64,000 nt of DNA from Sedimentibacter sp. (GTDB lineage: Bacteria > Bacillota > Clostridia > Tissierellales > Sedimentibacteraceae): the NCBI GenBank assembly GCA_032059885.1, contig DAMBZP010000008.1, forward strand, positions 54,961-118,960, read 5' to 3'. How positions within the stretch are numbered: position 1 is the stretch's first letter; every line of letters begins with the position of its first letter. The notes under the pieces were generated by a model. The model saw nothing but the letters and a program-made list of their open reading frames with translations. It ran no database searches and had not been told where the DNA came from. Positions 1-64,000 of this stretch are shown piece after piece. A program made the position numbers and the translations under genes.

Positions 1-1221
1 CTTTAACCTGTTAAATTCTCCGGCATAGTCGTTTTTTAAATTCATTACTAAATTTCCTTCGGCTATTTCGTTTAATACATTTACGCTTTCGTCTATGTAT
101 TTTATATAAGATTTCAGCCTTAATGTCAAGCTTTCAATTGATTTAGCCAAATCACCTATTTCATCATTGCTTTTAACATCTATACTTACATCAAGCTCTC
201 CCTGTGCAAGCTTATCAGTTATACCCGTTATGTTCTTGATAGGTTTTGTCATTCTGCTTATCAATACTGCTAAAACAACCAGAAGAGAAACCAAAACAAA
301 TATGAATACCGTTATGATTGCCATTATGAGCTGCCTTGTATCAGCTGTAAATTCAGTCTTAGGCAGAGATGACATAATACTCCAGCCTGTATCTCCTATT
401 TGTATGCTGTTTCCTAAACAAGTTTCACCGTTAAATTTATATTCAGCCACATTTTCATCATTGTTGGTCACAGACTGCACCATATCAGAACTTATGTCTG
501 TATCACCGATTGGTTTCAGCAGCATATCTTCATTCTTGTTCGCAGCTACAACATTATTTTTTGTAAGCAATGTAAAATAACCATCACTTCCCAGTTCATA
601 CCCATTAACCATATCAGTCAGTTTTTCAATGGATATATCAACCGCAGCAAGTCCCACTATTTTTCCGTTTGCAGATACAGGAGCCGAAATTGTAATTACT
701 ACGCCTCCTGTAATTGCATCAACATATGGGTCTGTAATACATATTCTGTTTTCGGTAACAGCCTTATAGTATTCCTTGGAACTGACATCATAGTTAGATT
801 TTGATATTACGGTGGGAGACACAATGTAGTAGTCACTCTCTGCTATATAGGCAGAAAGTATTACCTCTGGGTCAGCCTTTTGTATATCCTCGGTTGTTTT
901 AGCTGCCCTTGCAAAGCCCTCTGTCTGGAGCAATGTGCTGTAGCCGTCGGCTTTTATCATAAAATCCTGAAGGTTTTTATCCTGAGCCATCTGTTCCACA
1001 ACTGAAATATACCTTTCAAAAAAAGCTTCCGCTTTATTGCTAACGCTCTGAGTTGTTTCGTATAATATTGTTTTCTCATTCTCGGTAAACCGTCTATTGA
1101 TGGTTGTACCTATTATTATTCCTGTAACAAGCAAGGCTATGAAGCAAATTACAAACAATGTTAACGTTATCTTACTGGTTATACTCTTTATTCCTTTTTT
1201 CTTTTTTACAGTATTGTTCAT
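1..1221 (-). CDS. methyl-accepting chemotaxis protein, N-terminal part (C-terminus lies beyond the left window edge)
   Basis: Not in the ORF track because it runs off the edge. My reverse-strand translation from ATG at 1219-1221 gives MNNTVKKKKGIKSITSKITLTLFVICFIALLVTG... It shows TM1, a Cache-like extracellular region, TM2 (LIMAIITVFIFVLVSLLVVLAVLI) and a HAMP-like segment (RMTKPIKNITGITDKLAQGELDVSIDVKSNDEIGDLAKSIESL). The frame stays open to position 1. Confidence 0.8.
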   Translation of the reverse strand, partial: MNNTVKKKKGIKSITSKITLTLFVICFIALLVTGIIIGTTINRRFTENEKTILYETTQSVSNKAEAFFERYISVVEQMAQDKNLQDFMIKADGYSTLLQTEGFARAAKTTEDIQKADPEVILSAYIAESDYYIVSPTVISKSNYDVSSKEYYKAVTENRICITDPYVDAITGGVVITISAPVSANGKIVGLAAVDISIEKLTDMVNGYELGSDGYFTLLTKNNVVAANKNEDMLLKPIGDTDISSDMVQSVTNNDENVAEYKFNGETCLGNSIQIGDTGWSIMSSLPKTEFTADTRQLIMAIITVFIFVLVSLLVVLAVLISRMTKPIKNITGITDKLAQGELDVSIDVKSNDEIGDLAKSIESLTLRLKSYIKYIDESVNVLNEIAEGNLVMNLKNDYAGEFNRLK

Positions 1222-1273
1222 AATTTTTTCTCTCTTTCATTATTATAATTTATTATAATTTTTGTTGTTTATA

Positions 1274-1293
1274 GCGGACCCGTCAGGGCCCGC
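1274..1293 (-). terminator. GC-rich stem-loop 3 nt after the stop of the 1297-1662 gene; possible terminator of the fliD-fliS operon
   Basis: GCGGACCC-GTCA-GGGCCCGC. It forms 8 bp on the minus-strand RNA (one G-U). There is no clear U-tract on the minus strand. Confidence 0.45.
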
Positions 1294-1296
1294 TTA

Positions 1297-1662
1297 TTAT
1301 GCCTTTATATTCACCAGTCTTGCAGGGTCTTGCATTATGTCTAAATTTCCTTTTATGCTTTCCATTTCACTGCTTATATTTTTGCGGATTATGTTGTCCA
1401 TTTTGTAAATTTCATTAAATACTTCTCTTATTTCTTTTTTTAAACCCTTTGATACATCTGTTTCTTCGAAACTGCCTGTGAGTTCTTCAGACTTGTTTAT
1501 TTCTTCATTTATTTTATTAATTCTTTCTATATGACGCTGTCTGTTTCCAATCATCAAATTGGCTGTATTATATTCTATTTTAAGTGACAACTTCATTATC
1601 TCGTTTGTAAAGTTCCTTAACTCCAAAGCGGCTTCCAATTTATTTCTTAGCAATTCTTCCAT
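1297..1662 (-). CDS. small helical protein downstream of fliS; FliT/FlgN-like flagellar chaperone candidate
   Basis: 121 aa, coiled-coil-like composition. It occupies the fliT position of the Bacillus fliD-fliS-fliT order. No diagnostic motif. Confidence 0.4.
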   Translation of the reverse strand: MEELLRNKLEAALELRNFTNEIMKLSLKIEYNTANLMIGNRQRHIERINKINEEINKSEELTGSFEETDVSKGLKKEIREVFNEIYKMDNIIRKNISSEMESIKGNLDIMQDPARLVNIKA

Positions 1663-1671
1663 ACTTCACCG

Positions 1672-2049
1672 CTAATTCTTAGAAGCTCTGACTATTTTGT
1701 CGGCTTCCGCCCAAGTGTCTCTGAGCTCCTTTATCATTGGCAGTATATTATCTATATGCTCTTCAGATTTCAGTAAAGATGCTTTGACAATTTCACAGTT
1801 AAAAAACATATACATATCTGCAAGTTCCTGTGACATATCATATTTATCATCTAAGGTTAAGATGAGATGATTAAATATCTTTTTTGTCTTTTCAAGGATT
1901 ATCTTGGAATTTTCAAAATCACCGTTTTCCATTAAAAGCTTACTTTGGTTGAGTTTTTTAATTGCTTCATCAAACAGAAGGAGAAGGAGCTCAGCCTTTG
2001 TCATCGTATTTACTGATGTTTTTTTGTATTGCTCAAATTGATTCAACAT
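1672..2049 (-). CDS. fliS: flagellin-specific chaperone FliS
   Basis: 125 aa. N-terminus YKKTSVNTMTKAELLLLLFDEAIKKL and overall length are typical of FliS. It lies directly downstream of fliD. Confidence 0.9.
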   Translation of the reverse strand: MLNQFEQYKKTSVNTMTKAELLLLLFDEAIKKLNQSKLLMENGDFENSKIILEKTKKIFNHLILTLDDKYDMSQELADMYMFFNCEIVKASLLKSEEHIDNILPMIKELRDTWAEADKIVRASKN

Positions 2050-2064
2050 TTTTTATCCTCCGGC

Positions 2065-4476
2065 TTAATTTCCCATCATGTTGGTGAGCCATGAGCTTTG
2101 AGCGTTTAACTGGCTCAAGCTTTGCTCCAGAGCTGAAAATTGCTTCCAGTATCTTTCTTTTTCATTCTTGAGGGCTTTTTTCAGCTCATCCATTTTTTTA
2201 TCATAATCCTTTATTTTTTCCGAAATGTAGTTTTTATCTGCTGTCAACCCATTGTTCATTCCCGCTTCTTCTACGAGTAAACCCGAAGTTCCTGACATTC
2301 CAACATTTTTTATCAATATATCCCTGAGCTGTGAAGCAATACCGGGTGTCCCTCCTTCACTGCTGACTGCTCCGGAAAATAAATTAGCAACTTCCTCAGG
2401 GTTTTCAACCAGCTTTTGCTTAAATTTGTTTTCATCCAGCACAAGCTTTCCTGAAGTATCCATATATGCCGGAGAAATTCCTATTTGTGACAGAGTAAGA
2501 GTGCTGGTGCTGGTGGTTCCTCCCATTGCACCCCTTAATTCAGAAAGAACTCTCATCATTTTGGGATCACTGTACAACGAGCCTTTTTTTGCCTCCGTAG
2601 CCCAATCCTTTATCTCATCGTCCTTCATCTCGTCCATTTGGTCAGGAGTAAGCGGCTGGTAACTTCTGTTAGGTCTTTGTGTCGTACCGTTACCTATGAG
2701 TGTAATTATCTCGTTGTATTCATTAATAAAATTCTTAACTCTTTCAACAACCTCGTTAACATTGTTGGTAACGTCGAAGGTAACAGGAGTTTTATCAGCA
2801 TCAGTACCTAAACCCTGGGCATTTTTATTCAGTTCAAGACTTATATCATCAATTGTAAAGTTGGCTGTACTTCTTTTTATTGTTGTTTGAACACCGTTGA
2901 GAGTATAAGTCATTTCTGTGTCCTGACCGTTGTTTACATAATAACCTTTTTCACCATTTATAAAATATTCTTTCGTATTTTTGTTATATGTAACAGTCTT
3001 ATCGGCAACCTTACCCTCTTTGTCATATACTTCATAAGTAATTATGCCATCTTCCTCTTCAGCATTGTTTAAATATTCTCCCTCGCTTAGAACATTTTTA
3101 CTAAATAAGGCTTCAGCCAAATTTCCTCTGCCATCTTTTATATCTACTCTTTGATTCTCACCTGTATCTTTTGACACTGCACTGAATGTATCTGTTGTTG
3201 AAGAATATGTTACAGTAACGTCAGTTTCACTGTTGATTTTTTTAATAATGTCGTTAAGTGAAGAACCTTCTTTAATTTTCACCGATGTACCATTTACTAA
3301 TATTTCATACCCTTTAAATTCTTCCCCATTTTCATCAGTAAATGTCTGGCTTGTAAGTTTTAAACCCAGTCCTGCTCCTTCAATGGCAGCATCTTTTTTA
3401 ACTCTGTTCATATCACCGGATTTAAGACCTGTTAACTTTCCTAAATCTCTGCTAATTGAATTTATTTTTAAAATATTGTTATCTTCAGAAGTTGAAAAGG
3501 AAATTTTCTTAGGGTCATTTTCAGCGTAATTTACCACTACCTTTCCTTTTCCAAATTCTTTATCTAATTGTTCCTGCAGATGTTGACCTAATTCTTTAAT
3601 ATTACTTATTCCCAAACCTAATCCGATTTTCTTAACAGAACCGTTATAATTAAATGTTATATATTCTTCATTTTTAGCATTATTTAATATGCTTGCCTGA
3701 CTCCTTACCAAATCAGTTTCTGATATAGTATCTGTAGAAACTTTTCCTTTTTCCTCTCCGGTTTCCATTTTAAGCACATCTTTAAATTCAGTGCTTGCAG
3801 CAGATAGATATGCTCCACCGGATAAAGCAAGCTTACCGCTTTCTTCACCAAATTTAACCGTATCAGGTATTATAGGTGTTCCATCTTTGTCTTTAATAGA
3901 TCCAAGCTGATTGTTAAGTTCTGCTATGACATTGGAAAGATTTTGCTCCTTATCTTTAAACTCCTTGCTTATTGACAAACTATATGTCTTACCCTCATAT
4001 GTAATGCTGAATGTCTCTCCTGCAAGACGTGATATCTCACTGGGTATTTCATCAGATGTACTGAATTCAGAGCTTGATACCTTTTTACTGGAAGCAAAGC
4101 TTGCTGCTGATGCAACAGTTTTTATGCTGTCTATTTGAAAATTTTTTATGCTGTTGGCATTTCCTGTTATATTTACATAGCTTGATGAAGGTGTATATGT
4201 GTACGCATCAAAAAAGCTTGAACTCAGGATGTTTGTTTTTGAACCTGTTGAATATGACAGATATTTGTTGCTGAATGCCAGAAGCTTTGTGCTGACTTCC
4301 CTGTAGGCTTCCTGCCTGTATAATAATTTTTGTTTTGCCTGATATTGTCTGTTTATTTTGTTCTTTGTAGCGGCCGCCATTTGTTCTACCAGTTCGTCTG
4401 TGTCCAGACCTGACAGCAGTCCTCCTACTCCCTTTCCGGTTGAGGAACCGTATATACTGTTTGAAAGTATTGACAT
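2065..4476 (-). CDS. fliD: flagellar filament cap protein FliD (hook-associated protein 2), long form
   Basis: 803 aa. N-terminal GGLLSGLDTDELVEQMAAATKNKINRQYQAKQKLLYRQEAY and C-terminal coiled coil (RYWKQFSALEQSLSQLNAQSSWL) are FliD hallmarks. Confidence 0.9.
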   Translation of the reverse strand: MSILSNSIYGSSTGKGVGGLLSGLDTDELVEQMAAATKNKINRQYQAKQKLLYRQEAYREVSTKLLAFSNKYLSYSTGSKTNILSSSFFDAYTYTPSSSYVNITGNANSIKNFQIDSIKTVASAASFASSKKVSSSEFSTSDEIPSEISRLAGETFSITYEGKTYSLSISKEFKDKEQNLSNVIAELNNQLGSIKDKDGTPIIPDTVKFGEESGKLALSGGAYLSAASTEFKDVLKMETGEEKGKVSTDTISETDLVRSQASILNNAKNEEYITFNYNGSVKKIGLGLGISNIKELGQHLQEQLDKEFGKGKVVVNYAENDPKKISFSTSEDNNILKINSISRDLGKLTGLKSGDMNRVKKDAAIEGAGLGLKLTSQTFTDENGEEFKGYEILVNGTSVKIKEGSSLNDIIKKINSETDVTVTYSSTTDTFSAVSKDTGENQRVDIKDGRGNLAEALFSKNVLSEGEYLNNAEEEDGIITYEVYDKEGKVADKTVTYNKNTKEYFINGEKGYYVNNGQDTEMTYTLNGVQTTIKRSTANFTIDDISLELNKNAQGLGTDADKTPVTFDVTNNVNEVVERVKNFINEYNEIITLIGNGTTQRPNRSYQPLTPDQMDEMKDDEIKDWATEAKKGSLYSDPKMMRVLSELRGAMGGTTSTSTLTLSQIGISPAYMDTSGKLVLDENKFKQKLVENPEEVANLFSGAVSSEGGTPGIASQLRDILIKNVGMSGTSGLLVEEAGMNNGLTADKNYISEKIKDYDKKMDELKKALKNEKERYWKQFSALEQSLSQLNAQSSWLTNMMGN

Positions 4477-4645
4477 TGTATTATCTCCTTTCCTGTTTAA
4501 AATTTTAAAATATAATTTAGCTGTTTATTGCTATTGTTACAGTGACATAGCTGTAATTTCGAAGATTCTTCATACTGTGCATTCAGAATGACAACATGCT
4601 GAAACTCTCATTTTGCAACGTTAATTGTTTGAACATCATTTGTAA

Positions 4646-5710
4646 CTATTTATTATTTAAATGCCTGATTAATATATCGGCAATATTTTCTATTGACGCC
4701 TGTACTTCTACAGCTCCTATGTTGTATGCAACCATTGGCATTCCATAAACCACAGAGGATTTTTCATCCTGACCGATGGTATATGCTCCTGATTTCTTCA
4801 TATTCATTAGCCCCTGAGCTCCATCCTTACCCATTCCCGTAAGAATAATTCCTACGGAATTTTTACCTGCTGCTTCGGCAACCGAATTGAAGAGCACATC
4901 CACCGACGGACAGTGTCCGCTTACCTTGTCACCCGCTCTGCACGTTACATAGTAGCCTTTTTCATCCTTTGAGAGCATCATATGCTTGTCTCCTGCCGCT
5001 ATTAGTGCGAGACCGTTTTCGACTCTGTCTCCGTCACGCGCCTCCCTTACTTCTATGGCGCATATTTTGTTCAGCCTGTCTGCATACATCTTTGTAAATC
5101 CTGCAGGCATATGTTGAGTCACTAGTATCCCCGGAGAATCCTCAGGCATGTCCTTCAATATTTTGAGAGTTGCCTCAGTCCCTCCTGTAGATGCTCCGAT
5201 TGCTATAATTTTTCTTGAGGATGCTTTAATCAGCATTCTTGGGCTTTTCCCAGCCTCTTTTCTGGCTGCTTCCTCCCTTGACATTTCTTCTTTTTTTACA
5301 CTTTTATATGTTACAAGTTTCGCAATTGATGCTATTTTTATTTTTGTTTTCAACTCTCTTATAAATGACGGCATATCATTTCCTAAAGACATATCAGGCT
5401 TTCTGACAAAATCCACCGCGCCTGCCTGCAGAGCATCGAATACACTGATGTTCAGAGAACTTACCAGAACCACCTTTATGGGAGTTTCCGACATAAGCTT
5501 TTTTAAAAATATGATGCCGTTCATTTTAGGCATTTCAACATCCAGGGTAATTATATCAGGTTTCAGTAATTTTATTTGCTCCATGGCATCCATCGGATCA
5601 ACAGCCGTACCTACTACATTTATATATGAATCATTGCTTAATTCACTTTTTAATATATTCCTGAACAACAGTGAATCATCAATGATTAACAGCTTAATTT
5701 TATCTATCAT
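4646..5710 (-). CDS. cheB: chemotaxis response regulator protein-glutamate methylesterase CheB
   Basis: 354 aa. N-terminal receiver domain (LLIIDDS...DVEMPKMNG) plus C-terminal methylesterase (IIAIGASTGGTEA, GKDGA). Confidence 0.95.
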   Translation of the reverse strand: MIDKIKLLIIDDSLLFRNILKSELSNDSYINVVGTAVDPMDAMEQIKLLKPDIITLDVEMPKMNGIIFLKKLMSETPIKVVLVSSLNISVFDALQAGAVDFVRKPDMSLGNDMPSFIRELKTKIKIASIAKLVTYKSVKKEEMSREEAARKEAGKSPRMLIKASSRKIIAIGASTGGTEATLKILKDMPEDSPGILVTQHMPAGFTKMYADRLNKICAIEVREARDGDRVENGLALIAAGDKHMMLSKDEKGYYVTCRAGDKVSGHCPSVDVLFNSVAEAAGKNSVGIILTGMGKDGAQGLMNMKKSGAYTIGQDEKSSVVYGMPMVAYNIGAVEVQASIENIADILIRHLNNK

Positions 5711-5711
5711 G

Positions 5712-6515
5712 TTACTCCTTTTTATAGATTGCCGGATTTACGTAAAGATACTTTGACTTATCTCTTTGTATTGTTTCTGCATGTCCAATCATCAGATAAC
5801 CTCCCGGTTTTGTTGCTTCATAGAATTTGCTTACTATGTTTGCCTTGGTTTCTGAGTTAAAATAAATCATGACATTTCTGCAGAATATAACATCATATTT
5901 ATTTTTGATAATTACCGGATCCATTAAATTAAATACTTTAAATGTAATGTGCTTTTTTATATCCGGAACTACATGGTACTTATCATTGACTTTTTCAAAA
6001 TATCTTTTTTTAAATGATTCAGGAAGATTTTTAATGGCATCTTCGGAATAAATTCCCTCACGGGCCTTTGTCAATACATTTTCGGATATATCCGTAGCAA
6101 ATATTTGAATTTTCCATTGATTTGCCGCAAATTTAAAATAATCATCAATTACCATTGCCAAAGTGTAGGGTTCTTCTCCGGAAGAGCAGCCTGCGCTCCA
6201 TATATTCAATATTTTTGTTCTGTTGTTTTTTTCTTCAAACGGAAGAAATATCTCCCTCAAGAATTTAAAGTGATTTTCTTCCCTGTAAAAATATGTATAG
6301 TTTGTGGTCAGCTTATTTATCAGCGTTATTATTTCATCCTTATTATTTCTTTTTACACTGTCAAGATACTGTCCAAAACTGCTCATACCTTTCTTTTCTA
6401 TTAAATTTGACAGCCGCCCTTCAATCAAAATCTTCTTTTTTGAAAGATCAATACCGTAATTCTTCTGCATATATCCAACAAATTCTAAAAATTCCTCATC
6501 TGTTAATTTTACCAT
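5712..6515 (-). CDS. cheR: chemotaxis protein methyltransferase CheR
   Basis: 267 aa. SAM-binding IWSAGCSSGEEPYTLAM and FCRNVMIYF motifs. Confidence 0.95.
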   Translation of the reverse strand: MVKLTDEEFLEFVGYMQKNYGIDLSKKKILIEGRLSNLIEKKGMSSFGQYLDSVKRNNKDEIITLINKLTTNYTYFYREENHFKFLREIFLPFEEKNNRTKILNIWSAGCSSGEEPYTLAMVIDDYFKFAANQWKIQIFATDISENVLTKAREGIYSEDAIKNLPESFKKRYFEKVNDKYHVVPDIKKHITFKVFNLMDPVIIKNKYDVIFCRNVMIYFNSETKANIVSKFYEATKPGGYLMIGHAETIQRDKSKYLYVNPAIYKKE

Positions 6516-6517
6516 GA

Positions 6518-8575
6518 CTACATACTTTCTATCAGATTTCCTATATCAAGGATTAAATTAATGCTTCCGTCTCCAAGTATGGAGCATCCGGAAATGCCTG
6601 CTTCTTTCAGATTATATTTGTTTAACATTGTAGGAAGCGGTTTTACAACTACCTGCTGCTCTCCTACAATCCTGTCTACAAACAAACAGATGCTGTTATC
6701 GCCCGATTCAACAAGTATCAATATTCCATCTTCAATATTTTTGACATCAGTCTTTATATTTAAATATTTATGGATTCTTACTATCGGATAACATTTTTCC
6801 CTGATTAAAATCATTTCACTTCCGTCAGTATTGTGTATAATTTCTTTTTCAGTCGTTTTAAATGACTGCTGTATGTTTTTAATTGGAATAATGAATTCAG
6901 AATCTCCGACAACCACCTGCATACCCGACACTATAGTAAGTGTGAGCGGAATTTTGAAGGTTATTGATGTTCCGGTTCCTTCGCTGCTTTCTAACACCAC
7001 ACTTCCGCCGACCTTCTCAACGTTTGATTTAACAACATCCATACCAACACCCCTGCCGGAGTATTCTGTTATTTTTTCATTGGTCGAAAATCCCGGAAGC
7101 ATGAGAAATTGATATATTTCTTTTGATGTATATTCGGCTTCGGGTTTTGTAAGCAGGTTCTTGGTTTTTGCTTTTTCAAGAATCTTTTTGGCTTCAAATC
7201 CCCTGCCGTCATCCTCCACAGTTATATGGATTTCTCCTCCTGTATTTGAGGCTGATAATCTAATGGTTCCCTTTCTGTCTTTTCCTGATTTAACTCTTTC
7301 TTCTTCTGTTTCTATTCCGTGATCCATTGCATTTCTTACGAGATGCATGATAGGGTCTGATATCCCATCAACAATAGTCTTGTCAATTTCCGTGTCTTCC
7401 CCTACAAGTATCAGCTCAACGTCCTTGTTTAATTCCTTGCCCATATCCCTGACTATTCTTTTCATCTTCTGGAATATACCGGACACAGGAACCATTCTGA
7501 GAGACATAACTATGTCCTGAAGCTCGTCAGTAAGCTTTCTCATCTGTCTGGTGGACTTTGTAAAGCTTTCTGAATTCAATTTTTTTATTTCGGCATCGGA
7601 TGCAACCATAGATTCTGATATTACAAGCTCTCCAACAATATTTACAAGCTTGTCAAGCTTGGAAAGGTTGACCGTTATAAGGTTTTGCTTGCTGTGCTTT
7701 GAGCTTGTATCAATCCTGGTAATTTTTGCTCCCTGGGTGTTCATATCACCTGAGCTTACATCTGCTTTTGCATTTATTGTTTTATCCGGTTCTGTCTGCG
7801 TCTGTTCTCCGTTATATTCTATAACGACATAATTTTTAACATTGAGCGCCTCCCTTACAACCCCCACGGCGGCATTCAATGATTCCTTGTCCTCAACGTA
7901 CACATAAAATCCTTCCTTAATGATTTCCTGCGCTGTTTCTCTGATGCTTTCCACATTCTCCGGTCTGTATGAAAAGTCAATACCTGTTTCATTCAGCTGA
8001 TTGACTAACATGTATGCTCTTAAGTTCTCCATGCCAATGTTATCGTCAAAAATAATCTTAATTGCATATTTATTTTTAAATTCCTGAATATCTTCTTCTG
8101 CTTCGGCACAGCTTTCCAGTACTGCTGCAGCCTGTGTAAGTGCTGCCTCCTCGTACGCGCCCTCCTGCTTCTTGCCTGATATTTCATTTAAAAAATCCAG
8201 TATTTCCTTTTCAAAAGGTTCAAGATTTTCCTCCAGATCCTGCCCTTCTTCTATCTTAGTGATTTCAGCTTTAATGAAATCAGTAAACTTGAACACCAGA
8301 TTTACAAGCTGTTCGTTATATGAACGATTTATTCCGTTTTCTCTTATATAATAAAACAAATCTTCAACCTTGTGGGAAATAGTCATAATGCTGTTAAACT
8401 GCATCATAGCAGATGAACCCTTAATCGTATGCATAATCCTGAATATTTCATCTATGCAATCTTTGTCAAAAGCCTGCTCGCTTTCAGCCTTTAATAAAAT
8501 ATCATCTAATTGTTCCAACAGTGAATTCGCTTCAAAAAGATACATGTCAAGTACCGAATCTAAATTATTATCCAT
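6518..8575 (-). CDS. cheA: chemotaxis histidine kinase CheA
   Basis: Contains an HPt motif (FRIMHTIKGSSAMM), an HATPase region (DDGRGF, GRGVGMDVV) and a C-terminal CheW-like domain. I prefer ATG at 8575, preceded by GGAGA with 5 nt spacing, over the ORF-track TTG at 8599. Confidence 0.95.
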   Translation of the reverse strand: MDNNLDSVLDMYLFEANSLLEQLDDILLKAESEQAFDKDCIDEIFRIMHTIKGSSAMMQFNSIMTISHKVEDLFYYIRENGINRSYNEQLVNLVFKFTDFIKAEITKIEEGQDLEENLEPFEKEILDFLNEISGKKQEGAYEEAALTQAAAVLESCAEAEEDIQEFKNKYAIKIIFDDNIGMENLRAYMLVNQLNETGIDFSYRPENVESIRETAQEIIKEGFYVYVEDKESLNAAVGVVREALNVKNYVVIEYNGEQTQTEPDKTINAKADVSSGDMNTQGAKITRIDTSSKHSKQNLITVNLSKLDKLVNIVGELVISESMVASDAEIKKLNSESFTKSTRQMRKLTDELQDIVMSLRMVPVSGIFQKMKRIVRDMGKELNKDVELILVGEDTEIDKTIVDGISDPIMHLVRNAMDHGIETEEERVKSGKDRKGTIRLSASNTGGEIHITVEDDGRGFEAKKILEKAKTKNLLTKPEAEYTSKEIYQFLMLPGFSTNEKITEYSGRGVGMDVVKSNVEKVGGSVVLESSEGTGTSITFKIPLTLTIVSGMQVVVGDSEFIIPIKNIQQSFKTTEKEIIHNTDGSEMILIREKCYPIVRIHKYLNIKTDVKNIEDGILILVESGDNSICLFVDRIVGEQQVVVKPLPTMLNKYNLKEAGISGCSILGDGSINLILDIGNLIESM

Positions 8576-8615
8576 ATAAATCTCCTTATTCAAGTTCAAG
8601 CCTTTATTACAGTCT

Positions 8616-8643
8616 ATATCGGCAGTTTTTATAAATTGTTAAG
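8616..8643 (-). promoter_or_regulatory. sigma-28 (SigD/FliA)-type promoter upstream of cheA
   Basis: Minus strand reads CTTAA-N15-GCCGATAT. The -10 box lies about 40 nt upstream of the cheA ATG. The Bacillus SigD consensus is TAAA-N15-GCCGATAT. Confidence 0.55.
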
Positions 8644-8680
8644 CAGTAGGGAGAATTTTTTTATTTTTTCTCATTTAATA

Positions 8681-8709
8681 CTTAATTTAAATCATAATTT
8701 TGCCGATAT
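8681..8709 (+). promoter_or_regulatory. sigma-28 (SigD/FliA)-type promoter upstream of the plus-strand operon
   Basis: Plus strand reads CTTAAT-N15-GCCGATAT, with an exact -10 octamer at 8702-8709. It lies 68 nt upstream of the ATG at 8778 and is divergent from the cheA promoter. Confidence 0.55.
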
Positions 8710-8777
8710 AATAACTGAATAGGTTTAATTATCTTAATTTTTATGGTATAATTAATATCATACTTGCAGGAGCTACT

Positions 8778-10208
8778 ATGTTTGATAACAATATAAACGT
8801 TACAACCAATAAACCCGTTAATGATAACGTACTTAACAAACCAAAAGTAAAGCCCGAACAGGTTTTACCCTTTGATGCCGTCGACCCCACCAGGGTAACG
8901 AAGGCTCCAAAGCAGGACCCAAGCAATCAAACGGGACAGAATCTTTTCAATTATAATCCCGATTCAGTCTTTGAAAAATTTATAAAGTCGCTGCAAAGCT
9001 CTCCTGTTTTGTCCGAAGGAGCCAAGAAGCTGCTTCTGAGCAACCAGTTTATCAATAACAATATTAACAGTGATCCGATACTTAAGGGACTGTTCGAATC
9101 ATTTATAAAAAGCATAGAAATGAATGATGAAGAAATTATAGACTTTCTTAAATTTCAGCAGGGAACGTATACAAAATTTCACGGTGAGTTTTTCAATGCT
9201 TTAAGAGCGTTACTGAAAACAAATCCTGACAATAAGGATTTTAAGTCTATACTGAAAAATTTTCTAAGAAGCTATGACTGCTTCGTGTCGGTTGAAGAAA
9301 CAAGCAAATCAATTGCTGCAGCACTTAAAAATATTGAAAGAAACCTGCCGGAAATGCTGAAAAAACCCTTTAATGAGCTGACAGATAAATTAGTTTTCGA
9401 CAATTCAAAGGGCACTGACCCGGATCTGGATTTATTAAAAAATGAAATAATTCCCTTTATAGGCAGATATATTTCTAAAATGAATGACTTTGGTCCTGTC
9501 AGAGACTATGTCTCCGTACTGATTCATAACACGGTAAGGCTGGAAGCTTCATCAATGAACAGATTCTACGATGACCTGGAAAATCTTCTGGAATACGTAA
9601 GATATAATTTCGATGTTGACGAAAAATACATAGACTCTCTGAAAATGTCATTATTAAGCACATATGAGGAAGCCTCAAACGTTAAAAACAATTCCATAGA
9701 ATCATTTTTAAAGCTGTTGGAAACAGGCTCACAAAAAAGCGAAAACCTGACCAGCAAGGGTGTGATGGATGACATGACGGAATCTTTATTGTTCAGTCAA
9801 AATGTCCACATACCGCTGACGCATATGTTCCTTCCTCTTAATTACGAGGGTATGTTTATGTTTTCCGAGCTGTGGATAGGCAAGGAATATGAAGAACTTC
9901 CAAATAAGAAGAAAAACCCCGAATACAGCATGTCATACAAGGTCTTCGTAACTTTTGACATTCAAAATATCGGATATTTTGAAACAACACTTGTATTAAA
10001 AGAATCCGGGCTGTCCCTGGACATTTATGTTCCCGGCAGCTTGTACGAACATATAGAAAAAATTAAAAGTGATTTAAATTCATTGTTGAGCAAAAATAAT
10101 CTGAACGTAACTAATATGACTGTGCAGGAAAGCGTCAGAAGAAGGAAGTTCAACGAGGTGTTTTCAAATCTGACTGAAAGGAAAAGCGGCGTAGATGTCA
10201 CAATATAA
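8778..10208 (+). CDS. hypothetical protein with FliK-C-terminal-like (hook-length control) region
   Basis: 476 aa, with RBS AGGAG 6 nt upstream. The N-terminus is disordered and rich in N/P/K/Q. The C-terminal segment YKVFVTFDIQNIGYFETTLVLKESGLSLDIYVPGSLYEHIEKIKSDLNSLLSKNNLNVTNMTVQE has the alternating beta-strand pattern of Flg_hook/FliK C-domains. It overlaps the next gene by 14 nt. Confidence 0.5.
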   Translation: MFDNNINVTTNKPVNDNVLNKPKVKPEQVLPFDAVDPTRVTKAPKQDPSNQTGQNLFNYNPDSVFEKFIKSLQSSPVLSEGAKKLLLSNQFINNNINSDPILKGLFESFIKSIEMNDEEIIDFLKFQQGTYTKFHGEFFNALRALLKTNPDNKDFKSILKNFLRSYDCFVSVEETSKSIAAALKNIERNLPEMLKKPFNELTDKLVFDNSKGTDPDLDLLKNEIIPFIGRYISKMNDFGPVRDYVSVLIHNTVRLEASSMNRFYDDLENLLEYVRYNFDVDEKYIDSLKMSLLSTYEEASNVKNNSIESFLKLLETGSQKSENLTSKGVMDDMTESLLFSQNVHIPLTHMFLPLNYEGMFMFSELWIGKEYEELPNKKKNPEYSMSYKVFVTFDIQNIGYFETTLVLKESGLSLDIYVPGSLYEHIEKIKSDLNSLLSKNNLNVTNMTVQESVRRRKFNEVFSNLTERKSGVDVTI

Positions 10209-10467
10209 AGATAAATCCAAACATGCTGTTGCGTTGAAATATGACGCAGGCAAAAGCGGCGCACCTGTGGTAATTGCTTCCGGATCCGGATATATTGCCG
10301 ACAAGGTTGTAGAGATAGCAGAAGAAAGCGGTGTGCCTGTTTACAGGGATGATTCGCTGTCGGTTCTTTTGTCTCAGCTGGATATTGGCAGCGAGATACC
10401 CGAGGAGCTTTTCAGCTCAATAGTTGATATTTATATTTATTTTCTGAACTTTAAGATTCCGAATTGA
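10195..10467 (+). CDS. stand-alone FlhB C-terminal-domain protein (EscU/YscU/FlhB family, YlqH-like)
   Basis: 90 aa. KHAVALKYD..APVVIASGSGYIADKVVEIAEESGVPVYRDDSLSVLL aligns with the post-NPTH part of the bona fide FlhB in this window (NPTHYAVAVKYD..APIVLAKGKDNIAMRIVEKGQEYKINIVENVPLARGLY). Confidence 0.85.
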   Translation: MSQYKDKSKHAVALKYDAGKSGAPVVIASGSGYIADKVVEIAEESGVPVYRDDSLSVLLSQLDIGSEIPEELFSSIVDIYIYFLNFKIPN

Positions 10468-10475
10468 GGTTTAAT

Positions 10476-12506
10476 ATGAATGATTTAATTTTCGCTCTGG
10501 ATATCGGAACCCGTTCTGTTGTGGGAGTTGTGTGTGAAAACTCAGATAACGTTCTGAAGGTGAATGAAATCAAAAGTTATTTTCATAAGCAGCGTTCCAT
10601 GATTGACGGACAGATAGAGGATATCAAAGAAGTAAGCAGAGTTGTAGGCATAGTAAAAAATGAGCTTGAAAAAAGTCTCAATATAAAGCTTGAAAAAGTA
10701 TGCATAGCCGCTGCAGGAAGAGCACTTAAAACAGAACGAATACTGCTGGAAAAGGAATCTGATTCAAGGATTCCTGTCTCTAATGATTTTATAAAGGCAA
10801 TGGAGATGGAAGCATTGCAGCTGGCTCAGGATGTCTTTTCAGAAAACGGCCGTACTGATGATTTGTTTTATTGCGTAGGCTATAGCGTACTTGGTTACAC
10901 TCTTGACGGAAGAAGCATGTCAAAGGTAGAAGGTCACAGGGGAAACAAGCTGTCCGTTGAAATAATTGCCGCCTTTCTGCCTCATACTGTAATCGAGGGT
11001 CTTTATTCCTGCATGGACAACAATGGTCTGGATGTGTGCAATCTGACATTGGAGCCTATAGCCGCGATGGATTTGATCATTCCCAAGGACCTTAGACTTT
11101 TAAATCTTGCGTTGGTTGATATTGGTGCAGGAACTTCTGATATTGCTATCTCAAAGGATGGAAGTATAGTAGGCTATGATATGGCAACTGTTGCCGGAGA
11201 TGAAATAACGGAATGCCTGATGAAAAATTATCTGATTGATTTTAACACTGCCGAGGAAATAAAATCCGCATTGAGTGATGGCAATGATTATGTGTCAATA
11301 ACAAATATTTTGGGAATTGCAATGGATGTTCCTGCAAATGAAATACTTGAGTCGATTAAGCCTGCAGTTTATGATTTGTGTGCGGATATTTCATCCAAAA
11401 TATTAAAAATGAACAACGAGGCTCCTGCAGCAATATTTTTGGCAGGCGGCGGAAGCAGAACTCCTTTTTTAAGAGAATTTTTATCTGAGTTTTTAAATAT
11501 TAATGTATCACGAATTGCACTGACTGATAAGAAAAGCCTGAAAAATGTTGACGCTTCATCATTGGAATATTATGGTCCTGAACTCATAACACCTCTTGGA
11601 ATAGCATATTCAGTCATCTTAAATAAAAATTATGATTTTTTCAGTGTTACTGTCAATGATAAAAAAATAAGGCTGTACGGAATAAGGCAGATGAAGGTTA
11701 TGGATGCAATATTGATGTCCGGATTTGACCCCAAAAAGCTGATAGGATTTTCCGGAAAGAGCCTCAGGTTCCTGTTTAACGGTCAGCAGCATTATTATGC
11801 CGGCGAATTTTCAATACCGGCTCAGATATATGTAAATTCACGTGCCGCAACCATAGAAACCTTTATACGACCGGGAGATAATATACTGGTAGTTCCTGCA
11901 AAGGATGGAACGACTCCATTAGTTAAAATTTCTGATATAACTTCCGGCGGCAAAGAAGGTGTCGTTTATTTCAACGGCATCAAGACAGAACTAAACCCCA
12001 GATATTTTGCAAATAACGTCGCAGTTAACGAAGATTATATAATAGGCAGCTCCGATTTCATAGAGGTAGTACAATTAAAAACAATCTGTGATTTATACAA
12101 TCTGTATAATATGGATGAAACACTTTGTACAAGCTTTATAGACGGTGCTGCGGCAGATGTGGATTTTGAGCTGTATGACGGGTGCAAAATAGATGTGCTG
12201 AAAACATCGGAGCTGCCGGGTAAAAAACAGCTCAGTGAAAAGGTATTGGCTGAATCTGAAAATGTTACATGCAGCGAAGAAGAACCCTCTATAACGGTTA
12301 TAGTAAACAACCGATCTATAAGCCTTCCGGGGCGAAAAAACAATATGCCGTATATATTTGCAGACATGTTGAATTACACGGATATAGACCCTTCTAACCC
12401 CAAAGGAAACATAATTCTTCTTCACAATGGCAAGGAAGCTTCTTATCTGAATTCCATATCAGATAATGATGAAATAATAATCAAATGGGATTCAGAACAT
12501 TATTAA
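10476..12506 (+). CDS. actin-like ATPase (FtsA/PilM/EutJ superfamily) with a roughly 300 aa C-terminal repeat extension
   Basis: Phosphate-1 motif FALDIGTRSVVG, phosphate-2 LVDIGAGTSDIAI and adenosine motif FLAGGGSRTP. ATG at 10476 follows GAGG with 6 nt spacing, so I prefer it over the ORF-track TTG at 10464. Confidence 0.6.
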   Translation: MNDLIFALDIGTRSVVGVVCENSDNVLKVNEIKSYFHKQRSMIDGQIEDIKEVSRVVGIVKNELEKSLNIKLEKVCIAAAGRALKTERILLEKESDSRIPVSNDFIKAMEMEALQLAQDVFSENGRTDDLFYCVGYSVLGYTLDGRSMSKVEGHRGNKLSVEIIAAFLPHTVIEGLYSCMDNNGLDVCNLTLEPIAAMDLIIPKDLRLLNLALVDIGAGTSDIAISKDGSIVGYDMATVAGDEITECLMKNYLIDFNTAEEIKSALSDGNDYVSITNILGIAMDVPANEILESIKPAVYDLCADISSKILKMNNEAPAAIFLAGGGSRTPFLREFLSEFLNINVSRIALTDKKSLKNVDASSLEYYGPELITPLGIAYSVILNKNYDFFSVTVNDKKIRLYGIRQMKVMDAILMSGFDPKKLIGFSGKSLRFLFNGQQHYYAGEFSIPAQIYVNSRAATIETFIRPGDNILVVPAKDGTTPLVKISDITSGGKEGVVYFNGIKTELNPRYFANNVAVNEDYIIGSSDFIEVVQLKTICDLYNLYNMDETLCTSFIDGAAADVDFELYDGCKIDVLKTSELPGKKQLSEKVLAESENVTCSEEEPSITVIVNNRSISLPGRKNNMPYIFADMLNYTDIDPSNPKGNIILLHNGKEASYLNSISDNDEIIIKWDSEHY

Positions 12507-12522
12507 TATTCGGGGAGGATAC

Positions 12523-13155
12523 ATGGAAAATACTGATAAACTGGTTAAAATATATGATAGAGGATATAAGCTCTTGGGAAGCGGTTATCTTTTAGGCATG
12601 AGTATAAGTACAATTAAGATTAAGGGTAAGAATTTACCTATACTGGATTCAAATGCCGAAATTATTGTAGAAATTTACGGTGAACTTTCAGGAATAATGC
12701 CCTATGTCTGCAGAGTCAGTCTTGCATCAAGGAATCAGCTTAATGCAACAATATTAAAATCAGAACAAATGGTTGAAAGAAGAAGCTCGCTGAAAATGCG
12801 AACAGATTTATACTTCCATGTAGATCATATTGTTAGAAACGGTGAAGATATATCGAAAAATGTACCCAGCTTGAAAATCAATGTTCTGAATTTAAGCATA
12901 GGCGGCATGTTAATTTCTTCAAATTATGAGTTAATGAAAGATGATATCTTATCCTTTTGCTTTCAGTGCAGCAAGGACCAGATTGTCCCTTTGAAAGCTA
13001 CGGTTATCAGAATTGACAAAATATACGATACCCATACTAAGGAACTGTCCTCTATAAACTATGGATGTAAATTTGAAAAAATGCCTCACTATGATGAGGC
13101 AATAATTGCCAGGTATTTATATGACAGACAATTGCAATTATATAAAAACAGATAG
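12523..13155 (+). CDS. PilZ-domain protein (MotI/YcgR-like size), degenerate c-di-GMP motif
   Basis: 210 aa. It has ERRSSLK (RRxxxK rather than canonical RRxxxR), followed about 37 residues later by NLSIGG (the D/NxSxxG motif). RBS GGGGAGG. Confidence 0.7.
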   Translation: MENTDKLVKIYDRGYKLLGSGYLLGMSISTIKIKGKNLPILDSNAEIIVEIYGELSGIMPYVCRVSLASRNQLNATILKSEQMVERRSSLKMRTDLYFHVDHIVRNGEDISKNVPSLKINVLNLSIGGMLISSNYELMKDDILSFCFQCSKDQIVPLKATVIRIDKIYDTHTKELSSINYGCKFEKMPHYDEAIIARYLYDRQLQLYKNR

Positions 13156-13163
13156 GAGTTCTT

Positions 13164-14951
13164 ATGAAAAAATTTACGATTTCAACACTGATACTTATCT
13201 TGCTTATCAGCTCATTCAACATTTGCTACGGTGCTGAAAGTAATAAAATAAAAGCGCGTTTTACCCAAAGTGACGTATCCGGCACAAATTTTAAAGAGAT
13301 AAAAATTACCCCCTACGGTCACGATGAAGACGATAAGGATTACAGCTACTATATTTATCTTCCATCAGGGTACTTTGTGGAAGGCACAAGTGCCACATAT
13401 GTTGTTGACAAAAACGGTACGTACCCTTTTACGGTTTACGACGGCAGCAATTGGAGAACTTTCACTTACAAGGTAACCACTGTTGAAAAGTCCGAGGATG
13501 ATGAAAAAGAGAAGAAAAAGAAGGAAGATGAAATAAGCGCCGACTTTGACCTGATGTATGATTATGAGAAAAAACAGATTTTATTGAATATGAAACTGGA
13601 TAAGGTAAGAAATATAGCTGCTCCCGGCAAGACTCTTTTATCTAATGAAGTAAACTATTACATAGGCAGCATTGTTAACGGACAAATGGTTGATTTTACA
13701 ATAACTGCGGATGAAAAACCATATAATTTCAAGGTCATCAAGCAGGGAGAGTTTTATCTGCTGATATATATTTCGCAGGTAAATTACAATGATTACAGCA
13801 CTGTGGTGGAGTATCACGGGTACAACTTTGCTGGAAACGGTAAATATGAGGCCTTTCCTTCAAAAACTATTTATGATGACAACGGAAGATATGAAGTGCT
13901 TGTTAAGGGTGAAGGTTCGCAGCAGATTTTTAATTTCAATATAACAGATATTGATTACCGCAGACCGTCAGTGAAAGTGGATATTGTCAATAAATTGACC
14001 TTTGAGCTGGAAGCTGATGATGATTTCGGTCTTGCCTACATTATAACATATGATGGAAAATACATACCTATAAGCGGTGCAGCCACTACGTCCTTCACAT
14101 ACAATCATCCTGAAGAAATAGTATTTAACGGTGATTATCTGTTTACAGTAGTTGATAAAAAAGGAAACCGAACGGTGGCGGATGTAAAGGTTAAAGACAA
14201 AAGAAAACCTACAACCTGGAGACCTGCAATAAGCTTGGATGTACATAATTTCAAAAATACCGGGGATTTGTTTGAAAATATCGGACTGCCATATGAAAAA
14301 GACACTGAGAAGAGAGAATATTTTGAAAATGCTCTTCCTGGATATATGAACGGAAAGGACTCTTATAGCTTTGGTCCCGATTTACCAATATCAAGAGCTG
14401 AAATAGTAACAATATTTTGCAGGTTAAATAATCTTCCCTATGATTCAAGTGCCTATTTAAAAACAAAATTCACCGACATAGGAGATCACTGGGCAAGAGA
14501 TTACATAGCAATGGGAAGCAGCAAAAAATATGTTTCCGGATACAAGGACAAGACCTTCAAGCCGGATAACAGCGTAACAAGAGCTGAATTTTGCCAAATG
14601 CTGACCAAAATAAGCTCTTATAAAACATTGCTTAATGCTCTTCCTGCTTCAAGCAATTACGAATATGCCGACATACACAAGCACTGGGCAGAGTCAGAGA
14701 TAATAAAAATATCCTCAAGAAATCTGGTTACAGGACAAGGAAATTACTTCCGTCCAGATGAACCGATAACAAGAGCCGAGGTAGTTCATGCAATAAACAA
14801 GCTTTACGGCTGCAGCCCTTCATACAAGGAGTTGGGATATATAAGCTCATTGTACAACGAGTATTACAATTTTAAGGATATCAATAATAATATATATTAT
14901 GAAGATATAATTATTTCATTGGTAGGTATGTTCAGAGAAAAAATAAATTAA
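13164..14951 (+). CDS. secreted SLH-domain cell-surface protein with Ig-like repeats
   Basis: Signal peptide MKKFTISTLILILLISSFNICYGA. There are three NGxYxFxV-type repeat cores (NGTYPFTVYDGSNW, NGRYEVLVKGEGS, NGDYLFTVVDKKGN). Three C-terminal SLH repeats are present (ISRAEIVTIFCRL; FTDIGDHWARDYI...VTRAEFCQML; YADIHKHWAESEI...ITRAEVVHAI). Confidence 0.85.
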   Translation: MKKFTISTLILILLISSFNICYGAESNKIKARFTQSDVSGTNFKEIKITPYGHDEDDKDYSYYIYLPSGYFVEGTSATYVVDKNGTYPFTVYDGSNWRTFTYKVTTVEKSEDDEKEKKKKEDEISADFDLMYDYEKKQILLNMKLDKVRNIAAPGKTLLSNEVNYYIGSIVNGQMVDFTITADEKPYNFKVIKQGEFYLLIYISQVNYNDYSTVVEYHGYNFAGNGKYEAFPSKTIYDDNGRYEVLVKGEGSQQIFNFNITDIDYRRPSVKVDIVNKLTFELEADDDFGLAYIITYDGKYIPISGAATTSFTYNHPEEIVFNGDYLFTVVDKKGNRTVADVKVKDKRKPTTWRPAISLDVHNFKNTGDLFENIGLPYEKDTEKREYFENALPGYMNGKDSYSFGPDLPISRAEIVTIFCRLNNLPYDSSAYLKTKFTDIGDHWARDYIAMGSSKKYVSGYKDKTFKPDNSVTRAEFCQMLTKISSYKTLLNALPASSNYEYADIHKHWAESEIIKISSRNLVTGQGNYFRPDEPITRAEVVHAINKLYGCSPSYKELGYISSLYNEYYNFKDINNNIYYEDIIISLVGMFREKIN

Positions 14952-14965
14952 TAAGGGGGATTTAT

Positions 14966-15241
14966 ATGGTATGGAACTACATGGAGGAAATCGTAAGAAA
15001 TTGCGTCAACAACATTTTACACACCAATGCTGAATATGCAGACATTTGTAAATGCGAGCAATGTATTGACGATATTATGGCAAAGGCTTTAAACAATCTT
15101 GCTCCGTACTACATTACAACAAAAAAAGGTGAAGTGTTTGCCGAATATTCCTCGCTTGAAACCCAACACCAGGCAGAAGTAATCAAGGAAGTAATAAAAG
15201 CCATGGAGTTTGTATCTCACGACTCCGAACATAAACAATAA
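14966..15241 (+). CDS. ComFB-family protein
   Basis: 91 aa. NYMEEIVRNCVNNIL...CKCEQCIDDIMAKALNNLAPYYITT matches the ComFB (late competence development protein) CxC..C / ALN.L.P.Y signature. Confidence 0.8.
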   Translation: MVWNYMEEIVRNCVNNILHTNAEYADICKCEQCIDDIMAKALNNLAPYYITTKKGEVFAEYSSLETQHQAEVIKEVIKAMEFVSHDSEHKQ

Positions 15242-15268
15242 ACCAGCTTACGCTGGTTTATTGTTTAT
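15231..15268. terminator. bidirectional terminator between convergent comFB-like and cheD
   Basis: Perfect 17-bp inverted repeat ATAAACAATAAACCAGC-TTAC-GCTGGTTTATTGTTTAT. It spans both stop codons, with U-rich flanks on both strands. Confidence 0.75.
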
Positions 15269-15747
15269 ATTACCTTTAAATTTTTACCGAAAGACTTTAT
15301 GGTCAAGTTTCCTGTGGCACTGTCAAAAATTATTGTCCGCCCATAGTTTTCTCCCACATCCTCCGAAAAAAGCCTTATTCTTAGCTTTTGCAATGTTTCC
15401 CTGGCAGCTTCAATATTTCTTTCACCTATATTTCCTATAGCTGAGTTCCCTTTGATTTCAAACATTCTGGCTCCGCCGGCTATTTTTGCAATCATCCTCG
15501 TCCTAATTCCGCCTAAATGCTCCATTTGTTTAATCATTTCCGGTATTCCCGTATCTGCGTATTTAAAAACATTCGTTTTGTCAGCATTGTTGTTATACGG
15601 CAGCATTATATGAACCATCCCTGCTATCTGCGCTGTCTTGTCTACCACACAAATGCCCACACAGGAACCCAATGCGTATGAAATCAGTCCTTCAGGGACA
15701 TTCACGATTTTCATATCTGAAATTCCGACATTTACTTCACAACTCAT
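15265..15747 (-). CDS. cheD: chemoreceptor glutamine deamidase CheD
   Basis: 160 aa. LISYALGSCVGICVVD...GMVHIMLP is the CheD catalytic-Cys region. Confidence 0.9.
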   Translation of the reverse strand: MSCEVNVGISDMKIVNVPEGLISYALGSCVGICVVDKTAQIAGMVHIMLPYNNNADKTNVFKYADTGIPEMIKQMEHLGGIRTRMIAKIAGGARMFEIKGNSAIGNIGERNIEAARETLQKLRIRLFSEDVGENYGRTIIFDSATGNLTIKSFGKNLKVI

Positions 15748-16349
15748 ATATCTATTCCGAACCTCTTTAAAAGAATCTTCAGGGATGTCATGCTCGGCAG
15801 CAAAAGCATGTGGCTGTAAACTGTTTCATCTTGACAAAAATATTTTTCCTTAATGAAAATAACTTTGTCTGCTACTTCCGAAAATCCAGCGGTAACAGCA
15901 TCTAACAAAGCGCCGGACATATCAATGTTTAATGATGGAACGGATATATCAATTTTCATATTTGTCAGAGAAGATATAGTATTTACATAGGATGAGACCA
16001 TAATATTACCTATTTCTGACAATGCAGACATTTCCATTTCAGATATTTCTTCAAAGCTGTGAAGCTCTGTTCCAAGCAGTGAATTCAATATTAAGTGCAC
16101 AAATTCCCTTCTTAATAAAAACAGCATTACGCCATCTATATCTCCTTCAAAGCTGACCAAAATACCCACCACAACATTCTCAGCACCTCCTATGGACTCT
16201 ATTATATCATTGTAATTCAGGAGACTGACTTCCGGTACATTCATATCAATCCGCTTGGAAAGCATCTGAGAGAGAGAGGTTGCAGCATTGCCTGCTCCTA
16301 TATTTCCTATTTCTTTCAAAACGTCTATTTGAGTTTCATTTAATTCCAA
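15744..16349 (-). CDS. cheC: CheY-P phosphatase CheC
   Basis: 201 aa. Duplicated EIGNIGAGNAATSLS / EIGNIMVSS motifs typical of CheC/FliY. Confidence 0.85.
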   Translation of the reverse strand: MELNETQIDVLKEIGNIGAGNAATSLSQMLSKRIDMNVPEVSLLNYNDIIESIGGAENVVVGILVSFEGDIDGVMLFLLRREFVHLILNSLLGTELHSFEEISEMEMSALSEIGNIMVSSYVNTISSLTNMKIDISVPSLNIDMSGALLDAVTAGFSEVADKVIFIKEKYFCQDETVYSHMLLLPSMTSLKILLKRFGIDI

Positions 16350-16401
16350 ACTTTTACACCTCGTATTTCATTTATATAGGTCCTTCATACGTGGAAATGC
16401 C

Positions 16402-17862
16402 CTAAATATCCATATCTGCCGAATTTAGCTGCACTATTGAAATGTCATTTCCATCGTTATAAAGCTTGCTGCAGCTTATATCCTGTCTTACTCTGTACCT
16501 CATCCACCCTATTGTCACTCTTGTATTGGAATACATTACACCTTTGCATATAATCTTGTGATCGGCAATATTGTCTGAGGGCACTATTTCCTGCAGCTGT
16601 CTTTTCAATTCATATATATCGTTATTTATTCTTATCTTCATATACAGCAGTTGCTTTTGTACAGAGCTTTTATTTTCATTATCCAGAGAAGAACTCATAA
16701 TCAACTGCATCTTTTCCTCTACTTCCTTAAGCTCAGTGTTCTTATCATTCAATTCTTTTTGAAGCTTTGTATTCAACTTTTGCTTCTGGGACAATAATTT
16801 CTGTTCTTCCTGGTATCTCGTGAGATTTATAATAACATTAGTTTCGGGATTTGTTTTACTCCCTATGGTTCTGGCATAAATTATGTTTTCTGCCTGGCTT
16901 ACACCGCCTATTATTGCTGCTGTGGAACCACGCAAAATTATGGATTCTCCTGCTTTTACGCTGCTGTTTATAAGCGCCTCGGCATATATTGTTTTATCAG
17001 ATTCAATGGTAGCATTTTCTATATACTTGCTTGTCACATTTCCCTTTGCATGGATGCTTCCCTTGCCCATCCCATTCATACCCTTGCTTATTACTACTTC
17101 ACCATCAGATTTTATATAAGCGCCTTCCACCATACCGTGGATTTTTATATCTCCCTTTGCAGTTACAGAAAATCCCGCCTTCACGTCACCATTAATCATT
17201 ACACTTCCGATAAAATCAATATTTCCGGTAGAATTATCCACATTATCTACTCTATAGACATTCTCTACAAAAACCTTTCCCTTTTTATATTCAACACATC
17301 CGTCGGTACTTGCCAGAAGCTTAAGTCCGTCCTCTGAAATATATGTATTGCTTCCAAAGTTAAATGAAATGTTTTTTCCGGGTGTATAACTTACAGTTTC
17401 CCCGTATACATTGATTCCATCCTTTCCCTCCTGTGCGGGGATTATATGGCACAGTACAGTATCTTTTTTTACATTTGTCACATTATTAAGATTTCTGAAA
17501 TCAATGGTTCCATCTTCACTTTCATAAAACTTTTTTTCATCTGATATATCAAAATCATAAATAATCTCAGCATCCTTGCCGCTTATGGGGTCCATGCCTT
17601 GTGCTGCTACAAGTTCTTTTGAATACTCCTTGTTCTTACAATAATTTACAATATCTGCTTCTTTTATACCATATATAACTCCATGCTCAGATAAATAATT
17701 CATTATATCTTCGCATTTTATTTCTGCCTGGTTATCAAGAAGTTCAATTCTGATATACACTCTTAATCTGTTTGCCGAAACAAGATGACTTATATTATAC
17801 TTCTGAGCTGGCAAATCCACGGTAATATCTGAATCATAATCAATATTATCTAAATTATCCAT
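16402..17862 (-). CDS. FapA-family (DUF342) protein
   Basis: 486 aa. Repetitive beta-helix-like G-x-[IV] segments (GNIDFIGSVMINGDVKAGFSVTAKGDIKIHGMVEGAYIKSDGEVVI) followed by a coiled coil. Flagellar context. Confidence 0.65.
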   Translation of the reverse strand: MDNLDNIDYDSDITVDLPAQKYNISHLVSANRLRVYIRIELLDNQAEIKCEDIMNYLSEHGVIYGIKEADIVNYCKNKEYSKELVAAQGMDPISGKDAEIIYDFDISDEKKFYESEDGTIDFRNLNNVTNVKKDTVLCHIIPAQEGKDGINVYGETVSYTPGKNISFNFGSNTYISEDGLKLLASTDGCVEYKKGKVFVENVYRVDNVDNSTGNIDFIGSVMINGDVKAGFSVTAKGDIKIHGMVEGAYIKSDGEVVISKGMNGMGKGSIHAKGNVTSKYIENATIESDKTIYAEALINSSVKAGESIILRGSTAAIIGGVSQAENIIYARTIGSKTNPETNVIINLTRYQEEQKLLSQKQKLNTKLQKELNDKNTELKEVEEKMQLIMSSSLDNENKSSVQKQLLYMKIRINNDIYELKRQLQEIVPSDNIADHKIICKGVMYSNTRVTIGWMRYRVRQDISCSKLYNDGNDISIVQLNSADMDI

Positions 17863-17917
17863 AGCCGACTCCCTTTTTTATTTTTTTATCACAGCCCTAT
17901 AGCTTCGGTTTCTGTTG

Positions 17918-18625
17918 TTATCCTTTGAGGGTATTAATGGTCTGCTCTATTTCATCAGCTGTTTTTACTATGCTTGAATTAAGCTGAAATGCTCTTTGAA
18001 GCTGAATAAGTTTTATCATTTCGGTAGAGACTTCCACATTTGATGCTTCGAGCCATCCCTTCATTACCTTAGGATTTTCAAGGGTCTCATATTCAGCGTC
18101 CTCATTTGCTATCCTGTATAAATTGTCTCCTGTCTGTTCAAGATCCATGTTATTGGCAAAGGTGACAACACCGGGTTGTATATTGTTTATATCATCAGCA
18201 TTTTCCAAAATTATAGGCTCCTCCTCATTGTTTAAAACATATCCCCCTTGATATGTAAGATAATTTTCATCATCAATATTGGTGATTTCAAAACTTCCGC
18301 CTCTTGTATAGAAATTTTCGTCTTCAAACTGAACCATAAAGAACCCATCACCCTGAATTGCAAAATCTGTGGGAACTCCCGTCTGATAAAGAGTACCCTG
18401 GTCAAATACAACATCAACCTTGTTAATTTTTGAGCCGCTTCCTGCTTTCAGCTCTGTATTTGCACCCTGAACACCTCTTATGTTAGTGTACATCAAATCA
18501 GCAAATTCCGGCTTTGATCTTTTAAAGCCATCCGTCTGTATATTTGCCATATTGTTCGATATTACATCAAGATAATTCTGACTGCTCATGGCGCCATTTG
18601 TTGCGGTATAATATGCATTAATCAT
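17918..18625 (-). CDS. flagellar basal-body rod protein (FlgF/FlgG family)
   Basis: 235 aa. N-terminal SNNMANIQTDGFKR and C-terminal GWLEASNVEVSTEMIKLIQLQRAFQ rod/hook family motifs. Confidence 0.85.
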   Translation of the reverse strand: MINAYYTATNGAMSSQNYLDVISNNMANIQTDGFKRSKPEFADLMYTNIRGVQGANTELKAGSGSKINKVDVVFDQGTLYQTGVPTDFAIQGDGFFMVQFEDENFYTRGGSFEITNIDDENYLTYQGGYVLNNEEEPIILENADDINNIQPGVVTFANNMDLEQTGDNLYRIANEDAEYETLENPKVMKGWLEASNVEVSTEMIKLIQLQRAFQLNSSIVKTADEIEQTINTLKG

Positions 18626-18643
18626 ATAGTCTCCCTATCCTTC

Positions 18644-19396
18644 CTATCCTATTTTCCCTATTTCACTTACGGCCTTATCATTAACCATATCGTAAACTTT
18701 TAATGCCTGTGCTGCTGTCTGCAGTGCTCTCTGAGAAGAAAGAATTCCCGTTAGTTCTTCTGTCAGATTCACATTGGATCTTTCAATGGTTTTGTGAGCT
18801 ATTACAGGATAATCAATTAAATCTGGTTCCGTATCCGAAATAAACATTCCTTCCCTGAACTTGTTCAGGCTGTTATAATCAGGAAAATCATAAACGGCAA
18901 TGTTATCAACTACTTCATCATCAACAATTATGCTTCCGTCTTCAGCAAAGTTGAATTTATCAGTTCCTATATAGATATCACCGAATTCTCCCTGCACTCT
19001 TCCCACTCCTTCAAGAGCAAGATACCCCTCCTCATCTATATTAAAGCTTCCGTTTCTGGTATACACTATCTGTCCGTCATTATCTACTGCGAAAAATCCC
19101 GATCCCTTAATAGCAAAATCAGTCATGTTACCTGTTTCCTCCAATGTACCCTGTGAATGCAGTGTATTGTTTTCTTCCATTGTCCTTATGATTGAAACAT
19201 TGTTGATAGGTGTCGCTTCCTCATAAATACCATTTTGCTTATACTTATTTATCAGCAGACTGCCAAAATTCGTAGTTACCGCCTGCTCTTTTTTATAACC
19301 GGCAGTATTGATATTTGCAATATTATTACTTGAAATATCAATCTTTCTTTGCTGTGTAAGCATACCTGATGTTAAAGTGTAAATTCCCCTTGACAT
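18644..19396 (-). CDS. flagellar basal-body rod protein (FlgF/FlgG family)
   Basis: 250 aa. SSNNIANINTAGYKK and ERSNVNLTEELTGILSSQRALQ motifs. Confidence 0.85.
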   Translation of the reverse strand: MSRGIYTLTSGMLTQQRKIDISSNNIANINTAGYKKEQAVTTNFGSLLINKYKQNGIYEEATPINNVSIIRTMEENNTLHSQGTLEETGNMTDFAIKGSGFFAVDNDGQIVYTRNGSFNIDEEGYLALEGVGRVQGEFGDIYIGTDKFNFAEDGSIIVDDEVVDNIAVYDFPDYNSLNKFREGMFISDTEPDLIDYPVIAHKTIERSNVNLTEELTGILSSQRALQTAAQALKVYDMVNDKAVSEIGKIG

Positions 19397-19400
19397 ATCA

Positions 19401-20201
19401 TCACCTCTTATTTTTTTCAGTATTATCGTTTAAGTAATTTTTAACGCATTTGCCCATTTTCTGCAATGCTGATGAGTGTATCTGTGAAACTCTTGAGTTG
19501 CTTATATTTAAAATACTTGCTATTTCTTTAAGCTTCAACTCTTCCTTGTAGTAAAGTGAGACGACCATCTTCTCTTTTTCATTCAGCTTGTCCATGCTGT
19601 CAATCAACACACTGTACAGTTCCTTAGTCTCTATTTCATTTTCCGGCAGTTCATATCCTGCTAACGCTTCGGTTTCTCTCAGGTTTGCTTCTCCCAACAG
19701 TTCCTCGAATGAAAGTATGCTGGAGCCGTATGCATTGTTAACTATGGTATTATATTCCTTAATGTCTATCTTTAGGTGTTCCGCCACTTCATATTCGCTG
19801 GGGGCCCTTCCCAGTGTGTCTGTCAGCTTATCCTCTGCTTCCTTCACATTTTTATAATCGCTTTTAACCTTTCGGGGTATCCAGTCCTGCTTTCTCACAT
19901 AGTCTATTATGGCTCCCTTTACACGTATTGAAGCATATGTTTCGAATTTTACGTTTTTGGATATATCATACTTCTCAATGACTTCCATTAAGGCAATTAT
20001 TCCTTCGTTGACGATATCCTCCACATCTCCGTAATGCTGATATACGCCTCTGAGCTTATATGCTATTATCTTGACTATGTAGCTGTATCGTTCTATTATC
20101 TGGTTTCTCACATGGATGTCCTTTGTGGCATAATACTGTTCCCACAAATCATATTCATCAATTTTCACATGGCTTTTTTCAGTTAAAATCATACGCATCA
20201 C
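19401..20201 (-). CDS. fliA: flagellar sigma factor FliA/SigD (sigma-28)
   Basis: 266 aa. Sigma-70 region 2 (GIIALMEVIEKYD, FETYASIRVKGAIIDYVR) and region 4 HTH (LKEIASILNISNSRVSQIHSSAL). Confidence 0.9.
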   Translation of the reverse strand: MMRMILTEKSHVKIDEYDLWEQYYATKDIHVRNQIIERYSYIVKIIAYKLRGVYQHYGDVEDIVNEGIIALMEVIEKYDISKNVKFETYASIRVKGAIIDYVRKQDWIPRKVKSDYKNVKEAEDKLTDTLGRAPSEYEVAEHLKIDIKEYNTIVNNAYGSSILSFEELLGEANLRETEALAGYELPENEIETKELYSVLIDSMDKLNEKEKMVVSLYYKEELKLKEIASILNISNSRVSQIHSSALQKMGKCVKNYLNDNTEKNKR

Positions 20202-20208
20202 ACTTTCA

Positions 20209-22266
20209 TTAGATTGCTATATTGCCTAATGCTTGTATCTGTACAGAATTATCAATTTCATTGAATGACAGAACAACTGCTTTGTGATAAAACTGATCCA
20301 TCAGTTTTCTGAAATATACCCTTACAAATGGAGATGTCAGAACAATCGGTACACTCATTTCTCCTTTGAGCTTGTTAATCTGCTCTATAAGCTGGCCCAC
20401 AAGCTTCTGCATCATTTCAGGGTTAATGGAAAGATATGAACCCTTATCATTTTTATTTATTGCATTTATTATAAGCTTCTCAACATCTGTACTCAAGGTA
20501 ATAACCTTGATCTGACCGCCTTCTGACCATTTACGTGTTATTGTCCTCTTCAGTGCCTGTCTCACATATTCTGTCAGCATCTCAGTATCCTTAACGGATG
20601 TTCCATAATCACCGATAGTTTCAAGGATTGTTTCCATATCCTTTATGGGTATTCCTTCTCTAAGAAGGTTGCCCAATATTTTTTGCAGATTTCCTTGAGA
20701 TACAATCCCCGGAACAACTTCTTCAACAAGCAGTTCATTTGTTTTCTTAACATTGTTCAAAAGCTGGTTAAGATCCTGTCTCGATAATAATTCATGGGCA
20801 TGCTCTTTTATAACCTCTGACAGATGTGTTATCAAAACCGACAAGGGATCTATAACCGTATATCCGTAAATTTCAGCCAGCTCTTTTTTATCCTTTGTAA
20901 TCCATCTGCTTGGTATCCCATAAGCAGGCTCTATTGTTTCAATACCGTCTACCTCTCCGGTTAATCCTCCCGGGTCGAGGGCCAGATAATATTCAACAAG
21001 GATTTCTCCCTTTGCAACTTCTTCACCCTTGAGCTTAATAACATACTCGTTTGGATTCAGGTATCCATTGTCTCTCAGCCTCACCGACGGAACCACCATT
21101 CCGATTTCCTGTGCAAACTGCCTCCTGAACATTACAACCCTGTCTATGAAATTTCCGCCGCTGGATTCATCAACCAGTGGAATTAAGCTGTACCCGATTT
21201 CCATTTCAACAGGGTCAACCTGAATAAGTTCGTATATATTGTCAATATTTCTGAAATATTCTTCTTCGGATGCAGGCTCATTTTGAAGTTCAGTTTCAAG
21301 CTGCTCACTTTCCTTGATTGCATGGAATGTGTTGGATTTCAGAAGCCAGCTTCCCAATGATATGAGCACTGCCGCCATAGCAATTACCTGGGGTTTTGGA
21401 AATCCAGGTATTGTAGCCATAAGAAGGATTACAACTCCGGATATAATCAGAACAACAGGCTGTGACTTAATCTGATTTGTTAAATCAACATTAAGACTGG
21501 ATTCCGATGCCGCTCTTGTTACAATCATACTTGTGGCCGTGGATATAAGCAGTGCAGGGAGCTGTGAAACCAATCCGTCACCTACGGTTGCTATGGAGTA
21601 TGTCTGCAATACCTCTGTAAATGTAACCCCTCCCTGAACCATACCGATTATAACCCCTCCCACAAAATTTATGGCAGTTATTATAATGGACATTATTGCA
21701 TCGCCTTTTACGAACTTTGTGGCTCCATCCATTGACCCGTAAAAGTCTGCTTCTCTCTGGATATTGCTTCGCCTTCTTTTAGCTTCATTTTCCGTTATTA
21801 TACCTGAACTTAAATCAGCATCTATGGCCATTTGCTTTCCGGGCATGGCATCAAGGGTGAATCTTGCCGTAACCTCGGCAACTCTTTCGGCTCCTTTGGT
21901 AATTACAATAAATTGTACAAGGACTATTATCAAAAATATTATGAATCCAACAACTGCATTTCCTTGAAGTACAAAATTACCGAAGGTTGCGATTACCGCA
22001 CCTGCATTTCCCCCTTTTGTCAATATCAACCTTGTGGAGGACACATTTAATGACAGCCTGAACAGCGTCGTAATTAAAAGAAGTGATGGAAATACTGAAA
22101 ACTCCAATGCTTCTTTTATATACATTGTTGTGAATAATATAAGTATTGACAGTGCAATATTGATAATAAACATTAAATCCAGCATAAAGGGAGGTAATGG
22201 TATTATTATCATAAGTATTACTGCTATTATGAATAAAGAAATAGAATTATTTAATATGCTTTTCAT
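20209..22266 (-). CDS. flhA: flagellar export apparatus protein FlhA
   Basis: 685 aa. TM N-domain with FTLDAMPGKQMAIDADL and FVKGDAI motifs, plus a cytoplasmic C-domain. Confidence 0.97.
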   Translation of the reverse strand: MKSILNNSISLFIIAVILMIIIPLPPFMLDLMFIINIALSILILFTTMYIKEALEFSVFPSLLLITTLFRLSLNVSSTRLILTKGGNAGAVIATFGNFVLQGNAVVGFIIFLIIVLVQFIVITKGAERVAEVTARFTLDAMPGKQMAIDADLSSGIITENEAKRRRSNIQREADFYGSMDGATKFVKGDAIMSIIITAINFVGGVIIGMVQGGVTFTEVLQTYSIATVGDGLVSQLPALLISTATSMIVTRAASESSLNVDLTNQIKSQPVVLIISGVVILLMATIPGFPKPQVIAMAAVLISLGSWLLKSNTFHAIKESEQLETELQNEPASEEEYFRNIDNIYELIQVDPVEMEIGYSLIPLVDESSGGNFIDRVVMFRRQFAQEIGMVVPSVRLRDNGYLNPNEYVIKLKGEEVAKGEILVEYYLALDPGGLTGEVDGIETIEPAYGIPSRWITKDKKELAEIYGYTVIDPLSVLITHLSEVIKEHAHELLSRQDLNQLLNNVKKTNELLVEEVVPGIVSQGNLQKILGNLLREGIPIKDMETILETIGDYGTSVKDTEMLTEYVRQALKRTITRKWSEGGQIKVITLSTDVEKLIINAINKNDKGSYLSINPEMMQKLVGQLIEQINKLKGEMSVPIVLTSPFVRVYFRKLMDQFYHKAVVLSFNEIDNSVQIQALGNIAI

Positions 22267-23331
22267 TTAATGTTTTTCCTTTTCCCTGATTCTGTATACC
22301 CAAGCAAGTATCTCCGCAACCGGTTCGTAAAATTCCAACGGTATTTCATGATTTATTTCTGAATTTGCATACAGCCCTCTTGCCAACGGTACATTCTCAA
22401 CAATATTGATTTTATACTCCTGACCTTTTTCGACTATCCTCATGGCTATATTGTCTTTTCCTTTTGCCAGCACTATAGGAGCATTATCTTTTTCAATGTC
22501 ATATTTTACAGCCACAGCATAATGGGTAGGGTTCCTTATAATAACATCTGCCTTCGGAACCTGCTGTATCATCCTTCTCATTGACACTGCCCTTTGGCGT
22601 TCTTTTATTTTCCCTTTTACCTGAGGATCTCCTTCCATCTGCTTATACTCTTCCTTGACCTCCTGCTTTGTCATCTTTATATTTTTTTCATATTCCCACC
22701 AGGAATAAAAAAAGTCAAAAGCAGAGATTGCCGCAAATGCAATAATTACACTTTTTACAATGGACATTACGGATGTTCTCATAAAATTAACGCTTGATGA
22801 CGGAGCCACAGAAACAAGCCGTGGAACCTTTTGAAGATTTCCGTAAATAGAAGAATAAATCAATTGTGCAAGAATAGCTATCTTTATTAAGTTTTTCAGC
22901 ACTTCCACAATAGCACGAAGAGAGAACATTTTTTTAATACCGGAAAGTGGATTTAATTTAGAAAATTTAAATTTTATATTTTCTCCGGAAATTAAAAATC
23001 TTGTCTGTGCTCCCGTAAATATGACTGCCGCCAACATTGATGCAACCATCAGCAGGCCTGAGGATGCAAAAATGGTAAACGTAATATCCTTGAACACCTG
23101 CACCAGAAAAGTGCCGTTTAAGTCGTGGGTCTTGTCCATCAATGAAACATATTTATAAAATGCATCTGCAGTATATCTATAAATACGCGGCGCCCATAAA
23201 TTCAATATTATAAATGATATTGCTATGGAACCGACAGTAACTACATCCTTACTTTGAAAAACATTACCTTTTTTTCTCTCATCCCGCCTTTTTTTGGGGG
23301 AGGCTTTTTCGGTTTTATCTTCGCCTGCCAT
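22267..23331 (-). CDS. flhB: flagellar export apparatus protein FlhB
   Basis: 354 aa. GEDKTEKASPKKRRDERKKGNV N-terminus and NPTH autocleavage site (IIRNPTHYAVAV). Confidence 0.95.
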   Translation of the reverse strand: MAGEDKTEKASPKKRRDERKKGNVFQSKDVVTVGSIAISFIILNLWAPRIYRYTADAFYKYVSLMDKTHDLNGTFLVQVFKDITFTIFASSGLLMVASMLAAVIFTGAQTRFLISGENIKFKFSKLNPLSGIKKMFSLRAIVEVLKNLIKIAILAQLIYSSIYGNLQKVPRLVSVAPSSSVNFMRTSVMSIVKSVIIAFAAISAFDFFYSWWEYEKNIKMTKQEVKEEYKQMEGDPQVKGKIKERQRAVSMRRMIQQVPKADVIIRNPTHYAVAVKYDIEKDNAPIVLAKGKDNIAMRIVEKGQEYKINIVENVPLARGLYANSEINHEIPLEFYEPVAEILAWVYRIREKEKH

Positions 23332-23347
23332 AACTACCTTCCATTAC

Positions 23348-24118
23348 CTAAGTAATCAATACACTTAAGCTGTTTCTTATAGTGTCAAACATCAATGTTA
23401 CCAAATTATCTATAAATGTTGAAAATGTGGGTACAAGCATAATTATGAGCAGAAGCCCCGCCAGAAGCTTGAGCTGGACATTTACTGAGAAAACCTGTAT
23501 CTGGGGTATTGCCTTCATTAAAATTCCTATTCCGGATTCCAGTATTATTTCAATTGCCATAACAGGCATTGAAAGCTTTAATGCAAGTATCAATATTTGC
23601 TGGAATAGTTCAACCATGTTTATAAACATTTCCTTTGGTATTGAAAAACTTCCCACTTCTATCAGCTTGCATGAGGTTATAAATATCTGTATCATTGTTA
23701 TGTGCCCGTTTGCACAGAAAAATATAAAAATAAGTATTACATTTAAAAAGCTTCCTGTAAGACCCATTGACACATTACTGCTCGGGTCATATATTTTCGA
23801 CATTGACATTCCCGCCTGCATGTCCATTATTTCTCCGCTTATTACAACTATTCCAAAAAACAGGCTTATAATATAACCAATCAAATAACCGATAAATATT
23901 TCTTTTACTATCAACAGTGTGTATACAATAACAGACCCAATGACTATGTCTCCGGCAGGCGGAATAATTCCGTATACCGTTATTGCCAGGAATAAGCTTA
24001 ATGATATCCTTAAAAGAACCGGAAGATTACCTCTGCCCAATACCTGGTTGAAAAAAACGCATCCGCTCATTCGTGCCAATATTAATAAAAAATATGTGAA
24101 ATCACCTGAAAATGTCAT
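23348..24118 (-). CDS. fliR: flagellar export apparatus protein FliR
   Basis: 256 aa polytopic membrane protein in the fliPQR-flhB order. Confidence 0.9.
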   Translation of the reverse strand: MTFSGDFTYFLLILARMSGCVFFNQVLGRGNLPVLLRISLSLFLAITVYGIIPPAGDIVIGSVIVYTLLIVKEIFIGYLIGYIISLFFGIVVISGEIMDMQAGMSMSKIYDPSSNVSMGLTGSFLNVILIFIFFCANGHITMIQIFITSCKLIEVGSFSIPKEMFINMVELFQQILILALKLSMPVMAIEIILESGIGILMKAIPQIQVFSVNVQLKLLAGLLLIIMLVPTFSTFIDNLVTLMFDTIRNSLSVLIT

Positions 24119-24129
24119 ATCATTCCTCT

Positions 24130-24396
24130 TTAATAAACCTTGAGCATCAGGTCAAAAACATAATAGGTAAAATCGGACATTACTTCCATCATCCACGGTC
24201 CCAGCGCTATAAGCAGTATTGCGGTAATTAAAAGCTTAGGAACAAATGTCAGTGTCTGCTCATGAATTTGTGTGGCGGCCTGAAAAACTGCTATTATCAA
24301 CCCTATTATTAAGCTTACAATCAATATAGGAGCACCTATCTTTATGGCAGCTCCGGCGGCTGACTGCATAATTCCCATAACCAACGAAATACTCAT
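24130..24396 (-). CDS. fliQ: flagellar export apparatus protein FliQ
   Basis: 88 aa, two TM helices. LIIAVFQAATQIHEQTLTFVPKL is FliQ-typical. Confidence 0.9.
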   Translation of the reverse strand: MSISLVMGIMQSAAGAAIKIGAPILIVSLIIGLIIAVFQAATQIHEQTLTFVPKLLITAILLIALGPWMMEVMSDFTYYVFDLMLKVY

Positions 24397-24410
24397 TATT
24401 TACTCCTGTA

Positions 24411-25160
24411 CTAAAAGTTAAATGTTGTAACCAATGTTTTAAATAACAAAGACCATCCGTCCACAACAACGAACAGCAATATCTTAAAAGGCATTGAAAT
24501 CATAACCGGAGGAAGCATCATCATTCCCATTGACATGAGAACACTTGAAACTATCATATCTATTATTAAAAACGGTATATAAAGTAAAAATCCTATTATG
24601 AATGCCCTTTTTAATTCGCTTGTGATAAATGAAGGAATAACTACTGTAATGGGAATATTCTCAATGCTTTCAGCACTTGAAATTTCCTCATTATGAGCCA
24701 TATCCACAAACATCTTAAGCTCGTTTTTACCCGTCTGCTTGAGCATCCATACCTTCAACGGCTGGGATGCTCTTTCGTAGAATTCTTCCTGTGATATCTC
24801 TTCATTCTTATAGGGCTCATAAGCCTCTGTATTTATTTCGTCTATTACAGGAGACATGATGAACAGTGTCAGAAACAGTGCTATGCCGATTAATACCTGA
24901 TTAGGCGGTGTCTGCTGCAGTCCCAGTGCGTTTTTCAAGAATGACAGAACTATTATTACCCTCGTAAACGCCGTCATCATTATTAATATTGACGGCAGTA
25001 GTGTCAAGACGGTTAACAGAACAAGTATTTCGACTGTTTCTGCGGCGTTTCCGTTTATGTCCATATTGATTACTCCGCCATATGCCGTCTTAATATTCAT
25101 AAACATTATCAAAATCAATGATATTGGTATCTTATATCTTGGTATGTATTTTTTAGCCAT
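24411..25160 (-). CDS. fliP: flagellar export apparatus protein FliP
   Basis: 249 aa. TAFTRVIIVLSFLKNALGLQQTPPNQVLIGIALFLT and FLLYIPFLIIDMIVSSVLMSMGMMMLPP motifs. Confidence 0.95.
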   Translation of the reverse strand: MAKKYIPRYKIPISLILIMFMNIKTAYGGVINMDINGNAAETVEILVLLTVLTLLPSILIMMTAFTRVIIVLSFLKNALGLQQTPPNQVLIGIALFLTLFIMSPVIDEINTEAYEPYKNEEISQEEFYERASQPLKVWMLKQTGKNELKMFVDMAHNEEISSAESIENIPITVVIPSFITSELKRAFIIGFLLYIPFLIIDMIVSSVLMSMGMMMLPPVMISMPFKILLFVVVDGWSLLFKTLVTTFNF

Positions 25161-25215
25161 TGTTGCCTCTTTCGTGAGACATCGCTGCTGAATTGCTGCA
25201 GCAAGTCTGACGCTA

Positions 25216-25551
25216 CTATGATTTCTTAATGAACTTACTTATTATTTTATCAAACTCAACATTCTTCTCCGGTTTTTCCTCACTCAGCGGCAGGAAATCA
25301 TCCAGCTCTTTAAGCATATTTATATTTTTTTCAGTAATGCCGAGCAAATAATATTTATTGTTTATTTCTGCAATTGCCAGGAACTTATTTTGTCCTAACA
25401 TTATTCTGTCTGTAACGTTTATGTATTTCGACTTTAACCCGATACTGGATTTTGTTGAAATCCATTTTGTGCTGTAATAGGTCAGCAGCAGAACCAGAAT
25501 GATTCCAATAATTGAAAATATCAACAATAATACATCCTTAATTGCAATCAA
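25216..25551 (-). CDS. fliO: flagellar biosynthesis protein FliO/FliZ
   Basis: 111 aa, single N-terminal TM helix. It sits between cheY and fliP, as in Bacillus. Confidence 0.75.
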   Translation of the reverse strand: MIAIKDVLLLIFSIIGIILVLLLTYYSTKWISTKSSIGLKSKYINVTDRIMLGQNKFLAIAEINNKYYLLGITEKNINMLKELDDFLPLSEEKPEKNVEFDKIISKFIKKS

Positions 25552-25554
25552 CCC

Positions 25555-25917
25555 CTACCCCAGTATACCCTGAACAGTTTTTAGAACTCTTTCTGCTTTA
25601 AACGGTTTTACTATAAAGTCTCTCGCACCGCTTCTAATGGCCTCTACAACCATGGACTCCTGTCCCATAGCAGAACACATTACAATTTTTGCGTTTGGAT
25701 CTATTTGTCTTATTTCCTTCAATGCCTCAAGACCGTTTTTATTTGGCATAGTTATGTCCAATATAACCAAATCCGGCATTTCAGCCTTATATGTCTGTAC
25801 TGCGATCTCACCATCAGATGCTTCCATCAAATTTTCATAGCCGTTCTTTTTCAAAGTATCCTTTATCATCATTCTCATGAATGCAGCATCATCCACTATC
25901 AATATTTTATTATCCAT
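25555..25917 (-). CDS. cheY: chemotaxis response regulator CheY
   Basis: 120 aa single receiver domain (ILIVDDAAFMR...DITMPNKNG...KPF). Confidence 0.95.
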   Translation of the reverse strand: MDNKILIVDDAAFMRMMIKDTLKKNGYENLMEASDGEIAVQTYKAEMPDLVILDITMPNKNGLEALKEIRQIDPNAKIVMCSAMGQESMVVEAIRSGARDFIVKPFKAERVLKTVQGILG

Positions 25918-25939
25918 TTTTTCCTCCGTAAAATATCAA

Positions 25940-27061
25940 TTATAATGTTAACTTAATTAATTCGTCTTTTTTTATTATTTCAACAACTCTAACACCGAAA
26001 TTATCATTTACAACCACAACTTCTCCCTTGGCAATCAGTTGTCCGTTTACAATAATATCAACTGATGCTCCTGCCTGCTTGTCAAGCTCAACTATTGTTC
26101 CCTGGGAAAATTCAAGTATATCTTTAATCTGTCTTTTTGCCTTACCAATTTCCACACTGATTTCAAGCGGTACAGACATAATCAGTTCCAGGTTGGAGAG
26201 CTGCTCTTCAGACAGAGCCTCCTGTTCGTCATCAAACGAATCAAGTGTCATAGGTTTAACAGTAACCGGCGGCTGTTGTTTCTGAACCTTTTTCTTAGGA
26301 GCGCTTCTTTTTACAGGCTCTGTATAAGTATAACCATTGCTTTCTTCTTCGTATTCCCTGATGTCATCTTGATACTCATCCTCCGCATCATCTGTTTCAG
26401 CTTCATTGTTAACCGACAACTCAGTAATATCAGGCATGACTTCTTCACTCCTTTCCTCATCTTCCGAGCCCTTCATAAAACTATGAATAATTTCCCTTGA
26501 CAGCGGAACCGGCATTACATTTATAAACTGGCTTTGCACACTTCCTTCAATGTACAGCTCAAAGCTTACCGCGACTATTATATCTTCCTCTGAAAAATAT
26601 TTGTTTTTAAATTCTGTTTTATCATCAATTTCATAGGCAACAGGTGTGGAAATATTAATAGGCTTACCTAAAAAATCTGAGAGTGCCGTAGCAGCAGACC
26701 CCATCATCTGATTCATAACTTCACAAATGGCGCTTGTGTTTATTTCATCCATTTCGAATTCTTCATCAGGTATTTTATTGCCCAGCAATATTTCTATGAT
26801 AGTCTTTGCGTCTATCCTTTTCCATATCATTAAGTTGACGCCGTCCAGGCCCTCAACATAATTTATTTCAACCCCTATAGCAGGCTCAAGATTTTCATAG
26901 CTGAAATCTCTGGCAGTGATTACATTAACCGTCGGAACAGTTATTTCTACTCTTTTGCCCAGCAGTGTGGAAAGAGAAGTAGCAGAAGAGCCAAGACTGA
27001 TATTCATTACTTCTCCTATTACATCCCTTTCCATATCTGAAAAAATATTTTCATTTAACAT
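25940..27061 (-). CDS. fliY: flagellar motor switch protein FliY (CheC-like N-domain plus FliN C-domain)
   Basis: 373 aa. EVMNISLGSSATSLS / EVMNQMMGSAATALS CheC-like repeats and a C-terminal FliN domain (VPLEISVEIGKAKRQIKDILEFSQGTIVELDK). Confidence 0.9.
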   Translation of the reverse strand: MLNENIFSDMERDVIGEVMNISLGSSATSLSTLLGKRVEITVPTVNVITARDFSYENLEPAIGVEINYVEGLDGVNLMIWKRIDAKTIIEILLGNKIPDEEFEMDEINTSAICEVMNQMMGSAATALSDFLGKPINISTPVAYEIDDKTEFKNKYFSEEDIIVAVSFELYIEGSVQSQFINVMPVPLSREIIHSFMKGSEDEERSEEVMPDITELSVNNEAETDDAEDEYQDDIREYEEESNGYTYTEPVKRSAPKKKVQKQQPPVTVKPMTLDSFDDEQEALSEEQLSNLELIMSVPLEISVEIGKAKRQIKDILEFSQGTIVELDKQAGASVDIIVNGQLIAKGEVVVVNDNFGVRVVEIIKKDELIKLTL

Positions 27062-27074
27062 ATTTAGCTCCTCA

Positions 27075-28061
27075 TTAATGTATAATTTTATTTATCTTTA
27101 TTACACCTTTGTTTTTTCTTGCTCCCCATTTTCCTTCAAACCATTTTATGTTGTCCACATTTACGTCTACATCAGAATTAATATTCTTATCCAGTATTAT
27201 CAAATCTCCTACCTGCATATTCACAACATCGTAGAGCGTAGCATCGGCCTTGCCAAGTATACCGGTTATTGTAAGTTTTGAAGATTTTATTGAACTCATT
27301 ATTGCATTCTTCTGCTGTTCAACACTTTGATCTGACTTCCTGCCACTGTTTCTGGATAAAGCATTTCCTTTTTTGAATATTTCATCTAAAACGCTTGAAG
27401 GTAAACATAAGGTAATTTTGCCGACAGACTGATTCAATGTTACATTTAACACTATTACAACCACCGTATCATTGTAGTTGATGGACTGCACAAATCTTGA
27501 ATTGGTTTCAATTTTTGTAAGCTCCGTTTCAATTTCCAGAGTGCTTTCCCATGTTGAACCCATTAGCTTCACAAGATTTCTGAGTATATTGTTCAGCAGC
27601 GACAATTCAATATCGGTATAATCCCTTATATGTTCATATTCCTTGCCTTCACCACCCAACAGCCTGTCAATAATCACAAATGACAAAGGTTTTGATATCT
27701 CCATTAAAATCTGGCTGTCGGAGGTTGTTTCATCGGGATATTTTACATCAATAAGCCCCATTAACACATAATCATCCAATGCATTGTTGTATTCGTGAAA
27801 TATACTTTCTTCCACCTGCTCAACGGTCACATCACACATCAGTCTCAAAATTGATGTCAATTGTGAAGTGAGCATCCTACAGTAATTTTCATAAATACCT
27901 TTTAGCAATTTTATGGTTTCTTTTGTTATTTTCTTAGGACTTCTGAAGTCATATTCCTTAATTTTCTTCTCGTTTGCTTCCAGTTCTTGTATATTTACAT
28001 CACCGCTGCTTAAATTGTTGAGCAGCTCGTCTATCTGGCTCTGTGATAATATCTCCGCCAT
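27075..28061 (-). CDS. fliM: flagellar motor switch protein FliM
   Basis: 328 aa. N-terminal CheY-P binding peptide LSQSQIDELL and the body of FliM. Confidence 0.93.
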   Translation of the reverse strand: MAEILSQSQIDELLNNLSSGDVNIQELEANEKKIKEYDFRSPKKITKETIKLLKGIYENYCRMLTSQLTSILRLMCDVTVEQVEESIFHEYNNALDDYVLMGLIDVKYPDETTSDSQILMEISKPLSFVIIDRLLGGEGKEYEHIRDYTDIELSLLNNILRNLVKLMGSTWESTLEIETELTKIETNSRFVQSINYNDTVVVIVLNVTLNQSVGKITLCLPSSVLDEIFKKGNALSRNSGRKSDQSVEQQKNAIMSSIKSSKLTITGILGKADATLYDVVNMQVGDLIILDKNINSDVDVNVDNIKWFEGKWGARKNKGVIKINKIIH

Positions 28062-28087
28062 ATCTTGCCCTCATTCCATAATTTTTG

Positions 28088-28900
28088 CTAATTAATGTAT
28101 GTATTTTTCTTATATTCTATATCATTATTGCTCGATTCTGATTTCTTGTCTTTATTTATTGTTTCCTGTATCTTTTTGGTATAGCTCAGAGGATAACCAG
28201 CTCTGCTTATATATATTTCAACTCTTCTGTTTTTAGCTCTTCCTTCCGGAGTATTATTATCAGCTATGGGACTGTACAATCCGTAGCCTATAGCCAGATA
28301 TTTTGCCGGATCAATTACATTTTTATTCTCCAGATATCTTAGTACCACATTTGCCCTGTCTGTTGACAGCGAGCGGTCTATGTCTGTTTTGTCATACTCA
28401 ACCTTTGCAGTGTGTCCGGCTATAATAACCTCTTCAACATATTCATCAACCAATGTCAAGCCATCCGCAAGAACATCAAGAATGTTTTTTCCGCTTTGCT
28501 CCAATATGTCACTGTAGCCTTTGAAGGTTACGGCATCGGAAAATCTGATGAACACATACTCCTGTGTTTTGCTCAGCTCCACCTGCTCGTTCAGGTTGTT
28601 TTCATCAATATATTGCTTCAGCAGAGTATACAGTGCGTCCATATTATCTGATTCTTCTTCATCCTCAAGCTCAGGCATTTCTTTCTGACCAACCTCATCG
28701 GAAGGCGACCCCTGAGAGTAAAAAACCTCAGGATTCATCTGCTTCGAAAAGGATGCCACTATTGCGGCATATTTTGCGGCATCTATGGTTGACATGGCAT
28801 AAAGCATTATGAAGAATGTTAAAAGCAATGTTACCATGTCGCTGTATGTTTCCATCCAGCTTGCCCCTACGCCAGATTCCTTTTTTTTATTTCTAGCCAT
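28088..28900 (-). CDS. motB: flagellar stator protein MotB
   Basis: 270 aa. WMETYSDMVTLLLTFFIML TM helix with the conserved Asp, plus a C-terminal OmpA-like domain (RANVVLRYL, NRRVEI). Confidence 0.9.
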   Translation of the reverse strand: MARNKKKESGVGASWMETYSDMVTLLLTFFIMLYAMSTIDAAKYAAIVASFSKQMNPEVFYSQGSPSDEVGQKEMPELEDEEESDNMDALYTLLKQYIDENNLNEQVELSKTQEYVFIRFSDAVTFKGYSDILEQSGKNILDVLADGLTLVDEYVEEVIIAGHTAKVEYDKTDIDRSLSTDRANVVLRYLENKNVIDPAKYLAIGYGLYSPIADNNTPEGRAKNRRVEIYISRAGYPLSYTKKIQETINKDKKSESSNNDIEYKKNTYIN

Positions 28901-28923
28901 AATAATCCCTACCTATTTTAATT

Positions 28924-29781
28924 TTACACATTGGCTTCCTTTTTCCTTCTCCTGCCTTTTCTGCCGTCTTTCTGCGCATCTTCCGGTGCTGCCACTACCG
29001 CTCCTCTTTCTTCATATGTTATATATGAATTGAGCTTTTCTCTTATGTATTTTGGATTTTCTCCGGACTGTATGGAAAGCACTCCCTCCATTATCATTTC
29101 CTTAGCAATCATTTCTTCCTCATGCTTTGCCTTTAAGCGGTTGGATATCGGAGCGCAAATCATGTTTGTGAGAACTGAGCCGTAAAATGTTGTAACAAGA
29201 GCAACAGACATTCCCTGTCCCAAAGAATCCGCTCCGCCGCTTACATTCATGTTTGCAAGCATATTTATAAGTCCTATTAATGTACCGAGCATTCCGAACG
29301 CAGGTCCGAAGCCCCCAAGTGTGTCAAACACCTTCCATGCGGACGCATGCCGGGTTTCAATGCAGTCTATTTCATTTTCTATTTGTGCTCTTACCTTTGT
29401 AGGCTCAATAGCATCTACTATGAGCATTACACAGTATTTCAAAAATTCATCCTGCACTGCCGTCGTATTTACTTTTTCCTCAAGAACGAGAAGACCTTTC
29501 AGCCTGGCTTCCTTTGCAAGCTCTTCAATTGCATCTATGTATGAATTGAGGTCTATCTTTTCTCTCTTCATAAGTACCTTCATATTTTTAGGTATGTCCT
29601 TGAGATATTTGACAGGAACCGACATAATTGTTGCTGAAATGGCCCCTCCGAATGTTATAAGCATGCTGGATACGTCTATAAAGCTGTTAATAACCTGGCT
29701 CACACTTGAGCCGCTTCCCATGATTCCGTAAATAACCAGAATGAAACCTGCCAGCAAACCTATTATAAATGATATATTCAT
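28924..29781 (-). CDS. motA: flagellar stator protein MotA
   Basis: 285 aa, four TM helices. GFGPAFGMLGTLIGLI and ALVTTFYG motifs. Confidence 0.9.
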   Translation of the reverse strand: MNISFIIGLLAGFILVIYGIMGSGSSVSQVINSFIDVSSMLITFGGAISATIMSVPVKYLKDIPKNMKVLMKREKIDLNSYIDAIEELAKEARLKGLLVLEEKVNTTAVQDEFLKYCVMLIVDAIEPTKVRAQIENEIDCIETRHASAWKVFDTLGGFGPAFGMLGTLIGLINMLANMNVSGGADSLGQGMSVALVTTFYGSVLTNMICAPISNRLKAKHEEEMIAKEMIMEGVLSIQSGENPKYIREKLNSYITYEERGAVVAAPEDAQKDGRKGRRRKKEANV

Positions 29782-29795
29782 GTTGCACCTCTTTA

Positions 29796-29993
29796 TTATT
29801 CGGCAGTTACGCCCCTTATGATTTTTTGGTTGTATTTTATGATTTTATTTATGATTTCATCTTTTGAATCCTTAACCAAGTAATATCTACCGGTTGTCAA
29901 AGTTATTTTTGTTTCCGGGATAAATTCTATTTTTTCTATCAGAGCCGCATTAACTAAAAAAACTTCCCCATTGATTCCGACAACTTCTACCAT
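29796..29993 (-). CDS. flbD: flagellar protein FlbD
   Basis: 65 aa. LVNAALIEKIEFIPETKITLTTGRYYLVKDSKDEI matches the FlbD pattern. It lies upstream of motA. Confidence 0.85.
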   Translation of the reverse strand: MVEVVGINGEVFLVNAALIEKIEFIPETKITLTTGRYYLVKDSKDEIINKIIKYNQKIIRGVTAE

Positions 29994-30029
29994 AACTCCT
30001 CCTATGTTTTTATAAAATCATTAATCATA

Positions 30030-30095
30030 CCCATAACTCTATTTTATGGGCATGATCAATATTTTTATTTTTAGCTGCCGCCATATGGCGGCAGC
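30030..30095 (-). other. two intercistronic stem-loops between flgE and flbD
   Basis: CCCATAA-N7-TTATGGG (30030-30050) and perfect GCTGCCGCC-ATAT-GGCGGCAGC (30074-30095). There is no U-tract after them on the minus strand. Confidence 0.6.
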
Positions 30096-30101
30096 ATTGC
30101 A

Positions 30102-30968
30102 TTATCTCTTAAGGTTTACAAGTTCTTCAAGCATCTGGTCAACTACGGAAATTATTTTGGTGTTTGCCTGGAATCCTCTTTGCGTCATAATCATATCGGA
30201 AAATTCATTTGCCAAATCAACGTTTGACATTTCAAGAGCGCCTGTAATAAGTGTACCTGTCCCCTTAAGCCCTGCTTCATGATAGGTAATGGTTCCTGTA
30301 TTATTACTTTTTACATAGTATGAATTCCCTTCAAGCACTAAAGCGTCCTGATTGGGTACATTTGCTATTGCTATCTGTCCAAGTTCAACAATTTGATCTT
30401 CGTCAGCTGTACCTTTTAATCCCAAACCTGTAATTGTTCCATCCTGATTAATTGTTATATTTGTATATTTTGACAAATCTACCTTTACGGCTTCCAGTGC
30501 AGATTCCGGAATATCACCGTCTGCGCCCACCTTAGATAAATCATTTACTCCCATAACAAGTGAACCGCTTGAATCTACCAGGTTGCCCGCCGAGTCAAAA
30601 TTGAATGCTCCATAACGGGTATAAAACTTTTCTCCGCTGGCATTTTGAACCATAAAATATCCTTCACCGTTTATGAACACATCAGTAGGCTTGTTTGTAG
30701 GCGCCCATCCGGAAATTGTATGGATTGTATCCACAGAACCCACCTGTGCTCCGTAACCTACCTGAGAAGCATTGGTACCTCCTCTGAGTGTTGGAGAATC
30801 ATCCGGTTTTGTAGGATTTTTTATCTGCTGATAATATACATCTCTGAACGTTACTCTCTGTGATTTGTATCCGTAAGTATTTACATTTGCTATATTGTTA
30901 CCTATTACATCCATCTTTGTCTGATGGCTTCTCATTCCGGAAACACCGGAATAAAGTGCTTTCATCAT
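30102..30968 (-). CDS. flgE: flagellar hook protein FlgE (short, Bacillus-like form)
   Basis: 288 aa. SGVSGMRSHQTKMDVIGNNIANVNTYGYK N-terminus and LEMSNVDLANEFSDMIMTQRGFQANTK C-terminus. It follows flgD. Confidence 0.85.
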   Translation of the reverse strand: MMKALYSGVSGMRSHQTKMDVIGNNIANVNTYGYKSQRVTFRDVYYQQIKNPTKPDDSPTLRGGTNASQVGYGAQVGSVDTIHTISGWAPTNKPTDVFINGEGYFMVQNASGEKFYTRYGAFNFDSAGNLVDSSGSLVMGVNDLSKVGADGDIPESALEAVKVDLSKYTNITINQDGTITGLGLKGTADEDQIVELGQIAIANVPNQDALVLEGNSYYVKSNNTGTITYHEAGLKGTGTLITGALEMSNVDLANEFSDMIMTQRGFQANTKIISVVDQMLEELVNLKR

Positions 30969-31049
30969 AATATTTATTCTCCTTTTCTTTTTTGTGACAT
31001 TGCCTGACCCTTCAAGAAATCCAGGTCTTAGCCTCCTGAAAAGGACCGG

Positions 31050-31442
31050 CTATTTTATAACGGCTCCGTCTATATTGGTAAATATATTTTCTTTTAAGTC
31101 ATCACTGTTCAATGCTGTTACAACCTTGTTGTTTCGTGTGTTTATTATGAATGCCTGATTGTCAATCATAACAAGCACATTCTTCAGACCCTTGTCTTTT
31201 GCCTGCTCTGCCGCCTGGTTAAGCCTGTCCGTCACATCTGCATCTACATCAATATTTCTTTCCCGTATTCTTTCACTTGCATGTTTTGAGAATACCACTT
31301 CATTTTCAGTGCTGTTCTTTAGCTTTTCATTGAGCAGCTCCTTAAATGCTGAATTAATACTTTCACTATTCTTCACTGCAGGGGTGTACTGGACATTATT
31401 ATCAAGACTGCTGAGCTTTTTTATAAAATTTATGTCTGTCAT
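31050..31442 (-). CDS. small flagellar-operon protein (position of the TIGR02530-type protein between flgD and flgE)
   Basis: 130 aa. FSKHASERIRERNI segment. Assignment rests on conserved position and my recollection of the family. Confidence 0.5.
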   Translation of the reverse strand: MTDINFIKKLSSLDNNVQYTPAVKNSESINSAFKELLNEKLKNSTENEVVFSKHASERIRERNIDVDADVTDRLNQAAEQAKDKGLKNVLVMIDNQAFIINTRNNKVVTALNSDDLKENIFTNIDGAVIK

Positions 31443-31454
31443 TTTTTCACCTTG

Positions 31455-31943
31455 CTAATCTTCTTCAGTCTTGGATCCTTCATCATTTGAATCATCTTCG
31501 GGAGGTTTTTCAACCGGTGGAGTTTCCTCTGTATTCTTTACTTCCTTAACTTCCATTATGTTTCCGTAGCCATATTCGTTGCCATTTATATACACGCCTA
31601 CCGATCCGTTGTAAAAAATGACTTTTTCTACAATACCTTCATCCGTTATAATATGCCCCTTGCTGTCATAATCTGCAACCACGACATTTTTACCGATGAA
31701 GTTTGATGCCTGCGACTGTAATGTAATTTCTTTCAAATCATTCATCGCCTGCAGTGATGAAAATTGTGCCATCTGTGATATGAACTCTGTGTTTTCCATC
31801 GGGTTCATAGGGTCCTGATTTGTCATCTGAACCATCAACAGATTCAGAAAATCCTGCATGTCCAGGCCTTCATTTGATTTCATGCCATATGTGCCGTCAG
31901 TGCTGCTTGTCCGGCTGGTGGAGCTATATGCGTTTATCTGCAA
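31455..31943 (-). CDS. flgD: flagellar hook assembly/capping protein FlgD
   Basis: 162 aa. DFLNLLMVQMTNQDPMNPMENTEFISQMAQFSSLQ is the FlgD signature. Confidence 0.9.
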   Translation of the reverse strand: MQINAYSSTSRTSSTDGTYGMKSNEGLDMQDFLNLLMVQMTNQDPMNPMENTEFISQMAQFSSLQAMNDLKEITLQSQASNFIGKNVVVADYDSKGHIITDEGIVEKVIFYNGSVGVYINGNEYGYGNIMEVKEVKNTEETPPVEKPPEDDSNDEGSKTEED

Positions 31944-31953
31944 AGTCTGCCTC

Positions 31954-33174
31954 CTATGTGTTTATTTTTATATTTCTTAAATTAATCATCTGTGAAAATA
32001 TTCCGTCTTCATCTTTATCAGAATCTTCACTGTGGTAATGGTAGCTTTCTCTGTTTCTCCCCTGCTGATTTGCATCATCGCTGTTCTGATGGCTGCTGTG
32101 CTGTTCCTGCTGGCCGCTGTCATGATTTTGAATGACATTGCGGTTTTCATATTGGCTGTCATTGACCTTTATAACAACATCGGCAGGTGTCTTAGAAGCT
32201 TTGTTCAAAATATCCGCAAGCTCTTGTGCATTGGATTGCAGTATCTTTTGTGTCTCCTTATTTGCAGCTTTAATTTCAACTGTTATTTTATCGCCTTCAA
32301 AAGCCATCTTTATGTCTACCTTCCCCAAACTATGAGGCTGAAGCTCCATAGTAACATATTTAACTCCAACGTCCGAATCCGGTTTATCTTCTGCCATAAA
32401 GACTATTTTTTCCTTGACCTGAGACAATACCTGCGGTTTTATTTCGGATGCTTCATCACTTACGGTAATGATTGTTTCTTCTTTGGACCTGTTATTCACA
32501 GAAAGAAGATTTGCTTTGAAATCAATCTCATTTTTGAGCTTGCTTCTGCTTTCTTCAATTTTTGTAATGAGTTTCTCTGCTGAAAAACTGTGTACATCTG
32601 TACCGGCTTTTATGGAAACTCCTGAATTATCCTGTGCTTTCATAACTGTTGACGTCTGTTGTCCGTTGTAAATTTCGCCCTGCCCATTATTCTGTGGCTG
32701 CTGATATGAAGTCAATCCTGTATATGGCTGTAAATATCCTGATACCGGCATATTATAAATCATGTTTTCCATAGGGGCCTGGGGATTTATTACATTTGAA
32801 TCAACAGGATTTAACAATGCTGCAATACCATATAAATCAACCGGCAATTTATCTGTTATATTTTTCTTATCAGATTCAACCGTACCAGTATTAACTTTTT
32901 CGTCTGCTGCAATCTGATACACATTGTCAGTATCATTTCTGTTTACCATACCGTTTGCTGCCAAAAGCATTAACATTTCAGTGTTTATCCCAGTATTTTC
33001 TGACTGGGAAAGCTGAGCCGGATTTTCATTTTCAAGCATCATCATTTTTAGCATTTTCAAAAAATCATTTTTATTAATTCCAGCCTGTTGATTATTACTT
33101 ATGGCTGAATATCCCTGAAGCTGTCCCGCAAGAACATTATTGAGATTCATGTTCATATTTGTATTCACATTCAT
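31954..33174 (-). CDS. fliK: flagellar hook-length control protein FliK
   Basis: C-terminal VTMELQPHSLGKVDIKMAFEGDKITVEIKAANKETQKILQSNAQELADIL is the Flg_hook domain. ATG at 33174 follows GGAGGT with 6 nt spacing, so I prefer it over the ORF-track TTG at 33192. Confidence 0.85.
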   Translation of the reverse strand: MNVNTNMNMNLNNVLAGQLQGYSAISNNQQAGINKNDFLKMLKMMMLENENPAQLSQSENTGINTEMLMLLAANGMVNRNDTDNVYQIAADEKVNTGTVESDKKNITDKLPVDLYGIAALLNPVDSNVINPQAPMENMIYNMPVSGYLQPYTGLTSYQQPQNNGQGEIYNGQQTSTVMKAQDNSGVSIKAGTDVHSFSAEKLITKIEESRSKLKNEIDFKANLLSVNNRSKEETIITVSDEASEIKPQVLSQVKEKIVFMAEDKPDSDVGVKYVTMELQPHSLGKVDIKMAFEGDKITVEIKAANKETQKILQSNAQELADILNKASKTPADVVIKVNDSQYENRNVIQNHDSGQQEQHSSHQNSDDANQQGRNRESYHYHSEDSDKDEDGIFSQMINLRNIKINT

Positions 33175-33202
33175 TTTCTCACCTCCTTTCAATGTATATT
33201 AT

Positions 33203-33655
33203 TTAAACTGCATACCTTTTTGTCATGCTGATGTTTGAAACAAACTCTTCAATGAAAATTTCTTCACTTTTTTCAACTGCCTTGCTGTGTTTCTCCAATT
33301 CTTTTTCCTTAAGCTTTTCAAGACTGGAAATCTCTTTATTCAAACTTACTATTTCCTGCCTTTTGCTTTCTATTTTTTTTATAATATTTTGTTTTTCTTC
33401 TTCTTTAATTTCTATTTGCTTAAAAATATCTTCCATAAGCATCTTATAATATGTCATTTCTCCTACAGATATAGATACACATGACTTTTTAACAAACTCT
33501 TCATTTATATTTCTGAACTGGTACTTCAGGTTATCAATAGCTGCTTCTGTATTTTTCAAATCATTGTTTAAGCTGCTTAGCTCAACCTTAAGGTTTTCTA
33601 ATATTTGTTCCTTAATTTCCAAAACCTTCTGTAATGAAAAACTGAACTTTTTCAA
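33203..33655 (-). CDS. fliJ: flagellar export chaperone FliJ
   Basis: 150 aa coiled coil. FSLQKVLEIKEQ start. It sits between fliI and fliK. TTG start with GGAGGC RBS. Confidence 0.8.
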   Translation of the reverse strand: MKKFSFSLQKVLEIKEQILENLKVELSSLNNDLKNTEAAIDNLKYQFRNINEEFVKKSCVSISVGEMTYYKMLMEDIFKQIEIKEEEKQNIIKKIESKRQEIVSLNKEISSLEKLKEKELEKHSKAVEKSEEIFIEEFVSNISMTKRYAV

Positions 33656-33698
33656 ATCGCGCCTCCTGTTTCAATATCCTTATAAATACAGCCGAGAA

Positions 33699-35009
33699 TT
33701 ATATCTCTTTTATCAGCTGAAGTGTTTCTTCAAATGAATATTTTTCATTTACTGCCTGAGTAAGAAAGCCATTAACCTTGTCAATCTTGCTTATTGCTTC
33801 ATCAAGCTTTGGATTTGTTCCTTTTTTGTATGCTCCTATAGAAATTAAATCGTAATTTGCATAATATACAGATAAAATATCTCTTATTTTTTTTGCACTG
33901 TCGCTGTGCTCTTTAGCGACTATATCATCCATTAATCTTGATATACTTGCATTTATGTCAATTGCCGGATAGTGATTGGAATTTGCGAGCTTTCGTGTCA
34001 AAACTATGTGTCCGTCAACAATTCCTCTGACTGTATCCGATATTGGCTCGTTAGTATCGTCTCCCTCTACGAGAACCGTATATATCCCTGTTATGGAACC
34101 GCCGTTGAAGTTGCCGCTTCTTTCCAAAAGCTTCGGCAGCTCCGCATATATGGAAGGTGTATATCCTCTTGAGACCGGAGGCTCTCCCGTTGCAAGTCCT
34201 ATCTCTCTCTGAGCCATTGCAAATCTTGTCAGTGAATCCATCATCAAGAGCACATCCTTGCCCTTATCTTTGAAATATTCCGCTATAGTTGTGGCAACCA
34301 AAGCACATTTCACTCTCAGCATTGCCGGCTGGTCAGAGGTTGCTATTACCAGGACTGAGCGTCTCAACCCTTCCTCCCCCAAATCCTTGTCTATAAACTC
34401 TCTTACTTCTCTGCCTCTTTCGCCCACCAGCGCAATAACATTAATATCGGCCTTTACATTTTTGGCTACCATTCCCATAAGTGTACTTTTACCTACGCCG
34501 CTGCCTGCAAATATTCCCATACGCTGCCCCTTGCCAATTGTGAGCAGACCATCTATTGCTTTTACTCCAAAGCTCAGGCTTGAGTCAATCCTGGGTCTTG
34601 ATAAAGGGTTTATGTATTCATTGTCCACATAGCAGTATTCATCGCTTACAAACTGCTTGTCTTCATCTATTGGCTGTCCTGTGGCATCAACTATTCTCCC
34701 TATGAGAAAATCTCCGACCGGAATCTTGAGCTTGTTTTTAGTTGATTTGACCATACTTCCGGGCCCTATGCCCTTAATATCCTCATAAGGCATCAGCAGC
34801 ACTCTTCCATCATTAAATCCCACAACCTCGGCTCGTACCGTCTTTCCGTCAGTATCTGTGTTTATTTCGCAAACCTCGCCTATCTTGTACTTGCTTCCGG
34901 TTGCCTCGATCATCATTCCCGATATTCTTTTTACCTTACCTATATTGGTAGAAAGATCTTCTTTAATCAATATTTCCTGAATATTTTTAAATCTGTCGCT
35001 AGACCGCAT
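33699..35009 (-). CDS. fliI: flagellum-specific ATPase FliI
   Basis: 436 aa. Walker A GIFAGSGVGKST and Walker B LLMMDSLTR. Confidence 0.97.
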   Translation of the reverse strand: MRSSDRFKNIQEILIKEDLSTNIGKVKRISGMMIEATGSKYKIGEVCEINTDTDGKTVRAEVVGFNDGRVLLMPYEDIKGIGPGSMVKSTKNKLKIPVGDFLIGRIVDATGQPIDEDKQFVSDEYCYVDNEYINPLSRPRIDSSLSFGVKAIDGLLTIGKGQRMGIFAGSGVGKSTLMGMVAKNVKADINVIALVGERGREVREFIDKDLGEEGLRRSVLVIATSDQPAMLRVKCALVATTIAEYFKDKGKDVLLMMDSLTRFAMAQREIGLATGEPPVSRGYTPSIYAELPKLLERSGNFNGGSITGIYTVLVEGDDTNEPISDTVRGIVDGHIVLTRKLANSNHYPAIDINASISRLMDDIVAKEHSDSAKKIRDILSVYYANYDLISIGAYKKGTNPKLDEAISKIDKVNGFLTQAVNEKYSFEETLQLIKEI

Positions 35010-35778
35010 TTTTATTTAGCACCATCTCTTTAAGATTTTTAAGCTGAGTGTTTATGCCTGCATCTACTATTCCATCCTGAGTTTCCACTATTGCGCTGCC
35101 TTCTTCCAGTTCTTCTGAAGCTTCTATCTTTACGTCATCTGATATTTTGTTTAACTCATTGATCAGCTTTTTGTCAGCCTGAACAGCAATAGCATCCTGT
35201 CCTGAAATGTACACCTTAATCCATTCCGCATTTCTGTAATCCTTGATTACATTTTCAATTATGGCTGCAACAGCACCATCCTCCGAATGAATTTTATGCC
35301 TTATGATTTTTTCGGCTATGTCAATGGCAAGCTTTGTCAGGTCTTTTTCATATTGTGAAATTATATCTTTCTTTTCTGTCTCTATTTTTTGCAGCATATG
35401 AGCAATCTCATTGACCGCAGCCTCATTTTGTTTTTTAAGAACCTCTGTAACTTCTGTTTTTCCGGATTCATAACCTTCAGTATAGCCTTGACTTTTTCCT
35501 GTTTCCATTCCGGAATTATATCCTTCTTTGTAGCCTGTTTCCTTGCAACGGGCTATTTCATCCTGAGCATTCTTTTTTGCATCGCTGATTATTTTTGATG
35601 CCTCATTGCTTGCCTCTTTTAAAATAATTTCTTTTTGATTATATATTTCATATAAATCTTCTCGGATAGTACACATAGCTTCGGCATTATGCTCTTCCTC
35701 TGGTGCGCCGGAATTCGACCGGTTATGGCAGTCATAAATCACATATTCGGCTTTGATTATATCAGACAATAATATCAT
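34999..35778 (-). CDS. fliH: flagellar assembly protein FliH
   Basis: 259 aa, E/K-rich coiled-coil centre. It sits between fliG and fliI with overlapping ends. Confidence 0.8.
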   Translation of the reverse strand: MILLSDIIKAEYVIYDCHNRSNSGAPEEEHNAEAMCTIREDLYEIYNQKEIILKEASNEASKIISDAKKNAQDEIARCKETGYKEGYNSGMETGKSQGYTEGYESGKTEVTEVLKKQNEAAVNEIAHMLQKIETEKKDIISQYEKDLTKLAIDIAEKIIRHKIHSEDGAVAAIIENVIKDYRNAEWIKVYISGQDAIAVQADKKLINELNKISDDVKIEASEELEEGSAIVETQDGIVDAGINTQLKNLKEMVLNKNAV

Positions 35779-36778
35779 CCTTTCCGCTCTTTGCTATAAC
35801 AAGCTCGCCTTCTTCCTCAAGACGCCTGATAACAGATACAATTCTTTGCTGAGCTTCTTCCACGTCTCTCAAACGTACATTGTGAGTATATTCCAATTCA
35901 GATTTGATTGTTTCTCCCATCTTTGTGGACATATTATTGAATAACATATCTGCAACTTCTTTGTTTGAGCCCTTGATAGCATATACAAGATCCTTGCTGT
36001 CAACTTCACGCAGAAACCTTTGTATGCTCATTGAATCCATAGTGACAATGTCCTCAAATACGAACATTCTCATCCTGATTTCATCTGAAAGTTTTGCATC
36101 CTTCTTGTTAAGTTCATCAAATATGTATTTTTCGTTGCCTCTGTCCATATTGTTCATAATATCGGCAACATAGTTTATTCCGCCTATTTCTGTAAAGTCT
36201 ACGGACACTATTGAATTGAATTTCTTTTCCAGCTCCTGTTCCACATACCTTATAATTTCAGGAGAAGTTCGATCCATCTTTGCAATTCTTTCAACCACAT
36301 CTATTCGTTTTTCTTTAGGCAAATCCGCTATTACCGCTGATGCCTGATCCGCTCTGGCATAGGACAGTATGAGAGCAATGGTCTGCGGATGCTCATTCTG
36401 AATGATTGCCAGCAGGTTTTTATAATCAGATTTTCTAACAAATTCAAAGGACTTGGTCCTCATTGTCTTTGTAACTCTTTCTAAAAGACTTGCTGCAATT
36501 TGTGACCCAAAGGCTTTTTCAAGAACATTTCTTGCATATTCAAAACCACCCTCGGTTATTACCTTTTGTGTCAGACACAAATCATAAAAATCCTTTAGAG
36601 TATTTTCCATTATCTGCGGACTTAGATGCTCCAGCCTGGATATTTCATATGTAAGCTGCTCAATTTCATCTTCCTTAAGAAATTTGTATATTTTGGATGC
36701 ATCATCTGCACCAAGAGAAATAATAATAGCCGCAGCTTTTTGTTTGCCTGATAATCTACTCTCTGCCATATTATTCAT
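35762..36778 (-). CDS. fliG: flagellar motor switch protein FliG
   Basis: 338 aa. LSGKQKAAAIIISLG, MFVFEDI and the C-terminal charged helix region. Confidence 0.95.
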   Translation of the reverse strand: MNNMAESRLSGKQKAAAIIISLGADDASKIYKFLKEDEIEQLTYEISRLEHLSPQIMENTLKDFYDLCLTQKVITEGGFEYARNVLEKAFGSQIAASLLERVTKTMRTKSFEFVRKSDYKNLLAIIQNEHPQTIALILSYARADQASAVIADLPKEKRIDVVERIAKMDRTSPEIIRYVEQELEKKFNSIVSVDFTEIGGINYVADIMNNMDRGNEKYIFDELNKKDAKLSDEIRMRMFVFEDIVTMDSMSIQRFLREVDSKDLVYAIKGSNKEVADMLFNNMSTKMGETIKSELEYTHNVRLRDVEEAQQRIVSVIRRLEEEGELVIAKSGKDDIIV

Positions 36779-38342
36779 CCTCTCCCTTTAACCATGTCCT
36801 GATAAGCTGAGCAGCTATTTCCGGATTTGACGCTGTAAACTCCTTCAACTGCTTTTTAATAACTTGTTCCTGTGTTTCCTGAACCTTTATTTCATCTTGT
36901 ATGTCTGCCCATGTGAAATCATCTGTAACTGCTGCTTCTGCATTTGCCGCAGCTGCTTCTGCATTTTTCTTCTTTCTTCTCTTGCTGAGTATCATGCTTA
37001 TTATAAATATAATTACAGCTATTACCGCCAGCGCTATTCCGCCGTATATCAGTATATCTCTCATCTGTATTCCCGGTACTTGTACATTTGGGCTGTCAGC
37101 CGGCACAGCCGGTGCATCCGGATCATAGAAAAGCAAATTATGCAGTGCAACATTCTCAGTCTTAATTCCTGAGGAAAAAGCGATAAGCTCTTTCACTTCC
37201 TGCAGTTCCTCATCTCTCATGCTTGCTTTATTTATTACAGCAGCCACGGTGAGATCCTCTATTTCACCCGGATTATGCTCTATCTGTTCCTTGAGCTGGC
37301 TTACCAGATATTTAATTGAGTTGGAATCTCTGAAATATATGTCATCCCCTTCAATAACAACACCCGGATAAGTTGGAACCTCAGAATTTGTTTCTGTTCC
37401 GGCTACTCCGCCTACGGTTTCACCCGGACCTGTTATCTCTCTTTCATTCTTTGTTTCGCTGGGAACGCCCTTTTTTGTTTCCTCATCGGGCATGTATTGT
37501 AACATCTCGCTTATTTTTTTATCAAAATTAATAGTGCATTTTGCAGAAACCTTAATATTTTCCGGTCCATAAATTTTTGCCAAAAATTCCGTTACTTCTC
37601 CTACAGTTTCTTTTTCAAATTCTTTTTCAACTTCCAGCTTCAGTTTAATTGTATTTGTCTGTTTCAATTCGTCACTTACAATAAGATTATTTCCATCCGT
37701 GTCAATAATAGCGACATTTTCTTCCTTTAAACCCTCGACGCTTTTAACCACCAGCTGCATAATTCCGTTTATTTGTGTCTGAGACAATGAATATCCGTTT
37801 GTGAGGTTTATCTTTACCGATGCAGAAGATTCATCCTTGCCTGATTCCCATGCAAAATTTTTCTTATCCGGAACATTTATTGTTACAATAGCTTCCTTAA
37901 CGCCGTTAATCGTCTTTATTGAATCCTGAAGTCTTTCCTGCAGCTGAAATATTTCATATTGCCTCTTCTCATAATCCGTTGTCATAAAATCAATGTTCTG
38001 AGTAAACACATCGTAATTTGTTCCGGTACGCGGGTGTCCTGATTGTGCAAGCTTCATTCTTAAAGAGCTTTCCTGATCTTCAGGTATCAATATTGTTCCA
38101 TCGCTTTCATATTTATAATCAACATTATTTTCCTGAAGTACCTTCATTACCTCTGATGTTTCTTTTTCATCAATTCCGCTGAAAAGAGCAACATATCCTT
38201 TATTATTCAATATGATTGTCAAAATTACTGCGAATATTAATATAGCAGATGCCGCTCCTATTGCAAGCTTTTTTGCTCTGCTGCTTAATTTTCCCCAAAA
38301 TTCTGTTATACTTTTCCAAATATTTTTAAATTGCTCTGCCAT
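36771..38342 (-). CDS. fliF: flagellar MS-ring protein FliF
   Basis: 523 aa. N-terminal TM, periplasmic ring domains, second TM (ILIYGGIALAVIAVIIFIISMIL) and a C-terminal FliG-binding tail. Confidence 0.93.
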   Translation of the reverse strand: MAEQFKNIWKSITEFWGKLSSRAKKLAIGAASAILIFAVILTIILNNKGYVALFSGIDEKETSEVMKVLQENNVDYKYESDGTILIPEDQESSLRMKLAQSGHPRTGTNYDVFTQNIDFMTTDYEKRQYEIFQLQERLQDSIKTINGVKEAIVTINVPDKKNFAWESGKDESSASVKINLTNGYSLSQTQINGIMQLVVKSVEGLKEENVAIIDTDGNNLIVSDELKQTNTIKLKLEVEKEFEKETVGEVTEFLAKIYGPENIKVSAKCTINFDKKISEMLQYMPDEETKKGVPSETKNEREITGPGETVGGVAGTETNSEVPTYPGVVIEGDDIYFRDSNSIKYLVSQLKEQIEHNPGEIEDLTVAAVINKASMRDEELQEVKELIAFSSGIKTENVALHNLLFYDPDAPAVPADSPNVQVPGIQMRDILIYGGIALAVIAVIIFIISMILSKRRKKKNAEAAAANAEAAVTDDFTWADIQDEIKVQETQEQVIKKQLKEFTASNPEIAAQLIRTWLKGEDE

Positions 38343-38374
38343 TTATAGCTCCTAAATTATGTACGTGAAATTTT

Positions 38375-38677
38375 TTAAACTCCCATACGCATTATTTCAT
38401 TATAAGCATCTAAAGCTTTATTTCTAAGCTGTATAACCAAATCCAGAGACATCTCAGCTTTTTGTGCATTTATCATTAAATTATGCAAATCATCACTTTG
38501 CCCTGTGGAAAGCTCATAAATATCTTGGTCAACCTTAGCCTCAGACTCCAGATAGTTATTAAATGCATCATCAAATATAGATTTGAACAAAAACTTATTC
38601 TTGCTTTCTCCTGTAGTCTTAACTGCCTCATTGGACTGATTTATTCCTTTTATTGGCTGAATAGGTTCAATAAACAT
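38375..38677 (-). CDS. fliE: flagellar hook-basal body protein FliE
   Basis: 100 aa. LHNLMINAQKAEMSLDLVIQLRNKALDAYNEIMRM C-terminus. Confidence 0.9.
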   Translation of the reverse strand: MFIEPIQPIKGINQSNEAVKTTGESKNKFLFKSIFDDAFNNYLESEAKVDQDIYELSTGQSDDLHNLMINAQKAEMSLDLVIQLRNKALDAYNEIMRMGV

Positions 38678-38679
38678 TC

Positions 38680-39114
38680 TTACCTCCCGATTTCCAGCGC
38701 TTTCAACGCCATTTGCTTAGTCGTGTTCAGTGCTGTTATATTTGCCTGATAAGCCCTGTAGGCCTCCATCATATCAACTGTTTCCTTAAGTGTGTCTACA
38801 TTGGGCATATTTACATATCCGTTTTCATCCGCATCAGGATGCTCAGGATTGTACACAAGCTTGAATTCGCTCTCATCTTCCACTATTCCTGAAACCTCAA
38901 CTCCTCCGGCTTCGTATCCGCTGATGTTTTTCATCATCATGTTTTTAAAATTTCCTGAGGTTGACGACAGCACAACCATTTTCCTTCTGTATGCTCCTCC
39001 GTTTTCAGTCCTCGTTGTATCCTGATTTGCAATATTCTCTGATATTACATCCATTCTGAATCTCTGGGCGGTAAGACCTGAACCGCTTATATTAAGTGAT
39101 TGTAAAAAAGACAT
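38680..39114 (-). CDS. flgC: flagellar basal-body rod protein FlgC
   Basis: 144 aa. SGSGLTAQRFRMDVISENIAN and MMEAYRAYQANITALNT motifs. Confidence 0.95.
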   Translation of the reverse strand: MSFLQSLNISGSGLTAQRFRMDVISENIANQDTTRTENGGAYRRKMVVLSSTSGNFKNMMMKNISGYEAGGVEVSGIVEDESEFKLVYNPEHPDADENGYVNMPNVDTLKETVDMMEAYRAYQANITALNTTKQMALKALEIGR

Positions 39115-39129
39115 TTTATCCCTCCCTGA

Positions 39130-39516
39130 TTATTTTTTCCCTTCGGAAATTACTGATTTAAGTTTGGAAAAATAAGAATTAACTTCTGTTACAGTATACA
39201 TGTATTGAAATTGTGTCTTTGCCAGCTGTAGGTTTTCTTTTTCGAAGTCAACATTATTTCCATCAAGTCTTAAAGATTGGTTTTCATTTTCCTTGACGAG
39301 AATATTGCTGGAATCAATTTGCTGATTTATTTCTGATTTGGTGTTTGCGGAGTTATTCAAATTTGCTTTGAGAAGATTTTCGAATTCAACAAATTTGCTT
39401 TTATACCCTGGTGTAGAATAGTTTGCTATGTTTTCCATGTTTACTTGCTGCCTGAGCCATAGCCCGTTCAGACTCTTGTTAAGCAGATTAAGATTTGTGC
39501 TTTCAATAATTTTCAT
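39130..39516 (-). CDS. flgB: flagellar basal-body rod protein FlgB
   Basis: 128 aa. LRQQVNMENIANYSTPGYK motif. It is the first gene after the leader. Confidence 0.9.
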   Translation of the reverse strand: MKIIESTNLNLLNKSLNGLWLRQQVNMENIANYSTPGYKSKFVEFENLLKANLNNSANTKSEINQQIDSSNILVKENENQSLRLDGNNVDFEKENLQLAKTQFQYMYTVTEVNSYFSKLKSVISEGKK

Positions 39517-39540
39517 TTTATCCCCCTGACAAAAAATTGG

Positions 39541-39591
39541 AAAAAAAATATATAATTCATTATAGTCGCCATACGCATAATAAATTATATA
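39541..39591 (-). terminator. intrinsic terminator in the flgB leader (riboswitch expression platform)
   Basis: Minus-strand RNA reads UAUAUAAUUUAUUAU-(13 nt loop)-AUAAUGAAUUAUAUA. The stem is 15 bp including one G-U and is followed by U8 (39541-39548). It lies between the aptamer and the flgB RBS. Confidence 0.7.
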
Positions 39592-39609
39592 CTTAAATAT
39601 ATAAGCTTA

Positions 39610-39697
39610 TCGTTGGCAACTGGCTACCGTAGTTTCCCTTAGGCCCTATAGTTTTGTGTCACTGCCTTTCGACAGTTTTACCTTTTTCAATTGATGG
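39610..39697 (-). promoter_or_regulatory. c-di-GMP-I (GEMM-I)-like riboswitch aptamer in the flgB leader
   Basis: Minus-strand RNA reads CAAUUGAAAAAGGUAAAACUGUCGAAAGGCAGUGACACAAAACUAUAGGGCCUAAGGGAAACUACGGUAGCCAGUUGCC. P1 is CAAUUG/CAGUUG. One hairpin, ACUGUC-GAAA-GGCAGU, carries a GNRA loop. GGUAAAAC, GACACAAAAC, GGCCUAAG and ACGGUAGCC line up with Vc2-type GGCAAACC, GACGCAAAGC, GGCCUAAA and CCGGUAGG. C. difficile has a GEMM-I element upstream of flgB. Confidence 0.75.
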
Positions 39698-39728
39698 GTA
39701 TTTATTAATATTTCTTTAACACAAGTGT

Positions 39729-39757
39729 ATTATAATTGAAAATATTACAAAATGCAA
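39729..39757 (-). promoter_or_regulatory. sigma-A-type promoter of the flgB operon
   Basis: Minus strand reads TTGCAT-N17-TATAAT, about 30 nt upstream of the aptamer. Confidence 0.7.
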
Positions 39758-39918
39758 GACTTTTTGACAAATTCCGATATATTTTTTTAAGATAATAAAT
39801 CCCATTATATGTATATTTAATCATTGATTTTAAAGATATTTTAAGCATTTTACAATGTATTTGTTAAAATCAGTTATGCATAAATTTACAAACCTATTTT
39901 TTGAGCCTATAAATTCTT

Positions 39919-39954
39919 AAAAAAAAAGTAAAATAATCTTAAAATTATTTTACT
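39919..39954 (-). terminator. rho-independent terminator after csrA
   Basis: AGUAAAAUAAU-UUUAAG-AUUAUUUUACU, a perfect 11 bp stem overlapping the stop codon, followed by U8. Confidence 0.8.
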
Positions 39955-40186
39955 TTTCTGAGCTTTTTAATTTGCTTTTTATATTATTCAGGCTGTTCTT
40001 ATCTATTTTTTCGGAAGCAGTAATATTAAATTCACATGTCTCTGCCAGTTCTTTTCTTGTTATTTTTATTTCTTTAGGAGCATTGATTGCTATCTTTACC
40101 TTGTCCTGAGAAATCTCTGAAATAATAATCTCAATGTCATCGCCGATCATTATGGATTCTGATACCTTTCTTTTTATAACAAGCAT
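39950..40186 (-). CDS. csrA: carbon storage regulator CsrA
   Basis: 78 aa. MLVIKRKVSESIMIGDDIEI...KVKIAINAPKEIKITRKE is the canonical CsrA fold sequence. Confidence 0.95.
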   Translation of the reverse strand: MLVIKRKVSESIMIGDDIEIIISEISQDKVKIAINAPKEIKITRKELAETCEFNITASEKIDKNSLNNIKSKLKSSEK

Positions 40187-40635
40187 CTTTTATCCTCCTC
40201 ATCGGAGAGGATATTGTGTCTCAGCGGATAAGCGTTCTGCAGTATGACCTGCTTTGCTTCCTTGGTTTCAGGATTAATGGCAACAGGACTCTTTAAATTG
40301 ACCACCGATTCCTTGACGTCCTCTCTTATTATGGCAATAACAAGATATTTTAAATCTGCTTCGTTTTTTACACCAAGCTCATCCAGATCTTCTTCATTCA
40401 AAGCCGGCTCATAATTTCTTAATATTGTGTATGGGTCAATAAGCACAAATGATAAATCGGTATTATCAAGTGATTGAAGAAACATTACATCATCTTCAGG
40501 ACTATCCTTTAATATCACATAGCTTTTATAATCGTCAAACCCGTACATGCCGCTTGTAAAGCTTATGACATCCTCGGGCCTGACTGTTATTTCTCCAAAA
40601 TCCCTGGTCTTTATATTTAATTCTTTATCAGGCAA
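40174..40635 (-). CDS. fliW: flagellar assembly factor FliW
   Basis: 153 aa. FGEITVRPEDVISFTSGMYGFDDYKSYVIL and NLKSPVAINPETKEAKQVIL patterns. It pairs with csrA. TTG start. Confidence 0.9.
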   Translation of the reverse strand: MPDKELNIKTRDFGEITVRPEDVISFTSGMYGFDDYKSYVILKDSPEDDVMFLQSLDNTDLSFVLIDPYTILRNYEPALNEEDLDELGVKNEADLKYLVIAIIREDVKESVVNLKSPVAINPETKEAKQVILQNAYPLRHNILSDEEDKRCLL

Positions 40636-41236
40636 ATGTATCTATCTCCTTATATTCAGGATCGGCACTCGGTGGAATATAAATAGGCTTACCTATATAA
40701 TTCACTTCAATCCTGGGGTATTCCTTTATGATGAGCTCTATGCTCCCGGGAGTGAACTCTATGCGTGGTCTTTCAATATTCCAGTCAAAATCAAGTCTGT
40801 CCATTTCAAAATTCATTGATATTCCTCCGATATCCCAGGAAATATCAGGTCCGACACCGGGAGCAAACCCGAGATTGAAGTCAACATCACTAAAAAACTT
40901 CCTCATTGCTATTTCAGGAATTGGATTATCCATAAAGTCAACATCAAGCATGAGGTTGCCTTCTCTGGCGTATGATGCTGTAGCTTCATATGCAGCCTGC
41001 ACTCCCTTTTGTGCAATATCAGAAACAGAACGCATAGCGCTTTTTATTCCTGCAGAATATCTGGCCTCTATTGTGTCTATATTTAATCTGGTAGGCCTCA
41101 TCTGCATCTGGAGACCACCCTTGTCTCTCTTAAGTTCAAATGTTGCATCAGTTGTCGCTAATTCATAGCGCGCATTATTAATTTTAAGTTCAAAGGACAT
41201 AGGAACGGTTTTTATCTCTAAAAGCGGTTCTATCAT
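40628..41236 (-). CDS. conserved hypothetical protein in the YviE position (between flgL and fliW)
   Basis: 202 aa. Assignment by synteny with the Bacillus flgK-flgL-yviE-fliW-csrA order. No motif that I can name with certainty. Confidence 0.5.
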   Translation of the reverse strand: MIEPLLEIKTVPMSFELKINNARYELATTDATFELKRDKGGLQMQMRPTRLNIDTIEARYSAGIKSAMRSVSDIAQKGVQAAYEATASYAREGNLMLDVDFMDNPIPEIAMRKFFSDVDFNLGFAPGVGPDISWDIGGISMNFEMDRLDFDWNIERPRIEFTPGSIELIIKEYPRIEVNYIGKPIYIPPSADPEYKEIDTFA

Positions 41237-41248
41237 GGCTGTCTCCTC

Positions 41249-42262
41249 CTATTTCATAAAATCTATAAAGCTGTTTTCAAGTATTCTGTTGCCCATGGAC
41301 AGAGCAGCATTGTAAGCATAACGCTGCATGCTGAAATCAAGTATTGCTTCTGCTGAATCCACGTATTCAACATCAAGTATTTTTTCATTTAAATTGTCCT
41401 GATTGCTTATATTTCGTGTGTTTAAAAACTCCAGATAATTTGTCTTCGCCCCTATGTCTGTTGCATTTACAAGAACCTGTTTTTTCTGTTCTTCATATTT
41501 TTCTATATAAGGAGATATTTCATCTAAAGAGAAATCAGAGTCTCTCAATTTTTCTTTTATTTTCCCTATCAAGGAATAAAGGTCATTGGGAATTTCATCT
41601 CCTGATGGTGAAGTGGCGGTATCCTTTCCGTAGCCCATAAATTTTATACCAGCCATAGACATATTGAAAACTGTATCTTGATTCACTTCACCGGTAGTCG
41701 GGTCAAATTTCATTCCAAGCCCCAAGTCAACATTTATTGTTTGTTCGGAAAGTTCCTTAAAAGTAGTATCGTCCATATCCTTTACAGATATTCCCTTATA
41801 ACATAAATTTCCGTTGCTGTCCAAGGTGAACGGGATTTCATCCCTGTTGGTTCCTCCAAAGACATACTTATCCTCAAACTTTGCATTAAGACATGTAAGC
41901 ACAGACTGCTGAAGGTTGTCAAGCTCCTTTGCACATGCCTCTCTGGCCTCGGAATCCATTGTTCCGGTAATTCCCCTGAGATAAGTGGTGTATATTTTAT
42001 CCATGTTGTTGCTTATTTCCATAAGATTTGTTTCCGCCGAAGTATAAAAGGACTCAACATCTCCTATGCTGGAATCATACATTTCAGTCAGTCTGTATTC
42101 TCTCCTGAGCTTGTACGCCTTTATAGCACCAACCGGATCCTCTGAACCGGTGAAAAATTTTCTTCCGGTGCTTACCCTGTCATGGAGATAGTACAGCTCT
42201 TCGGCTGATTTTCCTAAGTTTCTGACATATTTGTTTGACATCATTCCTGTTGTTACTCTCAT
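41249..42262 (-). CDS. flgL: flagellar hook-associated protein 3 FlgL
   Basis: 337 aa with flagellin-like N and C termini (MRVTTGMMSNKYVRNL...; AILDFSMQRYAYNAALSMGNRIL). Confidence 0.9.
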   Translation of the reverse strand: MRVTTGMMSNKYVRNLGKSAEELYYLHDRVSTGRKFFTGSEDPVGAIKAYKLRREYRLTEMYDSSIGDVESFYTSAETNLMEISNNMDKIYTTYLRGITGTMDSEAREACAKELDNLQQSVLTCLNAKFEDKYVFGGTNRDEIPFTLDSNGNLCYKGISVKDMDDTTFKELSEQTINVDLGLGMKFDPTTGEVNQDTVFNMSMAGIKFMGYGKDTATSPSGDEIPNDLYSLIGKIKEKLRDSDFSLDEISPYIEKYEEQKKQVLVNATDIGAKTNYLEFLNTRNISNQDNLNEKILDVEYVDSAEAILDFSMQRYAYNAALSMGNRILENSFIDFMK

Positions 42263-42272
42263 ATTATCACCT

Positions 42273-43889
42273 CTATACTGCCATTTTGTTAATTAAGGTA
42301 TCAAGCATGTCATCCAGCACGGTCATAAGCCTGGCGGCCGCATTGTAGGACTTGCTGTATTGAAGCAGGTTGACTCCCTCTTCGTTTAAATCCACCGACG
42401 ACATGCTGCTTCTTGCATAATCCAGCTGAAACTGCGCTTCTGAATATGTGTCGTATGAAGTTTGTACATCCGCTTTTTGCAAATTCAGTGTTGTTATTGT
42501 ATTAGTAAGAAATTGCTGAAAATTTCCTTTAAACAGGGATTTGCCATCCTGAGTCTTAAATTCATGATCAATATTAAACAAATTTATCATTCTGAGTATA
42601 TTATCCGTTGCTCCGGTCGTATCATCCTCAGCTCCTGACTTTTCAACTGTCGTGTTGGTTATGTATGAATCCACAGACTCTGCCCAGTCATCTGAAATCT
42701 TAATGTTTCCGGCTGTTATAGCCGGATCGCCTCCTCTTGCCTCGAAAAGAGGTTTATCTGTCCAAATTACTTCTCCTGCTGCGTCTACTTTATGCTTTCC
42801 CGTTAACGGGTCAATTTCAGGAGCTTTATTCAATTTGTTCATCTCTTCTGCAAACTTATTTGCAAGTGTGTCCAGCATACTCTTATAGTATAAAACACCT
42901 TGAGATTTTTCAAAGCTGTCAGCTCCGGCGGCAGCAAAATCACCTTTTCCGTTTAAAAATTTCAGATAGCCTTCTATCTGACCTCCGGCTATTTTTGAAT
43001 TGAAGTCAGAACTTGTATTTCCTTTCGCATCCGTAAACTCCAATACAACTTTGTCTTCGGTTGTAAGAGTTTTATTTATATCAAGCTTTCCCTTCTTGTC
43101 ATTATCAACAAGCTTGATTTTATTTCCATCCACATCTGTCTGTCCTCTCAATACAATGGACAGCTCGTCAATAGTCCTGCCTCCGCCAATAGATACAGGA
43201 GTAGTAACAACTTCTATATCCATATAATCAGCAAGCTTGTCTATAAGCAGATTTCTCTGGTCATTCAGCTCCAAAGCCGGATTACCGCTTAGGTTGTCCT
43301 CTCTTATCTGCTTGTTCAGCTTCGCTATGTTGTCCATAAGCTGATTAACTTCTACTATGGCTCCGTCCTCCAGATAATCCATCTGCTGATCTCTTACTGT
43401 ATCTATCTGGTTGGAGTAATTGTTGAACATCTGTGTAAGCATTTGAGCCGAGGTACGGACAACACCTTCAAATACCGGGTCTGATGGATTCGACATTAAT
43501 GAACGAATCTGCTCAAGCAAATGAGAAAACTGCTCGTTAATTTTATCTGTATTAATCTCATCCATTATTTTTTCCAGGTCACCCAACGCCTCCGACTGCA
43601 CCTGTTCGCTGCCTGACTTGGCAGCTTGTGTTCTGTATCTAAGGTCAAGAAACGCATCTCTGTATTGGCTTGTTCCGTTTGCCTGAACACCCTGTCCTAT
43701 AACTACGCCTGTCGGTCCAAATTTTATTCTGCTTGTATTGAAGCCCAGAGAGGTTGTATCAAGCCTCTGCCTTGTATAACCCTCTGTATTAATATTTGCC
43801 ATGTTCTGCCCTATAACATCCATCACACTTTGGTTTACTTTCAATCCGCTGCTTGCGGTTCTGAATCCTAAAAAAGTCGGTCTAAGCAT
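42273..43889 (-). CDS. flgK: flagellar hook-associated protein 1 FlgK
   Basis: 538 aa. GFRTASSGLKVNQSVMDVIGQNMANINTEGYTRQR N-terminus and VDLNEEGVNLLQYSKSYNAAARLMTVLDDML C-terminus. Confidence 0.93.
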   Translation of the reverse strand: MLRPTFLGFRTASSGLKVNQSVMDVIGQNMANINTEGYTRQRLDTTSLGFNTSRIKFGPTGVVIGQGVQANGTSQYRDAFLDLRYRTQAAKSGSEQVQSEALGDLEKIMDEINTDKINEQFSHLLEQIRSLMSNPSDPVFEGVVRTSAQMLTQMFNNYSNQIDTVRDQQMDYLEDGAIVEVNQLMDNIAKLNKQIREDNLSGNPALELNDQRNLLIDKLADYMDIEVVTTPVSIGGGRTIDELSIVLRGQTDVDGNKIKLVDNDKKGKLDINKTLTTEDKVVLEFTDAKGNTSSDFNSKIAGGQIEGYLKFLNGKGDFAAAGADSFEKSQGVLYYKSMLDTLANKFAEEMNKLNKAPEIDPLTGKHKVDAAGEVIWTDKPLFEARGGDPAITAGNIKISDDWAESVDSYITNTTVEKSGAEDDTTGATDNILRMINLFNIDHEFKTQDGKSLFKGNFQQFLTNTITTLNLQKADVQTSYDTYSEAQFQLDYARSSMSSVDLNEEGVNLLQYSKSYNAAARLMTVLDDMLDTLINKMAV

Positions 43890-43923
43890 ATTCTTCTCCT
43901 TACAATTTCGATATATTTTCTTA

Positions 43924-44382
43924 CTATATTTTCTTGGAAATCATCAGGCTTTTAGCACTGCCGTTTTTATGTTCCGTATCCGTATATGTGTTTTCCTTTT
44001 CTCCCAGTTCATTAAGAGCATTATCAACTCTTCGAAGCCTTACTTCAATCAAAGTCCTGCACATTCCGTTTATTTTTTTTACTTCCTTTAATAATTCATT
44101 AAGTTCATTATAGGCATCATTCAGCATAGTTTTTTCTTCGCCTTGAGACATGTCTATTATTTCACGAAGAGTCTTTCCTTCGAGGCCCTTTTTTTCCAGC
44201 ATTTTTTCTCTTTTTTGCTCATTGCCCCTCATTTTCATGTAATAGGCCTGTTCCTTTGCGACTATATCATCCAATGTTTTAATGTCAGCTTTAATAACCG
44301 CGTCATACTTTTCATATTCCAAGTCTAAAAGATTACTGTACAGTTGAGTGCCTTCTTTGAGAAAATCATACAATAAGTTCAT
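43924..44382 (-). CDS. flgN: FlgN-family flagellar chaperone
   Basis: It sits between flgM and flgK. Helical, LLDLEYEKYDAVIKADIKTLDDIVAKEQ. ATG at 44382 follows GAGGTGG, so I prefer it over the longer ORF-track start at 44427, which overlaps flgM. Confidence 0.7.
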   Translation of the reverse strand: MNLLYDFLKEGTQLYSNLLDLEYEKYDAVIKADIKTLDDIVAKEQAYYMKMRGNEQKREKMLEKKGLEGKTLREIIDMSQGEEKTMLNDAYNELNELLKEVKKINGMCRTLIEVRLRRVDNALNELGEKENTYTDTEHKNGSAKSLMISKKI

Positions 44383-44392
44383 ATGCCACCTC

Positions 44393-44671
44393 TTAACTAA
44401 GCATTTTTCGGGCAATTTCTTCCACATCTATACTATAGCATTCATTATCAATACTATTTTTGATTTTCATCAGCTTATCTGTCCTTGTTTCTTTGTTAAT
44501 ATCAGAAACAATATTTCTTTTTACAGATGCAATGTCTGACCCGGCTTCACCCTCGGTCTTGCTTTTGATATCTATTACATCATATTTTTTTGATTTCACA
44601 GCCTCTCCGTTCTTAATTGACTTTGAGCTGTGATTATACCCCATATAGTTGTTAATATTATGGATTTTCAT
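44393..44671 (-). CDS. flgM: anti-sigma-28 factor FlgM
   Basis: 92 aa. C-terminal KLMKIKNSIDNECYSIDVEEIARKML matches the FlgM sigma-28-binding helices. Confidence 0.85.
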   Translation of the reverse strand: MKIHNINNYMGYNHSSKSIKNGEAVKSKKYDVIDIKSKTEGEAGSDIASVKRNIVSDINKETRTDKLMKIKNSIDNECYSIDVEEIARKMLS

Positions 44672-44741
44672 AAAAATTACCCCTGTTCATATATTCTATA
44701 GTAATATTCGTCATTAATTTAAAAAAATTCAGTCCGATTTG

Positions 44742-45230
44742 TTATGACATATTCATTATTCTTTCTTCATCCAAAATCAGAAGCACCTCGCTGCTTTTCT
44801 GACCCTTTGCCACACCTCTTACAAAGCTGTTTTTATACAGCTTTCGTATTTCTTCAGTTTCCTCAAAAACAGTTATATTTTCCACTGATAAAACCTCATC
44901 TACGATAAAACCTGCAAAGGTATTATCTTTTTCCAATACAATAACCATTTTCTTTTCTTCATCCGCTGCGGACTCATCTCTTTCAGTTCCGGTTTCAATT
45001 CCAAACAGCACTTTAAGGTTTATAAGCGGAACAACATTTCCTCTCAAATGTATGAGCCCGGACATATAGTCTGCAACATTGGGAACAAAAGTAACCACTT
45101 CCGGCATTATAACTATTGAGGTTATCAGCTTGCTGTTCACCGTATACATATTGTCGTTCAGCTTGAATATTAACCACGGAAAATCAATTTCTTCCATAAC
45201 TTCATCTACATCATAGCTCATTTCAACCAC
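44742..45230 (-). CDS. cheW: chemotaxis coupling protein CheW
   Basis: 162 aa. GLIHLRGNVVPLINLKVLFG and FAGFIVDEVLSVENI CheW motifs. Confidence 0.9.
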   Translation of the reverse strand: MVEMSYDVDEVMEEIDFPWLIFKLNDNMYTVNSKLITSIVIMPEVVTFVPNVADYMSGLIHLRGNVVPLINLKVLFGIETGTERDESAADEEKKMVIVLEKDNTFAGFIVDEVLSVENITVFEETEEIRKLYKNSFVRGVAKGQKSSEVLLILDEERIMNMS

Positions 45231-45233
45231 TCC

Positions 45234-47036
45234 TTATATAAAAGCATTTTCTGCCTTCAATTCAAATTGTTCAACTAATTCCTTCAACATGCTGGACTGA
45301 CCGCTGAGTTCCTCACTGGCTGCAGCACTTTCCTCCGCCGTAGCGGAATTTGATTGAACAACTGATGATATTTGTTCAATCCCCTGTGTTATCTGAATTA
45401 TGGATTGAGATTGTTCATTGGACGCTTCAGAAATCTCATCCACCATTTTCACAGACTGCCTGATATCTTCAACCATTACTTCAATGGAGCGTCTTGTTTC
45501 GTCTGCAATTTTAGTTCCCTTATCCACAGATTTAATGGAGTTTTCAATTAAAAATGCTGTACTTTTAGCTGCTTCTGCACTTTTCGAAGCAAGGTTCCTC
45601 ACTTCATCTGCTACAACAGCAAATCCCTTGCCTGCAGAACCGGCTCTGGCTGCCTCTACAGCCGCATTTAAAGCCAGTATATTTGTCTGGAATGCTATAT
45701 CGTCAATTGCTTTAATTATTTTTGATATTTCATTTGTGGCTTTCTTTATGTCATACATGGCTTCGTTCATCAGTTGAACCTGCTTGCTGTTTTCCTCAAC
45801 ACCTCTTGCAGCATCCTGCGTTATTTTGCTTACATCCTTTGATCTTTCCGCATTTGTTTTAATTTGCTCTGAAATTTCATTTATGGTTGCGGACAGCTCT
45901 TCAATTGAGCTTGCCTGTTCCGTAGTACCCTGGGACAACACCATAGCGCCGCCTGAAACCTGATTTGCTCCGGCTGAAACCTGTTCAGCTGCTTCATTTA
46001 TATCTTTAAGTGTTCTGTTAAATGATGATATTATTTTCTCAACAGAACTTTTTATTGGAGCAAATCCTCCTATAAACTCTATATCTATTGAAGAGGTTAA
46101 GTTCCCTCCGGCCATCTCACTTAATATCCTGTCTATTTCTCCTACATAAAGCTTCAGTGTTACGATTGTGCTGCTTATTGTTCTAGCTGCTACACCTAAT
46201 TCGTCATTTGATGAATAACTTATATTGTAGTCTAGATTACCGCTGCCTATGGCATCTGCCGCATCCGTTATTTCCTTTATAGGCTTTTTCAACCCCCTGA
46301 CAACAGCTGTCACCAATGCTGTTGATACTATAAGGCTCAGTATAAGCATAACTGAAAGAACAATTACCATATTCTCACTTGTTCTATTTGAGTTTTTAAC
46401 AAAGTTTTGAGCAGTAATTTCCAAGTTTCTGCTTATTTCATCAAGTGTCTTATTAATGGAATCCATGGCAGGTGTCAGTTCCTTATCCAGGACACTCAGT
46501 GTCTGCGTATTTTGTCCTTTATCCGAGAATATAAAAAGTACAGAAAGCTTGTCACTTACCCCTGATGCAATTTTGAAATCTGCATCCAGCTGCTCTATGA
46601 CAGTTGGAAATGCACCCAAGTATTTCTTCATCTGCTCTATGGATTCATTGGCAGCTTTGAAATTTCCGGTTATTTCCGTGGTATATTCCTTAACCTCCGG
46701 GCTGCCTGCTGCCACTGCTGATTTATAAATTGATTTTTCAATATTGCTTAACGCAAGCTTCGTCTTCCAGGACAACACTTCAACTTCATAGCACTCATCA
46801 TAAAAACGGTTGACATTTGATGCTATATCGGCAATATTGAAAAGCGCAATTCCCATGGATATGGCGAATATAATCAGGATTGTCGTAAAACATATTATTA
46901 ATCTTGGTGCTATCTTAACATTTGAAATTTTAAACCTTTTTTCTGCGTTGGCAGTTTTAGCTTTTCTTCCCGTTTTTTTTATCTTAAGTTTTTTTTCTTT
47001 AACTTCTGATTTTCTTTTCTTTTTGAAAATTTTCAC
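45234..47036 (-). CDS. methyl-accepting chemotaxis protein with basic N-terminal cytoplasmic tail
   Basis: 600 aa. GTG start with GGAGGA 4 nt upstream. Two TM helices flank a helical sensor region, followed by a HAMP domain. The highly conserved signalling hairpin is present ([48 protein letters not shown]). Confidence 0.93.
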
Positions 47037-47063
47037 TTTGTCCTCCTATGCTGCTCTGTAGCC

Positions 47064-47558
47064 CTATATTTGTGTAATAAGTCCAAGCTCCTGCTCATTG
47101 AGAATTTTTTTCAAATCCATCAGCAGTACAATATTGTTGTTTACCTTGGCAATTCCTATAATATAAGTATTGACATAGTCATTGCCCATTTGAGGAGGAT
47201 TTGATATGTTGTCCTTGTATATATTTATTACCTCATTTACAGAATCAACAATAAAACCTATATAAGCTCCGTTTATATTGGTAACTATAATACAGGTTCT
47301 TTCGTTATATCCTATTTCTTCCTTTTTAAGTCTTAATCTTACATCAATAATCGGGATTATTGTTCCGCGTAGATTTATTACTCCCTTTGCATATGAAGGG
47401 AATTCGGGAACAGCTGTGATATCCTGCATTCCTACTATTTGTACAACATCTGATATTGAAATTCCAAATAGCTGTTTATCTGTATAAAAGGTAAGGTACT
47501 TGTCCCTTAATGTATCTTCATCCAAATCATTATATAACACATTAATCTTATCCTGCAC
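47064..47558 (-). CDS. cheW: chemotaxis coupling protein CheW
   Basis: GVINLRGTIIPIIDVRLRL and YIGFIVDSVNEVINI motifs. The start is uncertain. The ORF track uses GTG at 47567, which overlaps the GAGGTG RBS, so I favour the GTG at 47558. Confidence 0.85.
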   Translation of the reverse strand: MQDKINVLYNDLDEDTLRDKYLTFYTDKQLFGISISDVVQIVGMQDITAVPEFPSYAKGVINLRGTIIPIIDVRLRLKKEEIGYNERTCIIVTNINGAYIGFIVDSVNEVINIYKDNISNPPQMGNDYVNTYIIGIAKVNNNIVLLMDLKKILNEQELGLITQI

Positions 47559-47591
47559 AAAAATCACCTCATAATATATTTGATATTTATA

Positions 47592-47618
47592 CTATCGGCA
47601 TGTTTGGATAAAATTTTA
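47592..47618 (-). promoter_or_regulatory. sigma-28 (SigD/FliA)-type promoter upstream of cheW-mcp-cheW-flgM...
   Basis: Minus strand reads TAAA-N15-GCCGATAG, about 34 nt upstream of the cheW start. This is a near-perfect match to TAAA-N15-GCCGATAT. Confidence 0.65.
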
Positions 47619-47638
47619 GTAAATTATTAAATTAAATA

Positions 47639-48094
47639 TCAGTGCCTTGGATTTTTCCTGACAATGAGGACCGCTTTAATAACTTCTGTTGTTGCCTCTT
47701 TTCCCATTTCCTTTAATTCATGAATCTTTTCTTTCACTTCATCATCCGTTGCAACTATGTACATCGGCTTAAGATTGTTCATTGCAATAGCTGTTATGTC
47801 CATCCTGCAGCGCTGGCACTTGCAGCAGTTCACCTTTTTAAGCGTAACATCAAGCTTGCTGAGAACAAGCTTTTCAGTTATATTATACAATGATGACTCA
47901 ATCTTATTGTTCTGAATTATGTTTGATTCCCTGTCCTGAAATACCGGTGCTTCTTTTGAGAAATTATTACCGCTGGCATTTACAGCGGATTCGTTTGTTC
48001 CGCTTCTCGCTTCTTCAGTTTCTTTTTTTAAGCTTGCTGGCATTATTTTTTGATACATTAATTCTCTGTCAAATGTCTTTTTTATCTTTGCCAT
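47639..48094 (-). CDS. ComFB-domain protein with basic/disordered N-terminal extension
   Basis: C-terminal NITEKLVLSKLDVTLKKVNCCKCQRCRMDITAIAMNNLKPMYIVAT matches the ComFB signature. ATG at 48094 lies 1 nt after the ParA-like stop, with AGAGGG upstream. The ORF-track TTG at 48112 is the alternative. Confidence 0.75.
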   Translation of the reverse strand: MAKIKKTFDRELMYQKIMPASLKKETEEARSGTNESAVNASGNNFSKEAPVFQDRESNIIQNNKIESSLYNITEKLVLSKLDVTLKKVNCCKCQRCRMDITAIAMNNLKPMYIVATDDEVKEKIHELKEMGKEATTEVIKAVLIVRKNPRH

Positions 48095-48095
48095 T

Positions 48096-48857
48096 TTACA
48101 GCCCTCTTTCAATAAATTCTTCGACTAAGCTCATATAATCCTGCATTGCCGCATTTTTAGGAGAATAGCTGTAAATATCCTGCTGATTTGTTTGTGCCTC
48201 CATAACAGCTACACTTGACCGTATTGTTGAATTAAATATTCTTGTATCGAGCTGGTCAGCTATTAATTCCGCAGTACCTTTGATTTCCCTGCCTAAAACA
48301 GTTCTCTTATTGTACTTGGTAAGCACTATTCCCTCAACCTTCAAATAAGGATTGCAGTATTTTTTTACCCTGTCAATGGTTTCGGAAAGCTGTGCGATTC
48401 CCTGCAGGCTGAATATGTCGGCAAGCATTGGAATAACTATATGGCCGGAAGCTGTAAATGCATTGACTGTCAATATGCTCAGAGCCGGAGGCGTATCAAT
48501 AAATATGTAATCATATTTGTCCATAACAGGCGTCAATGCTTCCTTAAGCAAAAATTCCCTTCCTGTCTGTGTAAACTCCAGTTCTATACCGCTTAATAAA
48601 ATATTGGACGCAATAATATCAAATGAAGGCATTTTTTGAATTGAAAATGCAGTTTCAGCCTCTCCCTTTAATATTTCATAAATTGTTGGACAATCTTCTG
48701 TTTCAGCTCCCGAGCTGAAGCTTAAATTTGACTGCGGGTCCAGGTCTATGCATAAAACCCTGTATCCCTTTAATTTATAGCCCGCCGCAACTGCACTTGT
48801 GGTAGTGGTCTTGCCTACACCGCCCTTTTGATTTGATATGGAAATTACTTTAGCCAT
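48096..48857 (-). CDS. orphan ParA/Soj-family ATPase
   Basis: 253 aa. Deviant Walker A ISNQKGGVGKTTT, LDPQSN, and Walker B YIFIDTPPAL. No ParB-like gene is adjacent. Confidence 0.9.
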   Translation of the reverse strand: MAKVISISNQKGGVGKTTTTSAVAAGYKLKGYRVLCIDLDPQSNLSFSSGAETEDCPTIYEILKGEAETAFSIQKMPSFDIIASNILLSGIELEFTQTGREFLLKEALTPVMDKYDYIFIDTPPALSILTVNAFTASGHIVIPMLADIFSLQGIAQLSETIDRVKKYCNPYLKVEGIVLTKYNKRTVLGREIKGTAELIADQLDTRIFNSTIRSSVAVMEAQTNQQDIYSYSPKNAAMQDYMSLVEEFIERGL

Positions 48858-48900
48858 TTATTAGAACTCCTTAAAATACATTTTTCGACAATTTTATTTG

Positions 48901-48929
48901 ATTGTAACAAAAAAGTTTTATTTTAACAA
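48901..48929 (-). promoter_or_regulatory. sigma-A-type promoter upstream of the ParA-like gene
   Basis: Minus strand reads TTGTTA-N17-TACAAT, about 45 nt upstream of the ATG. Confidence 0.55.
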
Positions 48930-48933
48930 TATA

Positions 48934-48969
48934 AAAAGATTAAAAATCTTTATGAATTTTTAATCTTTT
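48934..48969 (-). terminator. stem-loop overlapping the yqeB stop; likely terminator of the purine island operon
   Basis: AAAAGAUUAAAAAU-(8 nt)-AUUUUUAAUCUUUU, a perfect 14 bp stem followed by a U/A-rich tail. Confidence 0.5.
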
Positions 48970-49759
48970 CCATCTCTATTAGTACTGCTTCCAATACAGC
49001 ACCGCCAATTGCCCGCGCTTTATCTGAAATTGTGTAACAATTCTTCAACTGATCAATCCGAGGATCGATATCGCCTATTTTAAAACCCTTTGTAACATAG
49101 GTTCCTTCTCTTATTAACCCTCTTACTAATCCATCAATTTCGGAATTGATAATCTGCCCGTCTACATGGGCGATTACGTCACCGCTTTTCACCGTATCTC
49201 CGATACTGTGCTCCAATGTAATTGTCCCATTACACGGGGATCTTAAAACCCTTTCTGTGGTATATCCTCCTATATTTCCCGGCATACCGGTATTTGACTC
49301 TGCAGAACCTTCAAATATCAGTCTCCCTAAATTATGCCCCCTGTTGCTTTCAATCACTACATCACAGTCTCTGCCTGCCGTAAATCCGGGCCCGACACAT
49401 ACCGTAACCGGGGCAATGTTCTTGTGCATTCCTGTATTTCTTTTCGCTATAATTGCATCCACAACTGCAGCAGGTTTGAATTTTTCTATATATTCTCCCC
49501 TTGGATCAACTATGACAGGAACATAATCATCAGCCCACGCGTGATATATTTCAACAATATTTTTTACCAAAACCGAAGTTATTCCTTCAAGCTCCATTTT
49601 TCCTTCATATACAGCTTCCGAAAAGCATACAGTTCTTCTTATAGATGTTGGGTTTTCAATTTCCAGTACAAGTACCCTGAAGCCGGTTCTGTGAAGCTTT
49701 TGTATTACACCTGATGCAATATCTCCGCCTCCTCTGACTATTACAGCTTCCCCTTTCAC
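48950..49759 (-). CDS. yqeB: selenium-dependent molybdenum hydroxylase system protein, YqeB family
   Basis: 269 aa. VIVRGGGDIASGVIQKLHRTGFRVLVLE N-terminus. Clustered with yqeC and ygfJ, as in the E. coli ygeW-xdhD region. Confidence 0.75.
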   Translation of the reverse strand: MKGEAVIVRGGGDIASGVIQKLHRTGFRVLVLEIENPTSIRRTVCFSEAVYEGKMELEGITSVLVKNIVEIYHAWADDYVPVIVDPRGEYIEKFKPAAVVDAIIAKRNTGMHKNIAPVTVCVGPGFTAGRDCDVVIESNRGHNLGRLIFEGSAESNTGMPGNIGGYTTERVLRSPCNGTITLEHSIGDTVKSGDVIAHVDGQIINSEIDGLVRGLIREGTYVTKGFKIGDIDPRIDQLKNCYTISDKARAIGGAVLEAVLIEMEKIKNS

Positions 49760-50346
49760 CTGTTCACCTTCTTTAAAGCTATGTCATAATCCTCCGCAGT
49801 ATCTATGTCCATAAGCTCATCCTCAGACTGTATCTGCACATTAATAACTTTATCCATGTTTTCTTTCATTACTGCCTTGCCTCCCGTATCTCCTTCTAAT
49901 TTCAACAGCTGTTCCTTGAACACTTCGGAAAAAATAACAGGATTTCCGGCAATGGTATCATTACATGCCCTCACAATGTTGTGTGGACTTTTTTCAAATA
50001 CATTTAACATTTTTATAATTGTACCTTCTTTTATAAAGGGCTGGTCGGCAACAAAAAACATGTATCCATCAGATTCTTTAGAATTTTTAATCCCAAGTTT
50101 TACGGAAGCACTTTGACCAAAATGTGACATTTCATTTCTCACAGTCTTAAACCCTCTGCCGCAAGCTGATTTTAGAATTTCATCATCCTTTGCAACAACA
50201 ATGATTTCATTGAAACAACCGCTGCAGTTTTCAATTGTTTCAAATATGTATTCATATAAATATTTTTCTTTAATTTTCATTTGAAGCTTATTTTGATTCA
50301 TCCTCTTTGATAATCCCGAAGCCATTATTATTGCGCTAACATTCAT
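49756..50346 (-). CDS. ygfJ: molybdenum cofactor nucleotidyltransferase, YgfJ/MocA family
   Basis: MNVSAIIMASGLSKRMNQNKL is the MobA/MocA-type N-terminal NTP-binding motif. ATG at 50346 overlaps the yqeC end (ATGAATGTTAG). The ORF track extends to 50373. Confidence 0.8.
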   Translation of the reverse strand: MNVSAIIMASGLSKRMNQNKLQMKIKEKYLYEYIFETIENCSGCFNEIIVVAKDDEILKSACGRGFKTVRNEMSHFGQSASVKLGIKNSKESDGYMFFVADQPFIKEGTIIKMLNVFEKSPHNIVRACNDTIAGNPVIFSEVFKEQLLKLEGDTGGKAVMKENMDKVINVQIQSEDELMDIDTAEDYDIALKKVNR

Positions 50347-51076
50347 AATACACCTCTTTTTCCAAAGAGCCAAAAGAAATTTTAAAATTAAATGGTTTAT
50401 TTACTGACAATTCCTTAAGATATATTGACAATTCCTTGGAAATCAAAATTTCTTCATCTGTATCAGCCTTGTTTAGAAACAAATATAAGCTTCCCTTCGA
50501 ATTCTTGAATATTCCGTTTTTATCAGAGCATATTTTTTTTATTGCTTCAAAATCAATATATTCACTTGTGTCTGTCAATATGTTAAATTCATCAAATCCA
50601 TAAATAAACGACATGTCTGCCTTTTTGTTTATTAAATTTACAGGTATAATCCCCACTGTCTTATTCGTTTTTTTTAACACGGGAGGCTCGTGACTTTTCC
50701 AGCCTTTAATGGGAAGGTTGCGAGAACCGTCGGCTTCTATAAGTATCACATCAAAATCGTTTATCAAAACTTCCAGGTCATTATCGTCTATACCAATTAG
50801 TTTTTTTGATTCCTTATCTATGCTTTTTGAGATAACTGTTATAGTATTTTTTTTGCTTGCGCTTCGATTCCCAACATAACTTTCTATATCTGTATATAAA
50901 TAATCATATTCCTCCGTTGAAGGCTCCGCTATCTTGGTGCTTGTGCTCACCAGTACACTGTATTCATCTTTTAAACACTCAGCCAGCCGAAAAAGCATTG
51001 TTGTTTTGCCTCCGCTGCCTACAATTGATACAATACTGCCCTTTTTTATATTAAATAATTCAGTTATTTTTTTCAT
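50336..51076 (-). CDS. yqeC: selenium-dependent hydroxylase accessory protein YqeC
   Basis: 246 aa. P-loop IVSIVGSGGKTTMLFRLA and EADGSR motifs. Confidence 0.8.
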   Translation of the reverse strand: MKKITELFNIKKGSIVSIVGSGGKTTMLFRLAECLKDEYSVLVSTSTKIAEPSTEEYDYLYTDIESYVGNRSASKKNTITVISKSIDKESKKLIGIDDNDLEVLINDFDVILIEADGSRNLPIKGWKSHEPPVLKKTNKTVGIIPVNLINKKADMSFIYGFDEFNILTDTSEYIDFEAIKKICSDKNGIFKNSKGSLYLFLNKADTDEEILISKELSIYLKELSVNKPFNFKISFGSLEKEVYYEC

Positions 51077-51100
51077 ACAATCACCAAAGCTTCATATTAT

Positions 51101-51141
51101 CAGGCATAAATATCATCCATGAAGATTGATATTTATGCCTG
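51101..51141 (-). other. perfect 15-bp intercistronic stem-loop between xdhD-like and yqeC
   Basis: CAGGCATAAATATCA-(11 nt)-TGATATTTATGCCTG. No U-tract follows it on the minus strand. Confidence 0.6.
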
Positions 51142-51154
51142 TTATTACTGCCGC

Positions 51155-53761
51155 CTATTTTTTGTAAGCTGTATTTTCCAGAGGCAATTTATATCTGAAT
51201 CTGCCATCTTTTTTATAATAAGCATTTTGCAATGCAGGAGCTCCGGGAATAACAACAATTTCTCCAAGCCCTTTAGCACCGAAGGCAACGCCATTGCGTT
51301 CATTCTTTTCTATTAGATGAACCTCCACAGGAGGCATTTGTGTGGACCTGAATAACCCCAGTGTACCAAATTTAACCTGCGGCACACCATCCTTAAGCGG
51401 AAAATCTTCTGTAAGTCCATATCCAAGAGCCATAGCCACCCCGCCTTCAATCTGCCCTCTTGCGGATACAGGGTTAATTGCCCTTCCCACATCATGGGCA
51501 GCTACAACCTTTACAAGCTTGCCTTCCTTGTCAATTATAACAAGCTGAGTTGCATAGCCATAAGCAATGTGGCTTACAGGATTTGGTTTTGGTGAACCTA
51601 GTGGATCTGTTTTAAAATCAAATTCACCCTTATATAATTTCCCTTCCAATTCCTCCAGAGTCTTACCGCTGTCCAAATCATCCTTTAGCTCAAGTGAAGC
51701 CACATGCGCCGCTTCACCTGTAAATACGGTCTGCCTTGATGCTGTGGTAGTTCCGGCGTTGGGAGAATACTTTGTATCGGGATGCTCCACAATTACCTTA
51801 TCTCTCGGCAATCCTGTTGTTTCGCATACAACCTGAAATATAACCGTCTGTACTCCCTGGCCTATTGCCCCGGCAGATGAACGTGCATGAACCTTGCCTC
51901 CGGTAACATACAGATTACAGCGTCCGGGGTCAGGTACGGCAACACCAAGTCCGGCATTTTTCATAGCTGAAGCAATACCCACATAATAATCGGAGTCATT
52001 TTCATATTTATCAAAGGTATCCTTCAATACTTCCAATGTTTCTGCCATTCCTGTTCCCTCGTCTGCAATCTGACCGTTAGGAAGTGACTGACCTGGTCTG
52101 ATAGCATTTTTGTATCTTATTTCCCATCCGTTCATACCCATTTCCTCAGCAAGCTGATTAATCAGGCATTCAATAACAAATGCTGATTGGGTAACTCCAA
52201 ATCCTCTGAATGCTCCTGCAGGAGGATTGTTTGTATAATAAGCGTTTCCTTCTATATCAACATTCTGATAGTTGTAAGGTCCTCCGGCATGTGTACATGC
52301 TCTCTGAAGAACAGGCCCTCCAAGAGAACCATATGCTCCGGTATCAGCGGTAAGCCTTGCCTGCATGCCTTGAAGAATACCATTTTCATCACAGCCTATT
52401 TTACAATAAATTTTCATTGCATGCCTCTTCGGATGATAGTTAATGCTCTCCTGCCTGCTGAAGTTTACCTTTACCGGACGTTTCAGAAGATATGCGCAAA
52501 GTGCAGCCTGGTGCTGGACGCTCATATCCTCCTTGCCTCCGAAACCGCCTCCCACAACTGCGCTTCTTATTCTTACCTTTTCCTTCGGTATTCCAAGATA
52601 AAGAGCCAATTCCTCATATTCGTCATATATGCCCTGTCCTCCTGTAATGACCGTCACACCGTCTCCATCAGGCACACCAACCGCAGTTTCGGGCTCCAGG
52701 AATGCATGTTCTGTAGGTGGAACTTCAAATGTTCCTTCCACCACATATTTTGAATTTTGCAACGCTTTTTCGGCATCTCCCCTTTTTACTTCCTGATGTG
52801 AAAATAAATTGTTTTGGGGAACGGTATGCTTTCCGAACTGCATGAATCCTTCTTCGTGGATTTGATGCGCACCGGGTGCCGCCGCCTGGTCAGTGGTAAC
52901 TATGGGCTCTAATTCTTCATATTCAACTTTAACAGCTTTCACAGCGGCTTCAGCCTGTTCCCTGCTTTCAGCCACAACCATTGCAACCGTATCACCTATA
53001 CACTTGGTCTGTTCTCCTATATCAATCATACCAGGCCAGTCATGTGCCAAATGACCTATATATCTTTCCCCCGGGATGTCCTTAGCTGTAAATACGGCAA
53101 CGACTCCAGGCATCTTTACGGCTTCTGATACATCAATTGATAAAACCAATGCGCGTGCGTAACGGCTGAATACATTTTTACCGTGAAGCATTCCTTCAAA
53201 TTTATAGTCATCAGCATATTTTGCTATTCCCAATGCCTTATCTCTGGCATCAATTCTCAGAATTTCCTGACCTATCCTAACATTTGCTTCTTCTTCAGGA
53301 ATTACATCCTTTTCTCTGAATATTTTAGCTGCAAGCAAAATAGCTTCTTCTATTTTTGCATAACCCGTACATCTGCAAATATTTCCTCTTATTGCTTTTT
53401 TAACATCATCACGAGAAGGATCATTGTTTTGATCAATGAGTGCTTTAGCGCTGATTACCATACCAGGTATGCAAAATCCGCACTGCACAGCTCCGGCTTT
53501 GGCAAATGCATAGCTGTAAACCTCTTTTTCCCTGTCAGACATCCCTTCTACCGTTACTATGCTTTTTTCTGCAAACCTGGATACCTTCATTACGCATGAC
53601 TTAACAACCTTTCCGTCCGCAAGCACAGAACATGCTCCGCAAGCCCCCTCATTGCAGCCATTTTTTACGGCTGTCAAATTTAAATCATCTCTTAAAAAAT
53701 CCATAAGACTTTTATCTTGTTCTGTTTCATAAACCTTTCCGTTTACAATTAAAGAATACAT
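51155..53761 (-). CDS. xdhD: molybdenum hydroxylase, fused [2Fe-2S] and molybdopterin subunits (XdhD-like, selenium-dependent family candidate)
   Basis: 868 aa. N-terminal CNEGACGACSV and GFCIPGMV...CRCTGY 2Fe-2S motifs are followed by aldehyde oxidase/xanthine dehydrogenase Mo-binding domains (GGGFGGKE, AFRGFG). Confidence 0.9.
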   Translation of the reverse strand: MYSLIVNGKVYETEQDKSLMDFLRDDLNLTAVKNGCNEGACGACSVLADGKVVKSCVMKVSRFAEKSIVTVEGMSDREKEVYSYAFAKAGAVQCGFCIPGMVISAKALIDQNNDPSRDDVKKAIRGNICRCTGYAKIEEAILLAAKIFREKDVIPEEEANVRIGQEILRIDARDKALGIAKYADDYKFEGMLHGKNVFSRYARALVLSIDVSEAVKMPGVVAVFTAKDIPGERYIGHLAHDWPGMIDIGEQTKCIGDTVAMVVAESREQAEAAVKAVKVEYEELEPIVTTDQAAAPGAHQIHEEGFMQFGKHTVPQNNLFSHQEVKRGDAEKALQNSKYVVEGTFEVPPTEHAFLEPETAVGVPDGDGVTVITGGQGIYDEYEELALYLGIPKEKVRIRSAVVGGGFGGKEDMSVQHQAALCAYLLKRPVKVNFSRQESINYHPKRHAMKIYCKIGCDENGILQGMQARLTADTGAYGSLGGPVLQRACTHAGGPYNYQNVDIEGNAYYTNNPPAGAFRGFGVTQSAFVIECLINQLAEEMGMNGWEIRYKNAIRPGQSLPNGQIADEGTGMAETLEVLKDTFDKYENDSDYYVGIASAMKNAGLGVAVPDPGRCNLYVTGGKVHARSSAGAIGQGVQTVIFQVVCETTGLPRDKVIVEHPDTKYSPNAGTTTASRQTVFTGEAAHVASLELKDDLDSGKTLEELEGKLYKGEFDFKTDPLGSPKPNPVSHIAYGYATQLVIIDKEGKLVKVVAAHDVGRAINPVSARGQIEGGVAMALGYGLTEDFPLKDGVPQVKFGTLGLFRSTQMPPVEVHLIEKNERNGVAFGAKGLGEIVVIPGAPALQNAYYKKDGRFRYKLPLENTAYKK

Positions 53762-53762
53762 A

Positions 53763-55148
53763 TTAGTCTTCCTTTCCTTTTTTACCTTTTCTTTTTACAA
53801 ATTCACCGTCTCCCTTGTCAGCCTTCAGTTTGCCGTCCTCAACAAGTATGCTGCCTCTTTGAACAACAGTTTCAACAGCATATCCTGACTCAAATCCCTC
53901 ATATACTGTATAATCTGATCTACTGTGCCTGTTTTTCTGCTCAATTATTTTATTTTCTTTTTTAACAATAATTATATCAGCGTCAGACCCTATTTGAATA
54001 GTACCCTTTTTAGGATACAGTCCAAAAACCTTAGAAGGATTTACAGACAATTTTTGAACCAGCCTGTTAATATCTATGCCTCTTTTTATTCCTTCAGTTA
54101 AAATAATCTCTATTCTTTCTTCAACTCCGGCTACTCCTCCGGGGGCAATTCTGAAATCATTTCTGCCATCCAGCTTCTGATTAAGGAAAAAGGGACAATG
54201 GTCTGTTGCAATTACATTAACCTCATCATCTTCAATTCCCTTCCATAAAGCTTCAACATCCTCGCTTCTTCTCAAAGGAGGTGCCATAATATATCTTAAA
54301 CCTTCATAATTTTCTTTTTTATAATATTCTTCAGTCAATGTTAAATATTGTGTACAAGTTTCGCAATATATGTTTCTTACTCCTCTTTTCCTTGCAGATA
54401 TTATTTCATTCAAGCCCTTTTTTGTGGATACATGAACAAAATAAAGATGAGGATATCCTGCAATTTCACTTAAGTATATCATCCTGTTTATGGCCTCTGC
54501 CTCTGTTGAATCCGGTCTTGTAACAGCATGATATATAGGTTCGGTCTTTCCGTTGTCTCCGTAATGTTTTCTTAAATATTGTATTGCACCGTTATTTTCC
54601 GCATGTACCGCAATAACAGCACCTGCTTCTTTTGCTTTTATCAATACACCTAATATTTCTTCATCATTTAACATGTTATCATATGTCATATAAACCTTGA
54701 AGCTTTGAATTCCTTCGTCAACCAACTCATTCATTTCATTTAAAATATTTTCATCAACATGCTGAATCACTCCGTGAAAGCTGTAATCAATAACAGCTTT
54801 TCCGTCAGCGAGTTCATGATATTCATTTATTTGATGGTGCAGGCCGCACCCTTCCGGTCCGAAAGCAATGTGATCTACAATTGTTGTGGTTCCTCCGCAG
54901 ACAGCTGCAACCGTTCCTGTATAGAAATCATCTATCGCTCTGTATTTACCTAAATCCAAATCCATATGTGTATGCACATCAACGCCCCCCGGAAGAACCA
55001 GCCTTCCGTCAGCATCAATTGCAGGATAATCTTTTCCGTTGCCTAATCTTTCACCTATTTCTTTTATCTTTCCGCCTTCAATCAATATATCGGCGTTGTA
55101 GCTTCCTTTTCCATCGTTTATTAATCCATTTTTTATTAATAAATTCAC
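53763..55148 (-). CDS. hyuA: D-hydantoinase/dihydropyrimidinase family amidohydrolase (HyuA-like)
   Basis: 461 aa. PGGVDVHTHM and VCGGTTTIVDH metal-binding motifs. Its position is as in the E. coli ygeZ/hyuA locus. Confidence 0.9.
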   Translation of the reverse strand: MNLLIKNGLINDGKGSYNADILIEGGKIKEIGERLGNGKDYPAIDADGRLVLPGGVDVHTHMDLDLGKYRAIDDFYTGTVAAVCGGTTTIVDHIAFGPEGCGLHHQINEYHELADGKAVIDYSFHGVIQHVDENILNEMNELVDEGIQSFKVYMTYDNMLNDEEILGVLIKAKEAGAVIAVHAENNGAIQYLRKHYGDNGKTEPIYHAVTRPDSTEAEAINRMIYLSEIAGYPHLYFVHVSTKKGLNEIISARKRGVRNIYCETCTQYLTLTEEYYKKENYEGLRYIMAPPLRRSEDVEALWKGIEDDEVNVIATDHCPFFLNQKLDGRNDFRIAPGGVAGVEERIEIILTEGIKRGIDINRLVQKLSVNPSKVFGLYPKKGTIQIGSDADIIIVKKENKIIEQKNRHSRSDYTVYEGFESGYAVETVVQRGSILVEDGKLKADKGDGEFVKRKGKKGKED

Positions 55149-55201
55149 AGCACCCTCCTTGATAAAATATAAATTTTACCAAATAAATAAAAAGAAGATA
55201 T

Positions 55202-55229
55202 GGTCAATCTTATATCCATAAGATTGACC
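55202..55229 (-). terminator. rho-independent terminator after the permease gene
   Basis: GGUCAAUCUUAU-GGAU-AUAAGAUUGACC, a perfect 12 bp stem followed by AUAUCUUCUUUUUAUUUAUUU on the minus strand. Confidence 0.8.
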
Positions 55230-55239
55230 TATATCCGAA

Positions 55240-56604
55240 TTAGTTTTTATCCATTGATTCTCGTTCTGCTTTTTCTTCCGCAATAGTTTTCTTCGGCAGA
55301 ATTATATTCAGCAAAAATACAACAACTGTTGCAAGTACAACCGGTGAGCTTGCAAATACCATTGTGAACCAGCTCGGCAGATATTGCAGTCCTTCCTTTG
55401 GTATCTGGGTAATTCCCATACCTAAAGCAATACCAAGACCTACAATAGTTGTATTTCTTACGGACATTTCATCCTGAACAATTAATCTCATACCCGTCAT
55501 GGTAATTTGTGCAAATACAGAAATAGTTGCACCTCCGATTACACATTGCGGAATGGTAGTCATAACAGCGCCAAATTTGGGTATGAAGCCTGCAATTAAT
55601 ACCAGCAGGGCAGTAACTCTGAATACTTTTAAGCTTACAACCTTTGTCATTGCAACTATACCTACGTTCTGACTGTAAGTTGCTGTAGGTAAAGCGCCGA
55701 TTAAGGAACCTATAACACTTACAATACCATTGGCCTTGATACCGCCGGAAAGTTCTTCATCTGTAGCTTCTCTGTCCATTCCTCCTACTGTTGTGCTTGA
55801 TAAATCCCCGACCGCCTGTACTGAATTTACAATAAACATAACAGCCATACTTATCACAGCCGCAATCGGAAACTCCATTTTATACGGCATTATAGCAGGA
55901 AAGTTGAACCAAGATGCAGTCTTTATTGAATCAAAACTGATAATATGTGCGAACAAACTCGCAACATAACCGACTGCAATTCCTATTAATATTGCAGCAA
56001 GCTTTACATATCCCTTGCCGAACATATTGCACAATAGAACCACAGCCAATGTCAGAATTGCAATTCCCCAATAAATAAGCCCGCCGTATCTGGGATCAGT
56101 TGACTGAAATCCTCCTGCCATATAATTAACAGCAACCCTGTAAAGAGACAGCCCTATAGTAAATACAACGGTTCCTGCCACCATTGGAGGAAAAAATTTT
56201 CTGATTTTTTTAATAAATATTCCAACGATAAATGCAGTTATACCGCCAACCAGCTGAGCACCTAGTATAGCACCTATGCCATATTCTCCCCCGATTGCCA
56301 AAATAGTTGGAATATACGCAAAACTTACACCTATTATAACAGGAAGCCTTGATCCGACACCAAATATAGGTGATGCCTGAAGAAATGTTCCTATTGCTGC
56401 AATGAACATACTTGCCTGAACAAGCTGAATCTGTTGATTCGGATTAAACCCTATTGCACCCGATAAGACTAATGCAGGCAGTATGTTCCCGACAATCATT
56501 GCAAGCAAGTGCTGTAATGACATGGGCATTACCGTACCTAGTCCAGGATTGCCTTCAAGGCTAAAGAGCGAGCTGCTTGCAGTTGTAGTATTTTTGTTCT
56601 TCAT
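55240..56604 (-). CDS. nucleobase:cation symporter-2 (xanthine/uracil/urate permease) family transporter
   Basis: 454 aa, about 12-14 TM helices. NCS2 signature-like ATYSQNVGIVAMTKV. Confidence 0.9.
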   Translation of the reverse strand: MKNKNTTTASSSLFSLEGNPGLGTVMPMSLQHLLAMIVGNILPALVLSGAIGFNPNQQIQLVQASMFIAAIGTFLQASPIFGVGSRLPVIIGVSFAYIPTILAIGGEYGIGAILGAQLVGGITAFIVGIFIKKIRKFFPPMVAGTVVFTIGLSLYRVAVNYMAGGFQSTDPRYGGLIYWGIAILTLAVVLLCNMFGKGYVKLAAILIGIAVGYVASLFAHIISFDSIKTASWFNFPAIMPYKMEFPIAAVISMAVMFIVNSVQAVGDLSSTTVGGMDREATDEELSGGIKANGIVSVIGSLIGALPTATYSQNVGIVAMTKVVSLKVFRVTALLVLIAGFIPKFGAVMTTIPQCVIGGATISVFAQITMTGMRLIVQDEMSVRNTTIVGLGIALGMGITQIPKEGLQYLPSWFTMVFASSPVVLATVVVFLLNIILPKKTIAEEKAERESMDKN

Positions 56605-56723
56605 AATTGTTTCTCCTTCATTTTAGATTGACATGTACGCTTTCAAACAATAAAAAGTATACGGCCGCATATCAGACCTCATACATGTATAAATTATCCT
56701 TAAAAGAATAACTGATATGCTTT

Positions 56724-58046
56724 CTACATTGACGGCCAGATTTCTCCTGCCCTTTCTCTCGATCTGCACATTATTTCTCTTGTGTCTGCTGTCAGTATTT
56801 CCCTGTCTTTCATAATAAATTTTCCATTTATAACTGTATCATTCACCAGCCTGCCGGTCATTCCAAACAGTGCATGGCCAAACCAGTTATTTTCATTCAT
56901 GGGTGTCATAGGGTCATAATCAAGTGTTATAATATCAGCATAAGCACCCTTTGCCAATATTCCTACGTCTTTCTTAAAATACTTCCCAAGTATCTTTGGA
57001 TTATTCTCAAACTGCATCCTTTTAGTTTCCATAAATCCTGCGGTTGGGTCGCATAAATGATGGCTCTGCAGAATATTAGCTACCTTCATTGACTCAAACA
57101 TATCGTTTGTGTATGCATCTGTTCCGAGACCTACTCTCAAGCCTTGTTTAAGCATTGATACTACCGGAGGACACCCTACTGCGTTATTCATATTTGATTC
57201 AGGGTTATGGACAACGCTTGTATCTGTATCCTTTAAAATTTCTATTTCCCTCTGGTTTGTGTGAACACCATGAACTGCAATGGTATGCTCCCCTAATATA
57301 CCAAAATCATGCAGTCTTTCAACAACTCTTCTTCCATATTTCTTTAATGAATCATACTGATCCTCTATACCTTCTGCCACATGGATGTGATATCCGTCAT
57401 ACAAGCCTTCCATGGCCTCTTTTACTTTGTACATGGTTTCGTTCGACAATGTAAAGGACGCATGAAGCCCAAACAAGGCCTTTATCATGTCATCGTCGTT
57501 TTTCTGGCAATGACTTATGAAGCTGATATTTTCCTCTATTTCTTTAGCAGCGGCATCTTTTCCGTCTCTGTCAGATACTTCATAGCACAGTGATGTTCTG
57601 ACACCCAGTTCCTTTGCTGCATCTGCTATGGCAAAAAGACTTCCTGTTGCGGAATTAGGTCCTGAATGATGATCTATCAAGGTTGTGACACCGTTTTGAA
57701 TTGATTCTATATAGGTAGTCAGTGCATTCAGCCTTACATCCTCCAAAGTAAGCTTTCTGTCAAGACTCCACCATAAATTTTCAAGCACTGTGAAGAAGTC
57801 TACCGTGGGCTTAGAAACAGACATACCTCTGGCATAAGCGCTGTATATATGGCTGTGGGCACATATCATGCCTGGCATTATTACTCTGCCTTTAACATCT
57901 GTCAATTTCTCATCAGGATATTTATTTTTTATATCTGCAAAGCTGCCTATATCTTCTATAACATTATCCTTAACGTAAATTGCTCCATTTTCAATAAAAG
58001 TGTTAAATGAATCATTAGTAATAATCTTACCGTTGCCTATAATCAT
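56724..58046 (-). CDS. ssnA: SsnA-family putative aminohydrolase (chlorohydrolase/deaminase superfamily)
   Basis: 440 aa. PGMICAHSHIY metal-binding HxH motif, later HVAE and GTDA motifs. The context is the same as E. coli ssnA. Confidence 0.85.
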   Translation of the reverse strand: MIIGNGKIITNDSFNTFIENGAIYVKDNVIEDIGSFADIKNKYPDEKLTDVKGRVIMPGMICAHSHIYSAYARGMSVSKPTVDFFTVLENLWWSLDRKLTLEDVRLNALTTYIESIQNGVTTLIDHHSGPNSATGSLFAIADAAKELGVRTSLCYEVSDRDGKDAAAKEIEENISFISHCQKNDDDMIKALFGLHASFTLSNETMYKVKEAMEGLYDGYHIHVAEGIEDQYDSLKKYGRRVVERLHDFGILGEHTIAVHGVHTNQREIEILKDTDTSVVHNPESNMNNAVGCPPVVSMLKQGLRVGLGTDAYTNDMFESMKVANILQSHHLCDPTAGFMETKRMQFENNPKILGKYFKKDVGILAKGAYADIITLDYDPMTPMNENNWFGHALFGMTGRLVNDTVINGKFIMKDREILTADTREIMCRSRERAGEIWPSM

Positions 58047-58059
58047 TATCTGCTCCTTT

Positions 58060-58992
58060 TTATGAATGTATCCAGGTTCCTGTTTTTCCTGCCAATCCGT
58101 CTGCTGCTTTTTCCAAGGAAGTAATCAACGCTTTTCTGCCCGGTTTTGAAGTGGCAAATGACATTGCAGCCTTAACCTTAGGAAGCATTGAACCCTCCGC
58201 AAATTCCTTGTCGGCAATGTATTTTTCAGCTTCTTCAATTGACAAATCTGATAACCATTTCTGGTCGGGCTTGCCAAATTTTATTGCAACCTTTTCAACT
58301 GCTGTAAGTACAACAAAGCTGTCAGCGTCAAGCTTTTCTGCCAGAAGTGAACTTGCAAAGTCTTTGTCTATAACCGCTCCTGCTCCTTTCAGATGATTCC
58401 CTTCTCTTATTACAGGAATTCCTCCTCCTCCGCATGCAATAACAATTTCACCGGCTTTTATTAATGCTTCAACTGTTTCAATCTCGACTATATCCTGTGG
58501 TTTTGGGGACGCAACCACTCTTCTGTAGCCTCTCCCTGAATCTTCAACTACAACCATGCCTCTCTCACGTGCAGCTTCAGCCTCCTGTTCTGTCATAAAC
58601 GGACCTATAGGTTTTGTAGGTCTTTCAAATGCGGGGTCTTTTTCGTCAACAATAACCTGTGTGATAATAGAAGTAACCGACTTTTTAATTCCTCTGTTCA
58701 GTAATTCTTCGCGAAGTGCATTCTGCAAATCATACCCGATATATGCCTGACTCATTGCAACACACATTGACAGAGGCATGAACGGAAACTTAGGATCTAC
58801 CTTTCCGTATTCCGTAAATGCATTGTTAATCATACCTACCTGAGGTCCGTTTCCATGAGCAACAATAACATCATATCCTGCTTCTATTAAATCGGCTATT
58901 GCCTTGGAAGTATATTTGACAGCCTCCATCTGTTCAGCCAGCGTATTGCCAAGAGCATTTCCGCCCAATGCTATAACTATTTTCTTGTTCAT
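58060..58992 (-). CDS. arcC: carbamate kinase
   Basis: 310 aa. KIVIALGGNALG, VVAHGNGPQVG and CGGGGIPV motifs. This is the YqeA position of the E. coli cluster. Confidence 0.93.
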   Translation of the reverse strand: MNKKIVIALGGNALGNTLAEQMEAVKYTSKAIADLIEAGYDVIVAHGNGPQVGMINNAFTEYGKVDPKFPFMPLSMCVAMSQAYIGYDLQNALREELLNRGIKKSVTSIITQVIVDEKDPAFERPTKPIGPFMTEQEAEAARERGMVVVEDSGRGYRRVVASPKPQDIVEIETVEALIKAGEIVIACGGGGIPVIREGNHLKGAGAVIDKDFASSLLAEKLDADSFVVLTAVEKVAIKFGKPDQKWLSDLSIEEAEKYIADKEFAEGSMLPKVKAAMSFATSKPGRKALITSLEKAADGLAGKTGTWIHS

Positions 58993-60707
58993 TTTTCCTC
59001 CTGTTGGAATAAATACGGATATTCCCGTACTATGGTTTCAAGTATTTTTTCAATTGATTTTTTATTTTCACCTGATTCATTTAAATCATAGACATATTCA
59101 TTTTTGTCTTCATCTCGCAATCGGAATTTGTTTTCTTCCAGCTTCAGTATCCCGGCATTATGAGAATTTTCAAACTCTTCTCTGTCCGCAAACAGTGTTA
59201 CTTTTTTCAAATAAGGGCATCCGCCTCGCGTGCAGAAGGTGTGGCAATTATCACATTCATTGCATCTGTTTTCAATATGGACAATTTGATATGCGGAATC
59301 AAATCTATCATCATAGACCCTCATGTTTGCACGGTTCGGACATACGTCAACACATATTCCGCAGTTAACCTTGAAGCAGTCATATGTGGGAAGTGTGTCC
59401 TCCAGGTACCTTCCATCACCCTTGTTCTTATAATTTGTATCTTTTTTTGCGCTTTCTGCAAGCACTCTGACTGCATCTACATTAAGTTTGTGGAATTCAA
59501 TATTCTCTGCAGTAATTTTATCCATTATTGATTTGAGGTTTTTATATCCGCCCGGCTTTAATAAAAGGGTTGACACCGTAAGCGGAGCTATTCCTGTCTT
59601 GAGCACATCAGAAACATTGTTTTTGTCTATTCCTCCTGACAGCGATATATGGATATCTCCGTCAAGTGCCTCCGCAAACATTCTAGAAACACCCATAGCT
59701 ATAGGATACAGCGGTTTGCCTGACATATACATGCTTTCACCTGGAAGAATATTTCTCGAGTTATATACAGGAAGCGTATTTGTCAATTTTATTCCGACAA
59801 ACACCCCGTTTTCTTTTCCGAGTTTTTTCAATTCTTTTACTATATCAACAGCCATATCAAATTTTAAATCATGATTGAAATCTTCTTTTCTGATAACTAT
59901 GTCATTGTATCCTAAATTGTCTAAAATCTCTCTTACGTTTTCATATCCTAACAGTGTAGGATTGCACTTTATAAATGTGTTTATATTTTTATTTGTAATA
60001 AGATGTCTTGCTATATCAAGAATTTCTTCCGCTTTAGCTCCGTGCATAGTAGAAAGTGTCACCGTATTTGTAATTCGGGAAGAAATCTTATCTATGTCTT
60101 CAAGTTTAAAACGTTTAAACTTATTTATGTTATTCTTCAATACCTTAATGCACTCTTTAAATATGCATGTATCCTTTGTTTCTTTCAAGACGCCTATAAA
60201 ATCAGATATTTTCCTGGACTGTATTCCCTCAAGATTATAACCGACACTAATATTGAACACGAAATCCTTTACATCAGACAAGCCTAATTCTACAGCCATT
60301 ACCTGCAGCAATACCGACCCCTTAATATATTCATCTGCAGCTTCTTCTACGGTTAATTCCGTAGACCATTCGACATTGTATCCTGCATTTTTGACGTCAA
60401 TACACGGCTTTTCAATCATAGAACGCATTTTCTCGCCGTCAATAATTTGAACTGTCTTGAGCTCGAAAAATCTTGCTCCCGTCAGATACGCACTAAGCAG
60501 GTTCTGAGCCAGCTGAGTGTGCGGTCCTGCAGCAGGTCCCACGGGATATCTTAAATATTCGTTGTTGAAGCTCATTTTAAGATTATCGTTTACATTTACG
60601 AAAAAATCTTTTTTGTCAATTTCAAGAATTTTCCCTTTTGTATAGTAATCCTGCAAGCAGTCATCAATAAGATATTCAAATGGTAATGCTTTCATTAAAT
60701 CGCTCAT
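58989..60707 (-). CDS. ygfK: YgfK-like Fe-S oxidoreductase, N-terminal-half form (DHOD/DPD-like barrel plus 2x[4Fe-4S])
   Basis: PVGPAAGPHTQLAQNLLSAYLTGARFFELKTVQ matches the YgfK N-terminus as I recall it. Cys clusters CGICVDVCP and CNECDNCHTFC are present. ATG at 60707 (MSDLMKAL) follows a stem-loop and a GAAAGG RBS. The ORF-track start at 60761 would read through the hairpin. Confidence 0.7.
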   Translation of the reverse strand: MSDLMKALPFEYLIDDCLQDYYTKGKILEIDKKDFFVNVNDNLKMSFNNEYLRYPVGPAAGPHTQLAQNLLSAYLTGARFFELKTVQIIDGEKMRSMIEKPCIDVKNAGYNVEWSTELTVEEAADEYIKGSVLLQVMAVELGLSDVKDFVFNISVGYNLEGIQSRKISDFIGVLKETKDTCIFKECIKVLKNNINKFKRFKLEDIDKISSRITNTVTLSTMHGAKAEEILDIARHLITNKNINTFIKCNPTLLGYENVREILDNLGYNDIVIRKEDFNHDLKFDMAVDIVKELKKLGKENGVFVGIKLTNTLPVYNSRNILPGESMYMSGKPLYPIAMGVSRMFAEALDGDIHISLSGGIDKNNVSDVLKTGIAPLTVSTLLLKPGGYKNLKSIMDKITAENIEFHKLNVDAVRVLAESAKKDTNYKNKGDGRYLEDTLPTYDCFKVNCGICVDVCPNRANMRVYDDRFDSAYQIVHIENRCNECDNCHTFCTRGGCPYLKKVTLFADREEFENSHNAGILKLEENKFRLRDEDKNEYVYDLNESGENKKSIEKILETIVREYPYLFQQEEK

Positions 60708-60733
60708 ATTTCGCCTTTCTTTACAAACAGGAC

Positions 60734-60756
60734 CGGGGACGGAAAACCCGTCCCTG
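60734..60756 (-). terminator. GC-rich intercistronic stem-loop between ygeY and ygfK-like (possible attenuating terminator)
   Basis: Minus RNA reads GGGACGG-GUUUU-CCGUCCC followed by CGGUCCUGUUUGU. The U-tract is weak. Confidence 0.4.
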
Positions 60757-60771
60757 TCCAAATTTATTTAG

Positions 60772-62091
60772 TTATTTATTTTCAGTATATATTGTGGGAA
60801 GTGCTGCATAAACAGCAGCGCATTTTACCAGGTCGGCTTTCCATGTCTTTTCGTTTGGAGCGTGGGCCTGAGCCTCGGCGCCCGGTCCGAATCCAATTAC
60901 CGGAATACCGTTACGTCCCATAATGGAAACTCCGTTTGTTGAGAATGTCCATTTGTCTGTAAGAGGACGGGTTCTTCTCACTTCATCAGTTTCCCTGGAA
61001 CCGCTGCGTGTTGTTCCGTAAAGTCCCTTGTATGCTTCTTCCATTGCTTTTGTTACAACATGATCCTCAGGAATTACCCATGTCGGGAAGTAGCATTCAA
61101 TCGGATATACCAATCCTGTATAGCTTGGTCTGTCATAGTCATACATACTTACAGTTGCACTGTATTTCTTTACGGCAGGAAGCGCGCGGATTTCATCCAG
61201 GCAGCTTTCCCATGTTTCTCCGGCTGTCATACGGCGGTCAAGCGAAATTGAGCATGAGTCTGCAACCGCACATCGGCTTGGTGAAGTAAAGAATATCTGA
61301 GATGTGGTTACGGTGCCGCGTCCCAGAAACTGTGCTTCCTTGTACTGCGGATTGTATTTTTCATCCAGCATCTTGACAAGACCTTTTATTTCTCTGTTAT
61401 CTGCAGCGTTATTTTCATTAAGGTCACGAATATCCATCAATATTTCAGCCATTTTGTAAATTGCATTATCTCCTCTTTCCGGAGCTGAACCGTGGCATGA
61501 AACACCCTGAACATCAACACGTATTTCCATACGTCCTCTTTGCCCTCTATAAATTCCCCCATCTGTAGGCTCTGTGGAAACAACAAATTCAGGTCTTACC
61601 TTATCTTCTTTAATTATATATTGCCAGCATAATCCGTCACAATCTTCTTCCTGTACTGAGCCTACAACCAGCACTTTGTATTTATCATTTAAAAGCCCTA
61701 AATCTTTCATTACCTTTGCACCGTAAACTGAAGACACGATTCCGCCTAATTGGTCGGATGTACCACGTCCTCCTATTTCAGTTTCCGATTCAAAGCCTTC
61801 ATATGGGTCAAATGACCAGTTAGCTCTGTTCCCAATGCCAACCGTATCAATATGAGCATCAAAACCTATCAGGGTTTCTCCTGTTCCCATGTATCCCATA
61901 ACATTACCCTGGGGATCTATTTCAACCTTATCGAAGCCAACTGTTCTCATTTCTTCTGCTATACGGTCCACTACACCTTTTTCTTCAGAAGACTCGCCAG
62001 GTATACGAACTATATCTCTTAAGAATTTAGTCATTTCTTTTTCATAGCCTTGCGCCGCTTCTTTAATTTTATTAAAATCTAAATTTGCCAT
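60772..62091 (-). CDS. ygeY: YgeY-family M20 peptidase/deacylase (selenium-metabolism-linked hydrolase family)
   Basis: 439 aa. M20 metal ligand regions ([33 protein letters not shown]). Confidence 0.85.
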
Positions 62092-62107
62092 TTACTTTTC
62101 CTCCAAG

Positions 62108-63304
62108 TTATCTTTCTAATCTTGCTTTGTTTCTGTCAACCATATTTTGTAATGTTTCTACCGGATTTTTAATTTTCTGTAAGAAAATCATTGATGCTAT
62201 AATATATGGTTTGTAGCTTGCTTCCTTGTAGAGAGGAATTCTGTATCTGTCAAATACTGAAGCATCAACCTCACCTGTCTTGCAGCTTACACCTGTAATG
62301 TCAGCAGGCAGGCAGTGCAGATACAAAGCTTTGCCATCCTTTGTGGTTTTCATTAATTCTTCTGTACAAGCCCAGTCTGTATGCTCTGCGTTTTGTTTCA
62401 GCAGTTCTTTTTCCAATGTTTTTATTTCATCAAATTTGCCTTCTCCGTAAAGGTTTGTTCTCTTTTCCATTGCGGCAAACGGAGCCCAGCTCTTTGGATA
62501 TACTATATCCGCATCCTTAAATGCCTCTGCCATGGAATTTGTTTTCGTAAATGATCCACCGTATTGTTCAGCATTCTTTCTTGCAACCTCTTCAACCTCA
62601 GGCATTACTTCATATCCCTCCGGATGAGCAAGAACAACATCCATTCCGAATCTTGTAAGCAGGCCTATTATTCCTTGAGGAACTGACAGTGGTTTCCCGT
62701 ATGATGGTGAATATGCCCAGGTCATAGCAATTTTTTTGCCTTTAAGATTTTCAATTCCGCCAAACTCATTAATTAGATGCAGCGTATCAGCCATTGTCTG
62801 AGTAGGATGGTCGATATCGCACTGCAGGTTGACAATTGTAGGTCTTTGTTCTAAAACACCGTCATTAAATCCTTCCTCAACATATTCGGCAACAGACTTC
62901 TGATAAGTGTGTCCCTTACCGATATACATATCATCACGTATACCTATAACATCAGCCATGAAGGAAATCATATTGGCTGTTTCTTTCACAGTTTCACCGT
63001 GAGCTATCTGTGATTTTTCTTCATCCAAATCCTGAACTTCCAATCCTAATAAATTGCAGGCAGAGGCAAATGAGAATCTTGTTCTTGTTGAGTTATCTCT
63101 GAATACTGAAATTCCCAATCCTGAATCAAATATTTTGGGGCTGATGTTATTTTCTCTTAAGTATCTGAGAGTTTCGGCTACTGTGAATATTGCTTCCAAT
63201 TCTTCCTGAGTTTTATCCCATGTCAGAAAAAAGTCATTGTGATAAAGATCCTTGTAGTCTAAATTTTTTAATTTTCCTAATAATTCATTAAAATTCTTGT
63301 TCAT
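62108..63304 (-). CDS. ygeW: YgeW-type carbamoyltransferase (ATCase/OTCase superfamily)
   Basis: 398 aa. FRDNSTRTRFSF carbamoyl-phosphate binding motif, HPTQ and HCLP motifs. Its length and context are typical of YgeW. Confidence 0.9.
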   Translation of the reverse strand: MNKNFNELLGKLKNLDYKDLYHNDFFLTWDKTQEELEAIFTVAETLRYLRENNISPKIFDSGLGISVFRDNSTRTRFSFASACNLLGLEVQDLDEEKSQIAHGETVKETANMISFMADVIGIRDDMYIGKGHTYQKSVAEYVEEGFNDGVLEQRPTIVNLQCDIDHPTQTMADTLHLINEFGGIENLKGKKIAMTWAYSPSYGKPLSVPQGIIGLLTRFGMDVVLAHPEGYEVMPEVEEVARKNAEQYGGSFTKTNSMAEAFKDADIVYPKSWAPFAAMEKRTNLYGEGKFDEIKTLEKELLKQNAEHTDWACTEELMKTTKDGKALYLHCLPADITGVSCKTGEVDASVFDRYRIPLYKEASYKPYIIASMIFLQKIKNPVETLQNMVDRNKARLER

Positions 63305-63342
63305 GTTTTCTCCTTGTTATTAATTTTTTATTTGAAGTTTCT

Positions 63343-64000
63343 TTATTTATTTGGATATAATCCATTCCAGACAATATCCCTGTACCCCTCAAAGTAAGTA
63401 TCACCTTCTGTGCTGAACAGCAATACTACTGAATTTTCATCAAGCTTCAGTGCTTCTTTTATGTTTTTCAATTCTTCCAGTTTCATTATCTGTGAAACAG
63501 CTCCCATCGTTGCCGCTCCGCTTTCTCCGGAAATTACTCTTTCATCACCTTTGAGAGGATTTCCCAGAACTCTCATTCCATGAGCTGCTGCTTCTTCAGG
63601 TATTGTTATAAAGTTTTCGGCATTGGCATTGAGAACAGGCCATCCTATTGTAATAGGTTCACCGCATGCAAGTCCGGCCATTATGGTATTCATTTCGCCT
63701 GTTACAGGGTGAAGCTTGCCATCATCGGCTTTTGCAGTCTTGTACAAGCAAGCGGCCTTCTCAGGCTCCACTATTGTAATTATTGGTTTATTATCGCTGT
63801 ACACTGATGAGAAAAATCCGCATATTCCTGATGCCATTGAACCCACGCCCGCCTGCAGAAATATATGTGTAGGTCTCTTATTTGCTTTCTTCAATTTCAA
63901 ATAAGCTTCATATGCCATTGTCATATAACCCTGCATAATCCACTTTGGCAGCTCTTCATATCCGGGCCATGACGTGTCCTGAACCATTATATAACCGTTT
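63343..64000 (-). CDS. ygeX: diaminopropionate ammonia-lyase (YgeX/DpaL), C-terminal part; N-terminus beyond the right edge
   Basis: The frame remains open upstream of the ORF-track Met (..NGYIMVQDTSWPGYEELPKWIMQGY). PLP-fold type II pattern FLQAGVGSMA. It neighbours ygeW, as in E. coli. Confidence 0.85.
   Translation of the reverse strand, partial: NGYIMVQDTSWPGYEELPKWIMQGYMTMAYEAYLKLKKANKRPTHIFLQAGVGSMASGICGFFSSVYSDNKPIITIVEPEKAACLYKTAKADDGKLHPVTGEMNTIMAGLACGEPITIGWPVLNANAENFITIPEEAAAHGMRVLGNPLKGDERVISGESGAATMGAVSQIMKLEELKNIKEALKLDENSVVLLFSTEGDTYFEGYRDIVWNGLYPNK

Follow-up and report, generated by a model that had tools for sequence, protein, structure and literature searches.

The window analysed here, 64,000 nucleotides of Sedimentibacter sp. 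DNA, contains six plus-strand open reading frames (coding span 8778-15241) that form a genuine flagellar operon of a Sedimentibacter species. As a first, sequence-only reading had proposed, they are the sole plus-strand coding unit in the window: with a size floor of 100 amino acids, the only other plus-strand ORF (167-580) falls within the minus-strand dCache/HAMP chemoreceptor gene that crosses the window's left end. The ORFs are joined, in order, by a 14-nt overlap and by gaps of 8, 16, 8 and 14 nt, in exact agreement with the sizes given before. The operon stands back-to-back with the cheA-cheR-cheB late unit, via two divergent GCCGATAT promoters. The features are as follows.

8616-8643, minus strand: predicted divergent sigma-28-type promoter towards cheA (CTTAAC, 14-nt spacer, GCCGATAT)
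8681-8709, plus strand: sigma-28-type operon promoter, predicted from sequence (CTTAAT at 8681-8686, 15-nt spacer, GCCGATAT at 8702-8709)
8768-8772, plus strand: ribosome-binding site AGGAG, read from the sequence, 5 nt ahead of the gene 1 ATG
8778-10208, plus strand: gene 1, FliK2-like protein, 476 aa (C-domain fold matches and hhalign)
10195-10467, plus strand: gene 2, stand-alone FlhB C-terminal subdomain of the FlhX/YlqH type, 90 aa (PF01312, 65 bits)
10476-12506, plus strand: gene 3, FtsA-like actin-fold ATPase (residues 1-380) with a tail of ~300 aa (PF14450, PF11104 and PF06723 above threshold)
12523-13155, plus strand: gene 4, two-domain PilZ protein, 210 aa, candidate c-di-GMP receptor (PF07238, 37.4 bits against a threshold of 22.5, residues 117-200)
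13164-14951, plus strand: gene 5, predicted secreted SLH-anchored wall protein, 595 aa (three SLH domains, 105 bits in total)
14966-15241, plus strand: gene 6, ComFB-family protein, 91 aa, candidate c-di-NMP receptor (PF10719, 84.8 bits)
15231-15268, no strand assigned: bidirectional intrinsic terminator, common to the operon and the convergent cheD (17 pairs, 4-nt loop)
19401-20201, minus strand: FliA/WhiG sigma-28 factor (TIGR02479, 229.5 bits against a cutoff of 189.6)

The domain calls made at first sight hold for the FlhB C-domain, the FtsA/PilM/MreB actin fold, PilZ, the three SLH domains and ComFB, all of which score above Pfam thresholds, but not for gene 1, which has no Pfam match.

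Genes 1 and 2 as the conserved core

The gene 1 protein is divided into a disordered region (residues 1-60), a helical domain (64-339) and a C-terminal beta/alpha domain (347-451), with a model pLDDT of 83 for the whole protein and 87 for the C-domain alone, and its family comprises 377 clusters at 50% identity. On weaker evidence than for the other genes, the C-terminal domain appears to resemble the T3S4 (Flg_hook) domain. In Foldseek searches with this domain, the best match was the switch domain of PscP (5CUK; probability 0.99, E value 0.05), followed by FliK-C (2RRL; probability 0.94), the matches to FliK-type folds being weak throughout (E values 0.05-0.3). With hhalign, gene 1 aligned to P. 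aeruginosa FliK2 with an E value of 2-3e-4, over a stretch that includes the Flg_hook domain of FliK2, and the hhalign probabilities against single sequences were only 2-44%; the C-domain could also be aligned to the core of Flg_hook in the FliK that the window itself encodes. The earlier description of the protein as FliK-C-like is thus retained for its C-domain, by structural and hhalign likeness, but searches against Pfam and NCBIfam returned zero family matches.

Gene 2, previously read as a stand-alone FlhB C-terminal fragment, is above the Pfam threshold for this domain, and its best NCBIfam match is TIGR00789, at 84.7 bits and under the curated cutoff of 117.35. It matches the FlhB-CC chains 3B1S_B and 3B0Z_B, which correspond to the post-cleavage FlhB fragment, lacks the NPTH autocleavage site, and has LSV-LLS where LARxLY is expected. 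Both the loss of NPTH and the deletion in LARxLY are common to Pseudomonas FlhX and Bacillus YlqH. On these comparisons, gene 2 amounts to the C-terminal subdomain of FlhB in a free, "pre-cleaved" form. Since gene 2 is of the FlhX/YlqH type and the gene 1 C-domain aligns with FliK2, the two form a pair of the fliK2-flhX kind, which bears out the earlier suggestion of a type-III-switch-like pair.

The 14-nt overlap between the two genes is kept in all 52 loci in which the pair was compared (48 of 48, plus 4 distant ones), down to 21-28% identity. Among the related loci, the pair in every case either diverges from cheA or flgM or adjoins rod or filament genes, a PilZ gene is usually nearby and recurs beside the pair in distant loci, and the partner proteins have a similar xVDVxI-type C-terminus across phyla. 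The evolutionary core, as traced through sequence conservation, is therefore genes 1 and 2, translationally coupled as a fliK2-flhX (ylqG-ylqH) type of pair.

It could be argued that genes 1 and 2 are redundant spare parts, that is, duplicated fragments of fliK and flhB that could stand in for the canonical proteins, without a function of their own. The window also encodes a canonical FliK (31954-33192) and a full-length FlhB (NPTH intact; TIGR00328, 387 bits), and the P. putida preprint states that H. pylori FlhX partly substitutes for the FlhB C-domain, both of which would suit such redundancy. We consider this unlikely, however, as the pair and its invariant overlap persist across very distant lineages, the switching motifs NPTH and LARxLY show derived changes that gene 2 has in common with all other stand-alone copies, and the FliK comparisons do not extend to the helical domain of gene 1, which is conserved and 275 residues long.

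Conservation of the six-gene set

A survey of ~55 related loci indicates that the gene set is layered rather than a single six-part machine. The full six-gene order was found in 16 of the 26 complete Sedimentibacter loci; beyond the family only gene 1, gene 2 and usually the PilZ gene are retained.

Gene 3, with an alternative TTG start at 10464, scores 93.6 against a cutoff of 175.9 for TIGR01174. The actin fold ascribed to it stands; its tail, however, considered novel at first, is probably a beta-grasp domain, as the tails of some homologues match ThiS, Ub-Mut7C and TGS. The gene is absent from 9 of the 26 complete Sedimentibacter loci without loss of the other genes, and homologues with 41-43% identity adjoin nth and recG, not flagellar genes. 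By its distribution, it is an accessory gene and a lineage-specific passenger.

The gene 5 protein has an N-terminus that reads as signal peptide-like, and the three SLH domains agree with its description as a secreted, SLH-anchored protein, but not with the Ig repeats also assigned to it: no Ig domain is detectable in the window's copy, and a single Big_2 domain is seen in the longer orthologues only. Of the 32 complete loci from Sedimentibacter and its sister clade, 31 have the gene, as does only 1 of the 6 loci binned as distant, and it is missing from locus L041. Neither the SLH protein nor ComFB extends beyond Sedimentibacter and the sister clade, and their genes are additions at the family level. 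The SLH wall protein is a lineage-specific passenger as well; it may have an envelope role, for which predicted co-transcription is the sole evidence, and the domain search found nothing that ties it to flagellar parts.

These distributions bear on the model put forward with the first reading, in which all six proteins work as one machine, connecting the basal body or export apparatus with the wall or S-layer and serving in passage, anchoring or braking; on the wall side the partner would be the SLH protein, and the FtsA-like ATPase would be the cytoskeletal element. The close packing of the genes between one promoter and one terminator fits such a machine, as do the near constancy of the SLH gene within the family and the six-gene order kept in 16 of the 26 loci. 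Outside the family, however, the pair keeps PilZ and lacks the SLH, FtsA-like and ComFB genes; moreover, the FtsA-like gene is lost while the others stay and has relatives in nonflagellar contexts, and the SLH protein has no domain that points to flagellar parts. An integrated module of six proteins is accordingly more doubtful still than redundancy of the core pair.

Candidate c-di-GMP receptors

Two candidate cyclic-dinucleotide receptors had been recognized in the operon, and both assignments are upheld by Pfam scores above threshold. In gene 4, the NLSIGG motif (DxSxxG type) is intact and the first motif is RRxxxK, compared with RxxxR in Oscillospiraceae orthologues; a sequence comparison with solved PilZ, YcgR and MotI structures gave no match. 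Gene 6 retains 8 of the 10 residues given for dimerization and ligand contact in BsComFB, by comparison with the published residue list, with Asn for the expected Arg/Lys41 and Lys for Leu37, and scores 41.7 against a cutoff of 120 for the Bacillus-type equivalog of NCBIfam. A c-di-GMP-I riboswitch 5' of the first rod genes adds to the link between the locus and c-di-GMP.

Promoters and terminator

The promoter box CTTAAT-N15-GCCGATAT is present as first described, whereas the start then given for the unit, 8616, is actually the second GCCGATAT box, on the minus strand and directed towards cheA. The window has 7 copies of the octamer where 1.35 would be expected, a number reached in 0 of 100 shuffles; sigma-70-like matches are no commoner than chance and thus favor neither view of the promoter. 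Of 49 related loci, 31 retain a plus-strand box, CTTAxT...GCCGATAT, 5' of gene 1, and it was not found in the other 18, the S. saalensis group among them; a minus-strand box, CTTAAxAA...GCCGATATAAA, is retained in 25 of the 49. With an exact and conserved -10 box and a FliA/WhiG gene in the window, whose product is the presumed trans-acting factor for both promoters, the operon is, as far as can be read from the DNA, the sigma-28-type late flagellar unit that it had been taken for. The 17 perfect pairs and 4-nt loop of the bidirectional terminator were likewise confirmed. Its stem consists of a 5-bp G+C core between complementary A- and U-tracts, a structure that is usual for bidirectional terminators, the folding energy is -22.8 kcal/mol, and nearly all orthologous loci have a strong hairpin at this position.

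Least probable is that GCCGATAT is not a working sigma-28 promoter and that transcription instead starts at a housekeeping promoter or is divided among several units, which would make the label of late-class operon wrong: the -35 part agrees with TAAA, the SigD consensus of B. subtilis, at only three of four positions and the plus-strand box was not found in those 18 loci, but the -10 octamer is exact, 5-fold above chance and kept at a constant place in 31 loci along with a mirror-image cheA box, a FliA gene lies 4 kb away, and the Pseudomonas equivalent is FliA dependent.

Discussion

The explanation that we favor, with a probability of roughly 0.6 for the whole, is a late sigma-28/FliA-type operon with a core of the fliK2-flhX kind, two probable c-di-GMP receptors and two passengers. 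FliA would be active after completion of the hook-basal body, with the result that the gene 1 and gene 2 proteins would be made in a fixed proportion. The two products may bind each other, as FliK-C binds FlhB-C, and the complex could act on the flagellar type III export gate by modulating its late, filament-type state or making it more stable. The PilZ and ComFB proteins, presumably coexpressed, most likely slow finished flagella or bring them to a stop at rising c-di-GMP levels, in analogy to YcgR/MotI and B. subtilis ComFB.

Several published observations are relevant here. Transcription of fliK2-flhX is FliA dependent in P. putida (P. putida preprint). T3S4 proteins are described in the literature as binding the C-domain of FlhB/YscU, and HrcU-C as functioning in trans; HpaC, a T3S4 protein, binds HrcU at the NPTH site and shows that such a protein can act from the cytoplasm. 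As NPTH, the site at which HpaC binds HrcU, is missing from gene 2, the products of genes 1 and 2 need not bind each other as FliK and FlhB do. ComFB has been reported to bind c-di-GMP and to inhibit flagellar function and motility, and in both B. subtilis and T. denticola comFB genes are located close to flagellar genes. The gene content had been thought to match no described subsystem, which is not so for genes 1 and 2, of the same kind as Pseudomonas fliK2-flhX, or for ComFB, a published motility-inhibiting c-di-GMP receptor.

Among known systems, gene 4 is comparable to YcgR of E. coli and MotI/DgrA of B. subtilis in its length of ~210 aa, C-terminal PilZ domain, N-terminal extension and flagellar locus. 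No PilZN or YcgR-N domain was found in it, and its first motif is RxxxK rather than RxxxR. The likeness is one of architecture and context only. Gene 6 resembles the ComFB/CdgR family (B. subtilis ComFB, Synechocystis Slr1970) in its PF10719 score and in most dimerization and ligand residues, but it lies in a sigma-28-type operon and not in a comF operon.

FliK, YscP, PscP and HpaC (T3S4) share with gene 1 a similar C-domain fold, as judged by best matches to 5CUK and 2RRL that are statistically nonsignificant, as well as a disordered N-terminus and the pairing of the gene with an FlhB-type C-domain. The ruler region of FliK is largely unstructured, whereas gene 1 has its folded helical domain at this position. 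Gene 2, in turn, is similar to H. pylori FlhX (HP1575) and to the "FlhB-like flagellar biosynthesis protein" TIGR00789, which includes Bacillus YlqH, in being a free protein of ~90 aa that is like FlhB-CC and starts at the post-cleavage position, although it scores below the TIGR00789 cutoff.

The closest pair is fliK2-flhX of Pseudomonas (P. putida PP_4328-PP_4329; P. aeruginosa WP_003083123.1 and WP_003133180.1). It differs in that Pseudomonas FliK2, unlike gene 1, is above the Pfam Flg_hook threshold (67 bits), with no similarity to gene 1 found beyond the C-domain, and in that the overlap is 4 nt rather than 14 nt; in the P. aeruginosa locus examined, no PilZ, ComFB, SLH or FtsA-like genes are among the annotated neighbors. 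In both systems, however, the gene for a FliK-C-like protein of ~480-490 aa precedes that for a stand-alone FlhB C-domain of ~100 aa, the stop and start codons of the two genes overlap, and the second protein lacks NPTH and has a one-residue deletion in LARxLY. What is known, then, is the kind of core pair, which is widespread, and what is lineage specific is the attachment of two extra genes.

RESULTS

Layout of the operon and its flagellar setting

The nearest protein relatives are those of Sedimentibacter (Tissierellia), and the operon is flanked by cheD-cheC-fapA-flgG-flgF-fliA on one side and by cheA-cheR-cheB-fliD-fliS on the other. The features of the operon, and the flagellar genes of the window to which it is compared below, are the following.

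Features of the operon and of the surrounding flagellar locus
8616-8643, minus strand: second sigma-28-type box, toward cheA (CTTAAC, 14-nt spacer, GCCGATAT; sequence reading and exact octamer match)
8681-8686 and 8702-8709, plus strand: candidate sigma-28-type promoter of the operon (CTTAAT, 15-nt spacer, GCCGATAT; sequence reading)
8778-10208, plus strand: gene 1, ORF for the FliK2-like protein
10195-10467, plus strand: gene 2, ORF for the stand-alone FlhB C-domain-like protein
10476-12506, plus strand: gene 3, ORF for the FtsA-like ATPase
12523-13155, plus strand: gene 4, ORF for the PilZ protein
13164-14951, plus strand: gene 5, ORF for the SLH protein
14966-15241, plus strand: gene 6, ORF for ComFB
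15231-15268, both strands: bidirectional terminator hairpin (17 pairs; folding energy, -22.8 kcal/mol)
19401-20201: FliA/WhiG sigma-28 factor (TIGR02479, 229.5 bits; cutoff, 189.6)
22267-23331: canonical FlhB, NPTH site intact
31954-33192: canonical FliK

The spacing claimed in the sequence-only reading was reproduced, with an overlap of 14 nt followed by gaps of 8, 16, 8, and 14 nt. The operon is also the sole plus-strand unit in the window, as had been proposed, with all other ORFs of ≥100 aa being located on the minus strand except for a spurious one at 167-580. This ORF was considered as a second plus-strand gene and rejected because it lies inside a minus-strand gene for a dCache/HAMP chemoreceptor, which extends past the left end of the window. 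Elsewhere in the window, the gene immediately preceding that of FliW (40174-40635) codes for a DUF6470 protein (156 bits; 40628-41236, minus strand); DUF6470 is an uncharacterized family with a fixed position in the flagellar locus of the window.

The SigD consensus of B. subtilis is TAAA-N15-GCCGATAT. The operon promoter matches its -10 octamer exactly and three of the four -35 positions, with the 15-nt spacer being counted from CTTAAT, and an AGGAG ribosome-binding site was read downstream of the GCCGATAT box, before gene 1. Seven copies of GCCGATAT are present in the window versus 1.35 expected (0 of 100 shuffles reached seven), and a plus-strand sigma-28-type box is located 5' of gene 1 in 31 of 49 loci. 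Together with the presence of a FliA gene in the window, this argues for the sigma-28-type promoter that had been predicted. The start coordinate originally assigned to the unit, 8616, is that of a minus-strand GCCGATAT, and the second box to which it belongs had been overlooked; the intergenic region therefore contains a back-to-back pair of sigma-28-type promoters. A mirror box for cheA was found in 25 of 49 loci, and both boxes were found in 17 of 49. The mirror box points to cheA-cheR-cheB as another late unit of the FliA type. A further exact GCCGATAT (4674-4681, minus strand) lies ∼200 nt upstream of fliD, in the 3' end of cheB.

At the downstream end, the proposed 17-bp bidirectional terminator was recovered as a hairpin that overlaps the stop codon of ComFB and abuts the stop codon of the convergent cheD. 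The G+C core of its stem is just 5 bp long and has complementary A- and U-tracts on either side, which is a normal build for a bidirectional terminator. A strong hairpin, of varying sequence, is found between ComFB and cheD in nearly all loci compared. This downstream junction is a rearrangement hotspot: one compared locus (L015, 16455-19986) has an insertion of ∼3.5 kb that separates ComFB from cheD, and in Sedimentibacter sp. MB31-C6 (L002, 16827-20713), sugar-nucleotide and glycosyltransferase genes take the place of cheD-cheC downstream of the operon. The idea of a riboswitch in the operon leader was rejected, as an Rfam search gave no match there and the sole Rfam match in the window is at 39612-39692.

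Gene 2, a stand-alone FlhB C-domain

Gene 2 codes for 90 aa with no transmembrane part. Its identification as a stand-alone C-terminal fragment of FlhB held up, with a score of 65.2 bits against PF01312 (threshold, 24.4) over profile positions 261 to 334 of 335 and matches to the FlhB-CC chains 3B1S_B (E value of 2e-13) and 3B0Z_B (E value of 2e-9). From residue 9 onward, it aligns with post-cleavage FlhB-CC (chains B of 3B0Z and 3B1S). The top NCBIfam model is TIGR00789, at 84.7 bits and under its cutoff of 117.35.

Gene 2 has KSKH at the position of the NPTH motif of FlhB. It was aligned with the FlhB of the window and with a set of stand-alone copies that included P. aeruginosa FlhX and B. 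velezensis YlqH. NPTH, which according to the literature is where HpaC binds, one of the type III secretion substrate-specificity-switch (T3S4) proteins, is absent from every stand-alone copy aligned. All of these copies are likewise altered at LARxLY, to which fliK and yscP suppressors have been mapped in the literature, with one residue deleted and the Tyr lost; gene 2 reads LSV-LLS at this position and has lost the Arg too. Since these changes are shared among the stand-alone copies, we assign gene 2 to the FlhX/YlqH kind rather than regarding it as a recently derived FlhB fragment.

Gene 1 and its possible FliK-type switch domain

No Pfam or NCBIfam match was obtained for gene 1, and there was no match to Flg_hook (PF02120) at E values of up to 0.01; within its family, 3 of 58 members gave Flg_hook matches, the best with an E value of 0.012. 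Clustering at 50% identity divides the family into 377 clusters, mostly full length at ∼470 aa, and the UniRef name of one orthologue begins “Flagellar hook-lengt...” In the structural model (pLDDT of 83), residues 1 to 60 are disordered, residues 64 to 339 are all helical, and residues 347 to 451 are beta rich with one long helix. A Pfam scan of the helical domain gave nothing usable.

Foldseek searches with the full-length model returned mostly helical-bundle noise. Remodeling of the C-domain alone (pLDDT of 87) put the PscP switch domain 5CUK first, short of significance (E value of 0.053; probability of 0.99; RMSD of 3.3 Å over 68 columns), and the only other match above 0.9 was FliK-C 2RRL (probability of 0.94). 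In hhalign comparisons, residues 390 to 449 of the family profile aligned with the Flg_hook core of the window FliK (E value of 0.024), and the profile aligned over 103 columns with residues 375 to 479 of P. aeruginosa FliK2 (E values of 3.2e-4 and 2.3e-4; probability of 39 to 44%), a region that contains the Flg_hook domain of FliK2 (67 bits at residues 398 to 478). The same profile gave noise only against PDB chain sequences. Independent lines thus agree in tying the C-domain to the FliK-type switch domain, but each is weak and none is significant alone. For the FliK-C-like protein suggested for gene 1, the fold and profile comparisons point weakly to a T3S4-like domain, and the Flg_hook threshold is not reached.

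Conservation of the operon

Forty-five loci were collected by a gene 1 alignment scan with one genome per species, and ∼10 more were added by direct look-up. The scan was seeded with a tighter gene 1 alignment, the broader ones being without a conserved stretch, and a family-profile homology search with a word index recovered just the already known Sedimentibacter set. All loci were scored with the six window proteins and their neighbors.

Gene content of complete loci
Sedimentibacter clade: 26 loci; all six genes in 16, FtsA-like gene absent from 9, PilZ and ComFB absent from 1
Sister clade (45 to 47% identity): 6 loci; genes 1 to 5 in 6 of 6, gene 5 followed in 5 of 6 by a larger ComFB-domain protein on the minus strand
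Loci binned as distant, mostly Oscillospiraceae/Ruminococcaceae (28% identity): 6 loci; genes 1 and 2 and a PilZ protein in 5 of 6

Co-conservation of the full six-gene set, as expected of a single module, was seen in 16 of the 26 Sedimentibacter loci, but outside Sedimentibacter and its sister clade, the set is reduced to genes 1 and 2 and mostly PilZ. Among cultured strains, S. hydroxybenzoicus DSM 7310 carries the six-gene form and S. saalensis DSM 13558 the five-gene form. Further relatives (21 to 31% identity) keep genes 1 and 2, with PilZ one to three genes off in most of them; here, the pair is divergent from cheA, apart from one locus in which it is divergent from flgM and one in which it lies beside flgF-flgG. 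From this pattern of presence and absence, it follows that the operon is layered, with an old core (genes 1 and 2 and usually PilZ), family-level SLH and ComFB genes, and a dispensable FtsA-like gene.

Counting back from the final base of the stop codon of gene 1, the ATG of gene 2 is reached at exactly 13 nt in 48 of 48 loci with both genes, and when four more distant loci are included, the 14-nt overlap is present in 52 of 52. The overlap is dual coding, specifying the end of gene 1, ...(I/V)(D/N)VxI, and the start of gene 2, MSQ(Y/F), and its invariance argues for a complex of the two products in a fixed ratio.

Pairs of this kind occur in Pseudomonas and Bacillus and, as judged by sequence comparison, widely in Clostridia and Tissierellia.

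Counterparts of the core pair in other organisms
P. aeruginosa: partner of 492 aa, “flagellar hook-length control protein FliK”; FlhB C-domain protein of 111 aa; 4-nt overlap
B. velezensis: partner of 567 aa, annotated “glycosyl transferase,” between rnhB and sucC; FlhB C-domain protein of 93 aa, “FlhB-like”; 4-nt overlap
Acetoanaerobium noterae: partner of 847 aa with DUF6240 and Flg_hook (28.6 bits, just below threshold); FlhB C-domain protein of 95 aa, followed by flagellin and fliS; 2-nt gap

We take the B. velezensis pair to be at the ylqG-ylqH position. The C-terminal ends of the four partner proteins are related (GVDVTI, WVDETA, KVDVKI, and GLDLKV), and the gene 1 profile matched the Bacillus and Acetoanaerobium partners at their C termini, with E values of 0.005 and 0.0015, respectively. 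In B. velezensis NZ_CP083716.1 (L058, 2280-4261), it is the 567-aa YlqH partner that ends in KVDVKI. No glycosyltransferase Pfam match was found for this protein at E values of up to 0.01, and its public annotation is probably wrong. The 847-aa partner of A. noterae NZ_CP154629.1 (L060, 5455-7998) scores 64 bits for DUF6240 in addition to its near-threshold Flg_hook match; the record is labeled a plasmid yet is 2.6 Mb long and almost unannotated.

c-di-GMP-related elements

Two candidate cyclic dinucleotide receptors had been proposed, and both domains score above their Pfam thresholds: the C-terminal PilZ domain of gene 4 at 37.4 bits (PF07238; threshold, 22.5) and the ComFB domain of gene 6 at 84.8 bits (PF10719; threshold, 25). 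In gene 4, the (D/N)xSxxG motif is intact as NLSIGG, and every Sedimentibacter orthologue has RRxxxK as its first motif, compared with the canonical RxxxR in those from Oscillospiraceae. The N-terminal 116 residues gave no Pfam match at E values of up to 10, including YcgR-N/PilZN, and searches of PDB chains with the sequence and the family profile found no solved PilZ, YcgR, or MotI relative. Gene 4 resembles YcgR and MotI in context but is without detectable sequence similarity to them and without a PilZN domain, and we class it as a divergent PilZ subfamily with a YcgR/MotI-like context.

For B. subtilis ComFB, the residues listed for dimerization or ligand contact are N4, E7, D33, A36, L37, N40, R/K41, Y46, V47, and Y55. 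Gene 6 keeps 8 of these 10, as N4, E7, D36, A39, N43, Y49, I50, and F58, and has Lys for L37 and Asn for R/K41. According to published work, ComFB proteins bind c-di-GMP, and the inhibition of flagellar function by B. subtilis ComFB does not depend on MotI.

Two further elements of this kind are located outside the operon.

c-di-GMP-related features elsewhere in the window
39612-39692, minus strand: c-di-GMP-I riboswitch RF01051, full length (Rfam, 72.3 bits; gathering score, 35)
47639-48112, minus strand: second ComFB-domain protein, 156 aa with a 75-aa N-terminal extension (PF10719, 70 bits)

The riboswitch is just upstream of a 127-aa ORF (39130-39516) and FlgC (38680-39114), at the head of an early flagellar operon, and its placement recalls that of the Cd1 riboswitch before flgB in C. 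difficile. The second ComFB-domain gene lies between a gene for a ParA/MinD-like ATPase (48096-48857) and a run encoding CheW, a chemoreceptor, CheW, FlgN, and FlgK. Given the riboswitch and the second ComFB-domain protein, the flagellar locus of the window appears to be wired to c-di-GMP at several levels. In the sister-clade loci L039 to L045, a similar larger minus-strand ComFB-domain ORF directly follows the SLH gene.

Genes 3 and 5

Residues 1 to 380 of gene 3 have an FtsA/PilM/MreB actin fold, in keeping with the actin-fold ATPase first assigned; the passing models are all at the domain level (FtsA, PilM, and MreB). It was rejected as the FtsA of the cell, being an accessory gene that scores 93.6 bits against the FtsA equivalog TIGR01174, below the cutoff of 175.85, and its sequence places it in an FtsA-like paralogue family other than FtsA itself. 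The window copy has a tail of ∼300 residues with a weak ThiS match (E value of 0.17). The non-actin Pfam matches among 120 listed homologues include ThiS (at least 19), Ub-Mut7C (at least 11), and TGS (at least 3), and these suggest that the tail contains beta-grasp modules. Homologues at 41 to 43% identity are found at nonflagellar sites, flanked by nth and recG. One nonflagellar homologue (43% identity; L052, 8001-11917) overlaps the start of a gene for a GAF-GGDEF diguanylate cyclase; this single case and the PilZ neighbor in Sedimentibacter hint at a connection between the FtsA-like/beta-grasp family itself and c-di-GMP.

Gene 5 has three SLH stretches (105.5 bits in total) and a hydrophobic, signal-peptide-like N terminus, MKKFTISTLILILLISSFNICYGA, consistent with the predicted secreted, SLH-anchored protein. 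The Ig repeats attributed to it were not recovered, with no Ig family matching the window copy at E values of up to 10; Big_2 is present as one domain, only in orthologues of 690 to 716 aa. A Pfam scan of the N-terminal part gave nothing usable.

DISCUSSION

The gene combination was initially thought to map to no described system. It resolves into a fliK2-flhX-type pair, which is known and uncharacterized, c-di-GMP receptors of two recognized kinds, and two passengers specific to the lineage. A single machine linking export to the S-layer is not borne out, as loci beyond Sedimentibacter and its sister clade keep genes 1 and 2 and usually PilZ.

In the mechanism that we consider most likely, FliA would drive the operon after completion of the hook-basal body, and the products of genes 1 and 2 would form a fixed-ratio complex, modeled on that of FliK-C with FlhB-C, which would act on the late state of the export gate, with PilZ and ComFB passing the c-di-GMP signal to finished flagella. 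The chief points against this scheme are the weak links between gene 1 and FliK, the lack in gene 2 of the motif that T3S4 proteins reportedly bind, and the fact that FliK2-FlhX has no known function. In a more far-reaching reading, the triad of a FliK2-like protein, a free FlhB C-domain, and a PilZ protein, conserved over Clostridia and Tissierellia, would be a c-di-GMP-gated regulator of the export gate, and the ComFB, SLH, and FtsA-like proteins of Sedimentibacter would have been recruited to the same control point. We regard this as doubtful and put its probability at roughly 0.12. If such gating is correct, the second messenger would set which substrates are exported after hook completion, or whether they are exported at all, and would thus act beyond motor braking alone.

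What this locus adds is that FlhX in these Firmicutes is partnered by a separate ∼470-aa family that has a conserved helical domain and no Pfam or NCBIfam entry. It also adds that a PilZ gene travels with the pair, joined by ComFB in Sedimentibacter, which points to a previously unexamined link between FlhX and c-di-GMP. Such a link, if true, would provide a first handle on the role of FlhX-type proteins. The finding is of moderate interest, owing to a partner family absent from Pfam and NCBIfam, the invariant overlap, and the recurrent association with PilZ.

In a study of P. putida, the pair was named fliK2-flhX and shown to be FliA dependent, with its function stated as unknown. The operon described here has the same arrangement, with gene 1 located upstream of and overlapping the gene for the FlhB C-domain; however, the overlap is 14 nt, compared with 4 nt in P. 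aeruginosa and B. velezensis.

Follow-up and report, generated by a model that had tools for sequence, protein, structure and literature searches.

The locus lies within a 64,000-nucleotide stretch of DNA, referred to here as the window, and all of its genes are encoded on the minus strand. It contains a gene for a ParA-like ATPase (parA-like), a gene for a ComFB-domain protein (comFB), a cheW–mcp–cheW block and a late flagellar operon, with the following features listed in the direction of transcription.

48935..48968, minus strand: hairpin of 13 bp, rich in A/T, with a T-run behind it; it overlaps the stop codon of the yqeB-like gene upstream (sequence reading)
48901..48929, minus strand: sigma-A-type promoter of parA–comFB, TTGTTA-N17-(TG)TACAAT, with extended TG (promoter scan and conservation)
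48882..48890, minus strand: conserved TGTCGAAAA element in the parA leader (leader alignment by eye)
48096..48857, minus strand: parA-like gene, ParA/Soj-type deviant-Walker-A ATPase of 253 aa (Pfam AAA_31, 8e-52; CbiA, 1e-23)
48038..48094, minus strand: codons 1–19 of comFB, conserved basic and hydrophobic N-terminal peptide MAKIKKTFDRELMYQKIMP, proposed ParA-interaction tag
47894..48037, minus strand: codons 20–67, acidic low-complexity linker of variable length (AF2 and homologues)
47639..47893, minus strand: codons 68–151 and stop, ComFB domain with a CCxCxxC zinc motif and C-terminal VRKNPRH (PF10719)
47593..47618, minus strand: sigma-D (sigma-28)-type promoter, TAAA-N15-GCCGATA, start of the cheW–mcp–cheW–flgM... 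unit (scan and conservation)
47064..47567, minus strand: cheW (CheWa), in the adjacent sigma-D unit and outside the conserved cassette (Pfam CheW, 2e-35)
45234..47036, minus strand: transmembrane MCP, 4HB–HAMP–MCPsignal, with a Lys-rich cytoplasmic N-tail at residues 1–45 (Pfam)
44742..45230, minus strand: second cheW (CheWb), in the adjacent sigma-D unit (Pfam CheW, 1e-23)
39950..44671, minus strand: late flagellar operon flgM–flgN–flgK–flgL–DUF6470–fliW–csrA (Pfam), which recurs beside the cassette in several lineages

This gene anatomy is established and bears out every sequence feature listed in the initial annotation: a Soj/ParA-type ATPase with KGGVGKT and LDPQSN motifs; a single nucleotide between its stop codon (TAA, 48096–48098) and the ATG (48094) of a protein of 151 aa that has a basic N-terminus, a low-complexity linker and a ComFB domain; cheW, MCP and a second cheW directly downstream; and promoters before both parA-like and the first cheW, the latter sigma-D-like. 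The absence of a nearby ParB gene also held, as no ParB-like GERR signature and no second KGGxGK[ST] protein were found in the 64-kb window; the parA-like product is the sole ParA/MinD-type ATPase of the window, and the genes neighbouring the pair are all otherwise assigned.

The hairpin was missed by the terminator scan because it contains fewer than three G-C pairs; an equivalent is kept upstream of parA in relatives, and it is probably a terminator separating parA from the upstream metabolic operon. The sigma-A-type promoter scan alone was not above chance (21 promoter-like sites compared to 17.8 ± 4.3 in shuffles), but the promoter is kept before parA whichever gene lies upstream, both in Sedimentibacter and in other Tissierellia, and nearly all parA leaders of these groups, aligned by eye, contain the TGTCGAAAA element. 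The sigma-D-type sequence TAAA-N15-GCCGATA occurs at one site in 64 kb, compared to 0.07 expected, and CTAAA-N15-(G/A)CGATAT is kept in every Sedimentibacter locus examined.

The best solved relatives of the ParA-like ATPase are M. xanthus ParA (8RAY, 6e-41), followed by Soj of Thermus and Helicobacter. Its ATPase motifs are intact, with the Walker A motif and its signature Lys, D38/D40 and Walker B D121 invariant across the subfamily, and the ParB-peptide contacts L150 and L152 of M. xanthus ParA correspond to L126 and I128. At residue 217, where Soj (R189) and M. xanthus ParA (R238) have the canonical Arg for non-specific DNA binding, the subfamily always has Ala or Val. The last 60 C-terminal residues are net acidic (mean −2.9), and no amphipathic membrane-targeting helix was seen at the C-terminus of the ATPase. 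Given these sequence properties, the ParA-like protein may function as a switch instead of forming a positioning gradient.

Residues 71–149 of the 151-aa partner match Pfam ComFB (PF10719) with 70.3 bits and an E-value of 1.5e-19, against a cut-off of 25 bits, and Foldseek matched its fold to B. subtilis ComFB (4WAI, target-normalised TM 0.77) and also to 8HJA. Residue mapping showed that the three Zn cysteines and the dimer residues of BsComFB are retained, as are six of eight listed c-di-GMP contact positions; the two changed contacts are K41, replaced by Asn, and Y55, replaced by Lys. The best-conserved segment of the protein is the N-terminal peptide, down to ~30% overall identity, with K5, K6, F8, D9, M13, Y14, K16, I17, M18 and P19 invariant and the consensus KKxFD(R/K)ExMYxKIMP among ParA-paired ComFB proteins. 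Variants of this motif are present in the majority of the top 150 representatives, as judged from a strict pattern match in 71 of them and visual reading of a sample. In the AF2 prediction, residues 10–17 form a helix and residues 23–59 are disordered (pLDDT <50), and linker length differs widely among homologues, with proteins of up to 572 aa. Partners of A/D ATPases generally use a charged N-terminus (PMC10241942), and the ParB partner peptide has been modelled as a helix with central R/K; the peptide described here, a predicted helix followed by a disordered linker, fits both the charged-N-terminus rule and the ParB model.

Across relatives, a peptide-bearing ComFB gene was found directly behind a member of the ParA-like subfamily in 79 of 79 related loci, usually with a spacing of 1–8 nt or an overlap, whereas none of six tail-less ComFB genes had a ParA-like gene upstream. 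The reverse check, starting from ParA homologues (64% identity), found ComFB next in three of three cases, and one natural ParA–ComFB fusion of 473 aa (P0158) was identified. The parA-like/comFB pair is real and widespread in Clostridia, its two proteins look like cognate partners, as the initial annotation had supposed, and the comparison of sequences across loci identifies this two-gene cassette alone as the conserved unit. The annotation had also noted no earlier description of the architecture; no ComFB–ParA link is described in the searchable literature, and the pairing is apparently undescribed.

The cassette occurs beside flagellar genes in several arrangements. It lies in tandem upstream of cheW...flgM in Sedimentibacter, within a flagellar operon in Acutalibacteraceae (FapA–ParA–ComFB–U476–FlhBc–PilZ), after CheC in L026, divergent from flgM–flgN–flgK in L060, L070, L087 and L092, and convergent with the late flagellar operon in L090. 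Elsewhere, c-di-GMP genes adjoin the module (PilZ and HD-GYP; EAL–HDOD; GGDEF). In L026, L029 and L054, as in the window, sigD directly follows flhA without flhF or flhG, which could be encoded beyond the 64-kb window. Flagellar genes are nonetheless not a constant neighbour: ~40% of non-redundant, adequately flanked loci have none within 10 kb, including the Caproiciproducens/Caproicibacter clade, where the cassette lies near DUF436 and mreCD–PBP2–minD, and several Tissierellia, and some lineages carry it among housekeeping genes. In B. subtilis, too, comFB lies a short way upstream of the flgM operon, and its product, when bound to c-di-GMP, inhibits flagellar function.

We consider the best explanation, to which we give about an even chance, to be that parA-like and comFB form an autonomous cassette of a cognate ATPase and a receptor-domain partner, most likely acting on flagellar motility. 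We infer that the two proteins interact physically and that the ComFB domain binds a nucleotide and a target. In this model, the genes are a translationally coupled cassette under their own sigma-A-type promoter, and the short amphipathic, lysine-flanked helix of the partner would dock on the ATP-bound ParA dimer and modulate its ATPase activity, as the N-termini of ParB, MinE, McdB and ParP do for their ATPases. A flexible linker would join this peptide to a ComFB domain that is dimeric and stabilised by zinc; this domain would bind the target and, probably, c-di-GMP or c-di-AMP as a cyclic dinucleotide. With the flagellar motility apparatus or a late-gene checkpoint as the most likely target, the module would put the placement, number or activity of flagella under second-messenger control in those clostridial lineages that have no flhF and flhG in their flagellar operons.

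The initial annotation had proposed that the pair positions chemoreceptor arrays, and its cognate ATPase/partner part was supported, but its array cargo was not. We regard it as improbable that the pair is an analogue of ParC/ParP or PpfA/TlpT with the ComFB protein or the basic tail of the MCP as tether, even though cheW–mcp–cheW lies directly downstream in the window and in most Sedimentibacter loci, the terminator scan found no terminator-like site on the coding strand between comFB and cheW, most Sedimentibacter MCP orthologues carry the Lys-rich N-tail, in variable form, and TlpT and FrzCD use basic N-tails. Synteny with chemotaxis genes in relatives, on which the annotation had staked this proposal, largely fails outside Sedimentibacter, as every other lineage keeps the pair without che genes behind it. 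Within the genus, the MCP is missing from several loci (L009, L020, L034, the L035 group, L051 and others) and its tail from L025 and L046. Moreover, the MCP is a transmembrane receptor rather than a cytoplasmic cluster former, and the ComFB partner has no CheW-like domain. A CheWa orthologue (48% identity) does adjoin the pair, convergently, in the independent lineage L090, where it closes a flgN–flgK–...–csrA–pilZ operon; CheWa appears to be an ordinary CheW of the late flagellar regulon. Because the conserved sigma-D promoter divides the che genes from the pair, cheW... is a separate late-regulon unit, and on the preferred reading cheW–mcp–cheW of the window simply opens the sigma-D late regulon downstream and is no dedicated cargo. 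Chemoreceptor-array positioning by the pair is thus poorly supported.

Another reading, unlikely but the one we would weigh most seriously beside the motility cassette, is a regulatory switch in which ComFB senses c-di-GMP or c-di-AMP and toggles the ParA-like protein between monomer and dimer via the N-peptide, with the ATPase controlling a transcription factor, sigma-D/FlgM, or replication or division proteins, as in the switch-type control of Soj–DnaA and FleN–FleQ. The altered Arg position, acidic C-terminus and unseen membrane helix favor it, as do the varied genomic contexts, the place upstream of flgM with possible read-through, which resembles B. subtilis comF–flgM, and the action of cyanobacterial ComFB/CdgR through transcription-factor binding. 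However, the sequence reveals no identifiable target, a long flexible linker with a dimeric cargo-type domain is typical of positioning adaptors, and most genomic evidence fits switching and positioning equally. It is more doubtful still that the cassette serves a non-motility process (type IV pilus/competence, cell-wall/division placement or sporulation) and is near flagellar genes incidentally. Tail-less ComFB genes do occur in pilM–pilN–pilO operons, Caproiciproducens-type loci lie a few genes from mreC–mreD–PBP2–minD, and of 32 well-flanked clusters 13 have fewer than two flagellar genes nearby; yet at least five arrangements (tandem, embedded, after cheC, divergent and convergent) independently put the pair beside flagellar late genes, which is hard to obtain by chance, and no non-flagellar neighbour recurs across clades except DUF436 within a single clade.

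The preferred motility cassette shares features with several known systems. Like ParC/ParP of Vibrio and Pseudomonas, it pairs an orphan ParA-type ATPase with a small partner whose N-terminus is the predicted ATPase binder, and it has cheW and mcp as neighbours in this window; unlike ParC/ParP, it has a ComFB domain instead of the CheW-like array-integrating domain of ParP, stands outside any cheA/cheB operon, and has a che linkage that is not conserved beyond one genus. PpfA/TlpT of Rhodobacter sphaeroides likewise combines a ParA-like ATPase with a nearby chemoreceptor with a basic N-terminus, and stimulation of the ATPase is ascribed to the N-terminal peptide of the partner. Here, by contrast, the MCP is a transmembrane protein that relatives can do without, the conserved peptide belongs to ComFB rather than to the receptor, and the ATPase lacks the canonical DNA-binding Arg needed for nucleoid-based partitioning.

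ParA(Soj)/ParB(Spo0J) is closest in sequence, with the same length and motifs of the ATPase, a conserved hydrophobic loop contacted by the ParB peptide, and a partner with a short N-terminal helix containing central basic residues. It differs in having ParB and parS and R189 rather than Ala or Val, and in an unrelated partner, the motif of which is distinct from KKxFDRExMYxKIMP. FlhG (FleN/YlxH), with FlhF or FleQ, is also a ParA/MinD-family ATPase encoded in flagellar clusters; FlhG controls flagellar number and placement, and FleN partners the c-di-GMP receptor FleQ. Where a flagellar operon carries the cassette, flhF and flhG are missing from their canonical position, and the cassette might, by pure inference, functionally replace them; its ATPase, however, is Soj-like rather than MinD-like, shows no C-terminal amphipathic membrane helix, has no flhF neighbour and has a different partner. 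BsComFB and cyanobacterial CdgR/SyComFB share the domain, fold, Zn cysteines and dimer residues, and BsComFB the proximity to a flgM operon, but these proteins have no N-terminal peptide, linker or ParA neighbour, and K41 and Y55 of the BsComFB c-di-GMP site are not conserved here. Carboxysome-positioning McdA/McdB resembles the cassette as an adjacent gene pair of an A/D ATPase and a small, largely disordered partner with a charged N-tag, although its cargo context is unrelated, its partner fold is different, and McdA binds the nucleoid.

The sequence features listed in the initial annotation (a ParA-like ATPase, a ComFB protein, two promoters, and a cheW-MCP-cheW group) were all present in the window. 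Judging by the names given to nearly identical homologues, the organism is a Sedimentibacter (Tissierellia). The whole region of the cassette, which consists of the ParA-like ATPase gene and the gene of a 151-aa ComFB protein carrying a conserved N-terminal peptide (the tag), lies on the minus strand.

Features of the cassette region (window positions)
48935-48968: A/T-rich hairpin with a T-run, after a metabolic operon ending with a yqeB-like gene
48929-48901, minus: sigma-A-type promoter with extended -10, TTGTTA-N17-(TG)TACAAT, before parA
48882-48890, minus: TGTCGAAAA element in the parA leader, past the -10 box and ahead of the ribosome-binding site
48096-48857, minus: ParA/Soj-type ATPase, 253 aa (Pfam AAA_31, 8e-52; also CbiA)
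47639-48094, minus: ComFB protein, 151 aa, starting 1 nt past the parA stop codon
47618-47593, minus: sigma-D-type promoter TAAA-N15-GCCGATA, the sole such site in the 64 kb
47064-47567, minus: cheW (CheWa), downstream of the sigma-D promoter (Pfam)
45234-47036, minus: transmembrane MCP (Pfam)
44742-45230, minus: second cheW (CheWb; Pfam)
After the second cheW, minus: flgM-flgN-flgK-flgL-DUF6470-fliW-csrA, then a large flgB...cheD flagellar operon

In relatives, parA kept its sigma-A promoter and leader regardless of which gene preceded it. A sigma-D promoter of the form CTAAA-N15-(G/A)CGATAT stood between comFB and cheW in all Sedimentibacter loci examined; only 3 relative loci matched a strict sigma-D pattern, and the (G/A)CGATAT variants were seen on direct reading of the intergenic regions. 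This conserved sigma-D promoter, together with the independent promoter of parA, therefore places the che genes in a sigma-D late regulon. A terminator scan detected none on the coding strand between parA-comFB and the che genes, so read-through from the cassette into cheW is possible. Almost every Sedimentibacter and Tissierellia leader retains the TGTCGAAAA element, a possible operator or leader signal. Upstream of parA, positions 48950-56600 (minus) hold what appears, by eye only, to be a cluster of the selenium-dependent molybdenum hydroxylase/purine-catabolism type, with yqeB-like, MobA-like, and yqeC-like genes, an 868-aa xanthine-dehydrogenase-type enzyme, a dihydropyrimidinase-like enzyme, and a permease; most Sedimentibacter loci likewise have yqeB next upstream of parA. 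This metabolic cluster is unrelated to the ParA-ComFB finding.

We compared the cassette with 28 related loci from a scan of representative genomes and 54 from a metagenome scan, with further places taken from exact look-ups. ParA lay directly upstream, normally 1-8 nt away or overlapping, in 79/79 loci in which the ComFB match (tblastn) included the N-terminal peptide, versus 0/6 complete tail-less ComFB genes, which are sited, for example, after pilM-pilN-pilO; the loci are not phylogenetically independent and form 55 clusters at 90% identity. These clusters span ComFB identities down to ~30% and ParA identities down to ~50%. In a reverse look-up, ComFB was the next gene after the ParA homologue in Caproiciproducens, in Caproicibacter, and in a Eubacteriales genome. 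The pair is widespread in Clostridia. Tag and ATPase occur together, and the conserved functional unit is therefore the two-gene cassette. We regard the pairing of the ParA-like protein with ComFB as likely.

A HMMER search over 1.84 billion representatives returned 722 ComFB-family clusters at E<=1e-10. A strict N-terminal motif was present in 71 of the top 150 representatives. The 38 N-termini that we read among those failing it mostly had the relaxed form x-(D/N)-K-(E/D)-x-M-Y-x-K-I-M-P-(S/T), and at least three of these representative proteins were untagged (P0141, P0164, and P0182). Judged from these N-termini, the tag appears to be present in most of the top 150 representatives (clusters at 50% identity). 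In P0158, a representative of 473 aa, the ParA-like ATPase and the tagged ComFB protein are fused through a long Pro/Gln-rich repeat linker; this fusion could be either natural or assembly-derived. An AF2 model of P0158 built with a ParA alignment merely continued the last ParA helix across the junction (helix 237-294) and was uninformative on tag docking. Linker expansion alone takes other family members to 572 aa.

The ParA-like protein has the sequence motifs of the ParA/MinD (A/D) superfamily. Its deviant Walker A motif with the signature lysine (NQKGGVGKT, residues 9-17) was invariant in 12 diverse subfamily members, as were the Walker A'/Walker B aspartates D38, D40, and D121 in 12 diverse orthologues; D40 corresponds in the alignment to D60, the catalytic residue of Myxococcus xanthus ParA. 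The closest solved structures were M. xanthus ParA (8RAY, 6e-41), a mycobacterial orphan ParA, and Soj of Thermus and Helicobacter, and the C-terminus (...YMSLVEEFIERGL) is Soj-like. Unlike chromosomal ParA/Soj, which has a cognate ParB/Spo0J gene adjacent, the ParA-like gene has none: we found no ParB signature in the window, in agreement with the initial annotation, and the adjacent downstream gene is comFB. The non-specific DNA-binding arginine of chromosomal ParA/Soj (Bs Soj R189/Mx ParA R238) is also replaced, by Ala217, and this position was Ala or Val in 12/12 aligned members. The final 60 residues are net acidic, and we saw no membrane-targeting helix in the protein. The window contains no second ParA/MinD-type ATPase. 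FlhG/FleN identity was rejected, as we saw neither the C-terminal amphipathic membrane helix nor the adjacent flhF of those proteins. A defence-system assignment was also rejected, the PADLOC hit being a local P-loop match only.

In a homologue alignment, the partner fell into three segments. The N-terminus is the near-invariant M-A-K-x-K-K-x-F-D-(R/K)-E-x-M-Y-x-K-I-M-P, the linker that comes next is variable in length and sequence, and the last segment is a conserved ComFB domain in which a CCxCxxC motif and a C-terminal VRKNPRH are found. The domain (residues 71-149) scored 70.3 bits with PF10719 (cut-off 25) and was the sole Pfam match of the protein. AF2 modelled residues 10-17 as a short helix and 23-59 as disordered, and it placed the ComFB domain confidently, with pLDDT ~90. 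The only significant Foldseek matches were Bacillus subtilis ComFB (4WAI, TMt 0.77) and c-di-GMP-bound CdgR of Synechocystis (8HJA). We transferred the functional residues of B. subtilis ComFB (Samir et al., PMC12448109) through a HMMER alignment to 4WAI. The zinc cysteines C25, C27, and C30 correspond to C91, C93, and C96, and the dimer residues N4, E7, D33, N40, and Y46 to N71, E74, D99, N106, and Y112; all are invariant. Thus, the tagged protein shares the domain, fold, zinc cysteines, and dimer residues of ComFB/CdgR receptors. The c-di-GMP contacts D33, A36, L37, N40, and V47 are retained as D99, A102, I103, N106, and I113, and two others are changed, with Asn107 at Bs position 41 (R/K; K41) and Lys121 in place of Y55. 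Because five contacts are kept and K41 and Y55 are replaced by Asn and Lys, nucleotide binding by this domain is plausible from its residues yet not assured. The window also encodes a second, tail-less ComFB paralogue of 91 aa (14966-15241, plus), the last gene of a plus-strand operon that includes U476 (8778-10208, a protein with no Pfam match) and FlhB C-terminal-domain, FtsA/PilM-like (680-aa), PilZ, and SLH-domain proteins. A U476-FlhB(C)-PilZ trio directly follows ParA-ComFB in Acutalibacteraceae.

Based on the neighbouring cheW-MCP-cheW genes, the initial annotation proposed that the pair positions chemoreceptor arrays. The expected synteny with chemotaxis genes largely failed: che genes adjoin only Sedimentibacter-type loci and are absent in other clades. 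Array positioning is therefore unlikely, and we give it a low probability. In ParC/ParP systems, location in chemotaxis operons is conserved and ParP has a CheW-like domain, whereas the partner here has PF10719 ComFB only and lacks such an array-integration domain. The Lys-rich N-tail of the MCP recalls PpfA/TlpT, in which the N-terminus of a cytoplasmic receptor activates the ATPase, and resembles the nucleoid-binding tail of FrzCD. The MCP here, however, is transmembrane, and among homologous loci of the Sedimentibacter type it is missing in L009, L020, L034, the L035 group, and L051, and its Lys-rich tail is absent in L025 and L046. In L090, which represents an unrelated Clostridiales lineage, a flgN-flgK-flgL-DUF6470-fliW-csrA-pilZ-cheW operon closes with a CheW that shares 48% identity with CheWa, and the 64-kb flagellar/chemotaxis region has no cheW elsewhere; CheWa looks like the ordinary CheW of the organism, not part of a dedicated extra array. 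Adjacency in a single genome thus did not survive comparison with relatives, which corrects an over-specific inference. The tail of the MCP (46902-47036, minus) comprises ~45 extremely Lys-rich cytoplasmic residues ahead of TM1, and its length and sequence differ between Sedimentibacter species.

The cassette stands beside flagellar late genes in four or five distinct arrangements.

Arrangements of the cassette near flagellar genes (L numbers, homologous loci)
Sedimentibacter: tandem, upstream of flgM
Acutalibacteraceae: embedded in FapA-ParA-ComFB-U476-FlhB(C)-PilZ-(HD-GYP)-fliD-fliS...flgM-flgN-flgK
L026: after cheC
L060, L070, L087, L092: divergent from flgM-flgN-flgK-flgL
L090: convergent with a late flagellar operon

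Genes linked to c-di-GMP (PilZ and HD-GYP, EAL-HDOD, and a dCache-PAS-GGDEF cyclase) are often nearby. In B. subtilis, comFB likewise comes shortly before the flgM operon, and ComFB with bound c-di-GMP inhibits flagellar function there. We consider a role of the cassette in flagellar motility moderately likely. Against a motility-only role, 13/32 well-flanked clusters, including the Caproiciproducens/Caproicibacter clade and several Tissierellia, carry at most one flagellar gene within 10 kb. We found no FlhF-type GTPase motif in the window and neither flhF nor flhG anywhere in its 64-kb flagellar/chemotaxis region; flhA is followed directly by the FliA/SigD (sigma-28) gene, without flhF/flhG between, in the window (19401-22266, minus) and in L026, L029, and L054. 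The absence of flhF/flhG from their canonical position is the sole basis for the attractive idea that the cassette substitutes for them.

The best-supported reading of these sequences is that the two proteins would form a cognate A/D-ATPase and partner pair. An N-terminal tag on the partner is a general feature of the A/D-ATPase family (PMC10241942). The N-terminal peptide of the ComFB protein would act as the ATPase tag for the ParA-like protein, and the ComFB domain would bind the target and probably sense a cyclic dinucleotide. Osorio-Valeriano and colleagues found that the N-terminal helix of ParB touches L150 and L152 of M. xanthus ParA, which align with L126 and I128 of the ParA-like protein. 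A regulatory switch comparable to Soj-DnaA or FleN-FleQ, rather than positioning, is a serious alternative by analogy, because the DNA-binding arginine is missing. We rated the cassette as a putative ParA/MinD system whose partner is of a new class. The fuller proposal of a new ParA/MinD class, in which a cyclic-dinucleotide receptor bearing a ParA tag is the adaptor, places the ATPase under direct second-messenger control, and sets flagella number, placement, or activity in clostridial operons lacking flhF/flhG, is tentative and on balance doubtful.

Many ParA/MinD ATPases are called orphans, their partner and cargo being unknown, and we know of no molecular target of ComFB, even in B. subtilis. 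Here comparative genomics alone identifies the candidate partner of an orphan ParA, and this partner belongs to ComFB, a recently recognised family of receptors for c-di-GMP/c-di-AMP. The pairing supplies a concrete, testable candidate effector for one large ComFB subfamily, suggests a route by which second messengers could gate a ParA-type machine, and is a candidate system for patterning the flagella of those clostridial lineages that have no FlhF/FlhG. In line with the initial annotation, which had not seen this architecture described, full-text literature searches found no ComFB paper tying the family to a ParA-type ATPase and no mention of the N-terminal tag. The neighbourhood section of the family-defining ComFB paper names flagellar, pilus, hfq, and GGDEF neighbours, and ParA is absent from that section's list. 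Databases name the proteins merely 'late competence development ComFB family protein' and 'ParA family protein/Soj'.

Several other neighbourhood features recurred. Three different lineages each have a c-di-GMP turnover or effector gene no more than a few genes from the cassette: one for an HD-GYP-type HD_5 protein (L029, 13171-14241), one for an EAL+HDOD protein (L070, 10465-11748), and one for a dCache-PAS-GGDEF protein (L094, 6097-8745). In the Caproiciproducens/Caproicibacter clade (L057, L093, and L095), a DUF436 gene always comes next after ParA-ComFB, and mreC-mreD-PBP2-minD-mgsA lie 3-4 kb downstream. The DUF6470 gene of the window (40628-41236, minus) lies between flgL and fliW and occupies the same place in L090 and L092; this uncharacterised gene therefore belongs to the clostridial late flagellar operon.
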